Shown: piece after piece, positions 1-22,431 of the stretch | Numbering within the stretch: the stretch's first letter is position 1 | How the letters are laid out: each line of letters opens with the position of its first letter | The notes under the pieces: model-generated | What the model saw: only the letters and a program-made list of their open reading frames with translations | The model's database searches: none | Told to the model about the DNA's origin: nothing | Position numbers and translations under genes: made by a program | IMG/VR virus record: IMGVR_UViG_2529292726_000014 | Span: 1-22,431 of that record | From: a virus | Taxonomy: Duplodnaviria; Heunggongvirae; Uroviricota; Caudoviricetes | Direction: 5' to 3' (one strand) | Length of the DNA stretch: 22,431 nucleotides

Positions 1-453
1 ATCGAGGATGAAATACGGGGATTACCGGAGTCAGAGCGTCTTGCCGTCAGGCAGCAGCGAAGCAAAGTGTTACTGACGTCGCTGCATGAATGGATGGTGG
101 AGAAGAATGGTACGCTGTCGAAAAAATCCAGACTGGGCGAAGCGTTCAGCTATGTACTGAATCAGTGGGATGCCCTCTGTTATTACAGTGATGACGGTCT
201 GGCGGAGGCGGATAATAATGCTGCGGAAAGAGCGCTTCGTGCAGTCTGTCTCGGAAAGAAAAACTTTATGTTCTTTGGCAGCGATCACGGCGGCGAGCGT
301 GGAGCACTGTTGTACGGGCTGATCGGCACCTGCCGTCTGAACGGTATCGATCCGGAAGCGTATCTGCGCCATATCCTGAGCGTACTGCCGGAATGGCCTT
401 CCAACCGAGTTGATGAACTCCTGCCATGGAACGTAGTACTCACCAATAAATAA
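1..453 (+). CDS. IS66-family transposase, C-terminal fragment (5' end lies outside the window)
   Basis: Frame 1 is open from position 1 to TAA at 451-453. The translation ...RALRAVCLGKKNFMFFGSDHGGERGALLYGLIGTCRLNGIDPEAYLRHILSVLPEWPSNRVDELLPWNV matches the conserved C-terminal region of IS66-family transposases as I recall it. The GTG at 67 used by the ORF track is internal. Confidence 0.8.
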   Translation: MEDEIRGLPESERLAVRQQRSKVLLTSLHEWMVEKNGTLSKKSRLGEAFSYVLNQWDALCYYSDDGLAEADNNAAERALRAVCLGKKNFMFFGSDHGGERGALLYGLIGTCRLNGIDPEAYLRHILSVLPEWPSNRVDELLPWNVVLTNK

Positions 454-483
454 GCGTCAATACGGTGCTCCGTTGACGCTTAC
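1..483 (+). mobile_element. Right end of an IS66-family insertion sequence (partial, truncated by window edge)
   Basis: The transposase stop is followed by a hairpin (GCGTCAA 454-460 / TTGACGC 473-479) and the sequence ends CGCTTAC at 477-483. Its reverse complement GTAAGCG... is what I recall as the typical IS66-family terminal inverted-repeat start. Exact boundary is uncertain by a few bp. Confidence 0.6.
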
Positions 484-680
484 CACAATGGAGGGGAGTA
501 CCATGAAACTGTTCTCTACACGAGACAGAGTGGTGGTGATGTGTTGATTATCGGCGTATATGCGCACAGGACGCGCTATGACAATGTTTTATGCGGGTAC
601 ACCAATCACATGTATCTGGTGTGATAAATCGCGTTACATGACCTCTCATGTTGTGCTGGTGGTTATCACGACGTTCTGAA

Positions 681-737
681 TCTGGCTTTTGTCTGATATT
701 TTGCGACAAGTACGCGCGCGTAACATCGAAATTATCG
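681..737. repeat. Left copy of an imperfect ~57-bp direct repeat (core GACAAGTACGCGC at 705-717)
   Basis: TCTGGCTTTTGTCTGATATTTTGCGACAAGTACGCGCGCGTAACATCGAAATTATCGG aligns with 3394-3452, sharing a 13-nt identical core plus flanking matches. Confidence 0.6.
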
Positions 738-1057
738 GATGGCGTATGTTGCTGGCAAGATAAAGTCGGCGTAATACAAAGGCGTTACTTGATAGCAGCA
801 AGATTACAACAATGGTTGTTGAATTTGAGCGATGTAAGGAATTGATTTAGGGAGGCGCTGATGGCTAAAAAGTTCCACTACCAGCGGATGAATGCGCCAG
901 CGATGGCCGTTTGGTAGTAAAAGAGGAGCCATTCCTCAATCAGTTGAATACATTATGCCAACTAAATGGGTGGGGGCACTGTGTGGGTATTCAGCGGTGA
1001 CGGTATTTTTTAAGCCAAGGACTATCCGTAGCAGGGGGACTCATTTTGAAATATTTA

Positions 1058-1495
1058 TCATATGTAACTTATTATTTTAGATAAAGATTTCCAGTTAAAG
1101 AAAAAAGTTATCATTGATATAATCAAATATGCCCCTGCGAGTAGCAGGGCATAATAATCCAGAGGCAGATTGCTGACAACAGGGGCAAACATCGAGATCA
1201 TTGCTAATAGGCAGGCTGTGATCAGCGTAGTTCCTGTATCAAAAAGCCCCTCAATAATGCCTTTTAGTACTCCGTTACTTTTTAGAGCGCCTACAATTCC
1301 CTTTGAACTATCAAAGCTACTTAGCATGGTGACTGATGCCAAAACAAAACCAAAGAGAACTCCAGAAATAGTTGAAAGAGCACCAGCAGCCGAAATGACA
1401 GCATTGTGATCTAGGTCGTGTAAAAAATGGGCACCAGCAATAGCCATAGCTAGAGCAAACAATGACTTGGCAGCAAACAATTTCCGAGAACTCAT
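1058..1495 (-). CDS. Small polytopic membrane protein (145 aa, about 3-4 predicted TM helices); candidate effector of a two-gene module
   Basis: ATG at 1495 with an AGGAA Shine-Dalgarno about 9 nt upstream, 12 bp after the stop of the upstream gene. Hydrophobic segments at roughly residues 10-24, 32-60, 88-105 and 113-134. AT-rich relative to the lambda-like genes. Confidence 0.6.
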   Translation of the reverse strand: MSSRKLFAAKSLFALAMAIAGAHFLHDLDHNAVISAAGALSTISGVLFGFVLASVTMLSSFDSSKGIVGALKSNGVLKGIIEGLFDTGTTLITACLLAMISMFAPVVSNLPLDYYALLLAGAYLIISMITFFFNWKSLSKIISYI

Positions 1496-1507
1496 AATGT
1501 ATTCCTG

Positions 1508-2593
1508 TTACGTTTGACTAACCAAATAGTACTGGGTTAGATACCTAAGGTTGTCATTCTTTGCTTGTAGCATAGCATTTTTAACGTCAGTATCGGTCGG
1601 ATACCCATCTGCTTGGATAGGCACCATCTTCTTTACCGTAAGAACTTCGTCTACAAGACTTTTCTTCTTTTTATCGCCCTGAGCAACAACATTTGCTTTC
1701 TCAAAAGTTAAACGACCATCACCACCAGGGAACTTTTCTAGCATCTCCTTAAGGCTTTTTTTAACGTCATCCTCAAGCCATCCCTTTGCTTTTCTTTTTA
1801 ATGGAGAATGTCCGCGTAACGAAATAGTCAGGTGGCTTGAACTGGTGCCTCTGATCATCTCAATCATCTGATTCGCGAACATTCCATCGAGTTGATACTG
1901 TGCGGCATTGAAGTTTCTTGGGATGGCCACAGAAATCTCGCAGCTTCTTAGATTGGATCCAGTTTCGAGTAGTTCTTTGATGCTTTCTTCTTTCCAAATG
2001 GCTTCAAAAGAAACAGGGACTCCGCGATCACTGGAGTTGAAAAGAAGGAAGGCTAAGTCACTATGGCGTGGACCTAAATGATTTAAAGACAATACTAGAA
2101 TGTCTGTCTGAGGATAATAAATAAAGTATGTACGTTCTGAAAGAGTCTTTGCCCCGGCTAGAGGGATTTTCTCTTCCACCCACTCTTTATCTGTAATATA
2201 TGCCAGTGTTGCGCTTTTTCTTCTTCGAGACATGAATCCGAAGTAGGAGCCATCCTCGGGTGAGATGTCTAGAAAATGAATTTTAAGTTCTCTTTCACCA
2301 AAGTCTGCATAGTGGGTCATCTTGAAGTCTTTAGAACACCGATCATACAGATTTTTAAAGGCCTCTGCGGTTAACCCCTTGTTACTAGTGCGAATATTCT
2401 CAGAGCTTGTGTAAAAGCCCACCCTTACAGATTTCAAACTTTGATCTTTTGGTGCCACAGTCATTTGAGCTCCATTGTACTCTGCGAAAGTTTTTGCACA
2501 CCTTGAAATCAAAATCTCCATGTCAGTCACGAGAAAATAACTATGGATGAAACCCATCAAAGGCATTGAATACAGGTGGCTTTTGAGAATCAT
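1508..2593 (-). CDS. Hypothetical 361-aa soluble protein, first gene of a two-gene operon; no family recognised by eye
   Basis: Long uninterrupted minus-strand ORF in an AT-rich segment, ending 12 bp before the membrane-protein gene. No canonical nuclease, ATPase, cyclase or HEPN motif recognised by inspection. Start could be an internal Met (M10, M13 or M25) rather than 2593. Confidence 0.6.
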   Translation of the reverse strand: MILKSHLYSMPLMGFIHSYFLVTDMEILISRCAKTFAEYNGAQMTVAPKDQSLKSVRVGFYTSSENIRTSNKGLTAEAFKNLYDRCSKDFKMTHYADFGERELKIHFLDISPEDGSYFGFMSRRRKSATLAYITDKEWVEEKIPLAGAKTLSERTYFIYYPQTDILVLSLNHLGPRHSDLAFLLFNSSDRGVPVSFEAIWKEESIKELLETGSNLRSCEISVAIPRNFNAAQYQLDGMFANQMIEMIRGTSSSHLTISLRGHSPLKRKAKGWLEDDVKKSLKEMLEKFPGGDGRLTFEKANVVAQGDKKKKSLVDEVLTVKKMVPIQADGYPTDTDVKNAMLQAKNDNLRYLTQYYLVSQT

Positions 2594-2944
2594 CCTAACC
2601 TGGTGACGGTGGTTCGCATATCCTGATGGATGATCAGTGATTAATCAATGCGCCAAGCAGATGTGTCTATGTGTTTGTTAATCATTGCATGACAGTAGAT
2701 CGACATGGGAGATCACGTTATATAGTTGAATTGTTAGGATATCCATGCACCGATCAACTGACTAGGCTGATGTGCTTTTTAGCAGGTGCCATATAGTAGT
2801 TAGGCGGTTCTGTGAAATGATTACTGTTCCAGCATAACTGCGGCATAAAGCGGTGCTATATAAGCTATTTGCTGGCGGATTTAGTCTTCACCGTTAATAT
2901 ATGTAGTGACTATTTGACAGAGTGTTAGTTCACGGACACTTTTT

Positions 2945-3053
2945 GTTGGTTCAAAATGAGTTGATGTTGGTTCAATATTTTAGAAAAAACACAATAAAAA
3001 CAACGCTCTTTACAAATTGAACCAACTGAACCAACTGAACCAACTGAACCAAC
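2945..3053. repeat. Iteron-like array: two inverted copies GTTGGTTCAA (2945-2954, 2966-2975) and about 3.9 tandem copies of GAACCAACT (3019-3053)
   Basis: Read directly from the sequence. Lies in the ~500-bp divergent intergenic region between the minus-strand operon (start 2593) and the PerC-like gene (start 3090). Confidence 0.75.
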
Positions 3054-3089
3054 ACCTTTTTGCTTATCTATATAATCTGAGAGGCAGAA

Positions 3090-3371
3090 ATGATAAGGGA
3101 CAGGAAAGCTGAAGAGCTGGAGTCAAAAGGGCTATACCGGAGAGCTGCCGCACGATGGATGGAAGTCATGCTGTTATGCACCGAGGACGATGATCGGGAA
3201 TGGATAAAGCGCCGCCGTGAAACGTGTCTGGAGAACGTGAAGCGCCCGCCCGTGAAGGTTGAGGAATTTGGCGACCTGCATAAAGCTGTTACCGAAACGC
3301 AACACCGCATGGGGATAGCGCAACCGAACGGTAACGCCTTCCGGTTAAATGGCGGCAAGAGGCAAAGGTAG
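3090..3371 (+). CDS. PerC-family transcriptional regulator (Pch-like)
   Basis: 93-aa product MIRDRKAEELESKGLYRRAAARWMEVM...KAVTETQHRMGIAQPNGNAF matches the conserved PerC/Pch pattern (KAEELE.KGL.RRAAARW, MGI.QPNG) as I recall it. GAGAGG precedes the ATG. Confidence 0.75.
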   Translation: MIRDRKAEELESKGLYRRAAARWMEVMLLCTEDDDREWIKRRRETCLENVKRPPVKVEEFGDLHKAVTETQHRMGIAQPNGNAFRLNGGKRQR

Positions 3372-3375
3372 ACCA

Positions 3376-3397
3376 CCAGAGGGAAATCATCCTCTGG
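3376..3397 (+). terminator. Possible hairpin terminator downstream of the PerC-like gene
   Basis: CCAGAGG (3376-3382) / CCTCTGG (3391-3397) 7-bp stem with 8-nt loop, followed by a T-rich but interrupted tract. Confidence 0.3.
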
Positions 3398-3452
3398 CTG
3401 GCGGTTTCTGGTATTTCGGGACAAGTACGCGCACGCGTAGCACCCAATCGGT
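3394..3452. repeat. Right copy of the imperfect ~57-bp direct repeat (core GACAAGTACGCGC at 3419-3431)
   Basis: TCTGGCTGGCGGTTTCTGGTATTTCGGGACAAGTACGCGCACGCGTAGCACCCAATCGG aligns with 681-737. Confidence 0.6.
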
Positions 3453-3668
3453 GAGGAAATAGCGGCGACCTGAATGGTCAAAATCACAACGCAGCTATCC
3501 CCGTAAGCATCGCTTAACGGAATAGCAGTAACCTGAATCCAGTGGGGAGGGGGTAGTCAAATCTCTACAGGCCTGACTATCCGGGACTGCCCGCCCCATC
3601 GTTTTTTTATACCCGCGAAAAATGAAATTTAATCCGGGCGTGTTTCATCCTTCCAGAGGGTATGACGT

Positions 3669-3854
3669 ATGACACCACGCGAAATAGCCTTATTGACCAT
3701 CGCCAAACTTGAGCACGGAGGCCACCAGCTTACACAGGCAGATCAACGGGAGATAGAACGATCAGTTAATGCCGATATAGCCCGGCGCGACAGGTTCCGC
3801 GAAATGATGCGAGCACCTGCCTACCAGTGGAAGAAGCCAGCGCCGCGCAGGTAG
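3669..3854 (+). CDS. Small prophage protein (61 aa), possibly YdfA/DUF1391-like
   Basis: ORF with GAGGG upstream. Family assignment is from memory only and is weak. Confidence 0.45.
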   Translation: MTPREIALLTIAKLEHGGHQLTQADQREIERSVNADIARRDRFREMMRAPAYQWKKPAPRR

Positions 3855-3974
3855 ATATGGGATTATTCCACATGTAACTTATGCGTATTAAGCAAATTTC
3901 CTTTATTCACCTTTACAGAATTGTGAGTACGTCAGTATCGTTATCCTTCCGATTCGCATTTATTCAGGATTTGC

Positions 3975-4517
3975 ATGTACCAGCTAAAGATAACCATCCG
4001 AGACAGCAAACCACCTATATGGCGGCGTGTGCTGGTTCCAGAGCAAATCCCCTTTAGTAAACTTCATGCCGTGATCCAGTTAGCTTTTGGCTGGAATGAC
4101 GAACACCTGTATATGTTCGAGAAAGGGCGTAAAGGTGATCCAGGTAGCGAGTATCGCGTATGGGGTGAGGATGAAAGCATGGGTAACGCGGCAATCACGC
4201 CACTATGGGCGGCGCTCCAGAATGAGGGTGACAAGCTGGTTTACACGTATGACTTTGGCGACTGGTGGGATTGCGTCATTGTGCTGGAGAAGCAAACACA
4301 CGATACGAGTAATCAGCCCATTAGCTGCCTGCGTGGGAAAGGCACCACCCCGGCGGAAAACTCAGGCGGCTTGCATGGTTACAATGAATTGCTATTACAG
4401 GCCAGAGAGTCTGATAATCCTGAGCAGGCCGAGATCCACAATTTCCTGATGCTGGATATTGAACGCCGGGTTTACGACCTGAGCCGCATCAACGACAGAT
4501 TGCAGGCTATTAACTGA
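3975..4517 (+). CDS. pRiA4b ORF-3-like family protein (180 aa)
   Basis: N-terminal pattern YQLKITIRDSKPPIWRRVLVP...LHAVIQLAFGWNDEHLYMF and later DFGDWW are characteristic of the plasmid pRiA4b ORF-3-like family as I recall it. Confidence 0.6.
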   Translation: MYQLKITIRDSKPPIWRRVLVPEQIPFSKLHAVIQLAFGWNDEHLYMFEKGRKGDPGSEYRVWGEDESMGNAAITPLWAALQNEGDKLVYTYDFGDWWDCVIVLEKQTHDTSNQPISCLRGKGTTPAENSGGLHGYNELLLQARESDNPEQAEIHNFLMLDIERRVYDLSRINDRLQAIN

Positions 4518-4869
4518 CCCGCATGTATTCACCTGATATTGCGTTATCAGCGCCGCCAGTATCGCGCATAACAGCACAATGACCGGGTAAACCGTAACGC
4601 ACGACCGTTGCGTTAGTCTCACCGCCGCGCCTTATCTGGCGCGATTCATACACTGTCACCCGCTCAAGCAGTCCACCAGCTACCATGCTTTCCAGTGTGC
4701 GCCGGGTTGATTCGAGCTGGTGACGCTTATCGAACGACACCATGCCATGAAGCAGGTAGGCCACACCCGACACATCGAACGGCGGCGCACCAATCTCACC
4801 AGTCACCCATTCGAGGTTATCCGGTTCAAAGTAGCTAAGTATCTCTTTTTTGCGGCTGGTCATTCTCAT
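4510..4869 (-). CDS. Hypothetical protein (119 aa), possible winged-helix DNA-binding protein
   Basis: ORF convergent with and overlapping by 8 bp the preceding gene. C-terminal segment TRRTLESMVAGGLLERVTVYESRQIRRGG resembles a winged HTH. Start may be M3. Confidence 0.4.
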   Translation of the reverse strand: MRMTSRKKEILSYFEPDNLEWVTGEIGAPPFDVSGVAYLLHGMVSFDKRHQLESTRRTLESMVAGGLLERVTVYESRQIRRGGETNATVVRYGLPGHCAVMRDTGGADNAISGEYMRVS

Positions 4870-5018
4870 GGCTGGCTGATTCCTTATTGTGGGATAGCAC
4901 TATCATACAATAAGTGGGTTAAAGGGAGAGCGTTACCGCCTGATATGCTGTATGAATAACAACCAAATTTCAGGGGCGGAAAAAGATATGGGGGTACTTT
5001 TGGGGGTGTCTATAAAAA

Positions 5019-5718
5019 ATGAACAATAAAAAAGGCAACAAAAACAAAGCTTATCGCCTATGTGTATTGTTCCTATTATCACCGTATCGCCCGAAAGATG
5101 ATGGCTATGTGGCACAGGGGCGCGAGCTAAAACAGCCCGTCATGGCCCCGCTGATTTCTTACTTTCGTGATGCGCGTAAATCACTGGGAATAACGTCAAA
5201 ACAGATAGCGGAAGCCACCGGAAAGAAAAACATGGCTTCGCACTGGTTTGGTACCAGTCAGTGGCAGTTACCGAACGAGGGTGATTACAACAAATTGCAG
5301 GCGTTGTTTGCGCGTGTTGCGGCAGAAAAAACATCAGCGCGGGGAACTGGAAAAACCACACCACCAGCTGGTCAGCACATACAGTGAGCTGAACCGGCAG
5401 TATACGGAATTGCTGAGTGAATATAAAAATTTGCGGCGGTATTTCGGTGTGACGGCGCAGGTTCCGTACACCGATGTCTGGACGCATAAACCGGTGCAGT
5501 ACTATCCAGGGAAACATCCGTGCGAAAAACCGGCAGAAATGCTGCAGCAGATAATCAACGCGAGCAGTCGTCCGGGAGACCTGGTTGCAGATTTTTTTAT
5601 GGGTTCAGGTTCAACGGTAAAAGCGGCGATGGCACTGGGGCGTTGTGCGATTGGTGTTGAGCTGGAGACAGGACGTTTTGAACAGACAGCCAGGGAAGTT
5701 CAGGATTTAATCGTTTGA
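5019..5718 (+). pseudogene. DNA N6-adenine methyltransferase, split by a frameshift (possibly also lacking a canonical DPPY motif)
   Basis: C-terminal half (frame of 5248..5718) has HPCEKPAEMLQQIINASSRPGDLVADFFMGSGSTVKAAMALGRCAIGVELE, i.e. the HP.QKP and F.GSG.T AdoMet-binding motifs of beta-class phage methyltransferases. The N-terminal portion is in a different frame (5019..5387). The frames switch near the A6 run at 5324-5329 or the A5 run at 5351-5355. Confidence 0.55.
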
Positions 5719-5767
5719 AACGGATGAGATTGCAGAATTAATTACGCACCATTATTATTCTGCTCCC

Positions 5768-5843
5768 GGCCCTTTAGCTCAGTGGTGAGAGCGAGCGACT
5801 CATAATCGCCAGGTCGCTGGTTCAAATCCAGCAAGGGCCACCA
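5768..5843 (+). tRNA. tRNA with CAU anticodon, ileX/ileZ-like (tRNA-Ile2, lysidine) rather than Met
   Basis: Manual cloverleaf: acceptor GGCCCTT/AAGGGCC, anticodon loop CTCATAA, T-loop TTCAAAT, 3' CCA encoded. Very similar to E. coli ileX as I recall it. Confidence 0.8.
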
Positions 5844-5844
5844 A

Positions 5845-5921
5845 CCGTCACCAGTTCATCAGGAAAGAGCGTCAACCCTTTAAGTTGAGTGTGCGAGGTT
5901 CGAGTCCCCGGTGGCGGTCCA
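5845..5921 (+). tRNA. Atypical or degenerate tRNA-like gene (anticodon loop CCTTTAA; UUU if canonical, Lys-like)
   Basis: A cloverleaf can be drawn (acceptor CCGTCAC/GTGGCGG with one G-U pair, T-loop TTCGAGT, CCA encoded) but with C8, C33 and one T-stem mismatch. May be a pseudo-tRNA. Confidence 0.4.
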
Positions 5922-5923
5922 GT

Positions 5924-5999
<76 letters not shown>

Positions 6000-6002
6000 T
6001 AT

Positions 6003-6077
<75 letters not shown>

Positions 6078-6144
6078 GCATTTGCAACAAGCCTTATTGT
6101 ATTGCGGCACTGGTGTATTTTTTATTACGTGGGAGCAGGTTGTT

Positions 6145-6175
6145 TTGAAAAAGCATTCTGTTCTCTGGCTATAAT
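6145..6175 (+). promoter_or_regulatory. Candidate sigma70 late promoter (pR'-like): -35 TTGAAA (6145-6150), -10 TATAAT (6170-6175)
   Basis: Perfect -10 hexamer and near-consensus -35 with a long (18-19 bp) spacer. Lies about 180-200 nt upstream of a strong terminator, as lambda pR' does relative to tR'. Confidence 0.4.
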
Positions 6176-6352
6176 TTGAGGCCAGGTGTAGCCTCAGTGC
6201 TGATTTTTTTACGACAGCAGAATGGTGCATTATCGGTGGAGATTTTGTATTTCCTGGCAGGGTCGGTGATGCATCATTCCGATGTTGTAAGCATCGCTCA
6301 GAATAACGTTGAGATTAATCGCGTACTAAGCAAAACCTGGAAATACATCCTT

Positions 6353-6379
6353 AACCGCCGCACCAGGCGGTTTTTTTTA
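6353..6379 (+). terminator. Rho-independent terminator (tR'-like)
   Basis: AACCGCC / GGCGGTT stem with GCACCA loop followed by T8. Confidence 0.6.
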
Positions 6380-6393
6380 TTCATTTTTTTCAT

Positions 6394-6416
6394 GGCTCGC
6401 TACGGCGGGCCTTTTT
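6394..6416 (+). terminator. Second hairpin terminator
   Basis: GGCTCGC / GCGGGCC stem (one G-U pair) with a short loop followed by T5. Confidence 0.4.
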
Positions 6417-6502
6417 CATATCCTCGCCACACCCGGCGCATATCACATCAAATAACGCCGCGCAAAAGGCATCTGCGGGTGCCTTTGACGGGGTGTTTTT
6501 AC

Positions 6503-6524
6503 GGGCCGCTGGTGGCCCTTTTTT
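6503..6524 (+). terminator. Hairpin terminator immediately upstream of the lysis genes
   Basis: GGGCC / GGCCC stem with GCTGGT loop followed by T6. Preceded by another stem AAAGGCA/TGCCTTT at about 6466-6487. Confidence 0.5.
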
Positions 6525-6543
6525 ATTTACAGGAGAAAAACGT

Positions 6544-6933
6544 ATGTCTGAACCCTTATCCGGTTCCGGCACGGCTGCGGCGCTCGGTGGGGCGACGGTG
6601 TACGGGCTGTTTACCGGAACGGATTTCGGGATTGTGTTTGGTGCGTTCGCCGGGGCGTTATTTGTGGCAACGATGCCGCAGGCGCTTTCAGTCTGGCGTG
6701 TGGTGGCGCATTTTTTGGTGTCGTTTATCGTCGGCGTGCTGGGGGCGCGCGTGCTGTCAGCCTGGATTGCATCAAAAACAGGGTATGACGGTACATCGGC
6801 AGATGCGCTGTGTGCGGTGCTGGTATCGGTGGTGTCGGTGAAGATTCTGTCGTTCATCCACCAGCAGGATATTGCATCGCTGGTGTCCGGTGTGTTCTCC
6901 CGTCTGCGGGGTGGAGGCGGTAATGTTAAGTAA
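6544..6933 (+). CDS. Putative holin (129-aa membrane protein)
   Basis: ATG at 6544 preceded by AGGAG. Glycine-rich product with 2-3 hydrophobic helices, first gene of the lysis cluster. The upstream in-frame ATG at 6493 overlaps the terminator and is rejected. Confidence 0.5.
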   Translation: MSEPLSGSGTAAALGGATVYGLFTGTDFGIVFGAFAGALFVATMPQALSVWRVVAHFLVSFIVGVLGARVLSAWIASKTGYDGTSADALCAVLVSVVSVKILSFIHQQDIASLVSGVFSRLRGGGGNVK

Positions 6934-7198
6934 CCTTCCCGGATTACTGAATGTGGTGTTAAGCACGGTTATCGTGCTGACGCTCTTTTTTTATCGTCGT
7001 GGTGATTCCAGACATAAACCGCTGATGTCGTGGCTGGCCTGGCTGCTGATGCTGCTGTATGCCTTTGCGCCACTTTGTTATCTGTGTGGTCGCTTTCCAC
7101 CCGGTAACTGGCTGGTCGTCCTGATTAACCTGGTGTTCTGCGTGCTGGTGATACGAGCACGCGGGAACGTATCAAAAATCCTTTCATTACGGAGGTGA
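6923..7198 (+). CDS. Second small membrane protein of the lysis cassette (92 aa; holin or antiholin partner)
   Basis: ATG at 6923 preceded by GGAGG, overlapping the previous gene's stop. Two to three TM segments. Confidence 0.5.
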   Translation: MLSNLPGLLNVVLSTVIVLTLFFYRRGDSRHKPLMSWLAWLLMLLYAFAPLCYLCGRFPPGNWLVVLINLVFCVLVIRARGNVSKILSLRR

Positions 7199-7200
7199 GT

Positions 7201-7578
7201 ATGCCCGGTAAATTCAGATTCAGTCGTCGAAGTGAGAAAAATCTGGAGGGCGTCAAACCACAGCTGGTTGCTGTTGTTCGCCGTGCGCTGGAGCTGACGG
7301 AGGTTGACTTCGGTATTACGGAAGGCCTGCGCAGTAAGTATCGCCAGAAGCAGCTGGTCGCGGAAGGGAAAAGCCAGACCATGAACAGCCGCCACCTGAC
7401 CGGTGATGCGGTGGATGTTGTGGCCTACATTGGTAGCCAGGTGTCATGGGACTGGCCTCTGTACGAGAAAATCGCGCAGGCATTTAAGCAGGCTGCCGCA
7501 GAGCTGGGAACTGCCATCGAATGGGGCGGGGACTGGAAAACACTGAAAGACGGGCCTCACTTTCAGTTGAAGCGCTAA
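7201..7578 (+). CDS. Endolysin, peptidase M15 family (L-alanyl-D-glutamate peptidase type)
   Basis: GGAGG then ATG at 7201. Motifs SRHLTGDAVD, DW, and GPHF near the C-terminus resemble zinc-dependent M15 endolysins such as the phage T5 lysin (from memory). Confidence 0.7.
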   Translation: MPGKFRFSRRSEKNLEGVKPQLVAVVRRALELTEVDFGITEGLRSKYRQKQLVAEGKSQTMNSRHLTGDAVDVVAYIGSQVSWDWPLYEKIAQAFKQAAAELGTAIEWGGDWKTLKDGPHFQLKR

Positions 7579-7592
7579 TAACCAGGTGGTTT

Positions 7593-7775
7593 ATGAGCCG
7601 AAAACACTGGACACACAGAATGCCGCGAACGGCGGCGAAATGGGCACTGGTAGCGATACTGGTGCCTTTTTTCCTGGTGGGATGCGTTAGCCTGGATAAG
7701 GTGCGCCAGCTTTTCGATACGGCCTCGCAGGTCTGCGAAATTGTCGAAAGTGCCAGGCAGTGTATGCAGAACTGA
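7593..7775 (+). CDS. Small lipoprotein (60 aa), possible Rz1-like o-spanin with no recognisable i-spanin partner
   Basis: AGGTGG then ATG at 7593. Signal peptide plus lipobox LVGC, last gene of the lysis cluster. Confidence 0.5.
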   Translation: MSRKHWTHRMPRTAAKWALVAILVPFFLVGCVSLDKVRQLFDTASQVCEIVESARQCMQN

Positions 7776-7862
7776 TCGCCTGTAAGAGCAGAATATTGTT
7801 GAATCTAAATTTACTTTGAACAGTGGCCCGGATGGAAAGGGCATCTAAATAGGAGCAGAAAA

Positions 7863-8072
7863 ATGTTAACTGTAAAAGTCATGTCTCAAAATGGTGGGGA
7901 AGAGCTCCATTGCGGGCGTAGCATTGGCTATCATCCAGAGCAGCGGAGTATTGCCGTATCGGGAAAGGATGGGAAAGTCATTCTGAAAGATGGAGATATT
8001 GCTTATGTAATGAACCAAAACGCTCAAATAATATCTGTTTATCGGCCCAATAATAGTCAGAAAAACATTTGA
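7863..8072 (+). CDS. Hypothetical small protein (69 aa) in an AT-rich moron
   Basis: AGGAG 8 nt upstream of ATG. AT-rich codon usage distinct from flanking genes. Confidence 0.45.
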   Translation: MLTVKVMSQNGGEELHCGRSIGYHPEQRSIAVSGKDGKVILKDGDIAYVMNQNAQIISVYRPNNSQKNI

Positions 8073-8195
8073 ATTTCGCAAGTCCAAAGTTCAGTGGTGA
8101 TCGTTATCAACTAATTGAAATAACAAGCTTATGTTTGTGTAATTGGTGATATAGCATGTTAATGCTGAATATCAGCGTCAACATGGAGTTATACA

Positions 8196-8411
8196 ATGGT
8201 TTTTAAACACTATTACGTGAACAAAAATGCTCAGAGCAATGGCGATCATGAGGTGCATGCTGAGGAATGTTCATATCTTCCTGCTGTAGCTAACCGCGAT
8301 TACCTTGGTTACTATAGTGATTGTTCTTCGGCGGTAACAGAGGCAAAGGCCAAAGGATATTCCCGGGTGAATGGTTGCTATTGGTGTGCCAATAAGTGCC
8401 ACACGTCTTAA
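8196..8411 (+). CDS. Hypothetical small cysteine-containing protein (71 aa) in an AT-rich moron
   Basis: GGAG upstream of ATG, five Cys including a C-x2-C pair (CYWC), and a strong terminator immediately downstream. Confidence 0.5.
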   Translation: MVFKHYYVNKNAQSNGDHEVHAEECSYLPAVANRDYLGYYSDCSSAVTEAKAKGYSRVNGCYWCANKCHTS

Positions 8412-8431
8412 TCAATTGTCAATAAACCATA

Positions 8432-8453
8432 AAGGCCGCTCTGCGGCCTTTTT
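8432..8453 (+). terminator. Rho-independent terminator ending the moron
   Basis: GGCCGC / GCGGCC stem with TCT loop followed by T5. Confidence 0.7.
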
Positions 8454-8724
8454 CATGTTAAAAAAGATTGCGGCATTACAGCAGCCCTTCACACTGAGTG
8501 GCTGCGATAATGTGAGAAATAAAAAACCGGCAGGGGAAATCCATTGAAGATTTGCCGGTGGCAAAAAGATGGCCATGCTTTCAACCTTAGTCGCAGGGTT
8601 ACGGAGTGCAACTACGAATGCTGCCGGTATATGGCTGAATGGCGTTTCAATGATGTACGTCATCTTATCTGTAAATGTTAATGATAAAAGCTCTCATTTG
8701 TGCGGGTCCTTCCGGTGGGGTGGC

Positions 8725-8900
8725 CTGCCACGGGGCGGAAGGCGCGCGGGTTTTCGCTATTTATGAAAATTTTCCGGGGAAAATCATGTCGGTACTTCTC
8801 GAACATAACTATTTGTTTTTTCTAATATCGAATCCGTAAAAGGTCCGACATGAAAACGCCTAAAAAAGTCATTTTCGGGCACTTTCATGTCGGACCCTGT
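8725..8900 (+). promoter_or_regulatory. cos site: lambda-like cosN region plus cosB with three Nu1-binding R-site candidates
   Basis: GGGCGGAAGGCGCGCGGGTTTTCGCTATTTATGAAAATTTTCCGG (about 8733-8777) closely matches the lambda cohesive-end region as I recall it. An 11-mer CATGTCGG(T/A)CC occurs at 8785-8795 (direct), 8842-8852 (inverted) and 8886-8896 (direct), just upstream of nu1. Confidence 0.7.
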
Positions 8901-8920
8901 GTTTGTTGTGAGACTGTTTC

Positions 8921-9440
8921 ATGAAGGTTAATAAAAAGAAACTTGCCGAAATTTTCAACGTGGATCCGCGAACGATTGAACGCTGGCAGTCTCAGGGACT
9001 CCCTTGCGTCTCCGGAGGGGGTAAGGGCGTTGAATCTGTATTTGATACCTCCATGGCAATTCAGTGGTATGCGCAGAGGGAGGCTGATATCGAAAATGAA
9101 AAACTCCGTAAAGAGGTTGAGGATTACAGGGCTGCCAGTGAGGCAGATCTCCAGCCTGGGACTATTGAGTACGAACGCCATCGACTTACGCGTGCGCAGG
9201 CCGACGCACAGGAGCTGAAGAATGCCAGAGACTCCGCAGAAGTGGTGGAAACCGCATTCTGTACTTTCGTGCTGTCACGGATCGCAGGTGAAATTGCCAG
9301 TATTCTTGACGGGATCCCTCTCTCGGTACAGCGGCGTTTTCCGGAACTGGAAAACCGACATGTTGATTTCCTGAAACGGGATATCATCAAAGCCATGAAC
9401 AAAGCAGCCGCGCTGGATGAACTGATACCGGGGTTGCTGA

Positions 9441-9466
<26 letters not shown>
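8921..9466 (+). CDS. nu1: Terminase small subunit Nu1
   Basis: From about residue 60 the product matches lambda gpNu1 as recalled. The N-terminal DNA-binding domain is divergent. Confidence 0.9.
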
Positions 9467-13147
<3,681 letters not shown>

Positions 13148-13167
<20 letters not shown>

Positions 13168-14467
13168 TCTCCCGCATATTGCCAGCATGGCTTTTAATGA
13201 GCCGCTGATGCTTGAACCCGCCTATGCGCGGGTTTTCTTTTGTGCGCTTGCAGGCCAGCTTGGGATCAGCCGCCTGACGGATGCAGTATCCGGCGACAGC
13301 CTGACTGCCGGAGAGGCACCCGCGGCGCTGGCGTTATCCGGTGATGATGACGGACCACGACAGGCCCGCAGTTATCAGGTCATGAACGGCATCGCCGTGC
13401 TGCCGGTGTCCGGTACGCTGGTCAGCCGGACGCGGGCGCTGCAGCCGTATTCGGGAATGACCGGTTACAACGGCATTATCGCCCGTCTGCAACAGGCTGC
13501 CAGCGATCCGATGGTGGACGGCATTCTGCTGGATATGGACACACCGGGCGGGATGGTGGCGGGAGCATTTGACTGTGCTGACATCATCGCCCGTGTGCGA
13601 GACATAAAACCGGTATGGGCGCTGGCCAACGACATGAACTGCAGTGCAGGTCAGCTGCTTGCCAGCGCCGCCTCCCGGCGTCTGGTCACGCAGACCGCCC
13701 GGACAGGCTCCATCGGCGTCATGATGGCTCACAGTAATTACGGTGCTGCGCTGGAGAAACAGGGCGTGGAAATCACGCTGATTTACAGCGGCAGCCATAA
13801 GGTGGATGGCAACCCCTACAGCCATCTACCGGATGATGTCCGGGAAACACTGCAGTCCCGGATGGATGCAACCCGCCGAATGTTTGCACAGAAGGTGTCG
13901 ACATATACCGGCCTGTCCGTGCAGGCTGTGCTGGATACCGAGGCTGCAGTGTACAGCGGTCAGGAGGCCATTGATGCCGGACTGGCTGATGAACTTGTGA
14001 ACAGTACCGATGCGATCACCGTCATGCGTGATGCACTGGATGCACGTAAATCCCGTCTCTCAGGAGGGCGAATGACCAAAGAGACTCAATCAACAACTGT
14101 TTCAGCCACTGCTTCGCAGGCTGACGTTACTGGCGTGGTGCAAGCGACGGAGGGCGAGAACGCCAGCGCTGCGCAGCCGGACGTGAACGCGCAGATCACC
14201 GCAGCGGTTGCGGCAGAAAACAGTCGCATTATGGGGATCCTCAACTGTGAGGAGGCTCACGGACGCGAAGAACAGGCATGCGTGCTGGCCGAAACCCCCG
14301 GTATGACCGTGGAAACGGCCCGCCGTATTCTGGCCGCAGCACCACAGAGTGCACAGGCGCGCAGTGACACTGCGCTGGATCGTCTGATGCAGGGGGCACC
14401 GGCACCGCTGGCTGCAGGTAACCCGGCATCTGATGCCGTTAACGATTTGCTGAACACACCAGTGTAA
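13148..14467 (+). CDS. C: Head maturation protease / scaffold gpC
   Basis: Matches lambda gpC from (V)TAELRNLPHIASMAFNEPL. Start taken as the in-frame GTG at 13148 overlapping the end of B; the ATG at 13013 is inside B and rejected. Confidence 0.85.
14072..14467 (+). CDS. nu3: Scaffolding protein Nu3 (nested in-frame within the 3' part of C)
   Basis: Internal ATG at 14072 preceded by CAGGAGGG. Product MTKETQSTTVSATASQ... matches lambda Nu3 as recalled. Confidence 0.75.
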   Translation: MTKETQSTTVSATASQADVTGVVQATEGENASAAQPDVNAQITAAVAAENSRIMGILNCEEAHGREEQACVLAETPGMTVETARRILAAAPQSAQARSDTALDRLMQGAPAPLAAGNPASDAVNDLLNTPV

Positions 14468-14476
14468 GGGATGTTT

Positions 14477-14809
14477 ATGACGAGCAAAGAAACCTTTACC
14501 CATTACCAGCCGCTGGGCAACAGTGACCCGGCTCATACCGCAACCGCGCCCGGCGGATTGAGTGCGAAAGCGCCTGCAATGCCCCCGCTGATGCTGGACA
14601 CCTCCACCCGTAAGCTGGTTGCGTGGGATGGCACCACCGACGGTGCTGCCGTTGGCATTCTTGCAGTTGCTGCTGACCAGACCAGCACCACACTGACGTT
14701 CTACAAGTCCGGCACGTTCCGTTATGAGGATGTGCTCTGGCCGGAGGCTGCCAGCGACGAGACGAAAAAACGGACCGCGTTTGCCGGAACGGCAATCAGC
14801 ATCGTTTAA
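14477..14809 (+). CDS. D: Head decoration protein gpD
   Basis: [12 protein letters not shown]... matches lambda gpD. Start at the second ATG (14477). Confidence 0.9.
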
Positions 14810-14828
14810 CTTTACCCTTCATCACTAA

Positions 14829-14850
14829 AGGCCGCCTGTGCGGCTTTTTT
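14829..14850 (+). terminator. Rho-independent terminator between D and E
   Basis: GCCGC / GCGGC stem with CTGT loop followed by T6. Confidence 0.6.
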
Positions 14851-14863
14851 ACGGGATTTTTTT

Positions 14864-15889
14864 ATGTCGATGTACACAACCGCCCAGCTGCTGGCGGCAA
14901 ATGAGCAGAAATTTAAGTTTGATCCGCTGTTTCTGCGTCTCTTTTTCCGTGAGAGCTATCCCTTCACCACGGAGAAAGTCTATCTCTCACAAATTCCGGG
15001 ACTGGTAAACATGGCGCTGTACGTTTCGCCGATTGTTTCCGGTGAGGTTATCCGTTCCCGTGGCGGCTCCACCTCTGAATTTACGCCGGGATATGTCAAA
15101 CCCAAGCATGAAGTGAATCCGCAGATGACCCTGCGTCGCCTGCCGGATGAAGATCCGCAGAATCTGGCGGACCCGGCTTACCGCCGCCGTCGCATCATCA
15201 TGCAGAACATGCGTGACGAAGAGCTGGCCATTGCTCAGGTCGAAGAGATGCAGGCAGTTTCTGCCGTGCTCAAGGGCAAATACACCATGACCGGTGAAGC
15301 CTTCGATCCGGTTGAGGTGGATATGGGCCGCAGTGCGGCGAACAACATCACGCAGTCCGGCGGCACGGAGTGGAGCAAGCGTGACAAGTCCACGTATGAC
15401 CCGACCGACGATATCGAAGCCTACGCGCTGAACGCCAGCGGCGTGGTGAATATCATCGTGTTTGACCCGAAAGGCTGGGCGCTGTTCCGTTCCTTCAAAG
15501 CCGTCAGGGAGAAGCTGGATACCCGTCGCGGCTCTCATTCCGAACTGGAGACAGCGGTAAAAGACCTGGGCAAAGCGGTGTCTTATAAGGGAATGTATGG
15601 CGATGTGGCCATCGTCGTGTATTCCGGACAGTACGTGGAAAACGGCGTCAAAAAGAACTTCCTGCCGGACAACACGATGGTGCTGGGTAACACTCATGCA
15701 CGCGGTCTGCGCACCTATGGCTGTATTCAGGATGCGGATGCATTGAGTGAGGGTATTAATGCGTCTCCCCGTTATCCGAAAAACTGGAAGACATCCGGCG
15801 ATCCGGCGCGAGAGTTCACCATGATTCAGTCAGCACCGCTGATGCTGCTGGCTGATCCTGATGAGTTCGTGTCCGTTCAACTGGCGTAA
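14864..15889 (+). CDS. E: Major capsid protein gpE
   Basis: 341-aa product near-identical to lambda gpE as recalled. Confidence 0.95.
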   Translation: MSMYTTAQLLAANEQKFKFDPLFLRLFFRESYPFTTEKVYLSQIPGLVNMALYVSPIVSGEVIRSRGGSTSEFTPGYVKPKHEVNPQMTLRRLPDEDPQNLADPAYRRRRIIMQNMRDEELAIAQVEEMQAVSAVLKGKYTMTGEAFDPVEVDMGRSAANNITQSGGTEWSKRDKSTYDPTDDIEAYALNASGVVNIIVFDPKGWALFRSFKAVREKLDTRRGSHSELETAVKDLGKAVSYKGMYGDVAIVVYSGQYVENGVKKNFLPDNTMVLGNTHARGLRTYGCIQDADALSEGINASPRYPKNWKTSGDPAREFTMIQSAPLMLLADPDEFVSVQLA

Positions 15890-15930
15890 TCATGGCCCTT
15901 AGGGGCCATTTTCTCTCTGTGGAGGAGTCC

Positions 15931-16326
15931 ATGACGAAAGATGAACTGATTGCCCGTCTCCGGTCGCTGGGTGAGCAACTGAACCGTGATGTCAGCCTGA
16001 CGGGGACGAAAGAAGAACTGGCGCTCCGTGTGGCAGAGCTGGAAGAGGAGCTTGATGACACGGATGACGCAGCCGGTCAGGACTCGTCTGTCAGCCCGGA
16101 AAATGCGCTGACCGGACATGAAAATGAGGTGGTATCAGCACAGACGGATACCGTGACTGATACGGCTGCTCTGGTCACGGTTGTGGCACTGGTGACGCTG
16201 CATACCGATGCACTTCACGCCACGCGGGATGAACCTGTGGCATTTGTGCTGCCGGGAACGGCGTTTCGTGTCTCTGCCGGTGTGGCAGCCGAAATGACAG
16301 AACGTGGCCTGGCCAGAATGCAATAA
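15931..16326 (+). CDS. FI: DNA packaging protein gpFI
   Basis: MTKDELIARLRSLGEQL... matches lambda FI. GGAGGAG upstream of the ATG at 15931. Confidence 0.9.
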   Translation: MTKDELIARLRSLGEQLNRDVSLTGTKEELALRVAELEEELDDTDDAAGQDSSVSPENALTGHENEVVSAQTDTVTDTAALVTVVALVTLHTDALHATRDEPVAFVLPGTAFRVSAGVAAEMTERGLARMQ

Positions 16327-16337
16327 CGGGAGGCGCT

Positions 16338-16691
16338 GTGGCTGATTTCGATAACCTGTTCGATGCTGCCATTGCCCGCGCTGATGAAACGATACGCGGG
16401 TACATGGGAACGTCAGCCACCATGACATCCGGTGAGCAGTCCGGTGCTGTGATACGTGGTGTTTTTGATGACCCTGAAAATATCAGCTATGCCGGACAGG
16501 GCGTGCGCGTTGAAGGCTCCAGCCCGTCCCTGTTTGTCCGGACTGATGAGGTGCGGCAGCTGCGGCGTGGAGACACGCTGACCATCGGTGAGGAAAACTT
16601 CTGGATAGACCGGGTTTCGCCGGATGATGGCGGAAGCTGTCATCTCTGGCTTGGGCGTGGCGTGCCGCCTGCCGTTAACCGTCGCCGCTGA
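16338..16691 (+). CDS. FII: Head-tail connector gpFII
   Basis: 117-aa product matching lambda FII. GTG start. Confidence 0.9.
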   Translation: MADFDNLFDAAIARADETIRGYMGTSATMTSGEQSGAVIRGVFDDPENISYAGQGVRVEGSSPSLFVRTDEVRQLRRGDTLTIGEENFWIDRVSPDDGGSCHLWLGRGVPPAVNRRR

Positions 16692-16702
16692 AAGGGGGAT
16701 GT

Positions 16703-17281
16703 ATGGCCATAAAAGGTCTTGAGCAGGCCGTTGAAAACCTCAGCCGTATCAGCAAAACGGCGGTGCCTGGTGCCGCCGCAATGGCCATTAACCGCGTTGC
16801 GTCATCCGCGATATCGCAGTCTGCGTCACAGGTTGCCCGTGAGACAAAGGTACGCCGGAAACTGGTAAAGGAAAGGGCCAGGCTGAAAAGGGCCACGGTC
16901 AAAAATCCGCAGGCCAGAATCAGGGTTAACCGGGGGGATTTGCCCGTAATAAAGCTGGGTAACGCGCGGATTGTCCTGTCCCGACGCAGGCGTCGTAAAA
17001 AGGGGCAGCGTTCAGCCCTGAAAGGTGGCGGCAGCGTGCTTGTGGTGGGAAACCGTCGTATTCCCGGCGCGTTTATTCAGCAACTGAAAAATGGGCGGTG
17101 GCATGTCATGCAGCGTGTGGCCGGGAAAAACCGTTACCCCATTGATGTGGTGAAAATCCCGATGGCGGTGCCGCTTACCACGGCGTTTAAACAGAATATT
17201 GAACGGATACGGCGTGAACGTCTTCCGAAAGAGCTGGGCTATGCGCTGCAGCATCAACTGAGAATGGTAATAAAGCGATGA
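16703..17281 (+). CDS. Z: Tail completion protein gpZ
   Basis: 192-aa product matching lambda gpZ. Confidence 0.9.
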   Translation: MAIKGLEQAVENLSRISKTAVPGAAAMAINRVASSAISQSASQVARETKVRRKLVKERARLKRATVKNPQARIRVNRGDLPVIKLGNARIVLSRRRRRKKGQRSALKGGGSVLVVGNRRIPGAFIQQLKNGRWHVMQRVAGKNRYPIDVVKIPMAVPLTTAFKQNIERIRRERLPKELGYALQHQLRMVIKR

Positions 17282-17673
17282 AACATACTGAACTCCGTGC
17301 AGCCGTACTGGATGCACTGGAGAAGCATGACACCGGGGCGACGCTTTTTGATGGTCGCCCCGCTGTTTTTGATGAGGCGGATTTTCCGGCAATTGCCGTT
17401 TATCTCACCGGCGCTGAATACACGGGCGAAGAGCTGGACAGCGATACCTGGCAGGCGGAGCTGCATATTGAAGTTTTCCTGCCTGCTCAGGTGCCGGATT
17501 CAGAGCTGGATGCGTGGATGGAGTCCCGGATTTATCCGGTGATGAGCGATATCCCGGCACTGTCAGATTTGATCACCAGTATGGTGGCCAGTGGCTATGA
17601 CTACCGACGCGACGATGATGCGGGCCTGTGGAGTTCAGCCGATCTGACTTATGTCATTACCTATGAAATGTGA
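17278..17673 (+). CDS. U: Tail terminator protein gpU
   Basis: 131-aa product matching lambda gpU. Confidence 0.9.
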
Positions 17674-17680
17674 GGACGCT

Positions 17681-18421
17681 ATGCCTGTACCAAATCCAGT
17701 AATGCCGGTGAAAGGGGCCGGGACCACACTGTGGGTTTATAAGGGGAACGGTGACCCTTATGCGAACCCGCTTTCAGACGTTGACTGGTCGCGTCTGGCT
17801 AAAGTTAAAGACCTGACGCCCGGCGAACTGACCGCTGAGTCCTATGACGACAGCTATCTCGATGATGAGGATGCGGACTGGACTGCGACCGGGCAGGGGC
17901 AGAAATCTGCCGGAGATACCAGCTTCACGCTGGCGTGGATGCCCGGAGAGCAGGGGCAGCAGGCGCTGCTGGCGTGGTTTAATGAAGGCGATACCCGTGC
18001 CTATAAAATCCGCTTCCCGAACGGCACGGTCGATGTGTTCCGTGGCTGGGTCAGCAGTATCGGTAAGGCGGTGACGGCGAAGGAAGTGATCACCCGCACG
18101 GTGAAAGTCACCAATGTGGGACGTCCGTCGATGGCAGAAGATCGCAGCATGGTAACAGCGGCAACCGGCATGACCGTGACGCCTGCCAGCACCTCGGTGG
18201 TGAAAGGGCAGAGCACCACGCTGACCGTGGCCTTCCAGCCGGAGGGCGTAACCGACAAGAGCTTTCGTGCGGTGTCTGCGGATAAAACAAAAGCCACCGT
18301 GTCGGTCAGTGGTATGACCATCACTGTGAAAGGCGTCGCTGCAGGTAAGGTCAACATTCCGGTTGTATCCGGTAATGGTGAACTTGCTGCGGTTGCAGAA
18401 ATCAACGTCACCGCCAGTTAA
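17681..18421 (+). CDS. V: Major tail tube protein gpV
   Basis: Matches lambda gpV from MPVPNP... Start at 17681, not the upstream in-frame ATG at 17651. Confidence 0.9.
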
Positions 18422-18436
18422 TCCGGAGAGTCAGCG

Positions 18437-18859
18437 ATGTTCCTGAAAACCGAATCATTTGAACATAACGGTGTGACCGTCACGCTTTCTGAACTGTCAG
18501 CCCTGCAGCGTATTGAGCATCTTGCCTGGTTGAAAGAGCAGGAAAAAAAGGCTGAATCCAGTGGCAACCTGCAGGTGTCTGTAGAGGATCTTATCAGAGG
18601 CGGGGCGTTTCTGGTGGCGATGTCTCTGTGGCATAACCATCCGCAGAAGACAAAGCTGCCGTCCATGAATGAAGCCATTACGCAGATTGAGCAGGAAGTG
18701 CTTACCACCTGGCCCACGGAGGCAATTGCTCAGGCTGAAAACGTGGTGTTACGTCTGTCCGGAATGTCTGAGTTTGTGGTGAATAATTCCCCTGAACAGG
18801 CAGAGGATGCCGGGCCTGCAGAGCCTGTTTCTGCGGGAAAGTGTTCGACGGTGAGCTGA
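18437..18859 (+). CDS. G: Tail assembly chaperone gpG
   Basis: 140-aa product matching lambda gpG. Confidence 0.9.
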   Translation: MFLKTESFEHNGVTVTLSELSALQRIEHLAWLKEQEKKAESSGNLQVSVEDLIRGGAFLVAMSLWHNHPQKTKLPSMNEAITQIEQEVLTTWPTEAIAQAENVVLRLSGMSEFVVNNSPEQAEDAGPAEPVSAGKCSTVS

Positions 18860-19275
18860 GTTTTGCCCTGAAACTGGCGCGCGAGATGGGGCGACCCGAC
18901 TGGCGCGCCATGCTTGCCGGGATGTCATCCACGGAGTATGCCGACTGGCACCGCTTTTACAGTACCCATTATTTTCATGATGTTCTGCTGGATATGCACT
19001 TTTCCGGGCTGACGTACACCGTGCTCAGCCTGTTTTTCAGCGATCCGGATATGCATCCGCTGGATTTCAGTCTGCTGAACCGGCGCGAGGCTGACGAAGA
19101 GCCTGAAGATGATGTGCTGATGCAGAAAGCGGCAGGGCTTGCCGGAGGTGTCCGCTTTGGCCCGGACGGGAATGAAGTTATCCCTACTTCCCCGGATGTG
19201 GCGGACATGACGGAGGATGACGTAATGCTGATGACAGTATCAGAAGGGATCGCAGGAGGAGTCCGGTATGGCTGA
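18437..19275 (+). CDS. T: Tail assembly chaperone gpGT, made by -1 programmed ribosomal frameshift from G into the T frame
   Basis: Slippery heptamer G GGA AAG at 18835-18841 near the end of G. The downstream -1 frame encodes the lambda gpT sequence (FDGELSFALKLAREMG...). Confidence 0.8.
18835..18841 (+). other. -1 programmed ribosomal frameshift slippery site (GGGAAAG) for G-T
   Basis: Identical heptamer and position to the lambda G/T frameshift site as I recall it. Confidence 0.8.
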
Positions 19276-21829
19276 ACCGGTAGGCGATCTGGTCGTTGAT
19301 TTGAGTCTGGATGCGGCCAGATTTGACGAGCAGATGGCCAGAGTCAGGCGTCATTTTTCCGGTACGGAAAGTGATGCGAAAAAAACAGCGGCAGTCGTTG
19401 AACAGTCGCTGAGCCGACAGGCGCTGGCTGCACAGAAAGCGGGGATTTCCGTCGGGCAGTATAAAGCCGCCATGCGTATGCTGCCTGCACAGTTCACCGA
19501 CGTGGCCACGCAGCTTGCAGGCGGGCAAAGTCCGTGGCTGATCCTGCTGCAACAGGGGGGGCAGGGGAAGGACTCCTTCGGCGGGATGATCCCCATGTTC
19601 AGGGGGCTTGCCGGTGCGATCACCCTGCCGATGGTGGGGGCCACCTCGCTGGCGGTGGCGACCGGTGCGCTGGCGTATGCCTGGTATCAGGGCAACTCAA
19701 CCCTGTCCGATTTCAACAAAACGCTGGTCCTTTCCGGCAATCAGGCGGGACTGACGGCAGATCGTATGCTGGTCCTGTCCAGAGCCGGGCAGGCGGCAGG
19801 GCTGACGTTTAACCAGACCAGCGAGTCACTCAGCGCACTGGTTAAGGCGGGGGTAAGCGGTGAGGCTCAGATTGCGTCCATCAGCCAGAGTGTGGCGCGT
19901 TTCTCCTCTGCATCCGGCGTGGAGGTGGACAAGGTCGCTGAAGCCTTCGGGAAGCTGACCACAGACCCGACGTCGGGGCTGACGGCGATGGCACGCCAGT
20001 TCCATAACGTGACGACGGAGCAGATTGCGTATGTTGCTCAGTTGCAGCGTTCCGGCGATGAAGCCGGGGCATTGCAGGCGGCGAACGAGGCCGCAACGAA
20101 AGGGTTTGATGACCAGACCCGCCGCCTGAAAGAGAACATGGGCACGCTGGAGACCTGGGCAGACAGGACTGCGCGGGCATTCAAATCCATGTGGGATGCG
20201 GTGCTGGATATTGGTCGTCCTGATACCGCGCAGGAGATGCTGATTAAGGCAGAGGCTGCGTTTAAGAAAGCAGACGACATCTGGAATCTGCGCAAGGATG
20301 ATTATTTTGTTAACGATGAAGCGCGGGCGCGTTACTGGGATGATCGTGAAAAAGCCCGTCTTGCGCTTGAAGCCGCCCGAAAGAAGGCTGAGCAGCAGAC
20401 TCAACAGGACAAAAATGCGCAGCAGCAGAGCGATACCGAAGCGTCACGGCTGAAATATACCGAAGAGGCGCAGAAGGCTTACGAACGGCTGCAGACGCCG
20501 CTGGAGAAATATACCGCCCGTCAGGAAGAACTGAACAAGGCACTGAAAGACGGGAAAATCCTGCAGGCGGATTACAACACGCTGATGGCGGCGGCGAAAA
20601 AGGATTATGAAGCGACGCTGAAAAAGCCGAAACAGTCCGGCGTGAAGGTGTCTGCGGGCGATCGTCAGGAAGACAGTGCTCATGCTGCCCTGCTGACGCT
20701 TCAGGCAGAACTCCGGACGCTGGAGAAGCATGCCGGAGCAAATGAGAAAATCAGCCAGCAGCGCCGGGATTTGTGGAAGGCGGAGAGTCAGTTCGCGGTA
20801 CTGGAGGAGGCGGCGCAACGTCGCCAGCTGTCTGCACAGGAGAAATCCCTGCTGGCGCATAAAGATGAGACGCTGGAGTACAAACGCCAGCTGGCTGCAC
20901 TTGGCGACAAGGTTACGTATCAGGAGCGCCTGAACGCGCTGGCGCAGCAGGCGGATAAATTCGCACAGCAGCAACGGGCAAAACGGGCCGCCATTGATGC
21001 GAAAAGCCGGGGGCTGACTGACCGGCAGGCAGAACGGGAAGCCACGGAACAGCGCCTGAAGGAACAGTATGGCGATAATCCGCTGGCGCTGAATAACGTC
21101 ATGTCAGAGCAGAAAAAGACCTGGGCGGCTGAAGACCAGCTTCGCGGGAACTGGATGGCAGGCCTGAAGTCCGGCTGGAGTGAGTGGGAAGAGAGCGCCA
21201 CGGACAGTATGTCGCAGGTAAAAAGTGCAGCCACGCAGACCTTTGATGGTATTGCACAGAATATGGCGGCGATGCTGACCGGCAGTGAGCAGAACTGGCG
21301 CAGCTTCACCCGTTCCGTGCTGTCCATGATGACAGAAATTCTGCTTAAGCAGGCAATGGTGGGGATTGTCGGGAGTATCGGCAGCGCTATTGGCGGGGCT
21401 GTTGGTGGCGGCGCATCCGCGTCAGGCGGTACAGCCATTCAGGCCGCTGCGGCGAAACTCCATTTTGCAACCGGAGGATTTACGGGAACCGGCGGCAAAT
21501 ATGAGCCAGCGGGGATTGTTCACCGTGGTGAATTTGTCTTCACGAAGGAGGCAACCAGCCGGATTGGCGTGGGAAATCTCTACCGGCTGATGCGCGGCTA
21601 TGCCACCGGCGGTTATGTCGGTGGCACCGGAAGTCCGGCGCAAATGCGGCGTTCAGAGGGTATCAGGTTTGAGCAGAACAACAACGTGGTGATTCAGAAC
21701 GACGGTACGAATGGTCTGCCAGGTCCACAGATGATGAAGGCGGTGTATGACATGGCCCGCAAGGGTGCCCGTGATGAAATCCAGGCACAGATGCGCGATG
21801 GTGGCCTGTTCTCCGGAGGTGGACGATGA
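19268..21829 (+). CDS. H: Tail tape measure protein gpH
   Basis: 853-aa product near-identical to lambda gpH as recalled. Confidence 0.95.
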   Translation: MAEPVGDLVVDLSLDAARFDEQMARVRRHFSGTESDAKKTAAVVEQSLSRQALAAQKAGISVGQYKAAMRMLPAQFTDVATQLAGGQSPWLILLQQGGQGKDSFGGMIPMFRGLAGAITLPMVGATSLAVATGALAYAWYQGNSTLSDFNKTLVLSGNQAGLTADRMLVLSRAGQAAGLTFNQTSESLSALVKAGVSGEAQIASISQSVARFSSASGVEVDKVAEAFGKLTTDPTSGLTAMARQFHNVTTEQIAYVAQLQRSGDEAGALQAANEAATKGFDDQTRRLKENMGTLETWADRTARAFKSMWDAVLDIGRPDTAQEMLIKAEAAFKKADDIWNLRKDDYFVNDEARARYWDDREKARLALEAARKKAEQQTQQDKNAQQQSDTEASRLKYTEEAQKAYERLQTPLEKYTARQEELNKALKDGKILQADYNTLMAAAKKDYEATLKKPKQSGVKVSAGDRQEDSAHAALLTLQAELRTLEKHAGANEKISQQRRDLWKAESQFAVLEEAAQRRQLSAQEKSLLAHKDETLEYKRQLAALGDKVTYQERLNALAQQADKFAQQQRAKRAAIDAKSRGLTDRQAEREATEQRLKEQYGDNPLALNNVMSEQKKTWAAEDQLRGNWMAGLKSGWSEWEESATDSMSQVKSAATQTFDGIAQNMAAMLTGSEQNWRSFTRSVLSMMTEILLKQAMVGIVGSIGSAIGGAVGGGASASGGTAIQAAAAKLHFATGGFTGTGGKYEPAGIVHRGEFVFTKEATSRIGVGNLYRLMRGYATGGYVGGTGSPAQMRRSEGIRFEQNNNVVIQNDGTNGLPGPQMMKAVYDMARKGARDEIQAQMRDGGLFSGGGR

Positions 21830-22155
21830 AAACCTTCCGCTGGAAAGTGAAACCCGGTATGGATGTGGCTTCGGACCCTTCTGTAAGAAAGGTGCGCTTT
21901 GGTGATGGCTATTCCCAGCGAGCGCCTGCCGGGCTGAATGCCAACCTGAAAACGTACAGCGTGACGCTTTCTGTCCCCCGTGAGGAGGCCACGGTACTGG
22001 AGTCGTTTCTGGAAGAGCACGGGGGCTGGAAATCCTTTCTGTGGACGCCGCCTTATGGCTACAGGCAGATAAAGGTGACCTGCGCAAAATGGTCGTCGCA
22101 GGTCAGTATGTTGCGTGTTGAGTTCAGCGCAGAGTTTAAACAGGTGGTGAACTGA
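21826..22155 (+). CDS. M: Minor tail protein gpM
   Basis: 109-aa product matching lambda gpM. Confidence 0.9.
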   Translation: MKTFRWKVKPGMDVASDPSVRKVRFGDGYSQRAPAGLNANLKTYSVTLSVPREEATVLESFLEEHGGWKSFLWTPPYGYRQIKVTCAKWSSQVSMLRVEFSAEFKQVVN

Positions 22156-22431
22156 TGCAGGATATCCGGCAGGAAACACTGAATGAATGCACCCGTGCGG
22201 AGCAGTCGGCCAGCGTGGTGCTCTGGGAAATCGATCTGACAGAGGTCGGTGGAGAACGTTATTTTTTCTGTAATGAGCAGAACGAAAAAGGTGAGCCGGT
22301 CACCTGGCAGGGGCGACAGTATCAGCCGTATCCCATTCAGGGGAGTGGTTTTGAACTGAATGGCAAAGGCACCAGTACGCGCCCCACGCTGACGGTTTCT
22401 AACCTGTACGGTATGGTCACCGGGATGGCGG
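22155..22431 (+). CDS. L: Minor tail protein gpL, N-terminal part (3' end outside window)
   Basis: ATG at 22155 in ATGA overlap with the M stop. Translation MQDIRQETLNECTRAEQSASVVLWEIDL... matches the lambda gpL N-terminus. Frame stays open to the window end. Confidence 0.85.
   Translation, partial: MQDIRQETLNECTRAEQSASVVLWEIDLTEVGGERYFFCNEQNEKGEPVTWQGRQYQPYPIQGSGFELNGKGTSTRPTLTVSNLYGMVTGMA

Follow-up and report, generated by a model that had tools for sequence, protein, structure and literature searches.

Repeated terS-like elements and a variable accessory slot in the right arm of an EcCIMP1-family phage satellite

The window analyzed here, the whole 22,431-nt stretch of IMG/VR record IMGVR_UViG_2529292726_000014, holds at positions 484-5080 the right arm of a phage-inducible chromosomal island (PICI) of the EcCIMP1 family, a satellite of P22-like phages (Table 1). 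The imperfect direct repeat described in an earlier note on this DNA consists of two (c2 and c3) of five elements in the same orientation (c-1, c0, c1, c2 and c3), all of which resemble a single segment of the terS gene of Sf6/Kapi1-type phages. The reading that joins these observations is an island arm with a swappable accessory slot, which holds a probable Rex-type gene pair, and with terS-like elements that would mimic the packaging site (pac) of the helper and would, as a side effect, allow deletion between c2 and c3. We give this joint reading close to, though slightly under, an even chance.

Table 1. Features of the island arm and its borders in the window
Feature	Position	Strand	Remarks
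IS66-family insertion sequence, right end	1..483	+	in central block next to c1; terminal ...CGCTTAC at 483
Central block, right part, non-coding	484..729	+	intact block 507 bp (L001 11740-12246); four terS-like elements
Left repeat copy c2, terS-like	682..730	+	aligns with c3; far right edge of central block
Variable accessory slot (slot B)	730..2943		unrelated DNA in L002, L003, L004, EcCIMP1 and others
RexB-like small membrane protein	1058..1495	-	145 aa; PHROG 8552
RexA-like protein	1508..2464	-	318 aa from RefSeq start; PHROG 7651; DUF6731-related
Iteron-like and PerC promoter region	2944..3089	+	kept in all related islands
PerC-family gene	3090..3371	+	island backbone; Pfam PF06069, E 4e-30
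Right repeat copy c3, terS-like	3398..3447	+	linked to type-I PerC 3' arm
61-aa ORF	3669-3854	+	island right arm
pRiA4b-ORF3 family gene	3975-4517	+	island right arm
119-aa ORF	4510-4869	-	island right arm
Prophage DNA-methyltransferase, C-terminal fragment	5082..5718	+	gene interrupted by island

The reference locus for the upstream island genes, H1, matches the window with 100% identity at positions 484-4000. Its genes upstream of the window, beyond the insertion sequence, encode Arm-DNA-bind_3/Phage_integrase, Phage_AlpA and Zn-ribbon/Toprim/DUF927 domains. The integrase (P4-type), AlpA and the Toprim/DUF927 primase stand in the canonical order of a PICI, and capsid and lysis genes are absent. 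The earlier note had referred to related lambdoid prophages; gene content and EcCIMP1 homology show that the element carrying the locus is a PICI satellite and not the lambdoid prophage itself. The island is inserted in a methyltransferase gene of a prophage, the N-terminal fragment of which precedes the integrase gene and the C-terminal fragment of which follows the island in the RefSeq annotation of H1. The remainder of the right arm occupies 3669..5080; the island ends near 5080, and an att-like repeat was found. An Rfam scan of 1-8000 returned three tRNAs only, the left flank had no match in a phage collection, and a search of one-genome-per-species contigs with the injection protein as anchor found nothing.

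EcCIMP1 is a PICI of E. coli MP1, and the P22-like phage Kapi1 is its proven helper (Pick, Stadel & Raivio 2025, PMC11773190). Nucleotide identity to EcCIMP1 is 98% over window positions 2922-5080 and 94% over 484-765. Both islands carry the central block with c-1, c0 and c2, and also c3, and EcCIMP1 and H1 have identical RefSeq accessions for their PerC (WP_000617443.1), 61-aa, pRiA4b-ORF3 and AlpA proteins. The order int, alpA, antirepressor, Icd-like gene, DUF927 primase, P22-type ejection genes, accessory slot and PerC is common to both. They differ in the integration site, which is tRNA-Thr for EcCIMP1 in MP1 and the prophage methyltransferase gene for the window island, and in slot B, where EcCIMP1 has alpA_1 together with a 61-aa ORF paralogue and the window has a RexAB-like pair. 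Unlike EcCIMP1, the window copy is interrupted by the IS66-family sequence, and this insertion may have impaired its helper-dependent mobilization. The other junction of the insertion sequence is visible in locus L013 and reveals an 8-bp target duplication, CACAATGG; in all related E. coli loci the homology to the window begins at 484. Helper-dependent excision, replication and high-frequency transfer have been demonstrated for EcCIMP1 only, and its transduction by Kapi1 is reported to be very inefficient (PMC11773190).

The direct repeat itself was confirmed. Global alignment of 681-737 with 3394-3452 gives 44 identities of 57/59 positions with three small gaps, and the exact 13-nt core GACAAGTACGCGC is present at 705-717 and 3420-3432, with no further exact copy in the 22.4-kb window. 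The best local alignment, of about 50 nt (682-730 with 3398-3447), scores 26.5, compared with a mean of 12.5 (sd 1.6, maximum 19.5) for shuffled sequences. Under a second scoring scheme the pair scores 44 and the other 150-nt tiles of the window, on both strands, 27 at most. The similarity of the two copies is far above chance. RNA folding of the copies gave z-scores of -1.3 to +1.4 and no notable structure. Four of the five elements (c-1, c0, c1 and c2) cluster within the central block, which is 91-100% conserved across all related islands whatever their cargo; c3 was found once per genome in 253 genomes.

The terS segment that all five elements resemble covers codons ~49-66 (FRWLAKHEDFRDKYAKA), at the 3' end of the stretch for the DNA-binding domain. 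The match of c2 to Kapi1 terS (18875-18892) is 17 of 18 nucleotides, and that of c3 is 71% over 49 nt with 12 identical nucleotides (E 0.002 in the 39-kb genome), the matched interval being nt ~146-194 of the Kapi1/Sf6-type terS. This identity is modest: 12 nt with degenerate flanks, and BLAST E values of 0.002-0.03 within one phage genome. In P22-like phages, pac is documented inside terS. Leavitt et al. (2013) are reported to have located the Sf6-type pac within the DNA-binding-domain portion of terS. In the island no terminase gene is annotated except a 105-nt pseudogene scrap, and EcCIMP1 is stated to have no terminase genes (PMC11773190). From the resemblance to this segment we infer that the elements mimic the pac site of the helper and constitute a candidate packaging signal, by which the satellite may get packaged: the terminase of the helper would start headful packaging at these elements on a satellite without a terS of its own. 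The stronger claim that the five elements are working pac sites, and that the island is packaged purely by this redundant same-orientation array without a terminase or a redirecting protein, is held tentatively, as somewhat less probable than its opposite. If it is correct, EcCIMP1-family PICIs would be restricted to helpers with an Sf6-type TerS, and their packaging signals would double as short homologous stretches at which accessory genes are now and then deleted or reshuffled. Repeated elements are not described in the EcCIMP1 paper, which does not settle how the island is packaged (PMC11773190); the terS-derived elements are a concrete candidate for the mechanism.

Short resemblances to helper packaging signals are found in other satellites. 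P4 cos, SaPIbov5, EfCIV583 and PLE pac (PMC11417361) likewise concern satellites without terS, and the scale of the resemblance is similar, with 12 identical nucleotides in 49 nt at 71% in the window and 14 in 89 nt at 71% in PLE (PMC11417361). The window differs from these packaging-signal mimics in having five degenerate copies and not one, in that the source lies inside the terS open reading frame of the helper, and in that the function is putative (PMC11417361). When the motif array was used as a search pattern, IMG/VR yielded the same E. coli islands and unrelated tandem repeats and nothing else, and one-genome-per-species contigs yielded chance matches in high-GC taxa only.

The elements might also be functionless scraps of terS that stayed behind after repeated exchanges, illegitimate or homologous, with P22-like phages; they would hitch-hike in the island and occasionally cause deletions. 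The island clearly trades DNA with such phages, as its ejection-protein gene is 88% identical to that of Kapi1 over 257 nt. Moreover, motif conservation is at background level: 5 of 52 motif columns are variable, compared with 43 of 456 outside, and mutated copies occur, namely c1 in EcCIMP1 and ABU 83972 and c2 in L014. Among terS alleles, the motif lies exactly at the join of a polymorphic 5' part and a conserved 3' part, and it could therefore simply be a favored recombination joint. Because the motif opens a generally conserved 3' part of terS, synonymous-site conservation, used as a proxy for pac, gave no informative signal. On the other hand, random decay should leave differing parts of the gene, and not five copies, in one orientation and ~20-50 nt long, of one and the same segment. 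The terS gene of the phages is not adjacent to their ejection genes, and the central block is kept at 91-100% in all the islands examined, including those with different primase and ejection modules. We regard an origin as mere debris as rather unlikely.

Another explanation is that the elements are operator-like sites for AlpA, PerC, the pRiA4b-ORF3 protein or another regulator of island or host, and that their resemblance to terS is a coincidence. In that case both the leftward promoter of slot A and transcription in the surroundings of PerC would be under their control. A palindrome, TACGCG(0-2 nt)CGCGTA, is part of the core; four of the copies are in the non-coding block where the minus-strand genes of slot A begin; and the minus strand has a promoter-like site (758-731) beside c2. 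However, c-1, c0 and c1 have only an imperfect palindrome or none at all, the similarity to terS extends over 18-49 nt and thus beyond the palindrome, and c3 has neither an adjacent promoter nor a divergent gene. The absence of excess conservation in the motif also weighs against regulatory sites, which we consider improbable.

The earlier note had interpreted the DNA between the two copies as a low-GC cassette, acquired by recombination at the repeat, whether site-specific or through short homology, with the repeat allowing its gain and loss as one unit. Its low GC content was borne out from ~800 to ~3050 (GC 0.39-0.42), and not for the last ~400 bp containing PerC, which at 51% GC resemble the flanks. 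The low-GC unit proper (900-2943, 2,044 bp, GC 0.39-0.42) occurs at an identity of at least 99.6% in 42 of 5,426 genomes, one copy per genome. On the left, the termination of homology in class-ii islands at 729, 4-12 nt past the left copy, agrees with a cassette, as does a c-type element (L004 ~8894) that lies downstream of PerC arms of the other type. Comparison of the related islands nevertheless places the breakpoints at 729, 765 or 899 on the left and at 2922 or 2944, upstream of PerC, on the right, and the variable DNA therefore ends ~450-500 bp ahead of the right copy and not at 3447. The same cargo (484-3173, 99.1-99.4% identity) is carried by ABU 83972 and W46, in which homology stops inside PerC and the right copy is missing. 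Common flanks around unrelated or identical content with other boundaries are the observations that the earlier note had named as refuting its proposal. In addition, there are five copies and not two, three of which enclose no more than 53-233 bp of conserved DNA; the att-like core of the island, ATGGGGGTACTTATGGGGGT, is unrelated to the direct repeat; and no dedicated recombinase is present, the integrase of the island being the sole recombinase. The boundaries already largely refute the cassette, and we consider it highly improbable. For annotation, these findings advise caution, since direct repeats that flank low-GC DNA are not necessarily the boundaries of a mobile unit.

Loss across the repeat does happen, rarely. 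The "empty" site that the earlier note had suggested looking for was found as a single hybrid copy in one of 5,426 complete E. coli genomes (NZ_OZ547150, isolate AHB1). The hybrid has the sequence of the left copy up to the core and that of the right copy beyond it, which places the crossover inside the 13-nt core, and both the cargo and PerC are gone. This hybrid counts in favor of the cassette; its frequency of 1 in 545 matching genomes, and its absence from the viral and metagenome contigs searched for the hybrid-site pattern, count against it. The deletion probably arose by recombination between c2 and c3, which bracket slot B and PerC and would thereby remove both as a side effect of their presence. 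A fusion to rusA at window position 613 (H70/L187) was considered as an independent PerC module and rejected, as it represents a deletion that joined a neighboring prophage to the island.

Slot B, one of the accessory slots of the island, fits a hotspot for defense and accessory genes. Its flanks are conserved at 91-99% between islands, and its contents are unrelated and include known defense genes, with AbiD (E 1e-57) in L038/L041 and CapP/RmrA-like ImmA genes in L004 at the same position. Across the population the cargo is swapped by recombination in the conserved flanks; the left flank is the central block, the right one the upstream region of PerC. A synthetic junction without cargo (left block joined to 2944) was used as a query, and in no genome did the two flanks lie within ~640 bp of each other. 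The slot resembles the P2/P4 hotspots for defense genes in phages and satellites (Rousset et al. 2022, PMC9122126) in its fixed position, conserved flanks and unrelated low-GC cargo with defense genes (AbiD, CapP/ImmA-like). The P2/P4 hotspots are flanked by two conserved genes, whereas the slot in the window has a non-coding block on one side and the promoter region of PerC on the other, and the element belongs to another family, the EcCIMP1-type PICIs.

In the window, the slot holds two minus-strand genes, the second of which begins 12 nt after the first. The structural model of the RexA-like protein, which is of moderate confidence (pLDDT 74), shows the two-domain RdgC-like fold of RexA; the longest open reading frame of this gene reaches 2593 (361 aa). 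For the 145-aa protein, a low-confidence model contains four long hydrophobic helices. Its hydrophobic segments are placed as in lambda RexB, the lengths are alike (145 and 144 aa), and so are the gaps between the paired genes (12 and 15 nt). Sequence similarity was not detected between the RexA-like protein and lambda RexA (hhalign probability 0.3%) or between the 145-aa protein and lambda RexB (BLASTP E 1.8). Neither protein matched PADLOC or gave a RexA/RexB hit in Pfam or NCBIfam. When the 145-aa model was compared with known folds, nothing significant emerged; the best hits had E values of 0.15-0.5, one of them being a protein of phage Sbash. The two genes probably form an exclusion or abortive-infection pair of the Rex type, with a putative Rex-like activity. 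Unlike lambda RexA/RexB and the Rex-like pairs of actinophages (PMC11077077), the pair is not located beside a CI repressor gene. It sits in the accessory slot of a satellite, whereas a homologous pair in phage cdtI follows Q, and its relatives are filed under DUF6731, unlike lambda RexA and RexB. The fold gives DUF6731-related proteins a first structural assignment, and the slot, across the island family, rotates AbiD, ImmA/CapP-like genes and a previously unrecognized RexA-fold/RexB-like pair. Superinfection immunity has been described for EcCIMP1, and no known defense system accounts for it (PMC11773190).

On the right side of the slot, the 5' half of PerC is conserved in every island, and its 3' half occurs in two types with a break at 3173. 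The region upstream of PerC (2944-3089) contains two inverted copies of GTTGGTTCA, an AT-rich spacer and four tandem copies of TGAACCAAC at 3018-3053. An inverted paralogue of this iteron-like region is located after the primase gene (L001 6977-7095).

The variable DNA at the left of the window is a satellite accessory slot (slot B) with RexAB-like cargo, bracketed by two (c2 and c3) of five terS-derived elements. From 484 onward the window matches E. coli 510016 exactly, and the stretch that the earlier note had read as a prophage cassette belongs to the right arm of an island closely related to EcCIMP1. The island in E. coli 510016 has its own P4-type integrase, AlpA regulator, AntA/B antirepressor, Icd-like gene, Zn-ribbon/Toprim/DUF927 primase and P22-type ejection-protein genes. 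Its insertion point lies downstream of Q in a lambdoid prophage, whose DNA-methyltransferase gene it interrupts (window 5082-5718; 16811-17221 of the E. coli 510016 locus), so that a satellite sits inside a prophage. Elsewhere, members of the family are found at tRNA-Thr thrW/vat, near paoD and at dinD. The methyltransferase remnant is separated from the prophage lysis genes by three tRNA genes (5768-6075), which RefSeq annotates as Ile, Thr and Gly in E. coli 510016.

EcCIMP1 is a PICI whose excision and transduction by the P22-like phage Kapi1 have been shown experimentally (PMC11773190). It is 98% identical to window 2922-5080, and RefSeq gives PerC, the 61-aa ORF, pRiA4b-ORF3 and AlpA identical protein accessions in EcCIMP1 and in E. 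coli 510016. The two differ in slot B, which holds alpA_1 in EcCIMP1 but a two-gene module in the window. An unannotated stretch in slot B of EcCIMP1 (10062-10239 of its locus) shares 69% identity with window 3669-3846, the region of the 61-aa ORF that follows c3, which suggests that this module may have been duplicated long ago.

The proposed direct repeat was confirmed. Global alignment of 681-737 with 3394-3452 gave 44 identities over 57/59 nt, and the top local alignment (682-730 with 3398-3447) scored ~9 sd over shuffles, with no comparable score among the other tiles of the window. Both copies share the 13-nt core GACAAGTACGCGC without a mismatch (705-717 and 3420-3432), and the window has no other exact copy of it. 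GC content is 0.39-0.42 from ~800 to 3050 and ~0.51-0.55 on either side; PerC falls within the 0.51-GC part, outside the low-GC stretch.

The repeats are not the boundaries of a cassette, as had been supposed. To locate breakpoints, the window was compared by pairwise BLAST with eight annotated island copies and with seventeen loci from IMG/VR. The islands show a conserved central block, then the variable slot, then conserved sequence again from 2922/2944. On the left, the point at which homology stops differs between islands (729, 765 or 899). In strains ABU 83972 and W46, the same cargo is linked to a PerC gene with a different 3' half, after which the right-hand repeat is absent. These breakpoints and this arrangement place the iteron-rich region and PerC in the backbone, so that the repeat is not the edge of the exchanged unit. 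Of 5,426 complete genomes, 42 carried the cargo unit 900-2943 at >=99.6% identity; other islands carry AbiD with a 146-151-aa protein, an ImmA/CapP-like peptidase with partners, or small ORFs in the slot. The island has at least three further variable slots, at the positions given in the table. Two ori-like sites, built to one plan from inverted GTTGGTTCA copies, an AT-rich spacer and a tandem run of 3-4 TGAACCAAC, resemble the ori/crr pair of P4. The opposite junction of the IS66-family element gives an 8-bp target duplication, CACAATGG; IS66-type elements also occur inside slot B of other islands (L034/L037 860-3180).

Coordinates of features in the window and in compared island loci (L-numbers)
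Feature	Coordinates	Remarks
IS66-family element end	1-483	inserted in central block right beside c1; opposite junction visible in L013 9230-9250
Island right arm	484-5080	island ~18 kb in all in E. coli 510016
Central block	L001 11740-12246	non-coding, conserved; right part in window 484-729
Slot between injection gene and central block	L001 11303-11739	small minus-strand genes, one Bax1-I-like
Slot after PerC	L040 4295-5628	iteron-rich 1.3-kb segment with 181-aa ORF
Slot before pRiA4b-ORF3	L187 7239-8131	Panacea-domain protein and partner
Ori-like site 1	L001 6977-7095	directly after primase gene
Ori-like site 2	2944-3053	inverted orientation, ~7.4 kb from site 1, upstream of PerC

The suggestion that the repeats would let the segment be lost as a unit held in a single case. 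A synthetic query joining left flank, core and right flank was covered to 100% in one piece in only 1 of 545 matching genomes, isolate AHB1, where left-copy sequence runs up to the core, right-copy sequence follows, and cargo and PerC are absent. No further example of this hybrid site was found in viral or metagenome contigs. Given how seldom this arrangement occurs, and given that PerC is otherwise present throughout these islands, we take the AHB1 site to have probably arisen by deletion between the two copies and not to preserve an ancestral empty state. In isolate 38M23CPO005, a rusA-truncated neighbouring lambdoid prophage is fused directly to the equivalent of window position 613 in the central block (L187 4795-5117), a deletion joining two mobile elements.

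Intact islands have five copies of the motif AGTACGCGC or AGTACGCAC, all on one strand: four in the central block (c-1, c0, c1 and c2, at spacings of 80, 53 and 233 bp) and a fifth, c3, downstream of PerC. No further copies were found elsewhere in 12-28 kb of surrounding DNA. In the window's island, elements c-1 to c1 fall on the far side of the IS. In the other PerC arm type, a c0-like copy follows PerC by ~330 nt (L004 8894).

A core scan of Kapi1, the helper phage, gave one match, within the small-terminase gene, and the same terS site was the best local alignment in the whole 39-kb genome for c0, c2 and c3 (c3, 71% over 49 nt, E 0.002; c0 and c2, 17/18, E 0.03). The element remnants translate to AKHQ-FRDKYAR, WL..F.DKYAR and FRDKYAHA, compared with WLAKHEDFRDKYAKA in TerS, which in Kapi1 is essentially Sf6 gp1. 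The matched segment covers codons ~49-66, the end of the part encoding the DNA-binding domain, and the polymorphic 5' part stops exactly at the core start in 58 terS alleles. In Sf6-type terS (L044 18704-19132, L045-L124), codons 1-59, encoding this domain, are strongly polymorphic and codon 60 onward is nearly invariant, a pattern that fits exchange of the DNA-binding-domain part only.

In P22-like phages pac lies inside terS, and Leavitt et al. are said to have placed the Sf6 pac site, in 2013, in the DNA encoding the TerS DNA-binding domain. The elements may therefore be pac mimics in EcCIMP1-family islands, a role proposed because EcCIMP1 lacks a terminase gene and the question of how it is packaged was left open (PMC11773190). 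Mimicry of helper packaging signals by satellites is well documented, with PLE similarity of comparable degree (PMC11417361). Tentatively, we regard pac mimicry as the most likely role. Counting against it are the lack of motif conservation in excess of background, the mutation of single copies in some islands, the modest match statistics and the inefficient transduction reported for EcCIMP1 (PMC11773190). The main rival, which we consider less likely, is that the elements are functionless terS debris whose only effect is to provide short homology. Packaging mimicry, Rex-like systems and satellite hotspots were all known before; what is new here is that the repeat elements are specifically traced to terS in EcCIMP1-family PICIs, together with the predicted RexA fold of DUF6731-related proteins. 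Both are directly testable.

The cargo consists of the RexA-like gene (1508-2464, minus strand) and, 12 nt downstream, the RexB-like gene, whose 145-aa product has four hydrophobic helices placed similarly to those of lambda RexB (144 aa). Sequence comparison of both proteins revealed no similarity to lambda RexA or RexB, PADLOC matched neither, and a fold search with the 145-aa protein returned no significant match. A homologous pair, orf54/orf53 of phage cdtI (L007 3580-4968; 42-44% and 34% identity), occupies the moron position between Q and a DNA methylase gene, on the opposite strand. With moderate confidence, we regard the cargo as a putative Rex-type two-component exclusion module. In two other Escherichia phages, a tblastn match of the large protein lies under a feature annotated 'portal (connector) protein', a label that seems to be wrong provided the feature is indeed the homologue.

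Follow-up and report, generated by a model that had tools for sequence, protein, structure and literature searches.

What is the function of two adjacent genes that stand apart in composition from the lambdoid prophage around them? We addressed this question for a pair of minus-strand genes in a window of 22,431 nucleotides, the whole stretch of viral DNA analysed here. Among abortive-infection systems, RexAB has been known the longest, and what triggers it and how it is gated have still to be explained. A preliminary description of the locus, made from the letters alone, had noted a RexAB-like layout, a large putative sensor followed by a small membrane effector. Our analysis supports this reading and extends it, as the resemblance goes beyond layout to what appears to be homology, on the basis of fold, profiles, conserved pairing and a relative located next to a cI-type gene. 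We consider it probable (roughly 0.7) that the pair is a distant homologue of the lambda RexA-RexB phage-exclusion (abortive-infection) system, and that the lysogen or carrier cell expresses it from a mobile element.

The two co-oriented open reading frames span positions 1058 to 1495 (145 aa) and 1508 to 2593 (361 aa), with a gap of 12 bp (1496-1507), so that their orientation and spacing are as first described. The segment had also been called AT-rich, and the values agree: the pair has a GC content of 0.41, the window as a whole averages 0.53, and the lambdoid structural genes have 0.57. GC3 is 0.34 in the small gene and 0.40 in the large one. Such a composition fits horizontally acquired cargo. 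The carrier had been thought to be the accessory cassette of the prophage itself; it is instead a P4-like or satellite-like integrative element inserted in the lambdoid prophage of E. coli, with the pair in its AT-rich accessory end. The pair is not beside the immunity repressor, unlike lambda rexAB, which lies in the immunity region downstream of cI and is transcribed together with it, a placement that is usual but not universal among Rex pairs. The features of the locus are collected in Table 1. In the presumed promoter region (2594 to 3089), no sigma-70 consensus was found on the minus strand, and a promoter scan performed no better than chance. A cluster of TGAACCAAC repeats lies in this region at 2945-3053. 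The number of terminator-like sites (2, versus 2.7 expected in shuffled sequences) is not significant on its own.

Table 1. Coordinates of the gene pair and of its flanking features in the window.
Feature	Position	Strand	Remarks
Two weak terminator-like hairpins, possible operon end	874..937	-	Downstream of the small gene
rexB-like gene	1058..1495	-	145 aa, 15.3 kDa; WP_000098670.1; phrog_8552; predicted 4-TM inner-membrane effector, N-in/C-in
Spacer, small-gene ribosome-binding site CAGGAATACATT	1496..1507	-	12 bp intergenic
rexA-like gene	1508..2464	-	318 aa, 36.1 kDa, pI 8.9; DUF6731; WP_001528727.1; phrog_7651
In-frame 5' extension of the large ORF	2465..2593	-	43 codons; probably untranslated
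AT-rich upstream region, presumed to hold the promoter of the pair	2594..3089	-	

The length of 361 aa first given for the large protein is only the longest possible reading of its frame. The gene almost certainly starts at M44 (ATG at window position 2464), giving a product of 318 aa. This start is indicated by four concordant observations: (i) all 25 homologues of 309-322 aa in the narrow alignment (A1) start at the position of M44, (ii) the RefSeq annotation is 318 aa long, (iii) the match to PHROG 7651 starts at residue 46 of the 361-aa reading and (iv) a GGAG lies 5 nt upstream of the M44 ATG. The upstream ATG of the longer reading has a poor Shine-Dalgarno sequence, an AGG that abuts the ATG, and the extension is absent from the homologues, save for one 352-aa gene call in an assembled read set (P0001).

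Judged by their conservation, both frames are real genes rather than chance open reading frames, as full-length homologues with 43-91% identity occur in Klebsiella, Pantoea, Cronobacter, Citrobacter, Rahnella, Yersinia, Salmonella and Xenorhabdus, and 42 of 5426 complete E. coli genomes carry the pair with 100% identity. A megablast of the locus against the INPHARED phages gave no match. Both proteins strongly match PHROG families of unknown function. An exhaustive search with the profile of the large protein identified 133 relatives, the distant ones in Shewanella, Pseudoalteromonas and Vibrio, and 103 of the 117 full-length profile relatives scanned were recognised by Pfam as DUF6731 (PF20505), a family to which Pfam gives no function. 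The window protein itself is below the Pfam threshold, without a match to this model at E <= 1, and the model matches 12 of its 26 close homologues (43-50% identity). The large protein is therefore best placed, by sequence, in a divergent enterobacterial subfamily of DUF6731, with a membership that is transitive, via its relatives only. When relatives were sought with the broad profile (A2), largely the same set of close ones came back, none of them a named Pseudomonas protein, and the narrow profile found nothing among the PDB sequences at E <= 10 (hmmsearch). The literature searched holds no mention of DUF6731 or PF20505 and no link of the family to Rex. Two hits in the Pfam, NCBIfam and PADLOC scans, TubZ-like_C (E 0.026) and DUF2649 (E 0.08), were sub-threshold noise and were dismissed as chance.

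The preliminary description had seen no sequence identity to RexA or RexB, which is right as far as standard searches go: neither protein is matched at E <= 1 by the Pfam or PADLOC models, which do recognise both lambda proteins strongly. For the large protein, the curated RexA models PF15969 and PDLC02339 are silent at this threshold, versus 1e-97 and 9e-110, respectively, for lambda RexA used as a control, and its identity to RexA (PDB 8TWQ) is about 13-15%, over lengths of 318 and 279 aa. When an AlphaFold2 model of the large protein (moderate confidence, 75) was compared with the PDB by Foldseek, RexA was the sole match at E <= 1e-3 (E 7.3e-7), followed by RdgC of E. coli (PDB 2OWL) with a far weaker match. 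As modelled, the protein has the RexA fold, that is, a split globular domain and a dimerisation domain, as in RdgC, and the order of its secondary structures is like the topology described for RexA, with a beta-rich N-terminal part, a middle domain of strands and helix, and C-terminal helices. The kinetochore proteins CENP-N/Chl4/Iml3, to which similarity was also seen, are known as distant relatives in fold of RexA and RdgC and give no functional lead.

Profile-profile comparison points in the same direction. The broad profile (117 sequences) aligned by hhalign with a RexA family of seven members at a probability of 62% and an E-value of 7.5e-5. Positions 13-261 of the query run colinearly with RexA 2-237 in this match, which spans 219 columns and takes in a GPxxSDL motif common to both families. 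The match scores 38, compared with at most 19 for the controls (the reversed profile and 30 column-shuffled ones). The narrow profile gave no significant signal against the single RexA; for RexA as for RexB, the signal emerged only after distant DUF6731 members and their partners had been added to the profiles. A genome scan for RexA returned mostly contamination by lambda control DNA in unrelated assemblies, along with only three useful diverged RexA/RexB pairs. At 62%, the profile-profile support for RexA homology is moderate and not decisive; taken together, fold and profile support the homology of the two families. The large protein is predicted to be a cytoplasmic, dimeric, DNA-binding sensor or activator. 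Its pI of 8.9 and its fold are compatible with the predicted binding to DNA.

The small protein had been assigned to the topology class of RexB from its length and about four hydrophobic helices, and both hold up: it has 145 residues, versus about 144 in RexB, and its hydrophobic peaks at 6-24, 40-58, 89-107 and 115-133 are spaced much like those of lambda RexB (8-26, 48-66, 84-102 and 116-134). Lysine and arginine are found only at the N-terminus, in the loop between helices 2 and 3 and at the C-terminus; this follows the positive-inside rule and fits a 4-TM topology with both ends in the cytoplasm. AlphaFold2 predicts four long helices at low confidence (pLDDT 60), and the model was excluded from the fold search. 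The curated RexB models (PF15968 and PDLC02340) do not match the small protein at E <= 1, and the 16 close small proteins gave no significant hhalign signal against RexB. Signal appeared with a set of 21 partner proteins (probability 37%, E 3.6e-4, with residues 29-93 aligned to RexB 37-107) and with the five distant partners only (89%, E 2.2e-6), for control scores of at most 17. This match is confined to TM2, TM3 and the loop that joins them, and RexB is linked to the window protein transitively. The distant partners carry a RRLIQKMKEYGHY loop that is similar to RRLAKIREYGYM in RexB, and a strongly conserved motif of the membrane partners reads SAAGxLSTxxGxLFGFxLA.

We further examined whether the two genes travel together, as had been proposed as a check. 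A co-oriented gene of 134-152 aa follows the large gene in all 16 loci examined, in which the identity ranges from 17 to 100%, and one further partner copy is truncated to 117 aa where its contig ends. Relative to the end of the large gene, the start of the partner ranges from 41 bp before to 33 bp after, a spacing consistent with an operon. The order rexA then rexB and the close spacing are common to all these loci. Among the findings that the preliminary description had named as counting against its reading were homology of the large protein to a housekeeping, metabolic or phage structural family and a lack of conserved pairing; we found no such homology, and the pairing is conserved. The genomic surroundings are diverse. 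In one locus (L012), a CI-type repressor (HTH_3 and Peptidase_S24) precedes the pair by 63 bp in the same orientation, with a divergent cro-like gene facing the repressor, which is the arrangement of cI, rexA and rexB in lambda. In phage cdtI and in E. coli and Yersinia prophages, the pair occupies the opposite strand, flanked by Q and the lysis genes; in Rahnella, it is at a prophage end beside dinI genes; in another locus (L050), it adjoins an Mrr nuclease and an integrase; and in Vibrio, it is within a tectivirus-like element. The pair is thus carried in the moron slots of several unrelated mobile elements, the cI-adjacent slot included.

Only five Rex-like systems have been described (2026 paper, Sci Rep, PMC12894663). 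The RexABpp pair of P. putida prophage P1 (PP_5643/PP_5644; PMC12894663) differs from ours by a longer membrane protein (RexBpp has at least 181 residues, versus 145) and by its host and phage background. By description, the window pair can also be likened to the actinobacteriophage pairs Sbash gp30/31, CarolAnn gp44/43 and Butters gp30/31, in which RexA-like cytoplasmic DNA-binding dimers are combined with a membrane protein (PMC11077077). These are prophage-expressed heterotypic defences with a variable position relative to the immunity repressor (PMC11077077); they differ in their Gram-positive hosts and, for Butters, in their reversed roles. Rex-type pairs are mechanistically heterogeneous, as illustrated by this reversal (PMC12894663) and by RexA functions that are independent of RexB (PMC11077077). 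The window pair had been suggested as a possible new family; it appears to be a distant branch of the Rex family (DUF6731), not something unrelated.

If the pair acts as lambda RexAB and P. putida RexABpp are thought to act, on which the following scheme is modelled, the 318-aa RexA-like protein would be a cytoplasmic dimer with an RdgC-like two-domain fold that binds DNA non-specifically. It would sense a cue when another phage infects, proposed for Rex to be a phage protein or a DNA-protein intermediate of replication or recombination. The RexA-like protein would then activate its 145-aa, four-helix partner in the inner membrane, which may oligomerise into a channel or otherwise damage the membrane. 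The resulting collapse of membrane potential and ATP would stop growth, and the infecting phage would not complete its cycle. Dimerisation, DNA binding, activation of RexB by RexA, membrane depolarisation and phage protection are all transferred here by analogy, and each should be read as such.

Rex homology does not by itself settle which protein does the damage. The RexA-like protein might be the growth-arresting or anti-phage effector, with the membrane protein restraining or sequestering it until infection, and all the evidence of Rex homology counts equally for such a scheme. Precedent exists in Butters gp30/gp31, where the effector is reported to be the RexA-like protein and defence does not require the membrane protein (PMC12894663), so that Rex-type pairs do not uniformly follow the logic of lambda; a basic large protein (pI 8.9) with a DNA-clamping fold could plausibly block replication directly. 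We nevertheless hold this arrangement to be unlikely, because the membrane protein is the effector in four of the five described Rex-like systems, including both Gram-negative ones, lambda and P. putida (PMC12894663), and because a membrane partner that is so strictly co-conserved, and has strongly conserved motifs, looks more like an active component than a mere anchor. It is less likely still that the pair has no role in defence and that the RexA/RdgC-like protein acts on DNA transactions or on the lysis-lysogeny switch on behalf of the mobile element, with an accessory membrane protein. Modulation of the bistable switch of the helper prophage or of RecA activity would be examples of such a role. 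Lambda RexA binds DNA non-specifically and biases the switch towards lysis without RexB, and exclusion of T4 rII does not strictly need DNA binding (both PMC11077077); RdgC, the next relative in the PDB, is a recombination modulator; and the satellite-like element that carries the pair needs a helper phage. Against this, the membrane partner is kept in all the loci examined, even in elements without a nearby CI-type switch, and an AT-rich pair that travels as a unit among unrelated elements and slots looks like self-contained cargo and not like a regulator tuned to the operators of one phage.

We give an equally small chance to the possibility that the likeness to RexAB is convergent or an artefact of modelling, and that the pair is an unrelated two-gene module (for instance a toxin-antitoxin-like or holin-like membrane system, or a Kiwa-like one). 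The failure of the curated Rex HMMs, hhalign probabilities below 90% and AlphaFold2 confidence that is moderate for one protein (75) and poor for the other (60) all count in its favour, and small 4-TM bundles are common. Kiwa, too, consists of a 4-TM protein and a partner of about 315 aa that binds DNA. Kiwa itself (KwaA/KwaB) was rejected, as there is no PADLOC or DUF4868 match and its gene order is reversed. RdgC proper was likewise set aside: it is a secondary structural match only, not the best one, and it is a chromosomal housekeeping gene that stands alone, without a membrane partner, and forms a closed ring dimer.

We therefore return to the reading of the pair as a Rex system, that is, as a previously unrecognised and very distant relative of RexA/RexB, the function of which we infer from homology. 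If the link is true, it offers a testable function for two PHROG and Pfam families of unknown function and would account for a cargo module that phage cdtI shares with 42 complete E. coli genomes. It would also provide a diverged homologue native to E. coli for the comparative dissection of the Rex mechanism; if active in this host, the pair would give a second Rex system, one that diverged independently and lends itself to genetics, and a comparison of the two could identify the cue of RexA and the gating of RexB, which have been open since Benzer's rII work. The failure of the PADLOC and Pfam Rex models on this pair means that current defence finders miss the branch. The pair would add candidate defence cargo to a P4-like satellite, a prediction that fits the idea of satellites as defence hotspots. 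One might speculate, more freely, that the pair serves the satellite against whatever competes with its helper phage, or as a means of manipulating that phage. We also lean, by a narrow balance, towards the view that DUF6731 and its unnamed 4-TM partner form a wide branch of the Rex superfamily that had gone unrecognised, with about 130 clusters at 50% identity, and that moves as a cassette. The carriers would then be lambdoid phages (including the toxin-converting cdtI), P4-like satellites, tectivirus-like Vibrio prophages and defence islands.

The two minus-strand ORFs, 12 bp apart, of the preliminary description were found at exactly the positions claimed in the ORF listing of the window, and their segment is indeed AT-rich (GC is 0.41 in the pair, 0.53 in the window as a whole and 0.57 in the lambdoid structural genes; GC3 is 0.34 and 0.40 for the small and large gene, respectively). 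The 361 aa then given to the large protein is too long: homologues of 309-322 aa start at the M44 position (25 of 25 aligned), the RefSeq protein has 318 aa (WP_001528727.1), the PHROG match covers the 361-aa reading from residue 46 on and a GGAG lies upstream of the M44 ATG, all of which agree on the corrected gene listed below. The small-gene ATG has an AGGA 7 nt on its 5' side. Full-length homologues of both proteins (43-91% identity) occur in at least 8 enterobacterial genera, and 42 of 5426 complete E. coli genomes carry the pair locus at 100% identity; both ORFs are real, conserved genes.

Coordinates of features in the window and in compared records
Record	Feature	Coordinates	Strand	Remark
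Window	IS66-family transposase, C-terminal fragment	67-453		replaces everything left of 484
Window	Carrier element	484-~5000
Window	Small (rexB-like) ORF	1058..1495	-	145 aa
Window	Large (rexA-like) ORF, longest reading	1508..2593	-	361 aa
Window	Large gene, corrected	1508..2464	-	start at M44
Window	TGAACCAAC cluster, six copies	2945-3053		between rexA-like gene and perC
Window	two inverted copies	2945-2954, 2966-2975
Window	four tandem copies	3017-3053	+	9-bp period
Window	PerC-family transcriptional regulator	3090-3371
Window	pRiA4b ORF-3 family protein	3975-4517
Window	119-aa hypothetical	4510-4869	opposite
Window	12-mer ATGGGGGTACTT	4988		near both carrier ends
Window	Prophage tRNA cluster	5768-6077		Met-CAT, Lys-TTT, Thr-TGT, Gly-TCC (ARAGORN)
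L001 (E. coli 510016)	Protein-kinase-domain and PP2C phosphatase genes	3462-4765		just downstream of Q
L001	Carrier element	5861-24100
L002 (homologous locus)	Carrier element	3871-22090
L053 (Vibrio phage 10N.286.54.F4_PE001)	Pair, 351 aa + 150 aa	1389-2896		directly after integrase
ON470608.1 (Escherichia phage vB_EcoS-733R5)	DUF6731 homologue	30253-31170		44% identity to window protein
ON470622.1 (vB_EcoS-716R3)	DUF6731 homologue	15482-16399		44% identity to window protein

Pfam, NCBIfam and PADLOC scans of both proteins gave nothing significant, and PHROGs placed them in phrog_7651 and phrog_8552, both annotated as of unknown function. The Pfam and PADLOC models of RexA and RexB matched the lambda proteins at 1e-61 to 1e-110 but neither window protein, and at this level the earlier statement that no identity to RexA or RexB is recognisable was correct. 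The AlphaFold2 model of the large protein (alignment of 26 sequences; pLDDT 75, pTM 0.65) had RexA as its sole match at E <= 1e-3 in a Foldseek search of the full PDB (E 7.3e-7, probability 1.0), with RdgC next, and it follows the topology described for RexA: a beta-rich N-terminal part, a strand-plus-helix middle domain and C-terminal helices. Among 1.84 billion representatives, an exhaustive HMMER profile search found only 133 relatives, mostly of 280-320 aa; DUF6731, a Pfam family without assigned function, matched 103 of the 117 full-length relatives scanned, and the window protein, itself below the Pfam threshold, appears to belong to a divergent enterobacterial subfamily of it. DUF6731 was compared by hhalign with a RexA family of 7 members (lambda, Klebsiella phage ST101-KPC2phi6.1, Hafnia phage yong1, Salmonella phage MS2 LVA, and Symbiopectobacterium, Xenorhabdus and Morganella prophages). 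The two matched (Prob 62%, E 7.5e-5) over 219 colinear columns, query 13-261 to RexA 2-237, with a common GPxxSDL motif, and scored 38 against at most 19 for the controls (one template reversed, 30 with shuffled columns). Fold and profile comparison both make the large protein a RexA homologue, the support from the profiles being moderate.

The small protein, previously described as a four-helix protein of RexB size, differs in length from lambda RexB by one residue, and its hydrophobic peaks (6-24, 40-58, 89-107 and 115-133) nearly coincide with those of the latter (8-26, 48-66, 84-102 and 116-134). Its K/R residues are confined to the N-terminus, the TM2-TM3 loop and the C-terminus, which predicts that both termini are inside (N-in/C-in) and that a basic loop faces the cytoplasm, the same as in RexB. 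The AlphaFold2 model has four long helices, with a pLDDT of 60 that is too uncertain for a fold search. Profile comparison of its close subfamily alone with RexB found no similarity. In the partners of distant DUF6731 genes, the post-TM2 loop (e.g. RRLIQKMKEYGHY) resembles that of RexB (RRLAKIREYGYM); five distant partners matched the RexB family by hhalign with Prob 89% and E 2.2e-6 over 72 columns, and all 21 partners with Prob 37% and E 3.6e-4, window residues 29-93 corresponding to RexB 37-107 (control scores at most 17). It is likely that the small protein is homologous to RexB, by a transitive link over half of the protein.

The two-gene arrangement recurs elsewhere: at every locus examined, the large gene has beside it a gene in the same orientation for a protein of 134-152 aa (a single copy is truncated at 117 aa by the end of its contig), starting from 41 bp before to 33 bp after the end of the large gene, and this is still so where identity of the large protein has fallen to 17%. 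The surroundings vary. In one relative (L012) the pair follows a CI-type repressor gene (HTH_3 + Peptidase_S24) at a distance of 63 bp and in the same orientation, and the repressor gene faces a divergent cro-like gene; this is the cI-rexA-rexB arrangement of lambda. In phage cdtI (orf54/orf53) and in E. coli and Yersinia prophages it lies on the opposite strand between the Q antiterminator and methylase/lysis genes; in Rahnella it is at a prophage end adjoining dinI genes, and in L050 it adjoins an Mrr-type nuclease and an integrase. The pair is a mobile cargo module, and its presence in L053, a temperate Vibrio element of 14.6 kb that is tectivirus-like (Vinavirales), shows that the two-gene cassette crosses virus realms.

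The RexA/RexB-like reading of the preliminary description is supported by the fold, the profile-profile comparison, the membrane topology and the order of the genes, although curated HMMs fail, and the pair is best classed as a distant Rex superfamily member, predicted to work like RexAB. We consider a Rex-type exclusion system, by homology, the best explanation (probability about 0.72). The large protein would dimerise, bind DNA (as its fold and pI of 8.9 suggest) and activate its membrane partner, which would depolarise the membrane, with phage protection as the result; PMC11077077 and PMC12894663 describe RexB as depolarising the membrane and aborting infection. Known RexAB has the same architecture and predicted mechanism. 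A reversal of the two roles, as in the Rex-like pair of mycobacteriophage Butters, is unlikely. More improbable still is a role outside defence, in DNA transactions or switch control. Just as improbable is that there is no true relationship to Rex.

DUF6731, PF20505 and either RefSeq accession of the pair find no mention in the literature searched, and a 2026 paper (PMC12894663) counts only five Rex-like systems described so far; the links of DUF6731 to RexA and of its unnamed partner to RexB appear to be unreported. In kind the result is unsurprising; it helps annotation and the coverage of defence finders, and would give mechanistic studies a second Rex system native to E. coli.

The carrier of the pair, in the window as in 42 E. 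coli genomes, is a P4-like or satellite-like integrative element of ~18.5 kb, with the pair in its AT-rich distal end. The gene products of the element are an integrase, an AlpA-like HTH regulator, an antirepressor (AntA/B), Ash, an Icd-like protein, a TOPRIM-DUF927 primase and, unusually, two P22-type DNA ejection/injection proteins, followed by the pair, PerC and the pRiA4b-ORF3 family protein. Neither these last two nor the 119-aa hypothetical travels with the pair in other genomes. In strain M10 the element occupies tRNA-Thr (thrW); in strain 510016, as in the window, it lies within the DNA methyltransferase gene of a lambdoid prophage. Because identity to the otherwise identical element of 510016 starts at 484 (junction 483/484), an IS has interrupted or truncated the carrier in the window genome.

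The 9-mer TGAACCAAC has 7 matches at <=1 mismatch in the window against 1.6 expected, and its cluster resembles iterons or operator sites and may be an ori/crr-like site that serves the P4-alpha-type primase of the carrier. At the place equivalent to the four-gene tRNA cluster, RefSeq lists just three genes (Ile, Thr, Gly) in strain 510016. The kinase-domain/PP2C pair in the lambdoid prophage of this strain may be a further accessory or defence-type pair. The label 'portal (connector) protein' that records named vB_EcoS-733R5 and vB_EcoS-716R3 give the DUF6731 homologue is almost certainly a misannotation. Lambda rexA, 100% identical, was also found in assemblies of unrelated taxa (Shewanella, Kitasatospora, Capnocytophaga, Bradyrhizobium, Helicobacter and others; loci L017-L046), almost certainly as contamination by lambda control DNA.

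Follow-up and report, generated by a model that had tools for sequence, protein, structure and literature searches.

Paired 9-bp iteron arrays as probable initiator-binding, origin-like sites of a phage-satellite island in Escherichia coli

The repeat array that lies directly upstream of a perC-family gene in the 22.4-kb stretch of DNA analysed here (22,431 bp; the window) is, judging from sequence comparisons, probably an origin-like cluster of binding sites for the replication initiator of a phage-satellite island, and an inverted counterpart of the origin core situated behind that island's primase-helicase gene. The array is a real, conserved and functional-looking element. Together with perC it forms a module present in 537 of 5426 complete E. 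coli genomes, at a median of two places per genome, and the proposal thus assigns a concrete role to a repeat found in approximately one in ten of them. The repeat marks the replicon of a widespread phage-satellite family in which a P4-type primase is joined to a SaPI-type helicase. Iteron origins of satellites are already known; the split, inverted layout of two units is unusual, with a precedent in P4.

All six exact copies of the 9-mer TGAACCAAC in the window are confined to 109 bp, against a chance expectation of approximately 0.17 (2 x 22431 / 4^9). As described in an earlier note on this DNA, two copies of GTTGGTTCAA, at 2945–2954 and 2966–2975, precede a tandem array of the complementary 9-mer, which Tandem Repeats Finder resolved into 4.0 perfect copies of TGAACCAAC at 3018–3053 (plus strand). 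The left-hand iterons proper, GTTGGTTCA, occupy 2945–2953 and 2966–2974 on the minus strand. A third, outer left copy on the minus strand, GTTAGTTCA at 2924–2932, carries one mismatch; since the same site is a perfect GTTGGTTCA in most homologous loci, we count the left set as three copies at 21-bp spacing, facing a right set of four at 9-bp spacing. Related loci have two to four tandem copies, most of them three, and the fourth was found in only one of the 30 best E. coli matches (strain 510016), the other 29 being shorter by 9 bp; it looks like recent slippage. Between the two sets lies a 43-bp spacer (2975–3017; 79% A+T), which forms the regional G+C minimum (22–25%) and is a candidate DNA-unwinding element.

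The earlier note had viewed the array as one long interrupted palindrome centred near 2995. This description applies to single arms of 9–11 nt, the inner ones lying at 2966–2976 and 3016–3026 around a centre at approximately 2996; it does not extend to the array as a whole, since the spacing differs between the left copies (21 bp) and the right ones (9 bp). The inner iteron starts are separated by 52 bp, or about five helical turns, and the left copies by 21 bp, or two turns, a geometry that fits a picture of two helicase rings placed around the AT-rich spacer. Single-strand folding gave trivial arm pairing alone (z = -2.85), and a hairpin or cruciform role is therefore not preferred. An Rfam search of 2400–3700 yielded no RNA family, a full-text literature search for the 9-mer returned only unrelated primer or oligonucleotide matches, and no DnaA box was detected in or beside the array, the nearest DnaA-box-like matches being at 2408 and 2492.

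The window covers the right part of a PICI-like satellite island located inside a lambdoid prophage. From base 484 it is 100% identical to E. coli strain 510016, save for an IS21 copy in the latter. The first 483 bases gave no match to strain 510016 at this place, and the IS21 copy (ISEc10), which interrupts the terminase gene in 510016, is absent from the window (at approximately 10,300), indicating that the window comes from a close relative or an IS-free version. In strain 510016 the genes of the island are, in order, those for an integrase, an AlpA-like HTH protein, AntA/B and an Icd-like protein, four small ORFs, the gene for a 918-aa primase-helicase and genes for P22-like ejection proteins; a minus-strand segment of variable content comes next, then the array with perC, and after them a 61-codon ORF and a pRiA4b-ORF3-like gene. 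The product of the last gene (3975–4517 of the window) matches PF07929 with an E-value of 1e-42 and is a conserved companion of PerC at the right-hand end of these islands. The island splits the DNA-methyltransferase gene of the prophage, between the Q antiterminator and the tRNA/lysis/terminase genes, which makes it a helper-embedded satellite, or PICI, in the sense of PMC10111431. This configuration was seen at approximately 4900–5720 of the window and beyond, and at 16811–17221 of locus L106 with 14489–15125 of locus L001; the island is co-oriented with the late operon of the prophage.

The primase-helicase gene lies outside the window, and in the matching E. coli genome a second array of the same 9-mer starts 26 bp past its stop codon, 7.4 kb upstream of the window array. 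In it, an AT-rich spacer of 43 bp separates three tandem copies of GTTGGTTCA from copies of TGAACCAAC at +0, +11 and +32, so that it shows the window array in mirror image. Both arrays have a spacer of this length and can be aligned beyond the iterons, through the motif ATTTGTAAAGAG..TTGTTTT. Array pairs 5.8–8.9 kb apart were also found in other E. coli islands, in Pantoea and in Lonsdalea; the post-primase array is present in Erwinia islands as well, and in Enterobacter both arrays are adjacent. Across these genera the iterons are invariant while the spacers diverge.

We surveyed 78 viral-contig loci with a full-length primase homologue (52–100% identity). An array starting 27–60 bp past the primase stop codon was observed in 75 of them; 32 loci had this proximal array only, 27 had adjacent arrays, and in 16 the arrays were split by 4.6–9.6 kb. 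The second array is thus missing in approximately 40% of related islands, indicating that it is not essential to the replicon. In all 16 split loci, and in the further split islands among the genome loci, the iteron is TGAACCAAC. In L001 a short conserved motif, TTCACATGYG (palindromic CCTCACATGTGAGG in Pantoea), separates the primase stop codon from the first iteron (4842–4866). L013, L011 and L037 have it at the same position, and a terminator or a further binding site are conceivable roles.

The 918-aa protein contains Zn_Ribbon_Prim, Toprim_3 and DUF927 domains. Residues 7–361 share 33% identity with the P4 alpha primase domain (E 1e-41), and residues 401–813 match a 'pathogenicity island protein' of the SaPI Rep type (8tch; E 1e-11) and, more weakly, the SCCmec helicase Cch (5dgk). 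On the basis of these matches the putative initiator is a fusion of a P4-alpha-like Zn-ribbon/TOPRIM primase with a DUF927 self-loading helicase of the SaPI Rep/Cch type. A profile of the C-terminal 150 residues found no match among PDB sequences or in P4 alpha. AlphaFold prediction of the C-terminal fragment from 30 sequences reached a pLDDT of 45, too low for a fold to be assigned, and a terminal helix-helix-strand-strand order was the only hint that it gave.

A link between array and initiator comes from islands in which the iteron has changed. Eight loci carried other 9-mers, namely TGAGACAAC, TGAACCACC, TGAACCGAC, TGAACCCGT, TAACCCGT (in three loci) and TGAACCACG. In each of them all of the approximately 12 copies had changed together, with positions and spacer landmarks kept, which is indicative of one cognate sequence-specific binder per island. 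We then compared primase pairs at least 95% identical over residues 200–800. Among those with the same iteron (n = 113 pairs), the region from residue 820 to the end was on average 97.5% identical (minimum 86.6), and among those with different iterons (n = 13 pairs) 65.9% (maximum 72.8); the 90–95% identity bin gave the same picture. The changes were concentrated in the C-terminal segment ...GMLTPPxSGRGYQRKSPRIxGRQ.... Between L036 and L037 the DNA identity falls to 34–66% over a stretch that begins approximately 320 bp ahead of the stop codon and extends through the arrays, and is at least 94% over approximately 1 kb past them.

Across these islands the type of iteron goes with the final ~100 residues of the primase-helicase rather than with PerC, which argues for the array as a site of the replication initiator. 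As the C-terminal coding DNA adjoins the proximal array, cassette exchange could by itself produce the covariation. A second viral-contig scan, seeded with a TGAGACAAC-type C-terminus, identified no further variant-iteron island and none with the split layout. The family thus provides a natural series of no fewer than seven iteron specificities, matched by short changes in the initiator C-terminus, on which origin recognition by self-loading helicases could be studied directly.

We compared the array with known satellite origins. Those of SaPIs and PICIs consist of 6–12 short iterons directly downstream of rep, divided equally between the two sides of an AT-rich centre (no fewer than two per side) and in opposite orientations, and are bound by the C-terminal domain of Rep (PMC9371898, PMC7581432, PMC6092414). 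The window array, with three minus- and four plus-strand copies around its AT-rich spacer, has the anatomy of such an origin core but not its position: it is not immediately 3′ of a rep/pri-rep gene, and its inverted copy lies 7.4 kb away. It is this twin that directly follows the primase-helicase gene, as an origin core follows rep/pri-rep, and a Rep-type self-loading helicase is encoded by the same element. The Gram-negative PICIs EcCICFT073 and EcCIRM13514 have the same gene order as the island (PMC6092414), with int, alpA-like HTH, AntA, Icd-like, small ORFs, primase, origin and ssb/perC in common. For EcCICFT073 the origin, in which TCTACC iterons are followed by hyp-ssb-perC, was validated experimentally by plasmid maintenance (PMC6092414); our islands share its origin style and the downstream ssb-perC genes. 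They differ from SaPIs (SaPIbov1, SaPI1) and EcCICFT073 in the iteron, the 9-mer TGAACCAAC vs. 5–6-mers, and from SaPIs and PICIs in the initiator, a three-part fusion with a P4-alpha-like primase.

By analogy, the window array and its twin parallel the two-site arrangement of P4. In the P4 record crr adjoins the 3′ end of alpha and ori is found at a distance of 4.7 kb, with type-1 repeats in both orientations at both sites. The island likewise contains two clusters of one short iteron, kilobases apart and each with copies in both orientations; one adjoins the 3′ end of the primase-helicase gene, the other precedes a different operon. The N-terminal primase domain of its initiator is homologous to alpha. 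The helicase and origin-binding regions, however, show no detectable relation to alpha, and the iteron is TGTTCACC in P4 vs. TGAACCAAC here. Both sites are needed in P4, whereas the absence of the second cluster from approximately 40% of related islands argues against a general requirement for both. Iteron plasmids (P1 incC/incA, R6K, RK2) have 17–22-bp direct repeats, Rep_3-type winged-helix initiators and usually DnaA boxes, and clusters outside their minimal origin may act in copy or promoter control. The island resembles them in having several clusters of predicted initiator sites on one replicon, but differs in its 9-bp sites in opposed sets, its helicase initiator and the lack of a DnaA box within or beside the array; the neighbours that we scanned included no Rep_3 protein.

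In the mechanism that we propose, the seven 9-bp iterons would be sites for the C-terminal domain of the island's own initiator, and two helicase rings would assemble on them head to head around the 43-bp AT-rich stretch and melt the DNA. The two units bracket the exchangeable late-plus-accessory zone and would make up a two-site origin like that of P4 with its crr and ori; the distal unit would act as a true origin, an enhancer or a control site.

Alternatively, the window array could bind the initiator as a control locus that does not fire, acting by titration or handcuffing to restrain replication, like P1 incA or other additional iteron clusters on plasmids, or mainly as an initiator-dependent operator or activator site for transcription into perC. 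The optional nature of the second array among related islands is in line with this, as is one second-array form of the adjacent layout, in which a G+C-rich 34-bp spacer takes the place of the AT-rich one. The same can be said of the position of the tandem iterons, which end 17 bp before a conserved -10-like box that has no -35. Yet the array keeps the full anatomy of an origin core, including the 43-bp AT-rich spacer, conserved in length and partly in sequence, which would be superfluous for pure titration, and we consider a control locus unlikely.

The -10-like box belongs to a conserved tail, ACACCTTTTTGCTTATCTATATAAT (3054–3076, plus strand), made up of a T-tract followed by TATAAT at 3071–3076. 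A T-tract and a -10-like box of the TATA(A/C) type were found past the last tandem iteron in all iteron types, and the box is kept ahead of different downstream genes. In the window it has no matching -35, and the last iteron occupies the position expected for one. The earlier note had seen a -35-like TTGAAC in the repeat unit; among the copies, however, only the first of the tandem set and the two perfect ones on the left have the extra T that this hexamer requires, and a sigma-70 consensus scan of 2550–3150 detected no promoter with -35 and -10 hexamers at 16–18-bp spacing. A -35 carried by the unit is therefore not supported. Directly downstream is the perC-family gene (3090–3371, plus strand, 93 aa), a neighbour and possible transcriptional target. 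As the last iteron abuts a -10-like box that lacks a -35, occupancy by the initiator may regulate transcription into perC, and in the proposed mechanism binding at this iteron would probably have such an effect. PerC homologues are activators of the LEE virulence island in pathogenic E. coli (PMC6092414).

This modest role is what remains of the idea, put forward in the earlier note, that the array is an operator or multimeric binding site for perC, a divergent, defence-like operon on the minus strand, or both. In such a scheme a dedicated regulator, either PerC or another island or host factor, would bind the array and control perC, the minus-strand operon or both. The array does lie within a 625-bp gap between divergent genes, right upstream of perC, and its 21-bp, two-turn site spacing would suit cooperative regulators. 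The same iterons, however, follow the primase gene, far from perC, and PerC proteins 92–94% identical to that of the window stand behind the entirely different iterons TGAGACAAC or TATCCCTAC. In Pantoea, Erwinia and Lonsdalea perC is behind the proximal array and not the distal one, and in many islands ssb or other genes are located downstream of the array. PerC was considered as the array binder and rejected, as it shows no covariation with the iterons. On the other side, homology between islands stops at the left edge of the array (approximately 2920), and the upstream neighbours vary, including an Abi protein, ImmA/IrrE, a small HTH protein and the two genes of the window. Pfam and PADLOC gave no match for the minus-strand genes (1058–1495 and 1508–2593) or other small neighbours, leaving the label 'defence-like' without backing and offering no candidate regulator among the minus-strand proteins. 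Together with the negative sigma-70 scan, these observations make a dedicated operator very improbable; nothing that we found links the array to the minus-strand operon, and the reading of the repeat as an iteron-like, multimeric protein-binding array is the part of the earlier proposal that the comparisons support. The two-gene minus-strand operon sits in the variable hotspot of the island, and other islands have Abi_2, HipA-like or ImmA/IrrE genes at this position; the RefSeq start of the larger gene (1508–2593) is the ATG at 2464, giving a 318-aa product.

A packaging site (pac/cos), an integrase arm or recombinase site, or a functionless slippage product is scarcely credible: as a phage satellite the island has to undergo packaging, a gene for an Sf6-like small terminase is close to the distal array in some relatives and the tandem copy number varies from two to four, but the iterons stay invariant across genera as the spacers diverge, the array duplicates the post-primase origin, its distance of at least 1.8 kb from the island end in the window is too large for integrase arm sites, and the helper cos sites on which similarly organised E. 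coli PICIs rely differ in sequence (PMC6092414).

Returning to the initiator-site reading, the interval between split arrays (4978–12330 in L001, and its counterpart in 22 further loci) comprises the late zone and accessory genes. It is highly variable, with 136 protein clusters across the 23 loci. Helper-type DNA-delivery genes in this zone encode P22 gp7/gp20/gp16-like ejection proteins, SLT, tape measure, Dit and hub proteins; other products are Sf6-like TerS, SSB and ProQ/FinO, and the defence-like Abi_2, HipA-like plus DUF3037 and ImmA/IrrE. A two-site layout around a zone of gene exchange suggests links between satellite replication, cargo turnover and perC expression. In its strongest form, the split origin would deliberately bracket the late-plus-defence zone, and initiator-mediated pairing of the two units, or their recombination with each other and with the origins of other islands, would drive the turnover of cargo and couple replication to perC expression; we hold this to be doubtful. 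Were the split-origin reading true, replication would be coupled to the expression of a virulence-regulator homologue.

Two further loci carry arrays in unusual settings. In the 106-kb record of Klebsiella phage P12620-1 (PQ569648; L107, 4824–5102) a DUF927 gene precedes the two arrays, which are adjacent and built of TGAACCAAC iterons; there is a capsid gene nearby, and this record may thus include satellite sequence. Downstream of a TGAACCAAC-type primase and its arrays, E. coli 19AR0656 (L105, reverse complement, approximately 11620–13750) has a foreign origin cassette of the TGAGACAAC type in three tandem copies of 713 bp. Every copy includes the last ~25 codons of the primase that belongs to it, together with a 5′ piece of ssb. 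These cassettes may reflect the capture of an origin, its amplification or a decoy function; in the split-origin reading that we hold to be doubtful, origin cassettes of foreign specificity, such as this triple TGAGACAAC set, might serve as decoys in competition between satellites.

Follow-up and report, generated by a model that had tools for sequence, protein, structure and literature searches.

A conserved, strand-specific RNA fold downstream of the tRNA genes of an Escherichia coli lambdoid prophage

The late regulatory units pR'-qut-tR' of lambda (6S RNA) and pR'-tR' of Stx phages (StxS sRNA) place a promoter and a terminator ahead of the lysis genes, and late expression depends on read-through of their terminators by a polymerase modified by Q. 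Mapping in Stx phages has placed pR' and tR' beside Q, on the upstream side of the tRNAs, which in an Stx2a prophage appear to be driven from a start site of their own (PMC7547250). In E. coli prophages, toxins and small RNAs are known to be encoded in the interval between Q and the holin gene. PasD1/PasD2 and STnc100 (also PasA/PasC) are located in this interval of lambdoid prophages, where PasD and STnc100 follow DUF3927, lie on the late-gene strand, measure around 170-200 nt and have a terminator with a U run at the 3' end.

Stable-RNA operons and phage transcripts offer further precedents. The 3'ETS-leuZ of glyW-cysT-leuZ is an sRNA made from the 3' external transcribed spacer of a tRNA operon, and the stable RNAs C and D of T4 (species 1 and 2) are non-tRNA RNAs encoded in the T4 tRNA cluster and co-transcribed with the tRNAs. 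Hairpins recognized by RNase III are found in the late leader of lambda and in the early and late RNAs of T7. For rrn operons, sRNAs located between dual terminators are described in a published study (PMC8144298).

Here we analyze a stretch of 22,431 nucleotides (the window; IMG/VR record IMGVR_UViG_2529292726_000014), and within it the interval bounded by the tRNA cluster and the holin gene, whose start is at 6544 (Table 1). This interval resembles the lambda and Stx units in showing a promoter-like site, a terminator about 195 nt further on and then lysis genes, and for its three terminators (T1-T3) we propose the same requirement for a Q-modified polymerase. However, the lambda and Stx units adjoin Q and lie upstream of the tRNAs (PMC7547250), whereas the unit studied here follows tRNA-Gly and is found with three Q families. 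PasD and STnc100 are similar to the studied RNA in location, strand, length and terminator but follow a different gene. The proposed trailer would share with 3'ETS-leuZ and the rrn sRNAs the position of a functional RNA at the tail of a stable-RNA operon and an end at an intrinsic terminator, and differs from them in its size of about 300 nt, its four-way junction, its 34-bp hairpin and its phage origin. With the RNase III hairpins it shares a long, near-perfect duplex in a phage polycistronic leader, a likeness of duplex length only, and the T4 RNAs C and D, as non-tRNA RNAs encoded with phage tRNAs, may be compared with it by loose analogy only.

Table 1. Features of the window discussed in the text
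Feature	Position	Strand	Basis and remarks
Right end of the 18.4-kb island	1-5080	.	Junction at 5081 against the uninterrupted E24377A prophage; 510016 annotation; Pfam
IS66 fragment within island right end	1-483		Pfam
PerC within island right end	3090-3371		Pfam
PRiA4_ORF3 within island right end	3975-4517		Pfam
DNA methyltransferase gene, 3' fragment, split by the island	5082-5718	+	RefSeq pseudogene (510016 locus L003, 19383-20019); C-terminal half of PF01555
tRNA-operon promoter-like site, TTGCAG-17-TATTAT	5730-5758	+	Read from the sequence; ends 9 nt before the first tRNA
tRNA cluster: CAU anticodon, Lys(UUU), Thr(UGU), Gly(UCC)	5768-6077	+	ARAGORN, Rfam tRNA model, PGAP
Cloverleaf-like four-way junction	6105-6202	+	Folding; P1 (6105-6113 with 6194-6202) encloses three hairpin arms
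U7 run, conserved	6204-6210	+	5-8 T in aligned copies
Long G·U-rich hairpin, about 34 bp, conserved module core	6208-6291	+	Folding, alignment
Tail, mostly unstructured (variant 1), with conserved stretch CUAAGCAAAACCUGGAAAUACAUCCUUAAC	6292-6352	+	Alignment
T1, intrinsic terminator, AACCGCC-GCACCA-GGCGGTT	6353-6378	+	Scan and folding; stem 6353-6372, T-run 6371-6378
T2, intrinsic terminator, GGCTCGC-TACG-GCGGGCC + T5	6394-6416	+	Scan and folding; stem 6394-6411
Cargo-gene (moron) slot	6445-6451	.	Occupied in relatives by a TerB-DUF3927 cassette (about 680 bp)
Stable hairpin without U tail	6465-6486	+	-20.5 kcal/mol, z -3.6; inside conserved pre-holin segment
T3, intrinsic terminator, GGGCC-GCTGGT-GGCCC + T6	6503-6524	+	Scan and folding; stem 6503-6518
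Lysis cassette: holin PF16931, second holin PF05449, M15 peptidase endolysin	6544-7578	+	Pfam, RefSeq annotation

Prophage context and the position of Q

On sequence grounds, the window is a segment of a lambdoid prophage carried by enterotoxigenic E. coli. E. coli 510016 (NZ_CP025851.1) is 100% identical to positions 484-22431 except for one insertion sequence, an IS21-family element in the terminase gene of 510016 which is absent from the window, and 510016 lacks the IS66 fragment at the spot where the window starts. Through this sister genome we infer the DNA that presumably lies upstream of the window. The segment from the tRNAs to the holin (5700-6560) shows 99.7% identity with E24377A.

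Pfam matches in the upstream part of the window are limited to an IS66 transposase fragment, PerC, PRiA4_ORF3 and the C-terminal part of a methylase. No Q or early genes are found in the window, either by Pfam or in the RefSeq annotation of the same DNA, as the first-pass annotation had stated. Both are present upstream in 510016. The prophage of this strain adjoins ompW and shows on its early side, in order, an integrase, an excisionase, an exonuclease, a LexA-family repressor, a frameshifted cro and replication genes. These are followed by RusA, Q, a kinase, a PP2C phosphatase and the 5' part of a DNA methyltransferase gene, and then by the island, the 3' part of the methyltransferase gene, the tRNAs and the studied unit. 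The Q gene is intact (PF06323, 229 aa), and about 22 kb separate it from the holin downstream, since the methyltransferase gene has been split by an 18.4-kb island. This island measures 18,434 bp and carries an integrase of its own as well as a TOPRIM/DUF927 primase. The corresponding prophage segment of E24377A (99.6% identity) lacks the island and has an intact methyltransferase gene of 1050 nt and a distance between Q and holin of 4.1 kb. In 504239, Q is about 1 kb from the holin, and the order is Q, 210 bp, tRNAs, studied unit and holin. The suggestion that Q sits far away in a rearranged region was thus borne out in the sister genome, and the lack of Q in the window may merely reflect an island inserted in the prophage.

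Just 3' of the Q stop codon, 504239, 510016 and E24377A show a promoter-like site (TTGCAA-17-TATATT or TACATT), with an intrinsic terminator 50-80 nt further on. Between them the Q-adjacent GATATTTTGCCG element, which is -10-like, conserved and of TGnGATATT type, occupies the position of the pause signal of Q-type promoters. In 504239 the promoter (TTGCAA-17-TATATT), the GATATTTTGCCG element and the terminator all lie within 100 nt of Q. Other relatives have a DUF1133-type Q, with a terminator about 80 nt past its stop codon. The Q-adjacent promoter-terminator unit lies upstream of the tRNAs in relatives and is by its position and conservation a candidate pR', with predicted activity. No near match to the Q-proximal region was found among deposited phage genomes. 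The Q of this prophage shows no similarity to lambda Q and belongs to a different Pfam family, and no solved structure was found for either Q type present here.

The first-pass annotation had read 6145-6524 as a pR'/tR'-like unit: a constitutive late promoter with a short transcript to tR' that is extended by Q, orphaned in this case from its Q. The lambda-like geometry and the lack of Q within the window speak for such a unit; however, Q has a promoter-like site, GATATTTTGCCG element and terminator of its own upstream of the tRNAs in relatives, as in Stx phages, where pR' and tR' adjoin Q (PMC7547250), and the studied unit shows no similarity to the lambda pR'-6S region. Furthermore, copies of the unit are found 3' of Q genes of no fewer than three unrelated types (PF06323, DUF1133/PF06530 and a further antiterminator Q family), and each Q has specific binding sites of its own; the unit is therefore not a Q-specific promoter. 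It is tied to tRNA-Gly(UCC) rather than to Q, with 98 of 105 hairpin copies located 124-143 nt downstream of this tRNA on the same strand. Synteny, the variety of Q types and the position of both hexamers inside a conserved RNA fold contradict the pR'/tR' assignment, which we regard as highly improbable. For annotation, this means that sigma-70 hexamers and a terminator before phage lysis genes are insufficient to call pR', and that adjacency to Q and co-variation with the Q type are suitable tests for such a call.

A conserved RNA fold downstream of tRNA-Gly

The anticodon CAU tRNA of the cluster is assigned to Met by ARAGORN and to Ile by PGAP. The Lys(UUU) call comes from ARAGORN alone; the Rfam tRNA model matches three of the four tRNAs and PGAP annotates three. 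The tRNA-Lys-like sequence in the cluster is degenerate. The promoter-like site in front of the cluster has a homologue in 504239 (TTGCAA-17-TATTAT; locus L005, 7001-7029) which was reported by the promoter scan, and this site probably drives the tRNA operon. Between tRNA-Gly and the fold described below, the terminator scan found no strong terminator.

The proposed promoter lies inside a conserved RNA fold, specific to the + strand, 3' of the prophage tRNA genes. The first element of this fold is a cloverleaf-like four-way junction with a folding energy of -39.8 kcal/mol (z -4.9) on the + strand vs. -17.9 kcal/mol (z -1.65) on the - strand. Its closing stem, P1, encloses the whole proposed promoter; the enclosed 88-100 nt form three hairpins, arm 2 carrying the proposed -35 hexamer at its apex and arm 3 the -10 hexamer in its 5' strand. 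The P1 core, GGCACUG (6106-6112) with CAGUGCU (6195-6201; in general CAGUGCY), is paired in 36-37 of 38 distinct sequences, and one copy shows a double compensatory change, GGCACCG with CCGGUGCC. The sole copy without upstream tRNAs (L061) is a chimera in which a deletion has joined the 5' half of tRNA-Thr (p < 0.004) to the module, and is therefore not counted as independent support for P1. The same topology is the lowest-energy fold in 11 genuine divergent copies of classes A and B, as well as in class C, with arms that differ in sequence among the three classes. Within class A 96% and within class B 95% of the cells are paired, with four and seven compensatory pairs, respectively. In arm 3, two mutually exclusive pairings are both kept by the same correlated changes. 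The junction is not recognized as a tRNA by ARAGORN, even at 60% thresholds, or by the Rfam tRNA model at E ≤ 10 across 6070-6560, and an origin from a pseudo-tRNA was discarded, with no significant alignment between the junctions of classes A-C and the four neighboring tRNAs.

A conserved U run, which may be a leaky terminator tail or a site for a nuclease or Hfq, separates the junction from a long hairpin. In a deletion variant (L070 type), a plain hairpin abuts the same T-run. If the U run were to terminate transcripts of the tRNA operon, the hairpin RNA would need read-through or a promoter of its own. The long hairpin shows -35.5 kcal/mol (z -5.1) on the + strand vs. -18.9 kcal/mol (z -2.45) on the - strand, and reaches -48 kcal/mol (z -8.95) in class C. 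Across 32 distinct sequences, 98% of its cells are paired vs. 34-57% when the partners are slid, although part of the hairpin conservation is an effect of retrieval because the search pattern fixes many hairpin positions, leaving free the covarying and the upstream ones. Fifteen pairs show changes on one side through G·U and three on both sides, and for the apical stem at least three versions are found, each with complementary strands. The tail that follows is found as variant 1 in 34 copies and as a longer variant 2 in 58. The variant-1 stretch CUAAGCAAA.CC.GG.AA.ACA.CUUAAC is retained in the divergent class C, and apart from the T1 stem the stretch of tail plus T1 (6295-6382) lacks a strong fold (z -2.0).

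The search pattern was built from the core conserved across recombination breakpoints in an alignment of nine loci. It matched 94 viral contigs and, in its strict form, no copy in the species-representative genomes; a relaxed pattern found in these genomes three true copies (E. ruysiae, Shigella flexneri and E. coli) and seven chance matches. By BLAST, the module is present in 385 of 5,426 complete E. coli genomes (about 7%), in 504 copies that are all chromosomal. With Rfam at gathering thresholds, the window and five related loci gave only tRNAs and one genuine STnc100 located elsewhere. At E-value thresholds, no family reached its threshold on the unit and a variant-2 locus, the best STnc100 (RF02076) scores being 16.3 and 18.3 bits vs. 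a threshold of 47. The Pas sRNAs of EPEC E2348/69, taken with the gene coordinates of PMC8550237 Table S6, gave only chance matches of ≤14 nt to the unit by BLAST (word size 7), and the core sequence strings had no match in a full-text literature search. In some genomes PGAP annotates a hypothetical protein of 86 aa that spans T1 and T2; this small ORF was rejected because the frame is broken among copies by the T-run length and by apical insertions of 1, 2 or 5 nt.

The claim of a near-consensus promoter at 6145-6175 stands only in part. The hexamers are present (TTGAAA 6145-6150 and TATAAT 6170-6175) and match at 11 of 12 positions, but they are separated by a spacer of 19 bp, and the site is unlisted by the promoter consensus scan because the scan range was 16-18 bp. 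The region shows four promoter-like sites vs. 5.9 ± 2.4 in shuffles, that is, no enrichment, and the only -10-like element 3' of the TATAAT hexamer is a weak TAGCCT (6189-6194). TATGAT is the usual -10 in the set of 52 distinct upstream sequences from homologous copies.

These hexamers would matter if the locus were an independent sRNA gene, with an active TTGAAA-19-TATAAT promoter, a transcript of about 195 nt from around 6182 to T1, and the cloverleaf acting mainly as terminator of the tRNA operon through P1 and the U7 run. Besides the hexamer match in the window, a -10-like hexamer is kept in the same register in all classes, the window and class A in general have a decent -10 (A at position 2, T at position 6), and the scan reports TTAAGA-18-TATAAT at the corresponding site of 504239. 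The U run after P1 could end an upstream transcript, and in the L070-type variant a plain hairpin abuts it; furthermore, tail and T1 resemble the 3' end of an Hfq-type sRNA, and PasD and STnc100 hold a comparable position in other prophages. Against this, the 19-bp spacer is shared by most class A copies, neither the sequence nor the spacing of the -35 region is constant among homologues, and classes B and C (TGTAAT and TGTGAT, respectively) are devoid of the critical A at position 2 of the -10. The hexamers also fall in paired or apical parts of the fold, which is sensible only if the RNA is transcribed from upstream. We therefore consider an independent sRNA gene unlikely, while still deserving attention.

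The region is highly mosaic among relatives, and together with the chimeric L061 copy and the degenerate tRNA-Lys-like sequence this could indicate non-functional debris, made of decaying remnants of duplicated tRNAs and recombination scars with terminators left from lost cargo genes. However, compensatory and G·U-preserving changes hold the pairing at 95-98% across diverged classes, the cloverleaf of each class is without significant similarity to the neighboring tRNAs, and the same architecture is repeated in all the copies found in complete genomes. Debris is thus an improbable explanation.

Terminators and mosaic modules before the holin gene

The terminator scan of 4000-9000 reported 17 terminator-like sites vs. 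5.5 ± 2.4 in shuffles. T1, T2 and T3 were found by both scan and folding, in agreement with the strong terminator at 6353-6379 and the further hairpins before the holin that the first-pass annotation had described. T1 has a stem of 7 bp and a run of eight T, with a fold of -12.4 kcal/mol (z -4.4). A terminator of this type (ACCGCC...GGCGG plus U-run) closes all variant-1 copies and 55 of the 58 variant-2 copies and, as read from the sequence, T1 is the end of the structured-RNA module.

T2 shows a fold of -14.5 kcal/mol (z -5.0). Its module (6384-6445) is found in an O157 prophage directly after the last tRNA and before TerB. In locus L010, the segments 6303-6445 and 6451-6560 of the window match 2716-2859 and 3538-3650, respectively, and the cassette between them is missing in the window; comparison with strain A30 places the missing TerB-DUF3927 cassette exactly between 6445 and 6451. 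Segment 6426-6500 was considered as a remnant of the DUF3927 gene and rejected, since it actually corresponds to DNA downstream of the DUF3927 stop codon. T3 ends the series 20 nt before the holin start codon, with a fold of -10.8 kcal/mol (z -2.3). The T3 motif recurs in 85 of 92 related loci, where its spacing from the hairpin varies, and its segment (6451-6543) is a conserved stretch behind the cassette slot which precedes different holin types. From the module boundaries in relatives, T1, T2 and T3 therefore belong to three mosaic pieces stacked before the lysis genes, and the lysis cassette would be the set of genes shielded by them.

A candidate trailer RNA of the tRNA operon

With moderate confidence, we interpret the interval from tRNA-Gly to the holin as a stack of mosaic modules, a structured trailer RNA followed by terminators, and not as a late promoter unit. 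This interpretation brings together the observed structures, which are conserved and strand-biased, their linkage to tRNA-Gly, the places where Q and the island lie, and the module boundaries. The structured RNA would mostly arise as a 3' trailer when the tRNA operon is transcribed from the promoter-like site at 5730-5758. Its long near-perfect duplex would be a processing site of RNase III type, and the U-rich linker and cloverleaf could act as tRNA-style processing signals. Such processing would free a tail RNA of about 90-100 nt with a stem and a U run, a shape typical of Hfq-dependent sRNAs; the 3' end of the module is sRNA-like in its T1 stem, its long U run and the little structure predicted in the preceding tail.

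T2 and T3 would be terminators in front of and behind the TerB-DUF3927 slot. In the lysogen, T1-T3 would stop Q-independent transcription, coming from the tRNA promoter, the promoters of cargo genes or the island, before it reaches the holin. On induction, polymerase modified by Q at the Q-adjacent pR' would read through T1-T3 and allow late expression.

The structured RNA falls in a known class, that of prophage small RNAs and stable-RNA operon trailers, while a conserved structured RNA on a prophage tRNA cluster is apparently undescribed. We tentatively suggest that the module after tRNA-Gly(UCC) represents an undescribed family of phage-borne structured RNAs, restricted to lambdoid prophages of Escherichia and Shigella and coupled there to the tRNA cluster. 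Its tRNA-shaped four-way junction, its hairpin of a size suited to RNase III and its sRNA-like tail might together form a cassette for processing, from which a regulatory RNA is freed, or the RNA might mimic a tRNA and engage host enzymes directed at tRNAs. Absent from Rfam and carried by about 7% of complete E. coli genomes, this structured RNA is a concrete candidate for transcript mapping.

Structure and reading frames of the RNA module

For the third arm of the cloverleaf in the structured RNA module there are two possible helices, CUGGCU/GGCCAG or GGCUAUA/UGUAGCC, each of which excludes the other, and the same three correlated changes keep both of these alternatives in the L002-type copies. 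In two related loci, L005 (strain 504239) and L006, the PGAP annotation includes WP_000904532.1, a hypothetical protein of 86 aa whose reading frame spans the long hairpin and the terminators T1 and T2. This frame is not conserved across module copies, the window itself differing by 2 nt in a T-run, and the PGAP call is probably spurious. The variant-2 tail, the longer of the two tail types (about 175 nt), is structured in appearance and gives a weak, sub-threshold match of 18.3 bits over the full length of the STnc100 model; it may be distantly related to STnc100/PasD.

Unusual module copies and the tRNA-Lys position

Phage SerU-LTIIb (L001), the prophage of the LT-IIb toxin, carries two module copies, one of class A and one of class B, each located 3' of a tRNA-Gly and upstream of the holin1 gene or its duplicate. 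The copy in L061 (IMGVR_UViG_2547132270_000010) has no tRNAs. It retains the promoter-like site of the tRNA operon and the leader hairpin, followed by a fusion of the 5' half of tRNA-Thr with the 3' portion of a cloverleaf of class B, and then by the hairpin and a variant-2 tail; L061 is a deletion chimera. In the window, ARAGORN called a tRNA-Lys(UUU) at a site that scores below threshold with the Rfam tRNA model and has no PGAP tRNA annotation in the E. coli genome 510016. The same slot holds an annotated tRNA-Lys or tRNA-Arg in other relatives, and the window call may represent a degenerate tRNA.

Locations of features in the window and related loci
Feature	Location	Content or source
tRNA-Lys(UUU) call	window 5845-5921	ARAGORN
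Cloverleaf arm 3	window 6164-6195	
WP_000904532.1	L005 7467-7727; L006 7498-7758 (window ~6197-6456)	PGAP
Variant-2 tail	L008 2706-2893; other variant-2 loci	
Module copy, L061	440-200, - strand	
Module copies, L001	1273-1640; 3179-3540	
IS66-family transposase 3' end	window 1-483	PF03050, PF13817
18.4-kb island	window 1-5080; L003 (510016) 948-19381	tyrosine integrase, TOPRIM/DUF927 primase, Icd-like protein, P22-type ejection proteins, PerC, PRiA4_ORF3
Terminase large subunit, intact	window 9441-11366	641-aa ORF
Terminase large subunit, broken	L003 23742-28083	ISEc10
Serine/threonine kinase and PP2C phosphatase	L004 26939-28243; L006 3898-5402	between Q/pR' and methyltransferase

Prophage integrity and inserted DNA

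The large terminase subunit is intact in the window and broken by an insertion sequence in 510016, where cro and a DUF968 gene are also frameshifted; the 510016 prophage is therefore probably defective. Since the otherwise identical 510016 does not have the IS66-family fragment at the matching position, the upstream DNA of the source strain differs from that of 510016. As a separate observation, the kinase-phosphatase pair is cargo of the late operon. The prophage DNA methyltransferase gene is split by the 18.4-kb island, with an overlap of about 3 bp at the junction, and the island looks like a satellite-like element residing within a prophage.

Follow-up and report, generated by a model that had tools for sequence, protein, structure and literature searches.

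Morons are autonomous pieces of lambdoid cargo that comprise a promoter, one or more genes and a factor-independent terminator, and that lie between genes which are contiguous in relatives (PMC3714127). Type II toxin–antitoxin systems provide a second point of comparison for the locus described here, as they share with it two small, adjacent and co-directional genes on a mobile element. The two proteins of the locus, A and B, both belong to catalogued families of unknown function (phrog_3909 and phrog_4298, respectively), and a literature search found nothing mentioning either family, their UniProt IDs or the WP accession. Among characterized proteins, the nearest comparisons are the small beta-rich inhibitors encoded by phages, T4 Dmd and AcrIF9, together with the bacterial Rho inhibitor YaeO, and the Zn(Cys)4 domain at the N terminus of E. 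coli Ada (PDB 1eyf, 1u8b).

The window (the whole stretch of 22,431 nt that was analyzed) comes from a lambda-like E. coli prophage, and 861 of its bases (7700-8560) are 100% identical in several ETEC chromosomes, including that of E24377A. The two genes lie between the lysis genes and cos, in the following order:

5768-6077: tRNA cluster, upstream of the block.
6493-6933 and 6872-7198: two holins, upstream of the block (domain matches to PF16931 and PF05449, respectively).
7195-7578: M15 endolysin, upstream of the block.
7593-7775, + strand: 60-aa lipoprotein with the lipobox LVGC (phrog_7528), the last gene of the lysis cassette and the left border of the hot spot.
7802-8471, unstranded: AT-rich mosaic block holding both genes and the terminator, the insert in the hot spot (delimited by homology breaks and GC content).
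7851-7855, + strand: Shine-Dalgarno sequence of gene A, AGGAG, read from the letters, 7 nt before the ATG at 7863.
7863-8072, + strand: gene A, a 69-aa soluble all-beta protein (from the ORF list; phrog_3909, E = 3.2e-36).
8185-8188, + strand: Shine-Dalgarno sequence of gene B, GGAG, read from the letters, 7 nt before the ATG.
8196-8411, + strand: gene B, a 71-aa Cys5/His2 alpha/beta mini-protein (from the ORF list; phrog_4298, E = 4.5e-32).
8431-8451 (stem; the element runs to 8456), + strand: intrinsic terminator closing the B cassette, with a 9-bp stem (6 GC), TTTTT and -14.3 kcal/mol.
8733-8744, + strand: lambda-like cosN of 12 nt, GGGCGGAAGGCG, read from the letters, downstream of the block.
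8921-9466: Nu1, downstream of cosN (PF07471, E = 3e-90).
9441-11366: large terminase, downstream, after Nu1.

The stretch around cosN otherwise resembles the lambda cos region, by comparison with the left end of lambda. The anatomy given in the earlier note on this DNA is thus borne out, at approximately the coordinates given there: an AT-rich stretch between the lysis genes and cos, two small genes of 69 and 71 aa, each with its own Shine-Dalgarno sequence, and a strong terminator at the end of the block. Further upstream, no Q gene was seen in the window, where an IS66 fragment and a truncated methylase are found instead; the late operon may therefore be dead in the present prophage copy, which may itself be defective.

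The borders of the block were placed by megablast against phages and 5,426 complete E. coli genomes. Homology in the left flank ends at ~7801 (phiP27, E. coli W and ETEC1701) and returns in the right flank at ~8472 (cdtI phage and strain 2EC1), and from these two breakpoints the block is read as mosaic DNA inserted at a hot spot for cargo in the lambdoid E. coli prophage. The block has a GC fraction of 0.403, and 300-nt windows dip to 0.36-0.39; the window as a whole stands at 0.531, the lysis genes at 0.549 and the terminase genes at 0.538. Just 44 of the 5,426 complete E. coli genomes contain the whole block. E. coli W carries an identical holin-holin-M15-lipoprotein cassette that is followed by ParB/Srx and two further genes, and in strain 025542-1 an identical type of lysis cassette is followed by a single 57-aa ORF.

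When set against the definition of a moron (PMC3714127), the block displays three of the four features: the interrupted region, the deviant GC content and the downstream terminator. It shares with described morons a position in a classic late-region hot spot, where it interrupts a region that is contiguous or otherwise filled in relatives, and the B cassette transfers whole between insertion points and phage types. Gene A, unlike a moron, has no terminator of its own here and, placed directly behind a terminator in other lineages, would behave there as a passenger of the late operon. The proposal of the earlier note that the block is a two-gene moron in the hot spot between lysis genes and cos thus stands in part: GC content, breakpoints, cargo swaps and terminator support the moron reading for B, and the two-gene unit is not supported by the comparisons below. 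The block is best regarded as a moron (B) with a late accessory gene (A) beside it rather than as a moron of two genes.

Gene A is annotated in RefSeq as a hypothetical protein (WP_000958717). Its AF2 model (pLDDT 89.8) is all-beta, with seven strands, and its sequence contains no hydrophobic or transmembrane segment, signal peptide or lipobox; pN is 0.30, with synonymous sites saturated. Nothing was found for A in Pfam, NCBIfam or PADLOC, and the predicted fold returned no significant structural match. Two candidate likenesses were rejected, the aprataxin FHA domain as a chance-level match (E = 0.045, family profile against PDB sequences) and the WD40 repeat as an artefact of summing over repeats; neither gave a significant family-model or fold match. 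The match to phrog_3909 is full-length and includes the MLTVKVM...AYVMN...Y signature. However, most members of this family occur in virulent phages (in the early or tRNA region) or in replication modules, whereas A lies here at the late, lysis end of a prophage. A tblastn search located A in 252 deposited phage records with hosts in Klebsiella, Salmonella, Escherichia, Proteus and related genera. Most of these are virulent T5-like Demerecviridae, in which A lies among the tRNAs of the early region (as orf057 of AKFV33), and the remaining carriers comprise myoviruses of ~145 kb as well as Fraca, a lambdoid phage in which A follows Rz. In metagenomic phage contigs, and again with B absent, A is flanked by a DUF2800 nuclease on one side and an SSB/PolA replication module on the other.

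These settings bear on the possibility that A, B or both are accessory lysis proteins, such as timing regulators, antiholin-like proteins or spanin-related proteins. A place directly after the holin, endolysin and spanin genes does recur, in prophages of E. coli, Salmonella and Klebsiella and in Fraca. Nevertheless, both proteins lack transmembrane segments, signal peptides and lipoboxes, A is also at home in the early region of T5-like phages and among replication genes, and the B genes of bacteria (described below) are mostly chromosomal with no lysis genes nearby, making a role in lysis very unlikely.

Gene B encodes a protein with cysteines at positions 25, 43, 61, 64 and 68, so the five Cys and the C-x2-C pair (C61-x2-C64) noticed earlier are as described. 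The AF2 model (pLDDT 92.8) has the order beta-beta-beta-alpha-beta, and the sequence, like that of A, is free of hydrophobic or transmembrane segments, signal peptide and lipobox. The match to phrog_4298 and its bacterial superfamily is full-length, and B carries every invariant residue of the family as well as its motif, YYVN..Q.NGD.EVH...C...P...LG....C..A...GC..C...CH. Residues that are invariant even when the Firmicute members are included are Y6, N9, N15, E19, V20, H21, C25, G38, C43, A46, G60, C61, C64, C68 and H69. The E. coli/Salmonella branch of B differs from the rest of the family in having three extra residues at the N terminus and a single inserted residue in the loop at 51-54.

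The suggestion of a small metal-binding fold is plausible, given that five cysteines and two histidines do not vary between phyla. With seven potential ligands within 70 residues, H21, C25, C43, C61, C64, C68 and H69 most likely hold one or two structural metal ions, for which zinc is the default guess. B had no match in Pfam, NCBIfam, PADLOC, BFVD or PDB sequences, and no significant structural match for its predicted fold; structure prediction of the two proteins provided confident models of both and a significant match for neither. Membership of the Ada N-domain was rejected (hhalign probability 0.2%; no Ada at E <= 10 in the PDB profile search; no Pfam match), and matches to PsaC ferredoxin motifs were at chance level (E >= 3, family profile against PDB sequences). 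Four further readings, namely a deaminase-like HAE...PCxxC motif, the HxxxCxxC motif of ZAS anti-sigma factors, HNH, and the cytochrome-c motif CxxxCH, were dropped on inspection, since key residues are not conserved or an export signal is absent.

PGAP/RefSeq leaves B unannotated at the identical locus of E24377A and in OkiPb01716. This omission would fit the view that one or both ORFs are chance frames in AT-rich junk. On the other hand, dN/dS for B is ~0.1 (0.12 against the Salmonella relative and 0.09 against an E. coli-type prophage, L145), the protein has thousands of homologues at 55-75% identity, and both ORFs have PHROG matches and confident structure predictions. Chance frames are refuted by these conservation data, the probability of that explanation being next to nil, and by the same data both ORFs are to be regarded as real genes.

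The family to which B belongs is very large, with no Pfam or NCBIfam model and, in a profile search, at least 7,034 clusters (at 90% identity) of standalone proteins of ~68 aa. A scan of one genome per species located B in at least 579 species, from Bacteroidota, Acidobacteriota, Proteobacteria, Actinomycetota, Planctomycetota, Chlamydiota and CPR bacteria, at 55-72% identity. Over the family, identity across phyla is 55-75%; the protein of the E. coli prophage is ~65% identical to those of Bacteroidota or Acidobacteriota. Sixteen deposited phages carry B, none of them enterobacterial, and include Streptococcus Javan prophages, Staphylococcus phage 187 (ORF076, in reverse orientation), Erysipelothrix SE-1 and a Vibrio inovirus; in phage 187, the Javan prophages and the inovirus it occurs alone and often in reverse orientation. 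It is also present on plasmids, 18 in all. A ColE1-like plasmid of 6.6 kb from Citrobacter has B as its lone cargo, adjoining a separate, bona fide CopG/RelE pair, and on a Roseivivax plasmid the neighbors of B are a restriction-modification (RM) system and an HNH nuclease. The Bacteroidota have B in co-directional arrays that change their gene order from genome to genome and that also hold DUF1508/YegP, DUF6804, TerB-like and HSDR_N proteins; these arrays stand behind a TPR-histidine kinase and a response regulator at ~20 of 59 loci.

Several of these settings are consistent with a role of B in prophage defence or superinfection exclusion, whereby its expression in the lysogen would block other phages or mobile elements. 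The moron architecture, the lysogeny-side or reverse orientation in Firmicute prophages, the RM system and HNH nuclease adjoining B in Roseivivax and the variable arrays with HSDR_N-domain and TerB-like proteins in Bacteroidota would all agree with such a role. However, PADLOC gave no match for B and marginal matches for its array neighbors, the extreme conservation across phyla is atypical of arms-race proteins, and B is without enzymatic or membrane features and of a size that permits solo action only as a binder; we consider this role improbable. The ~65% identity across phyla argues instead for a conserved cellular partner as the target of B, unlike what is seen for proteins engaged in an arms race.

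The earlier note treated A and B as one unit. Both genes are conserved well beyond this locus (A in 252 phages, B in at least 579 species) and are mostly found apart. B is absent from all 252 phage records that carry A, and none of the 16 phage records with B is among the A matches; A adjoins B at none of 80 loci fetched from bacterial genomes and is absent from 18 viral B loci of varied GC content. L145 possesses a B gene that is 82% identical and lies between the endolysin and lipoprotein genes, with A absent, and this gene retains its leader and terminator at the different insertion point. In comparison with the Salmonella locus L007, A is 58% and B 75% identical, pointing to different histories of the two genes. 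Among the 80 best Klebsiella-type A loci, B is present at 12, and the other 68 retain a 3' remnant of B together with its terminator. As read from these remnants, B has repeatedly been replaced in Klebsiella-type prophages while A stayed. With A lacking B in so many phages, and B alone in L145 and on plasmids, the notion of a two-gene unit is not supported.

Physical adjacency of the genes does occur in two lineages. In E. coli and Salmonella, A comes first and B follows after a gap of 123-127 nt, and A is immediately upstream of B in 47 of 47 close relatives with both genes (IMG/VR). In Klebsiella-type prophages the order is B then A, with ~70 nt between the HMM-aligned regions, and A is immediately downstream at 38 of 54 distant B loci (IMG/VR). 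Such adjacency in opposite orders could reflect a functional link instead of a shared hot spot, so that A and B would form a coupled accessory system in enterobacterial prophages, each able to work alone elsewhere; examples would be a sensor or regulator (B) with an effector (A), or a two-part counter-defence module. That adjacency is maintained despite the inverted order speaks for such a system, as does the divergence of ~60% of both proteins between the two lineages, as would suit a single ancient pair. Taken by itself, the count of 38 in 54 would speak strongly for coupling; the reciprocal count of 12 in 80, the B remnants and L145 weaken it. Coupling also sits poorly with the persistence of A after the loss of B, the occurrence of B alone in L145, the terminator hairpin between B and A in Klebsiella prophages, the weak correlation of the pairwise divergences of A and B (r = 0.39) and a position known as a hot spot for several other cargo genes. 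Overall, we regard it as unlikely.

A more specific proposal was that the genes are a toxin–antitoxin pair, one product poisoning the cell and the other neutralizing it. The small size and common direction of the genes, placed side by side in an AT-rich block that is mobile, would suit this proposal, as would their adjacency in two prophage lineages. Nonetheless, each gene is far commoner without the other, the ORFs do not overlap and are separated by 123 nt, the two lineages have opposite gene orders and a terminator parts the genes in Klebsiella prophages, and on the Citrobacter plasmid B stands alone beside a genuine toxin–antitoxin pair (CopG/RelE). Neither protein matches Pfam, NCBIfam or PADLOC, toxin and antitoxin families included, and identity of ~65% across phyla is unlike that of toxin–antitoxin components. 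The locus thus differs from type II systems in co-occurrence, which is not obligate, in operon arrangement and in family match; the pair is highly unlikely to be a toxin–antitoxin system, and we infer that B is not a toxin.

Transcriptional signals were sought around both genes. In addition to the Shine-Dalgarno sequence and terminator given above, the B cassette comprises:

8073-8195, + strand: leader and regulatory region of B (34% GC), with blocks conserved with Salmonella L007 and L145.
8115-8143, + strand: candidate sigma-70 promoter of B, read by eye and weak (TTGAAA at 8115-8120, 17 nt, TGTAAT at 8138-8143).
8163-8177, + strand: hairpin of the B leader, TGCTGA-ATA-TCAGCG (RNAalifold consensus of 22 distinct B leaders).

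The ~120 nt 5' of B are conserved among the window, Salmonella and L145 despite their different insertion contexts. The candidate promoter is weak, since its -10 hexamer is without the conserved A at position 2, and a consensus scan returned no B promoter at its thresholds. The hairpin lies ~20-30 nt upstream of the B start codon. In the alignment of 22 distinct enterobacterial B leaders, 97% of cells were paired versus 87.5% in shuffles (0/500) and the covariation score was 0.365 versus 0.174; compensatory changes were present in 3 of the 6 pairs, and the CUG/CAG core was invariant. Most B leaders have, by eye, a TAnnAT element ~7 nt before the hairpin, and this spacing suggests that the B transcript starts with a 5' stem-loop. 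Rfam detected only the tRNAs at gathering thresholds, and at E <= 1 it returned chance matches in the block region (e.g., Trp_leader on the terminator). An equivalent terminator is found behind B in four lineages: the window, Salmonella, L145 and the Klebsiella prophages.

For A, no terminator precedes the gene in the present window and no promoter candidate was found upstream. In Salmonella (L007) and Klebsiella (L163 and L206), the Shine-Dalgarno sequence of A lies within ~20 nt behind a terminator. As a terminator directly before the gene leaves no space for a promoter, A in these prophages is probably read only by antiterminated late transcription.

The simplest reading of these results is that A often resides in the position behind the lysis genes, and that B is a single-gene cassette landing in the hot spot that A occupies. 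Two accessory genes, unrelated and each mobile on its own, would then have come to adjoin there. The best explanation, to which we assign a probability of roughly 0.6, is therefore of A and B as independent occupants of a cargo hot spot, B an autonomous moron and A a late lytic accessory gene. A would be a phage-only, small beta-sandwich protein confined to phages of Enterobacterales, transcribed in Salmonella and Klebsiella prophages as part of the antiterminated late operon, and situated in the early region of T5-like phages. It would be active during lytic growth, as a binder or inhibitor of a host factor specific to Enterobacterales; an inhibitory, anti-defence or host-modulating role is possible, chiefly for A. 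B, with its ~120-nt leader and hairpin and its intrinsic terminator, would be a self-contained single-gene moron, expressed in the lysogen from its own promoter. Its product would be a metal-stabilized binding protein, with a conserved cellular partner (a nucleic acid or core protein) rather than a fast-evolving phage or defence protein.

A tentative extension of this scheme, which on present evidence is doubtful, is that the B family constitutes a previously undescribed class of small regulators or protective factors with a universally conserved target and the leader hairpin as its control element. In this extension, tailed phages, filamentous phages and plasmids would shuttle B from phylum to phylum, and in Bacteroidota the TPR-kinase/response-regulator pair would control the B arrays.

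What appeared to be a two-gene module is thus two separate passengers, and the genes should be treated separately in experiments. A, a small protein that is common among enterobacterial phages, T5-like ones included, is a reasonable candidate for host-takeover or counter-defence screens. The B family, large, conserved and mobile but without a domain model, structure or phenotype, represents an annotation gap, and conservation of this kind in a mobile cargo gene suggests a target common to nearly all bacteria.

Gene B, which encodes the 71-aa Cys5/His2 mini-protein, is a small gene that has been missed systematically by annotation. Its exact sequence is carried on at least 1,000 contigs; GenBank submitters label it a hypothetical protein, and it is left unannotated by PGAP in the RefSeq records of both E24377A and OkiPb01716. 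Its position in the former, and that of a conserved element in its leader, are as follows.

E24377A locus (L001) 9497-9712: gene B
Window 8163-8177: B leader hairpin, present also in the leaders of the B homologues in L007 (Salmonella prophage), L143 and L150-L199

The hairpin is short, lies ~20-30 nt 5' of B and is kept in 22 distinct enterobacterial prophage leaders, among which its CUG/CAG core is invariant and compensatory changes are present. A TAnnAT element is usually found ~7 nt 5' of the hairpin in the enterobacterial leaders. The hairpin has no match in Rfam; its role could be that of a stabilising stem-loop at the 5' terminus or of a control element.

For protein A, the 69-aa all-beta protein encoded at window 7863-8072 (+), residues 16-45 (HCGRSIGYHPEQRSIAVSGKDGKVILKDGD) are similar to a single WD40 blade (...SG.DG.v.LwD), and phmmer E-values against many-repeat WD40 proteins reach 3e-26. 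These low values are consequent on the summation of scores over many repeats, and homology of protein A to WD40 proteins is supported by neither Pfam nor hhalign.

The lysis cassette is closed by a further small gene.

Window 7593-7775: 60-aa lipoprotein (phrog_7528, lipobox LVGC), end of the lysis cassette

The lipoprotein has three Cys within its 30-aa mature part, and no Rz-like partner ORF was found adjacent to its gene; the protein may be a spanin component of an unusual kind. At the E. coli-type prophage locus L145, the lipoprotein gene is separated from the endolysin gene by the inserted B cassette. OkiPb01716-type strains have ~134 nt of additional sequence after the terminator and ahead of cos (window ~8538 versus L002 3230-3365), bounded by the 13-nt direct repeat AATAAAAAACCGG. 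At the equivalent hot spot a Salmonella Gifsy-like prophage (L007 5370-8266) carries a longer cargo string, comprising DUF465, A, B, another copy of DUF2514 (Rz-like), a DUF4145 gene in reverse orientation and two more small ORFs, and ending before Nu1.

Three features lie 5' of the tRNAs in the window.

Window 67-453: IS66 transposase fragment
Window 3975-4517: PRiA4_ORF3-like gene
Window 5248-5718: partial N6/N4 DNA methylase

Only the C-terminal part of the methylase is retained, versus an intact copy in E24377A. As no Q antiterminator was seen 5' of the tRNAs, the region controlling the late genes may have been lost from this copy of the prophage. In the related E24377A prophage, genes for a Ser/Thr kinase and a PP2C phosphatase lie in the interval from Q to the methylase gene (L001 3893-5397); an Ail/Lom pseudogene, together with tail-fibre genes, truncates this prophage directly 3' of Nu1.

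In Photobacterium damselae, the B homologue adjoins a prophage lysis module on the other strand (L004, L005) and is followed after 15 nt by a conserved 89-aa ORF (L004 4234-4503, L005 347-616). In Flavobacterium, Chryseobacterium, Pedobacter and related genera (L019-L095, ~±4 kb around the homologue), B lies within co-directional gene arrays 3' of a TPR-histidine kinase and response regulator. Their small genes, which include DUF1508/YegP, DUF6804, TerB-like, an HSDR_N nuclease-like protein and several Pfam-less families, vary in order by shuffling between genomes. The Bacteroidota arrangement looks like a cassette array controlled by a single two-component system.

Follow-up and report, generated by a model that had tools for sequence, protein, structure and literature searches.

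A probable natural lambda/21 mosaic at the cos site and small terminase gene of a lambda-like prophage, with a variant cohesive-end sequence

The window, that is the whole stretch of 22,431 nt that was analyzed, contained the packaging start of a lambda-like prophage. Positions 8704–9466 comprised the cos site and the small terminase gene, with lysis genes on one side and head genes on the other. The order from left to right was cosQ, a 22-nt spacer, the cohesive-end position, a 33-bp linker, R3, I1, inverted R2, R1, Nu1, and gpA (Table 1). The complex cosB layout of lambda-like cos sites was present, with R3 at bp 50–65 followed by a predicted IHF site, an inverted R2, and R1. The open reading frames of Nu1, gpA, and the downstream head genes ran without interruption in the window. 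Pfam matches were judged against the curated gathering threshold, and all three exceeded it: Phage_Nu1 (PF07471) over residues 1–164 of Nu1 (E = 2.6e-90, 300.8 bits, cut-off 30), GpA_ATPase (PF05876; 168.5 bits, cut-off 25.6), and GpA_nuclease (PF20454; 253.4 bits, cut-off 22.5).

Table 1. Features of the packaging start, with positions counted from the first letter of the window.
Feature	Position	Strand	Sequence	Basis
cosQ, packaging-termination signal	8704..8710	+	GGGTCCT	7-mer identical in lambda, 21, PhiR46_1, and IdasGreatGrand (alignments); cosQ annotation of OL657228 at the homologous place
cosQ–cosN spacer, 22 nt	8711..8732	+	TCCGGTGGGGTGGCCTGCCACG	divergent from the 23 nt of lambda
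cosN including CG flanks	8731–8746	+	CG-GGGCGGAAGGCG-CG	left half GGGCGG and both CG kept
Predicted 12-nt cohesive-end sequence in cosN	8733..8744	+	GGGCGGAAGGCG	homology and conserved cosN-to-R3 spacing
cosN–cosB linker, 33 bp	8745..8777	+	CGCGGGTTTTCGCTATTTATGAAAATTTTCCGG	identical to lambda; 8762–8776 is the counterpart of annotated phage 21 I2
R3, predicted small-terminase binding site, 21 type	8782..8797	+	AATCATGTCGGTACTT	bp 50–65 from the left end; phage 21 R3 is AATCGTGTCGGTACTT at bp 50–65
I1, predicted IHF bending site between R3 and R2	8804..8818	+	CATAACTATTTGTTT (reverse complement AAACAAATAGTTATG)	aligns with phage 21 I1, TATAACTTTTTGTTT (M81255) and TAACTTTTTGTTT (OL657228)
R2, predicted small-terminase binding site, inverted	8840..8855	-	AAGGTCCGACATGAAA on the + strand	16/16 bp as in annotated phage 21 R2
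R1, predicted small-terminase binding site	8883..8898	+	TTTCATGTCGGACCCT	phage 21 R1 is TTTCATGTCGGGCCTT, 2 differences
Nu1, small terminase subunit	8921–9466	+		Pfam Phage_Nu1 match
Nu1 codons 1–68, winged helix-turn-helix DNA-binding domain, 21 type	8921..9124	+		59/68 identical to 21 gp1
Nu1 codons 69–181, oligomerization and TerL-binding half, lambda type	9125..9466	+		residues 100–181, 80/81 identical to lambda
gpA (TerL), lambda type, ATPase motor and cosN-nicking endonuclease	9441..11366	+		99.1% identity to lambda gpA

The first-pass annotation of this DNA had described a divergent Nu1 N-terminus joined to a lambda-like remainder, and the alignments bore this out. Residues 1–68 shared 59 of 68 positions with 21 gp1 vs. 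40 of 68 with lambda Nu1, and residues 100–181 shared 80 of 81 with lambda and 32 of 81 with 21; from residue 72 to residue 181 the protein was essentially identical to that of lambda. In the two type phages, the recognition helix comprises residues 17–24 and the wing residues 31–39, of which Lys35 reaches the minor groove (PMC4669245; PMC9026076). Residues 8–29 in the window were identical to 21 gp1, including the recognition helix, which read RTIERWQS (Glu20, Ser24) as in 21, whereas lambda has RTIQNWQE (Gln20, Glu24). The wing read SGGGKGVES compared with SKGSKGIES in 21; residues 32, 34, and 37 differed, two of these three matched lambda, and Lys35 was kept. Among the PDB structures catalogued as terminase small subunit, 7LWR, which carries the phage 21 gp1 sequence, matched residues 1–54, and matches were also seen to the lambda chains 1J9I and 6HN7. 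At the level of sequence, Nu1 is built like the laboratory lambda-21 hybrid TerS, in which the DNA-binding domain is that of 21 and the TerL-binding half that of lambda.

The cosB region followed the same pattern. Three copies of an 11-mer in direct-inverted-direct order had been described upstream of Nu1, and both the order and the number held (consensus CATGTCGG): CATGTCGGTAC at 8785–8795 (+), CATGTCGGACC at 8842–8852 (-), and CATGTCGGACC at 8886–8896 (+). The exact consensus proposed earlier did not fit the first copy, which ended in GGTAC and not in GGTCC and was one mismatch away. The number of copies alone was weak evidence, because three matches with at most one mismatch anywhere in the 22.4-kb window were also reached in 3 of 100 shuffles (shuffle mean 0.85). 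The three CATGTCGG sites lay within 112 bp (8785–8896), and they aligned position for position with R3, R2, and R1 of phage 21, for which the curated annotations in M81255 and OL657228 (R3, I1, R2, R1) served as references. This clustering, together with the positional homology, provides the decisive evidence for the repeats as putative R sites. The spacing was also close to that of 21: the cosN-to-R3 and R2-to-R1 (43 bp) distances were equal and the R3-to-R2 distance was one bp longer. I1 was conserved between the window and phage 21.

Discrimination between the DNAs of lambda and 21 exceeds 1000-fold in both directions, and the key determinants are bp 56 and 59 of R3 and residues 20 and 24 of TerS; bp 55–63 of R3 contact the DNA-binding domain (PMC4669245; PMC9026076). 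In the window, bp 56 (8788) and bp 59 (8791) were both G as in 21, while lambda has T and C. The sole difference from 21 R3 was at bp 54, and bp 55–63 were identical. The alignment of both the Nu1 N-terminus and the R sites against lambda had been proposed as a check on the swap, and neither was of lambda type; both followed phage 21. The cosB/Nu1 module was assigned to the 21 type because R3, I1, R2, and R1 occupied the homologous positions and G56/G59 and Glu20/Ser24 were all of 21 type. The prophage should therefore be expected, as far as these determinants predict, to package with the specificity of phage 21 and not with that of lambda.

At the sites that distinguish lambda from 21, the window followed lambda up to ~8775, 21 from ~8776 to ~9110, a mixture of both at ~9110–9148, and lambda again from ~9149. 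These switch points indicate that the swapped block comprised cosB and Nu1 codons 1 to about 64–76, in other words, what appear to be the DNA-binding domain together with the sites it would bind. The earlier suggestion that cosB and the Nu1 DNA-binding domain were swapped together as a packaging-specificity module was thus supported. The right junction of the module is placed by these sites at about 9110–9150, and the linker at 8745–8777 is likely the left recombination junction. The 21-type block was ~86% identical to phage 21 DNA across 8778–9120, which suggested an old, diverged allele rather than a recent acquisition from phage 21. Chimera is meant here relative to the type phages lambda and 21, and the term implies no direction of exchange.

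Close known counterparts are the laboratory lambda-21 hybrids, such as lambda 21hy51 from the Feiss laboratory, which are viable, have 21 specificity, and carry a chimeric TerS (PMC9026076; PMC4669245). The division of the small subunit into domains was worked out with this chimeric TerS (PMC9026076). The window resembled them in combining 21 cosB and the 21 N-terminal TerS domain with the lambda TerL-binding part and lambda gpA. However, about 600 bp and "much of" Nu1 were replaced in the hybrids, whereas the junction in the window lay after about codon 64–76. The version in the window was also natural and widespread, and it carried a non-canonical cohesive-end allele. Phage 21 itself shared with the window the R3-I1-R2(inverted)-R1 order and the DNA-binding domain, the N-terminus of its gp1 being represented in 7LWR. 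It differed in the C-terminal half of Nu1 and in gpA, both of lambda type in the window, as well as in cosN's right half and the cosQ–cosN spacer; 21 has the cosN of lambda.

The description of gpA as lambda-like was correct. The protein was identical to lambda gpA at 635 of 641 residues (99.1%), compared with 65.6% identity to phage 21 gp2, and at 39 of the 40 residues of its N-terminus (residues 1–40). The C-terminal half of Nu1 and the N-terminus of gpA were both of lambda type, which at the sequence level is what lambda-specific TerS–TerL pairing calls for. A co-variation of the cosN variant with the nuclease subunit was also considered. The gpA in the window differed from that of lambda at six residues and the gpA of PhiR46_1, which carries the same cohesive-end variant, at three, and no residue absent from lambda was common to both carriers. 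A matched change in TerL specificity was rejected on this ground.

The cosN-proximal sequence had been reported as lambda-like with a variant 12-nt core, and this was confirmed. The core at 8733–8744 was GGGCGGAAGGCG, compared with GGGCGGCGACCT in lambda, phage 21, and IdasGreatGrand, and its flanks were lambda-like, with ACG at the left and an identical sequence at the right (8745–8777). A lambda-like cosN was defined, following PMC4669245, by a GGGCGG left half and a CG flanking each nick position. The changes relative to lambda were at bp 7, 8, 9, 10, and 12 only, all inside the right half. The spacer between cosQ and cosN was one nt shorter than that of lambda and differed at ~9 positions, with the terminal ACG/CG beside the nick being kept.

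Among related phages, the left half and the CG flanks of cosN are conserved and cosQ is highly so, and cosN is functionally asymmetric: mutations at bp 7–12 have little effect, and natural variants cluster there (PMC4669245). Such variants are found at bp 9 and 12 in N15 and phiD326 and at bp 8, 9, and 11 in Gifsy-1 (PMC4669245); the N15 end was confirmed from the N15 record as GGGCGGCGTCCG. Phages mEp213 and LLS, with GGGCGGCGCGCT, belong to the same series, and all of these resemble the window in varying at bp 7–12 and keeping bp 1–6 and the CG flanks. Lambda TerL cleaves lambda cosN and N15 cosN equally well (PMC4669245), so that in N15, as would apply here, a matching TerL change is apparently unneeded. 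The positions reported as conserved (bp 1–6, both CG flanks, and cosQ) were unchanged in the window. The variant is probably functional, because its changes were confined to the mutation-tolerant bp 7–12 and all conserved positions were intact. The five changes in 12 cohesive-end bases exceeded the two or three changes of the variants with documented function in the literature consulted. This particular 12-mer may be undocumented hitherto. No phage record in the collection began at it, and in a text search of the library its sole match was an unrelated Ginkgo paper and no phage paper contained it; the cosN survey of Vahanian et al. (2017, Virology 509:140) was outside the reach of that search.

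The distribution of the alleles was examined in isolated phages, IMG/VR, and complete genomes. The isolated phage IdasGreatGrand carried the chimeric Nu1 (99.4% identical) and the cosB of the window with a canonical cosN. Strains O157:H7 SS52 and UPEC 54214 also combined this Nu1 (99% identical) and the 21-type cosB with canonical cosN. Conversely, GGGCGGAAGGCG occurred with lambda-type cosB and Nu1 in PhiR46_1 and YDC107_1. It was also present in ~23 replicons of E. coli, Shigella sonnei, E. albertii, and E. fergusonii, mostly about 46 kb and deposited as plasmids; the one inspected carried protelomerase, RepA, SopA, ParB, and lambda-type morphogenesis genes and was an N15-like plasmid prophage. 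PhiR46_1 is likewise an N15-like plasmid prophage, whose record starts with the telL site. Its presumed activity is taken from the record metadata, namely a named propagation host and the annotated telL site. In the IMG/VR sample of 119 loci matching CGGGGCGG-N6-CGCGGGTTTTCGCTAT, bp 7–12 read CGACCT in 112, AAGGCG in six, and CGACCG in one. The six AAGGCG loci had lambda-type cosB in three cases, 21-type in two, and one other type in one.

Among complete E. coli genomes, 311 of 5426 covered at least 80% of window positions 8704–8900. About 36 records matched this segment over its full length at 95.9% identity or more, including the spacer and the variant cosN, and 31 of them did so at 100%. 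These full-length carriers were mostly ETEC, with H10407 and E24377A among them, plus sheep isolates. The spacer type of the window was present in these ~36 records and in three IMG/VR loci, one of which had a canonical cosN. In APEC E19035, this spacer type and a lambda-type cosB accompanied a third cohesive-end allele, GGGCGGCAGGCG. The abundance of lambda/21 chimeric TerS in nature may not have been described before.

The cohesive-end variant, which the first-pass annotation had described alongside the swapped module, did not belong to that co-variation, since the chimeric Nu1/cosB also occurred with canonical cosN and GGGCGGAAGGCG with lambda-type cosB. The mixed combinations of sticky-end allele, spacer type, and cosB type across genomes indicate that the allele, the spacer, and the cosB/Nu1 module assort independently, as judged from sequence. 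Lambda-type and 21-type cos sites shared the 33-bp linker without a single difference, and in IMG/VR it was joined to at least six cosB types. This shared segment between cosN and R3 would be the obvious place for crossovers between the modules, and the variant cohesive end probably reached this prophage by recombination within it. The 33 conserved bp appear to act as a recombination joint, through which sticky-end alleles and recognition modules would be shuffled independently.

Taken together, it is very likely that window positions 8704–9466 represent a natural lambda/21 mosaic, with a 21-type cosB and Nu1 domain, a lambda-type remainder, and a separate natural cosN allele in the half of the site that terminase tolerates. 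The locus is an ordinary mosaic of known parts and not a new system, and the accepted mechanism is unchanged. With lambda it shared cosQ, the left half of cosN, the CG flanks, the 33 bp after cosN, Nu1 residues 72–181, gpA, and presumably the overall mechanism; it was unlike lambda at bp 56/59, at residues 20/24, at cohesive-end bp 7–10 and 12, and in the length of the spacer. Binding, bending, nick positions, and packaging specificity were inferred as follows. The 21-type Nu1 domain would bind the three 21-type R sites. Bending by IHF at I1 would allow a Nu1 dimer to bridge R3 and the inverted R2, with R1 being accessory. The lambda-type C-terminal half of Nu1 would recruit and hold the lambda-type gpA. 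The gpA anchored at R3, with cosN 49 bp from R3, would nick the bottom strand between bp 12 and 13, and a second gpA would nick the top strand before bp 1. The two nicks would be placed 12 bp apart by homology and by the conserved cosN-to-R3 distance, and the virion DNA would hence end in the 5′ overhangs GGGCGGAAGGCG. Packaging would then run rightward and end at the next cos via cosQ.

The laboratory lambda-21 chimeric small terminase appears to have a widespread natural counterpart. The value of this finding lies mainly in annotation and practical use. A prophage lineage common in ETEC (H10407, E24377A) is expected to have 21 packaging specificity and non-canonical sticky ends. These properties bear on the prediction of which co-resident prophages, cosmids, and phage-inducible islands are mobilized, and on genome-end calling.

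Two explanations other than the mosaic of known parts were given some weight, and both were considered improbable. The first is that the packaging module represents a fourth specificity, related to 21 but functionally distinct, with no reciprocal packaging with phage 21. The first-pass annotation had written of a different cosB/Nu1 specificity, comparable with the lambda-versus-21 case. The ~86% DNA identity of the module across 8778–9120, the wing differences at residues 32, 34, and 37, and the differences from 21 at 2 of 16 bases in R1 and 1 of 16 in R3 would agree with this. In addition, the cosB types in IMG/VR far outnumber the three tested specificities, and few of them have been examined (PMC4669245). 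However, residues 8–29 of Nu1, the recognition helix included, were identical to 21 gp1, and Lys35 of the wing was kept. The TerS-contacting bp 55–63 of R3 and all 16 bp of R2 were also identical to 21, and the discriminating positions known from the literature, bp 56 and 59 together with residues 20 and 24, were of 21 type throughout. The module thus proved to be the phage 21 type itself, with 59 of 68 residues of gp1. A quantitatively altered specificity relative to phage 21 may nevertheless exist, given the wing, the two bases of R1, and the one base of R3. The wing differences at 32, 34, and 37 were the main reason for leaving room for such a difference.

The second explanation, about equally improbable, is decay of the cos site into a relic: the prophage would be cryptic, and the changes in the cohesive end and spacer would represent drift that inactivated cosN. 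Five substitutions within six bases and a one-nt spacer deletion could be read in this way. The exact combination was carried mostly by ETEC, where vertical inheritance could explain its frequency. Insertion sequences were also found in sister copies of the prophage. The closest genome, E. coli 510016, was 100% identical to window positions 484–22431 in two pieces split by ISEc10, which lay inside gpA, and ISCro1 was found in sister copies of H10407-like strains. The prophage lineage may be in decay, and the copy in the window may never undergo induction. Nevertheless, ISEc10 was absent from the window, where gpA was intact and Nu1, gpA, and the downstream head genes were uninterrupted, and the changes in cos spared all reportedly conserved positions. 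Because of this difference in gpA, the view that the window is simply strain 510016 was rejected. The 12-mer was shared by PhiR46_1, for which a propagation host is on record, and by autonomous N15-like plasmid prophages from E. coli, Shigella, E. albertii, and E. fergusonii; a dead cos would stop the horizontal spread of such elements. The allele also occurred with three cosB types, which argued for repeated successful recombination and not for local decay.

It is highly improbable that the three CATGTCGG repeats are functionless chance matches, as the shuffle counts alone might allow, because they were clustered in 112 bp directly upstream of Nu1, extended to 16-bp matches, were conserved in hundreds of genomes, and lined up with the curated R3, R2, and R1 of phage 21 in their position, orientation, and spacing, a positional homology that refuted chance.

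For the mosaic locus as preferred here, a further proposal was that the five-mismatch allele (GGGCGGAAGGCG vs. GGGCGGCGACCT) keeps co-resident lambda-like elements genetically isolated from one another. This was considered rather unlikely, though less so than the alternatives above. Two cohesive-end mismatches cause about a fourfold loss in yield (PMC4669245). If the proposal were true, a chromosome packaged between unlike cos alleles would have non-annealing ends, and recombinants or cross-packaged DNA between carriers of the allele, N15-like elements included, and canonical lambda-like phages would be inviable. Together with the cosB/Nu1 swap, cos would then be a two-part "compatibility label" under diversifying selection and not a drifting tolerant half-site. 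As to the symmetry of the site, the twofold symmetry of cosN extended over 8 of 16 bp in the window compared with 10 of 16 bp in lambda.

The cohesive-end allele of the window, GGGCGGAAGGCG (8733–8744), was also found in ~23 replicons that had been deposited as plasmids, most of them ~46 kb in size, and their hosts were E. coli, Shigella sonnei, E. albertii and E. fergusonii. NZ_CP101200.1 (1–46173), the single replicon inspected among them, is an N15-like plasmid prophage that encoded protelomerase, RepA, SopA and ParB, and its terminase, head and tail genes were all of the lambda type. A telL site was present at the start (1–22) of phage PhiR46_1 (PV340565.1), which carries the same allele. 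The N15-like plasmid-prophage lineage may be the source of GGGCGGAAGGCG in the integrated ETEC prophage.

The cosQ-cosN spacer (8711–8732) comprised 22 nt vs. 23 nt in lambda, and ~9 positions were unlike those of lambda. This window-type spacer was found again in ~36 E. coli genome records. In APEC E19035 (locus L015, about 3062–3083), it was combined with a third cohesive-end allele, GGGCGGCAGGCG, and a lambda-type cosB, and in one IMG/VR locus it stood beside the canonical cosN.

Downstream, at least six cosB types followed an identical cosN and conserved sequence among the sampled IMG/VR loci (L016–L134; examples are L025, L038, L072, L016, L056, and L079), where the conserved stretch after cosN was at least 16 bp, as set by the search pattern. 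In addition to cosB of the lambda and 21 types, the loci contained the N15/Monarch-like GGTGGTTGTTGTT type, the GGTGCTGGTGGTGGTTTTGTTGTT, AATCAGATCCGTTCTTC, and AGCATGTCAGTTCTTC types, and a very common CCATGTCCGGTTTC...GAACCGGACATG type, which may belong to phage-inducible islands. To our knowledge, only three packaging specificities have been tested experimentally.

The prophage of the window is composite. Positions 1–5700, upstream of the tRNA genes, were absent from the other ETEC copies of the prophage, in which the match to the window began at about 5081 or 5730. The gene content of this left part was taken from the genome closest to the window, that of E. coli strain 510016 (locus L012, 1–11069), which covers the counterpart of 1–5700 and the adjacent upstream DNA.

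Genes of the left part with its adjacent upstream DNA, and of the tRNA cluster (window positions unless stated)
Feature	Position	Source
P22-like ejection and injection protein genes	L012, within 1–11069	strain 510016
PerC-family regulator	3090–3371	strain 510016
pRiA4b ORF-3 family protein	3975–4517	strain 510016
DNA methyltransferase remnant, frameshifted	5082–5718	strain 510016
tRNA, CAT anticodon (Ile per RefSeq)	within 5768–6077	ARAGORN
tRNA-Lys-TTT	5845–5921	ARAGORN
tRNA-Thr-TGT	within 5768–6077	ARAGORN
tRNA-Gly-TCC	within 5768–6077	ARAGORN

The four clustered tRNA genes were located upstream of the lysis genes; the RefSeq annotation of the cluster contained three genes only, without tRNA-Lys-TTT.

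In some strains, copies of this prophage lineage are undergoing inactivation. The IS21-family element ISEc10 interrupted gpA in strain 510016 (NZ_CP025851.1, locus 14792–19133) at the equivalent of about 10280 in the window, where gpA itself was uninterrupted, and the IS66-family element ISCro1 was present in H10407-like copies.
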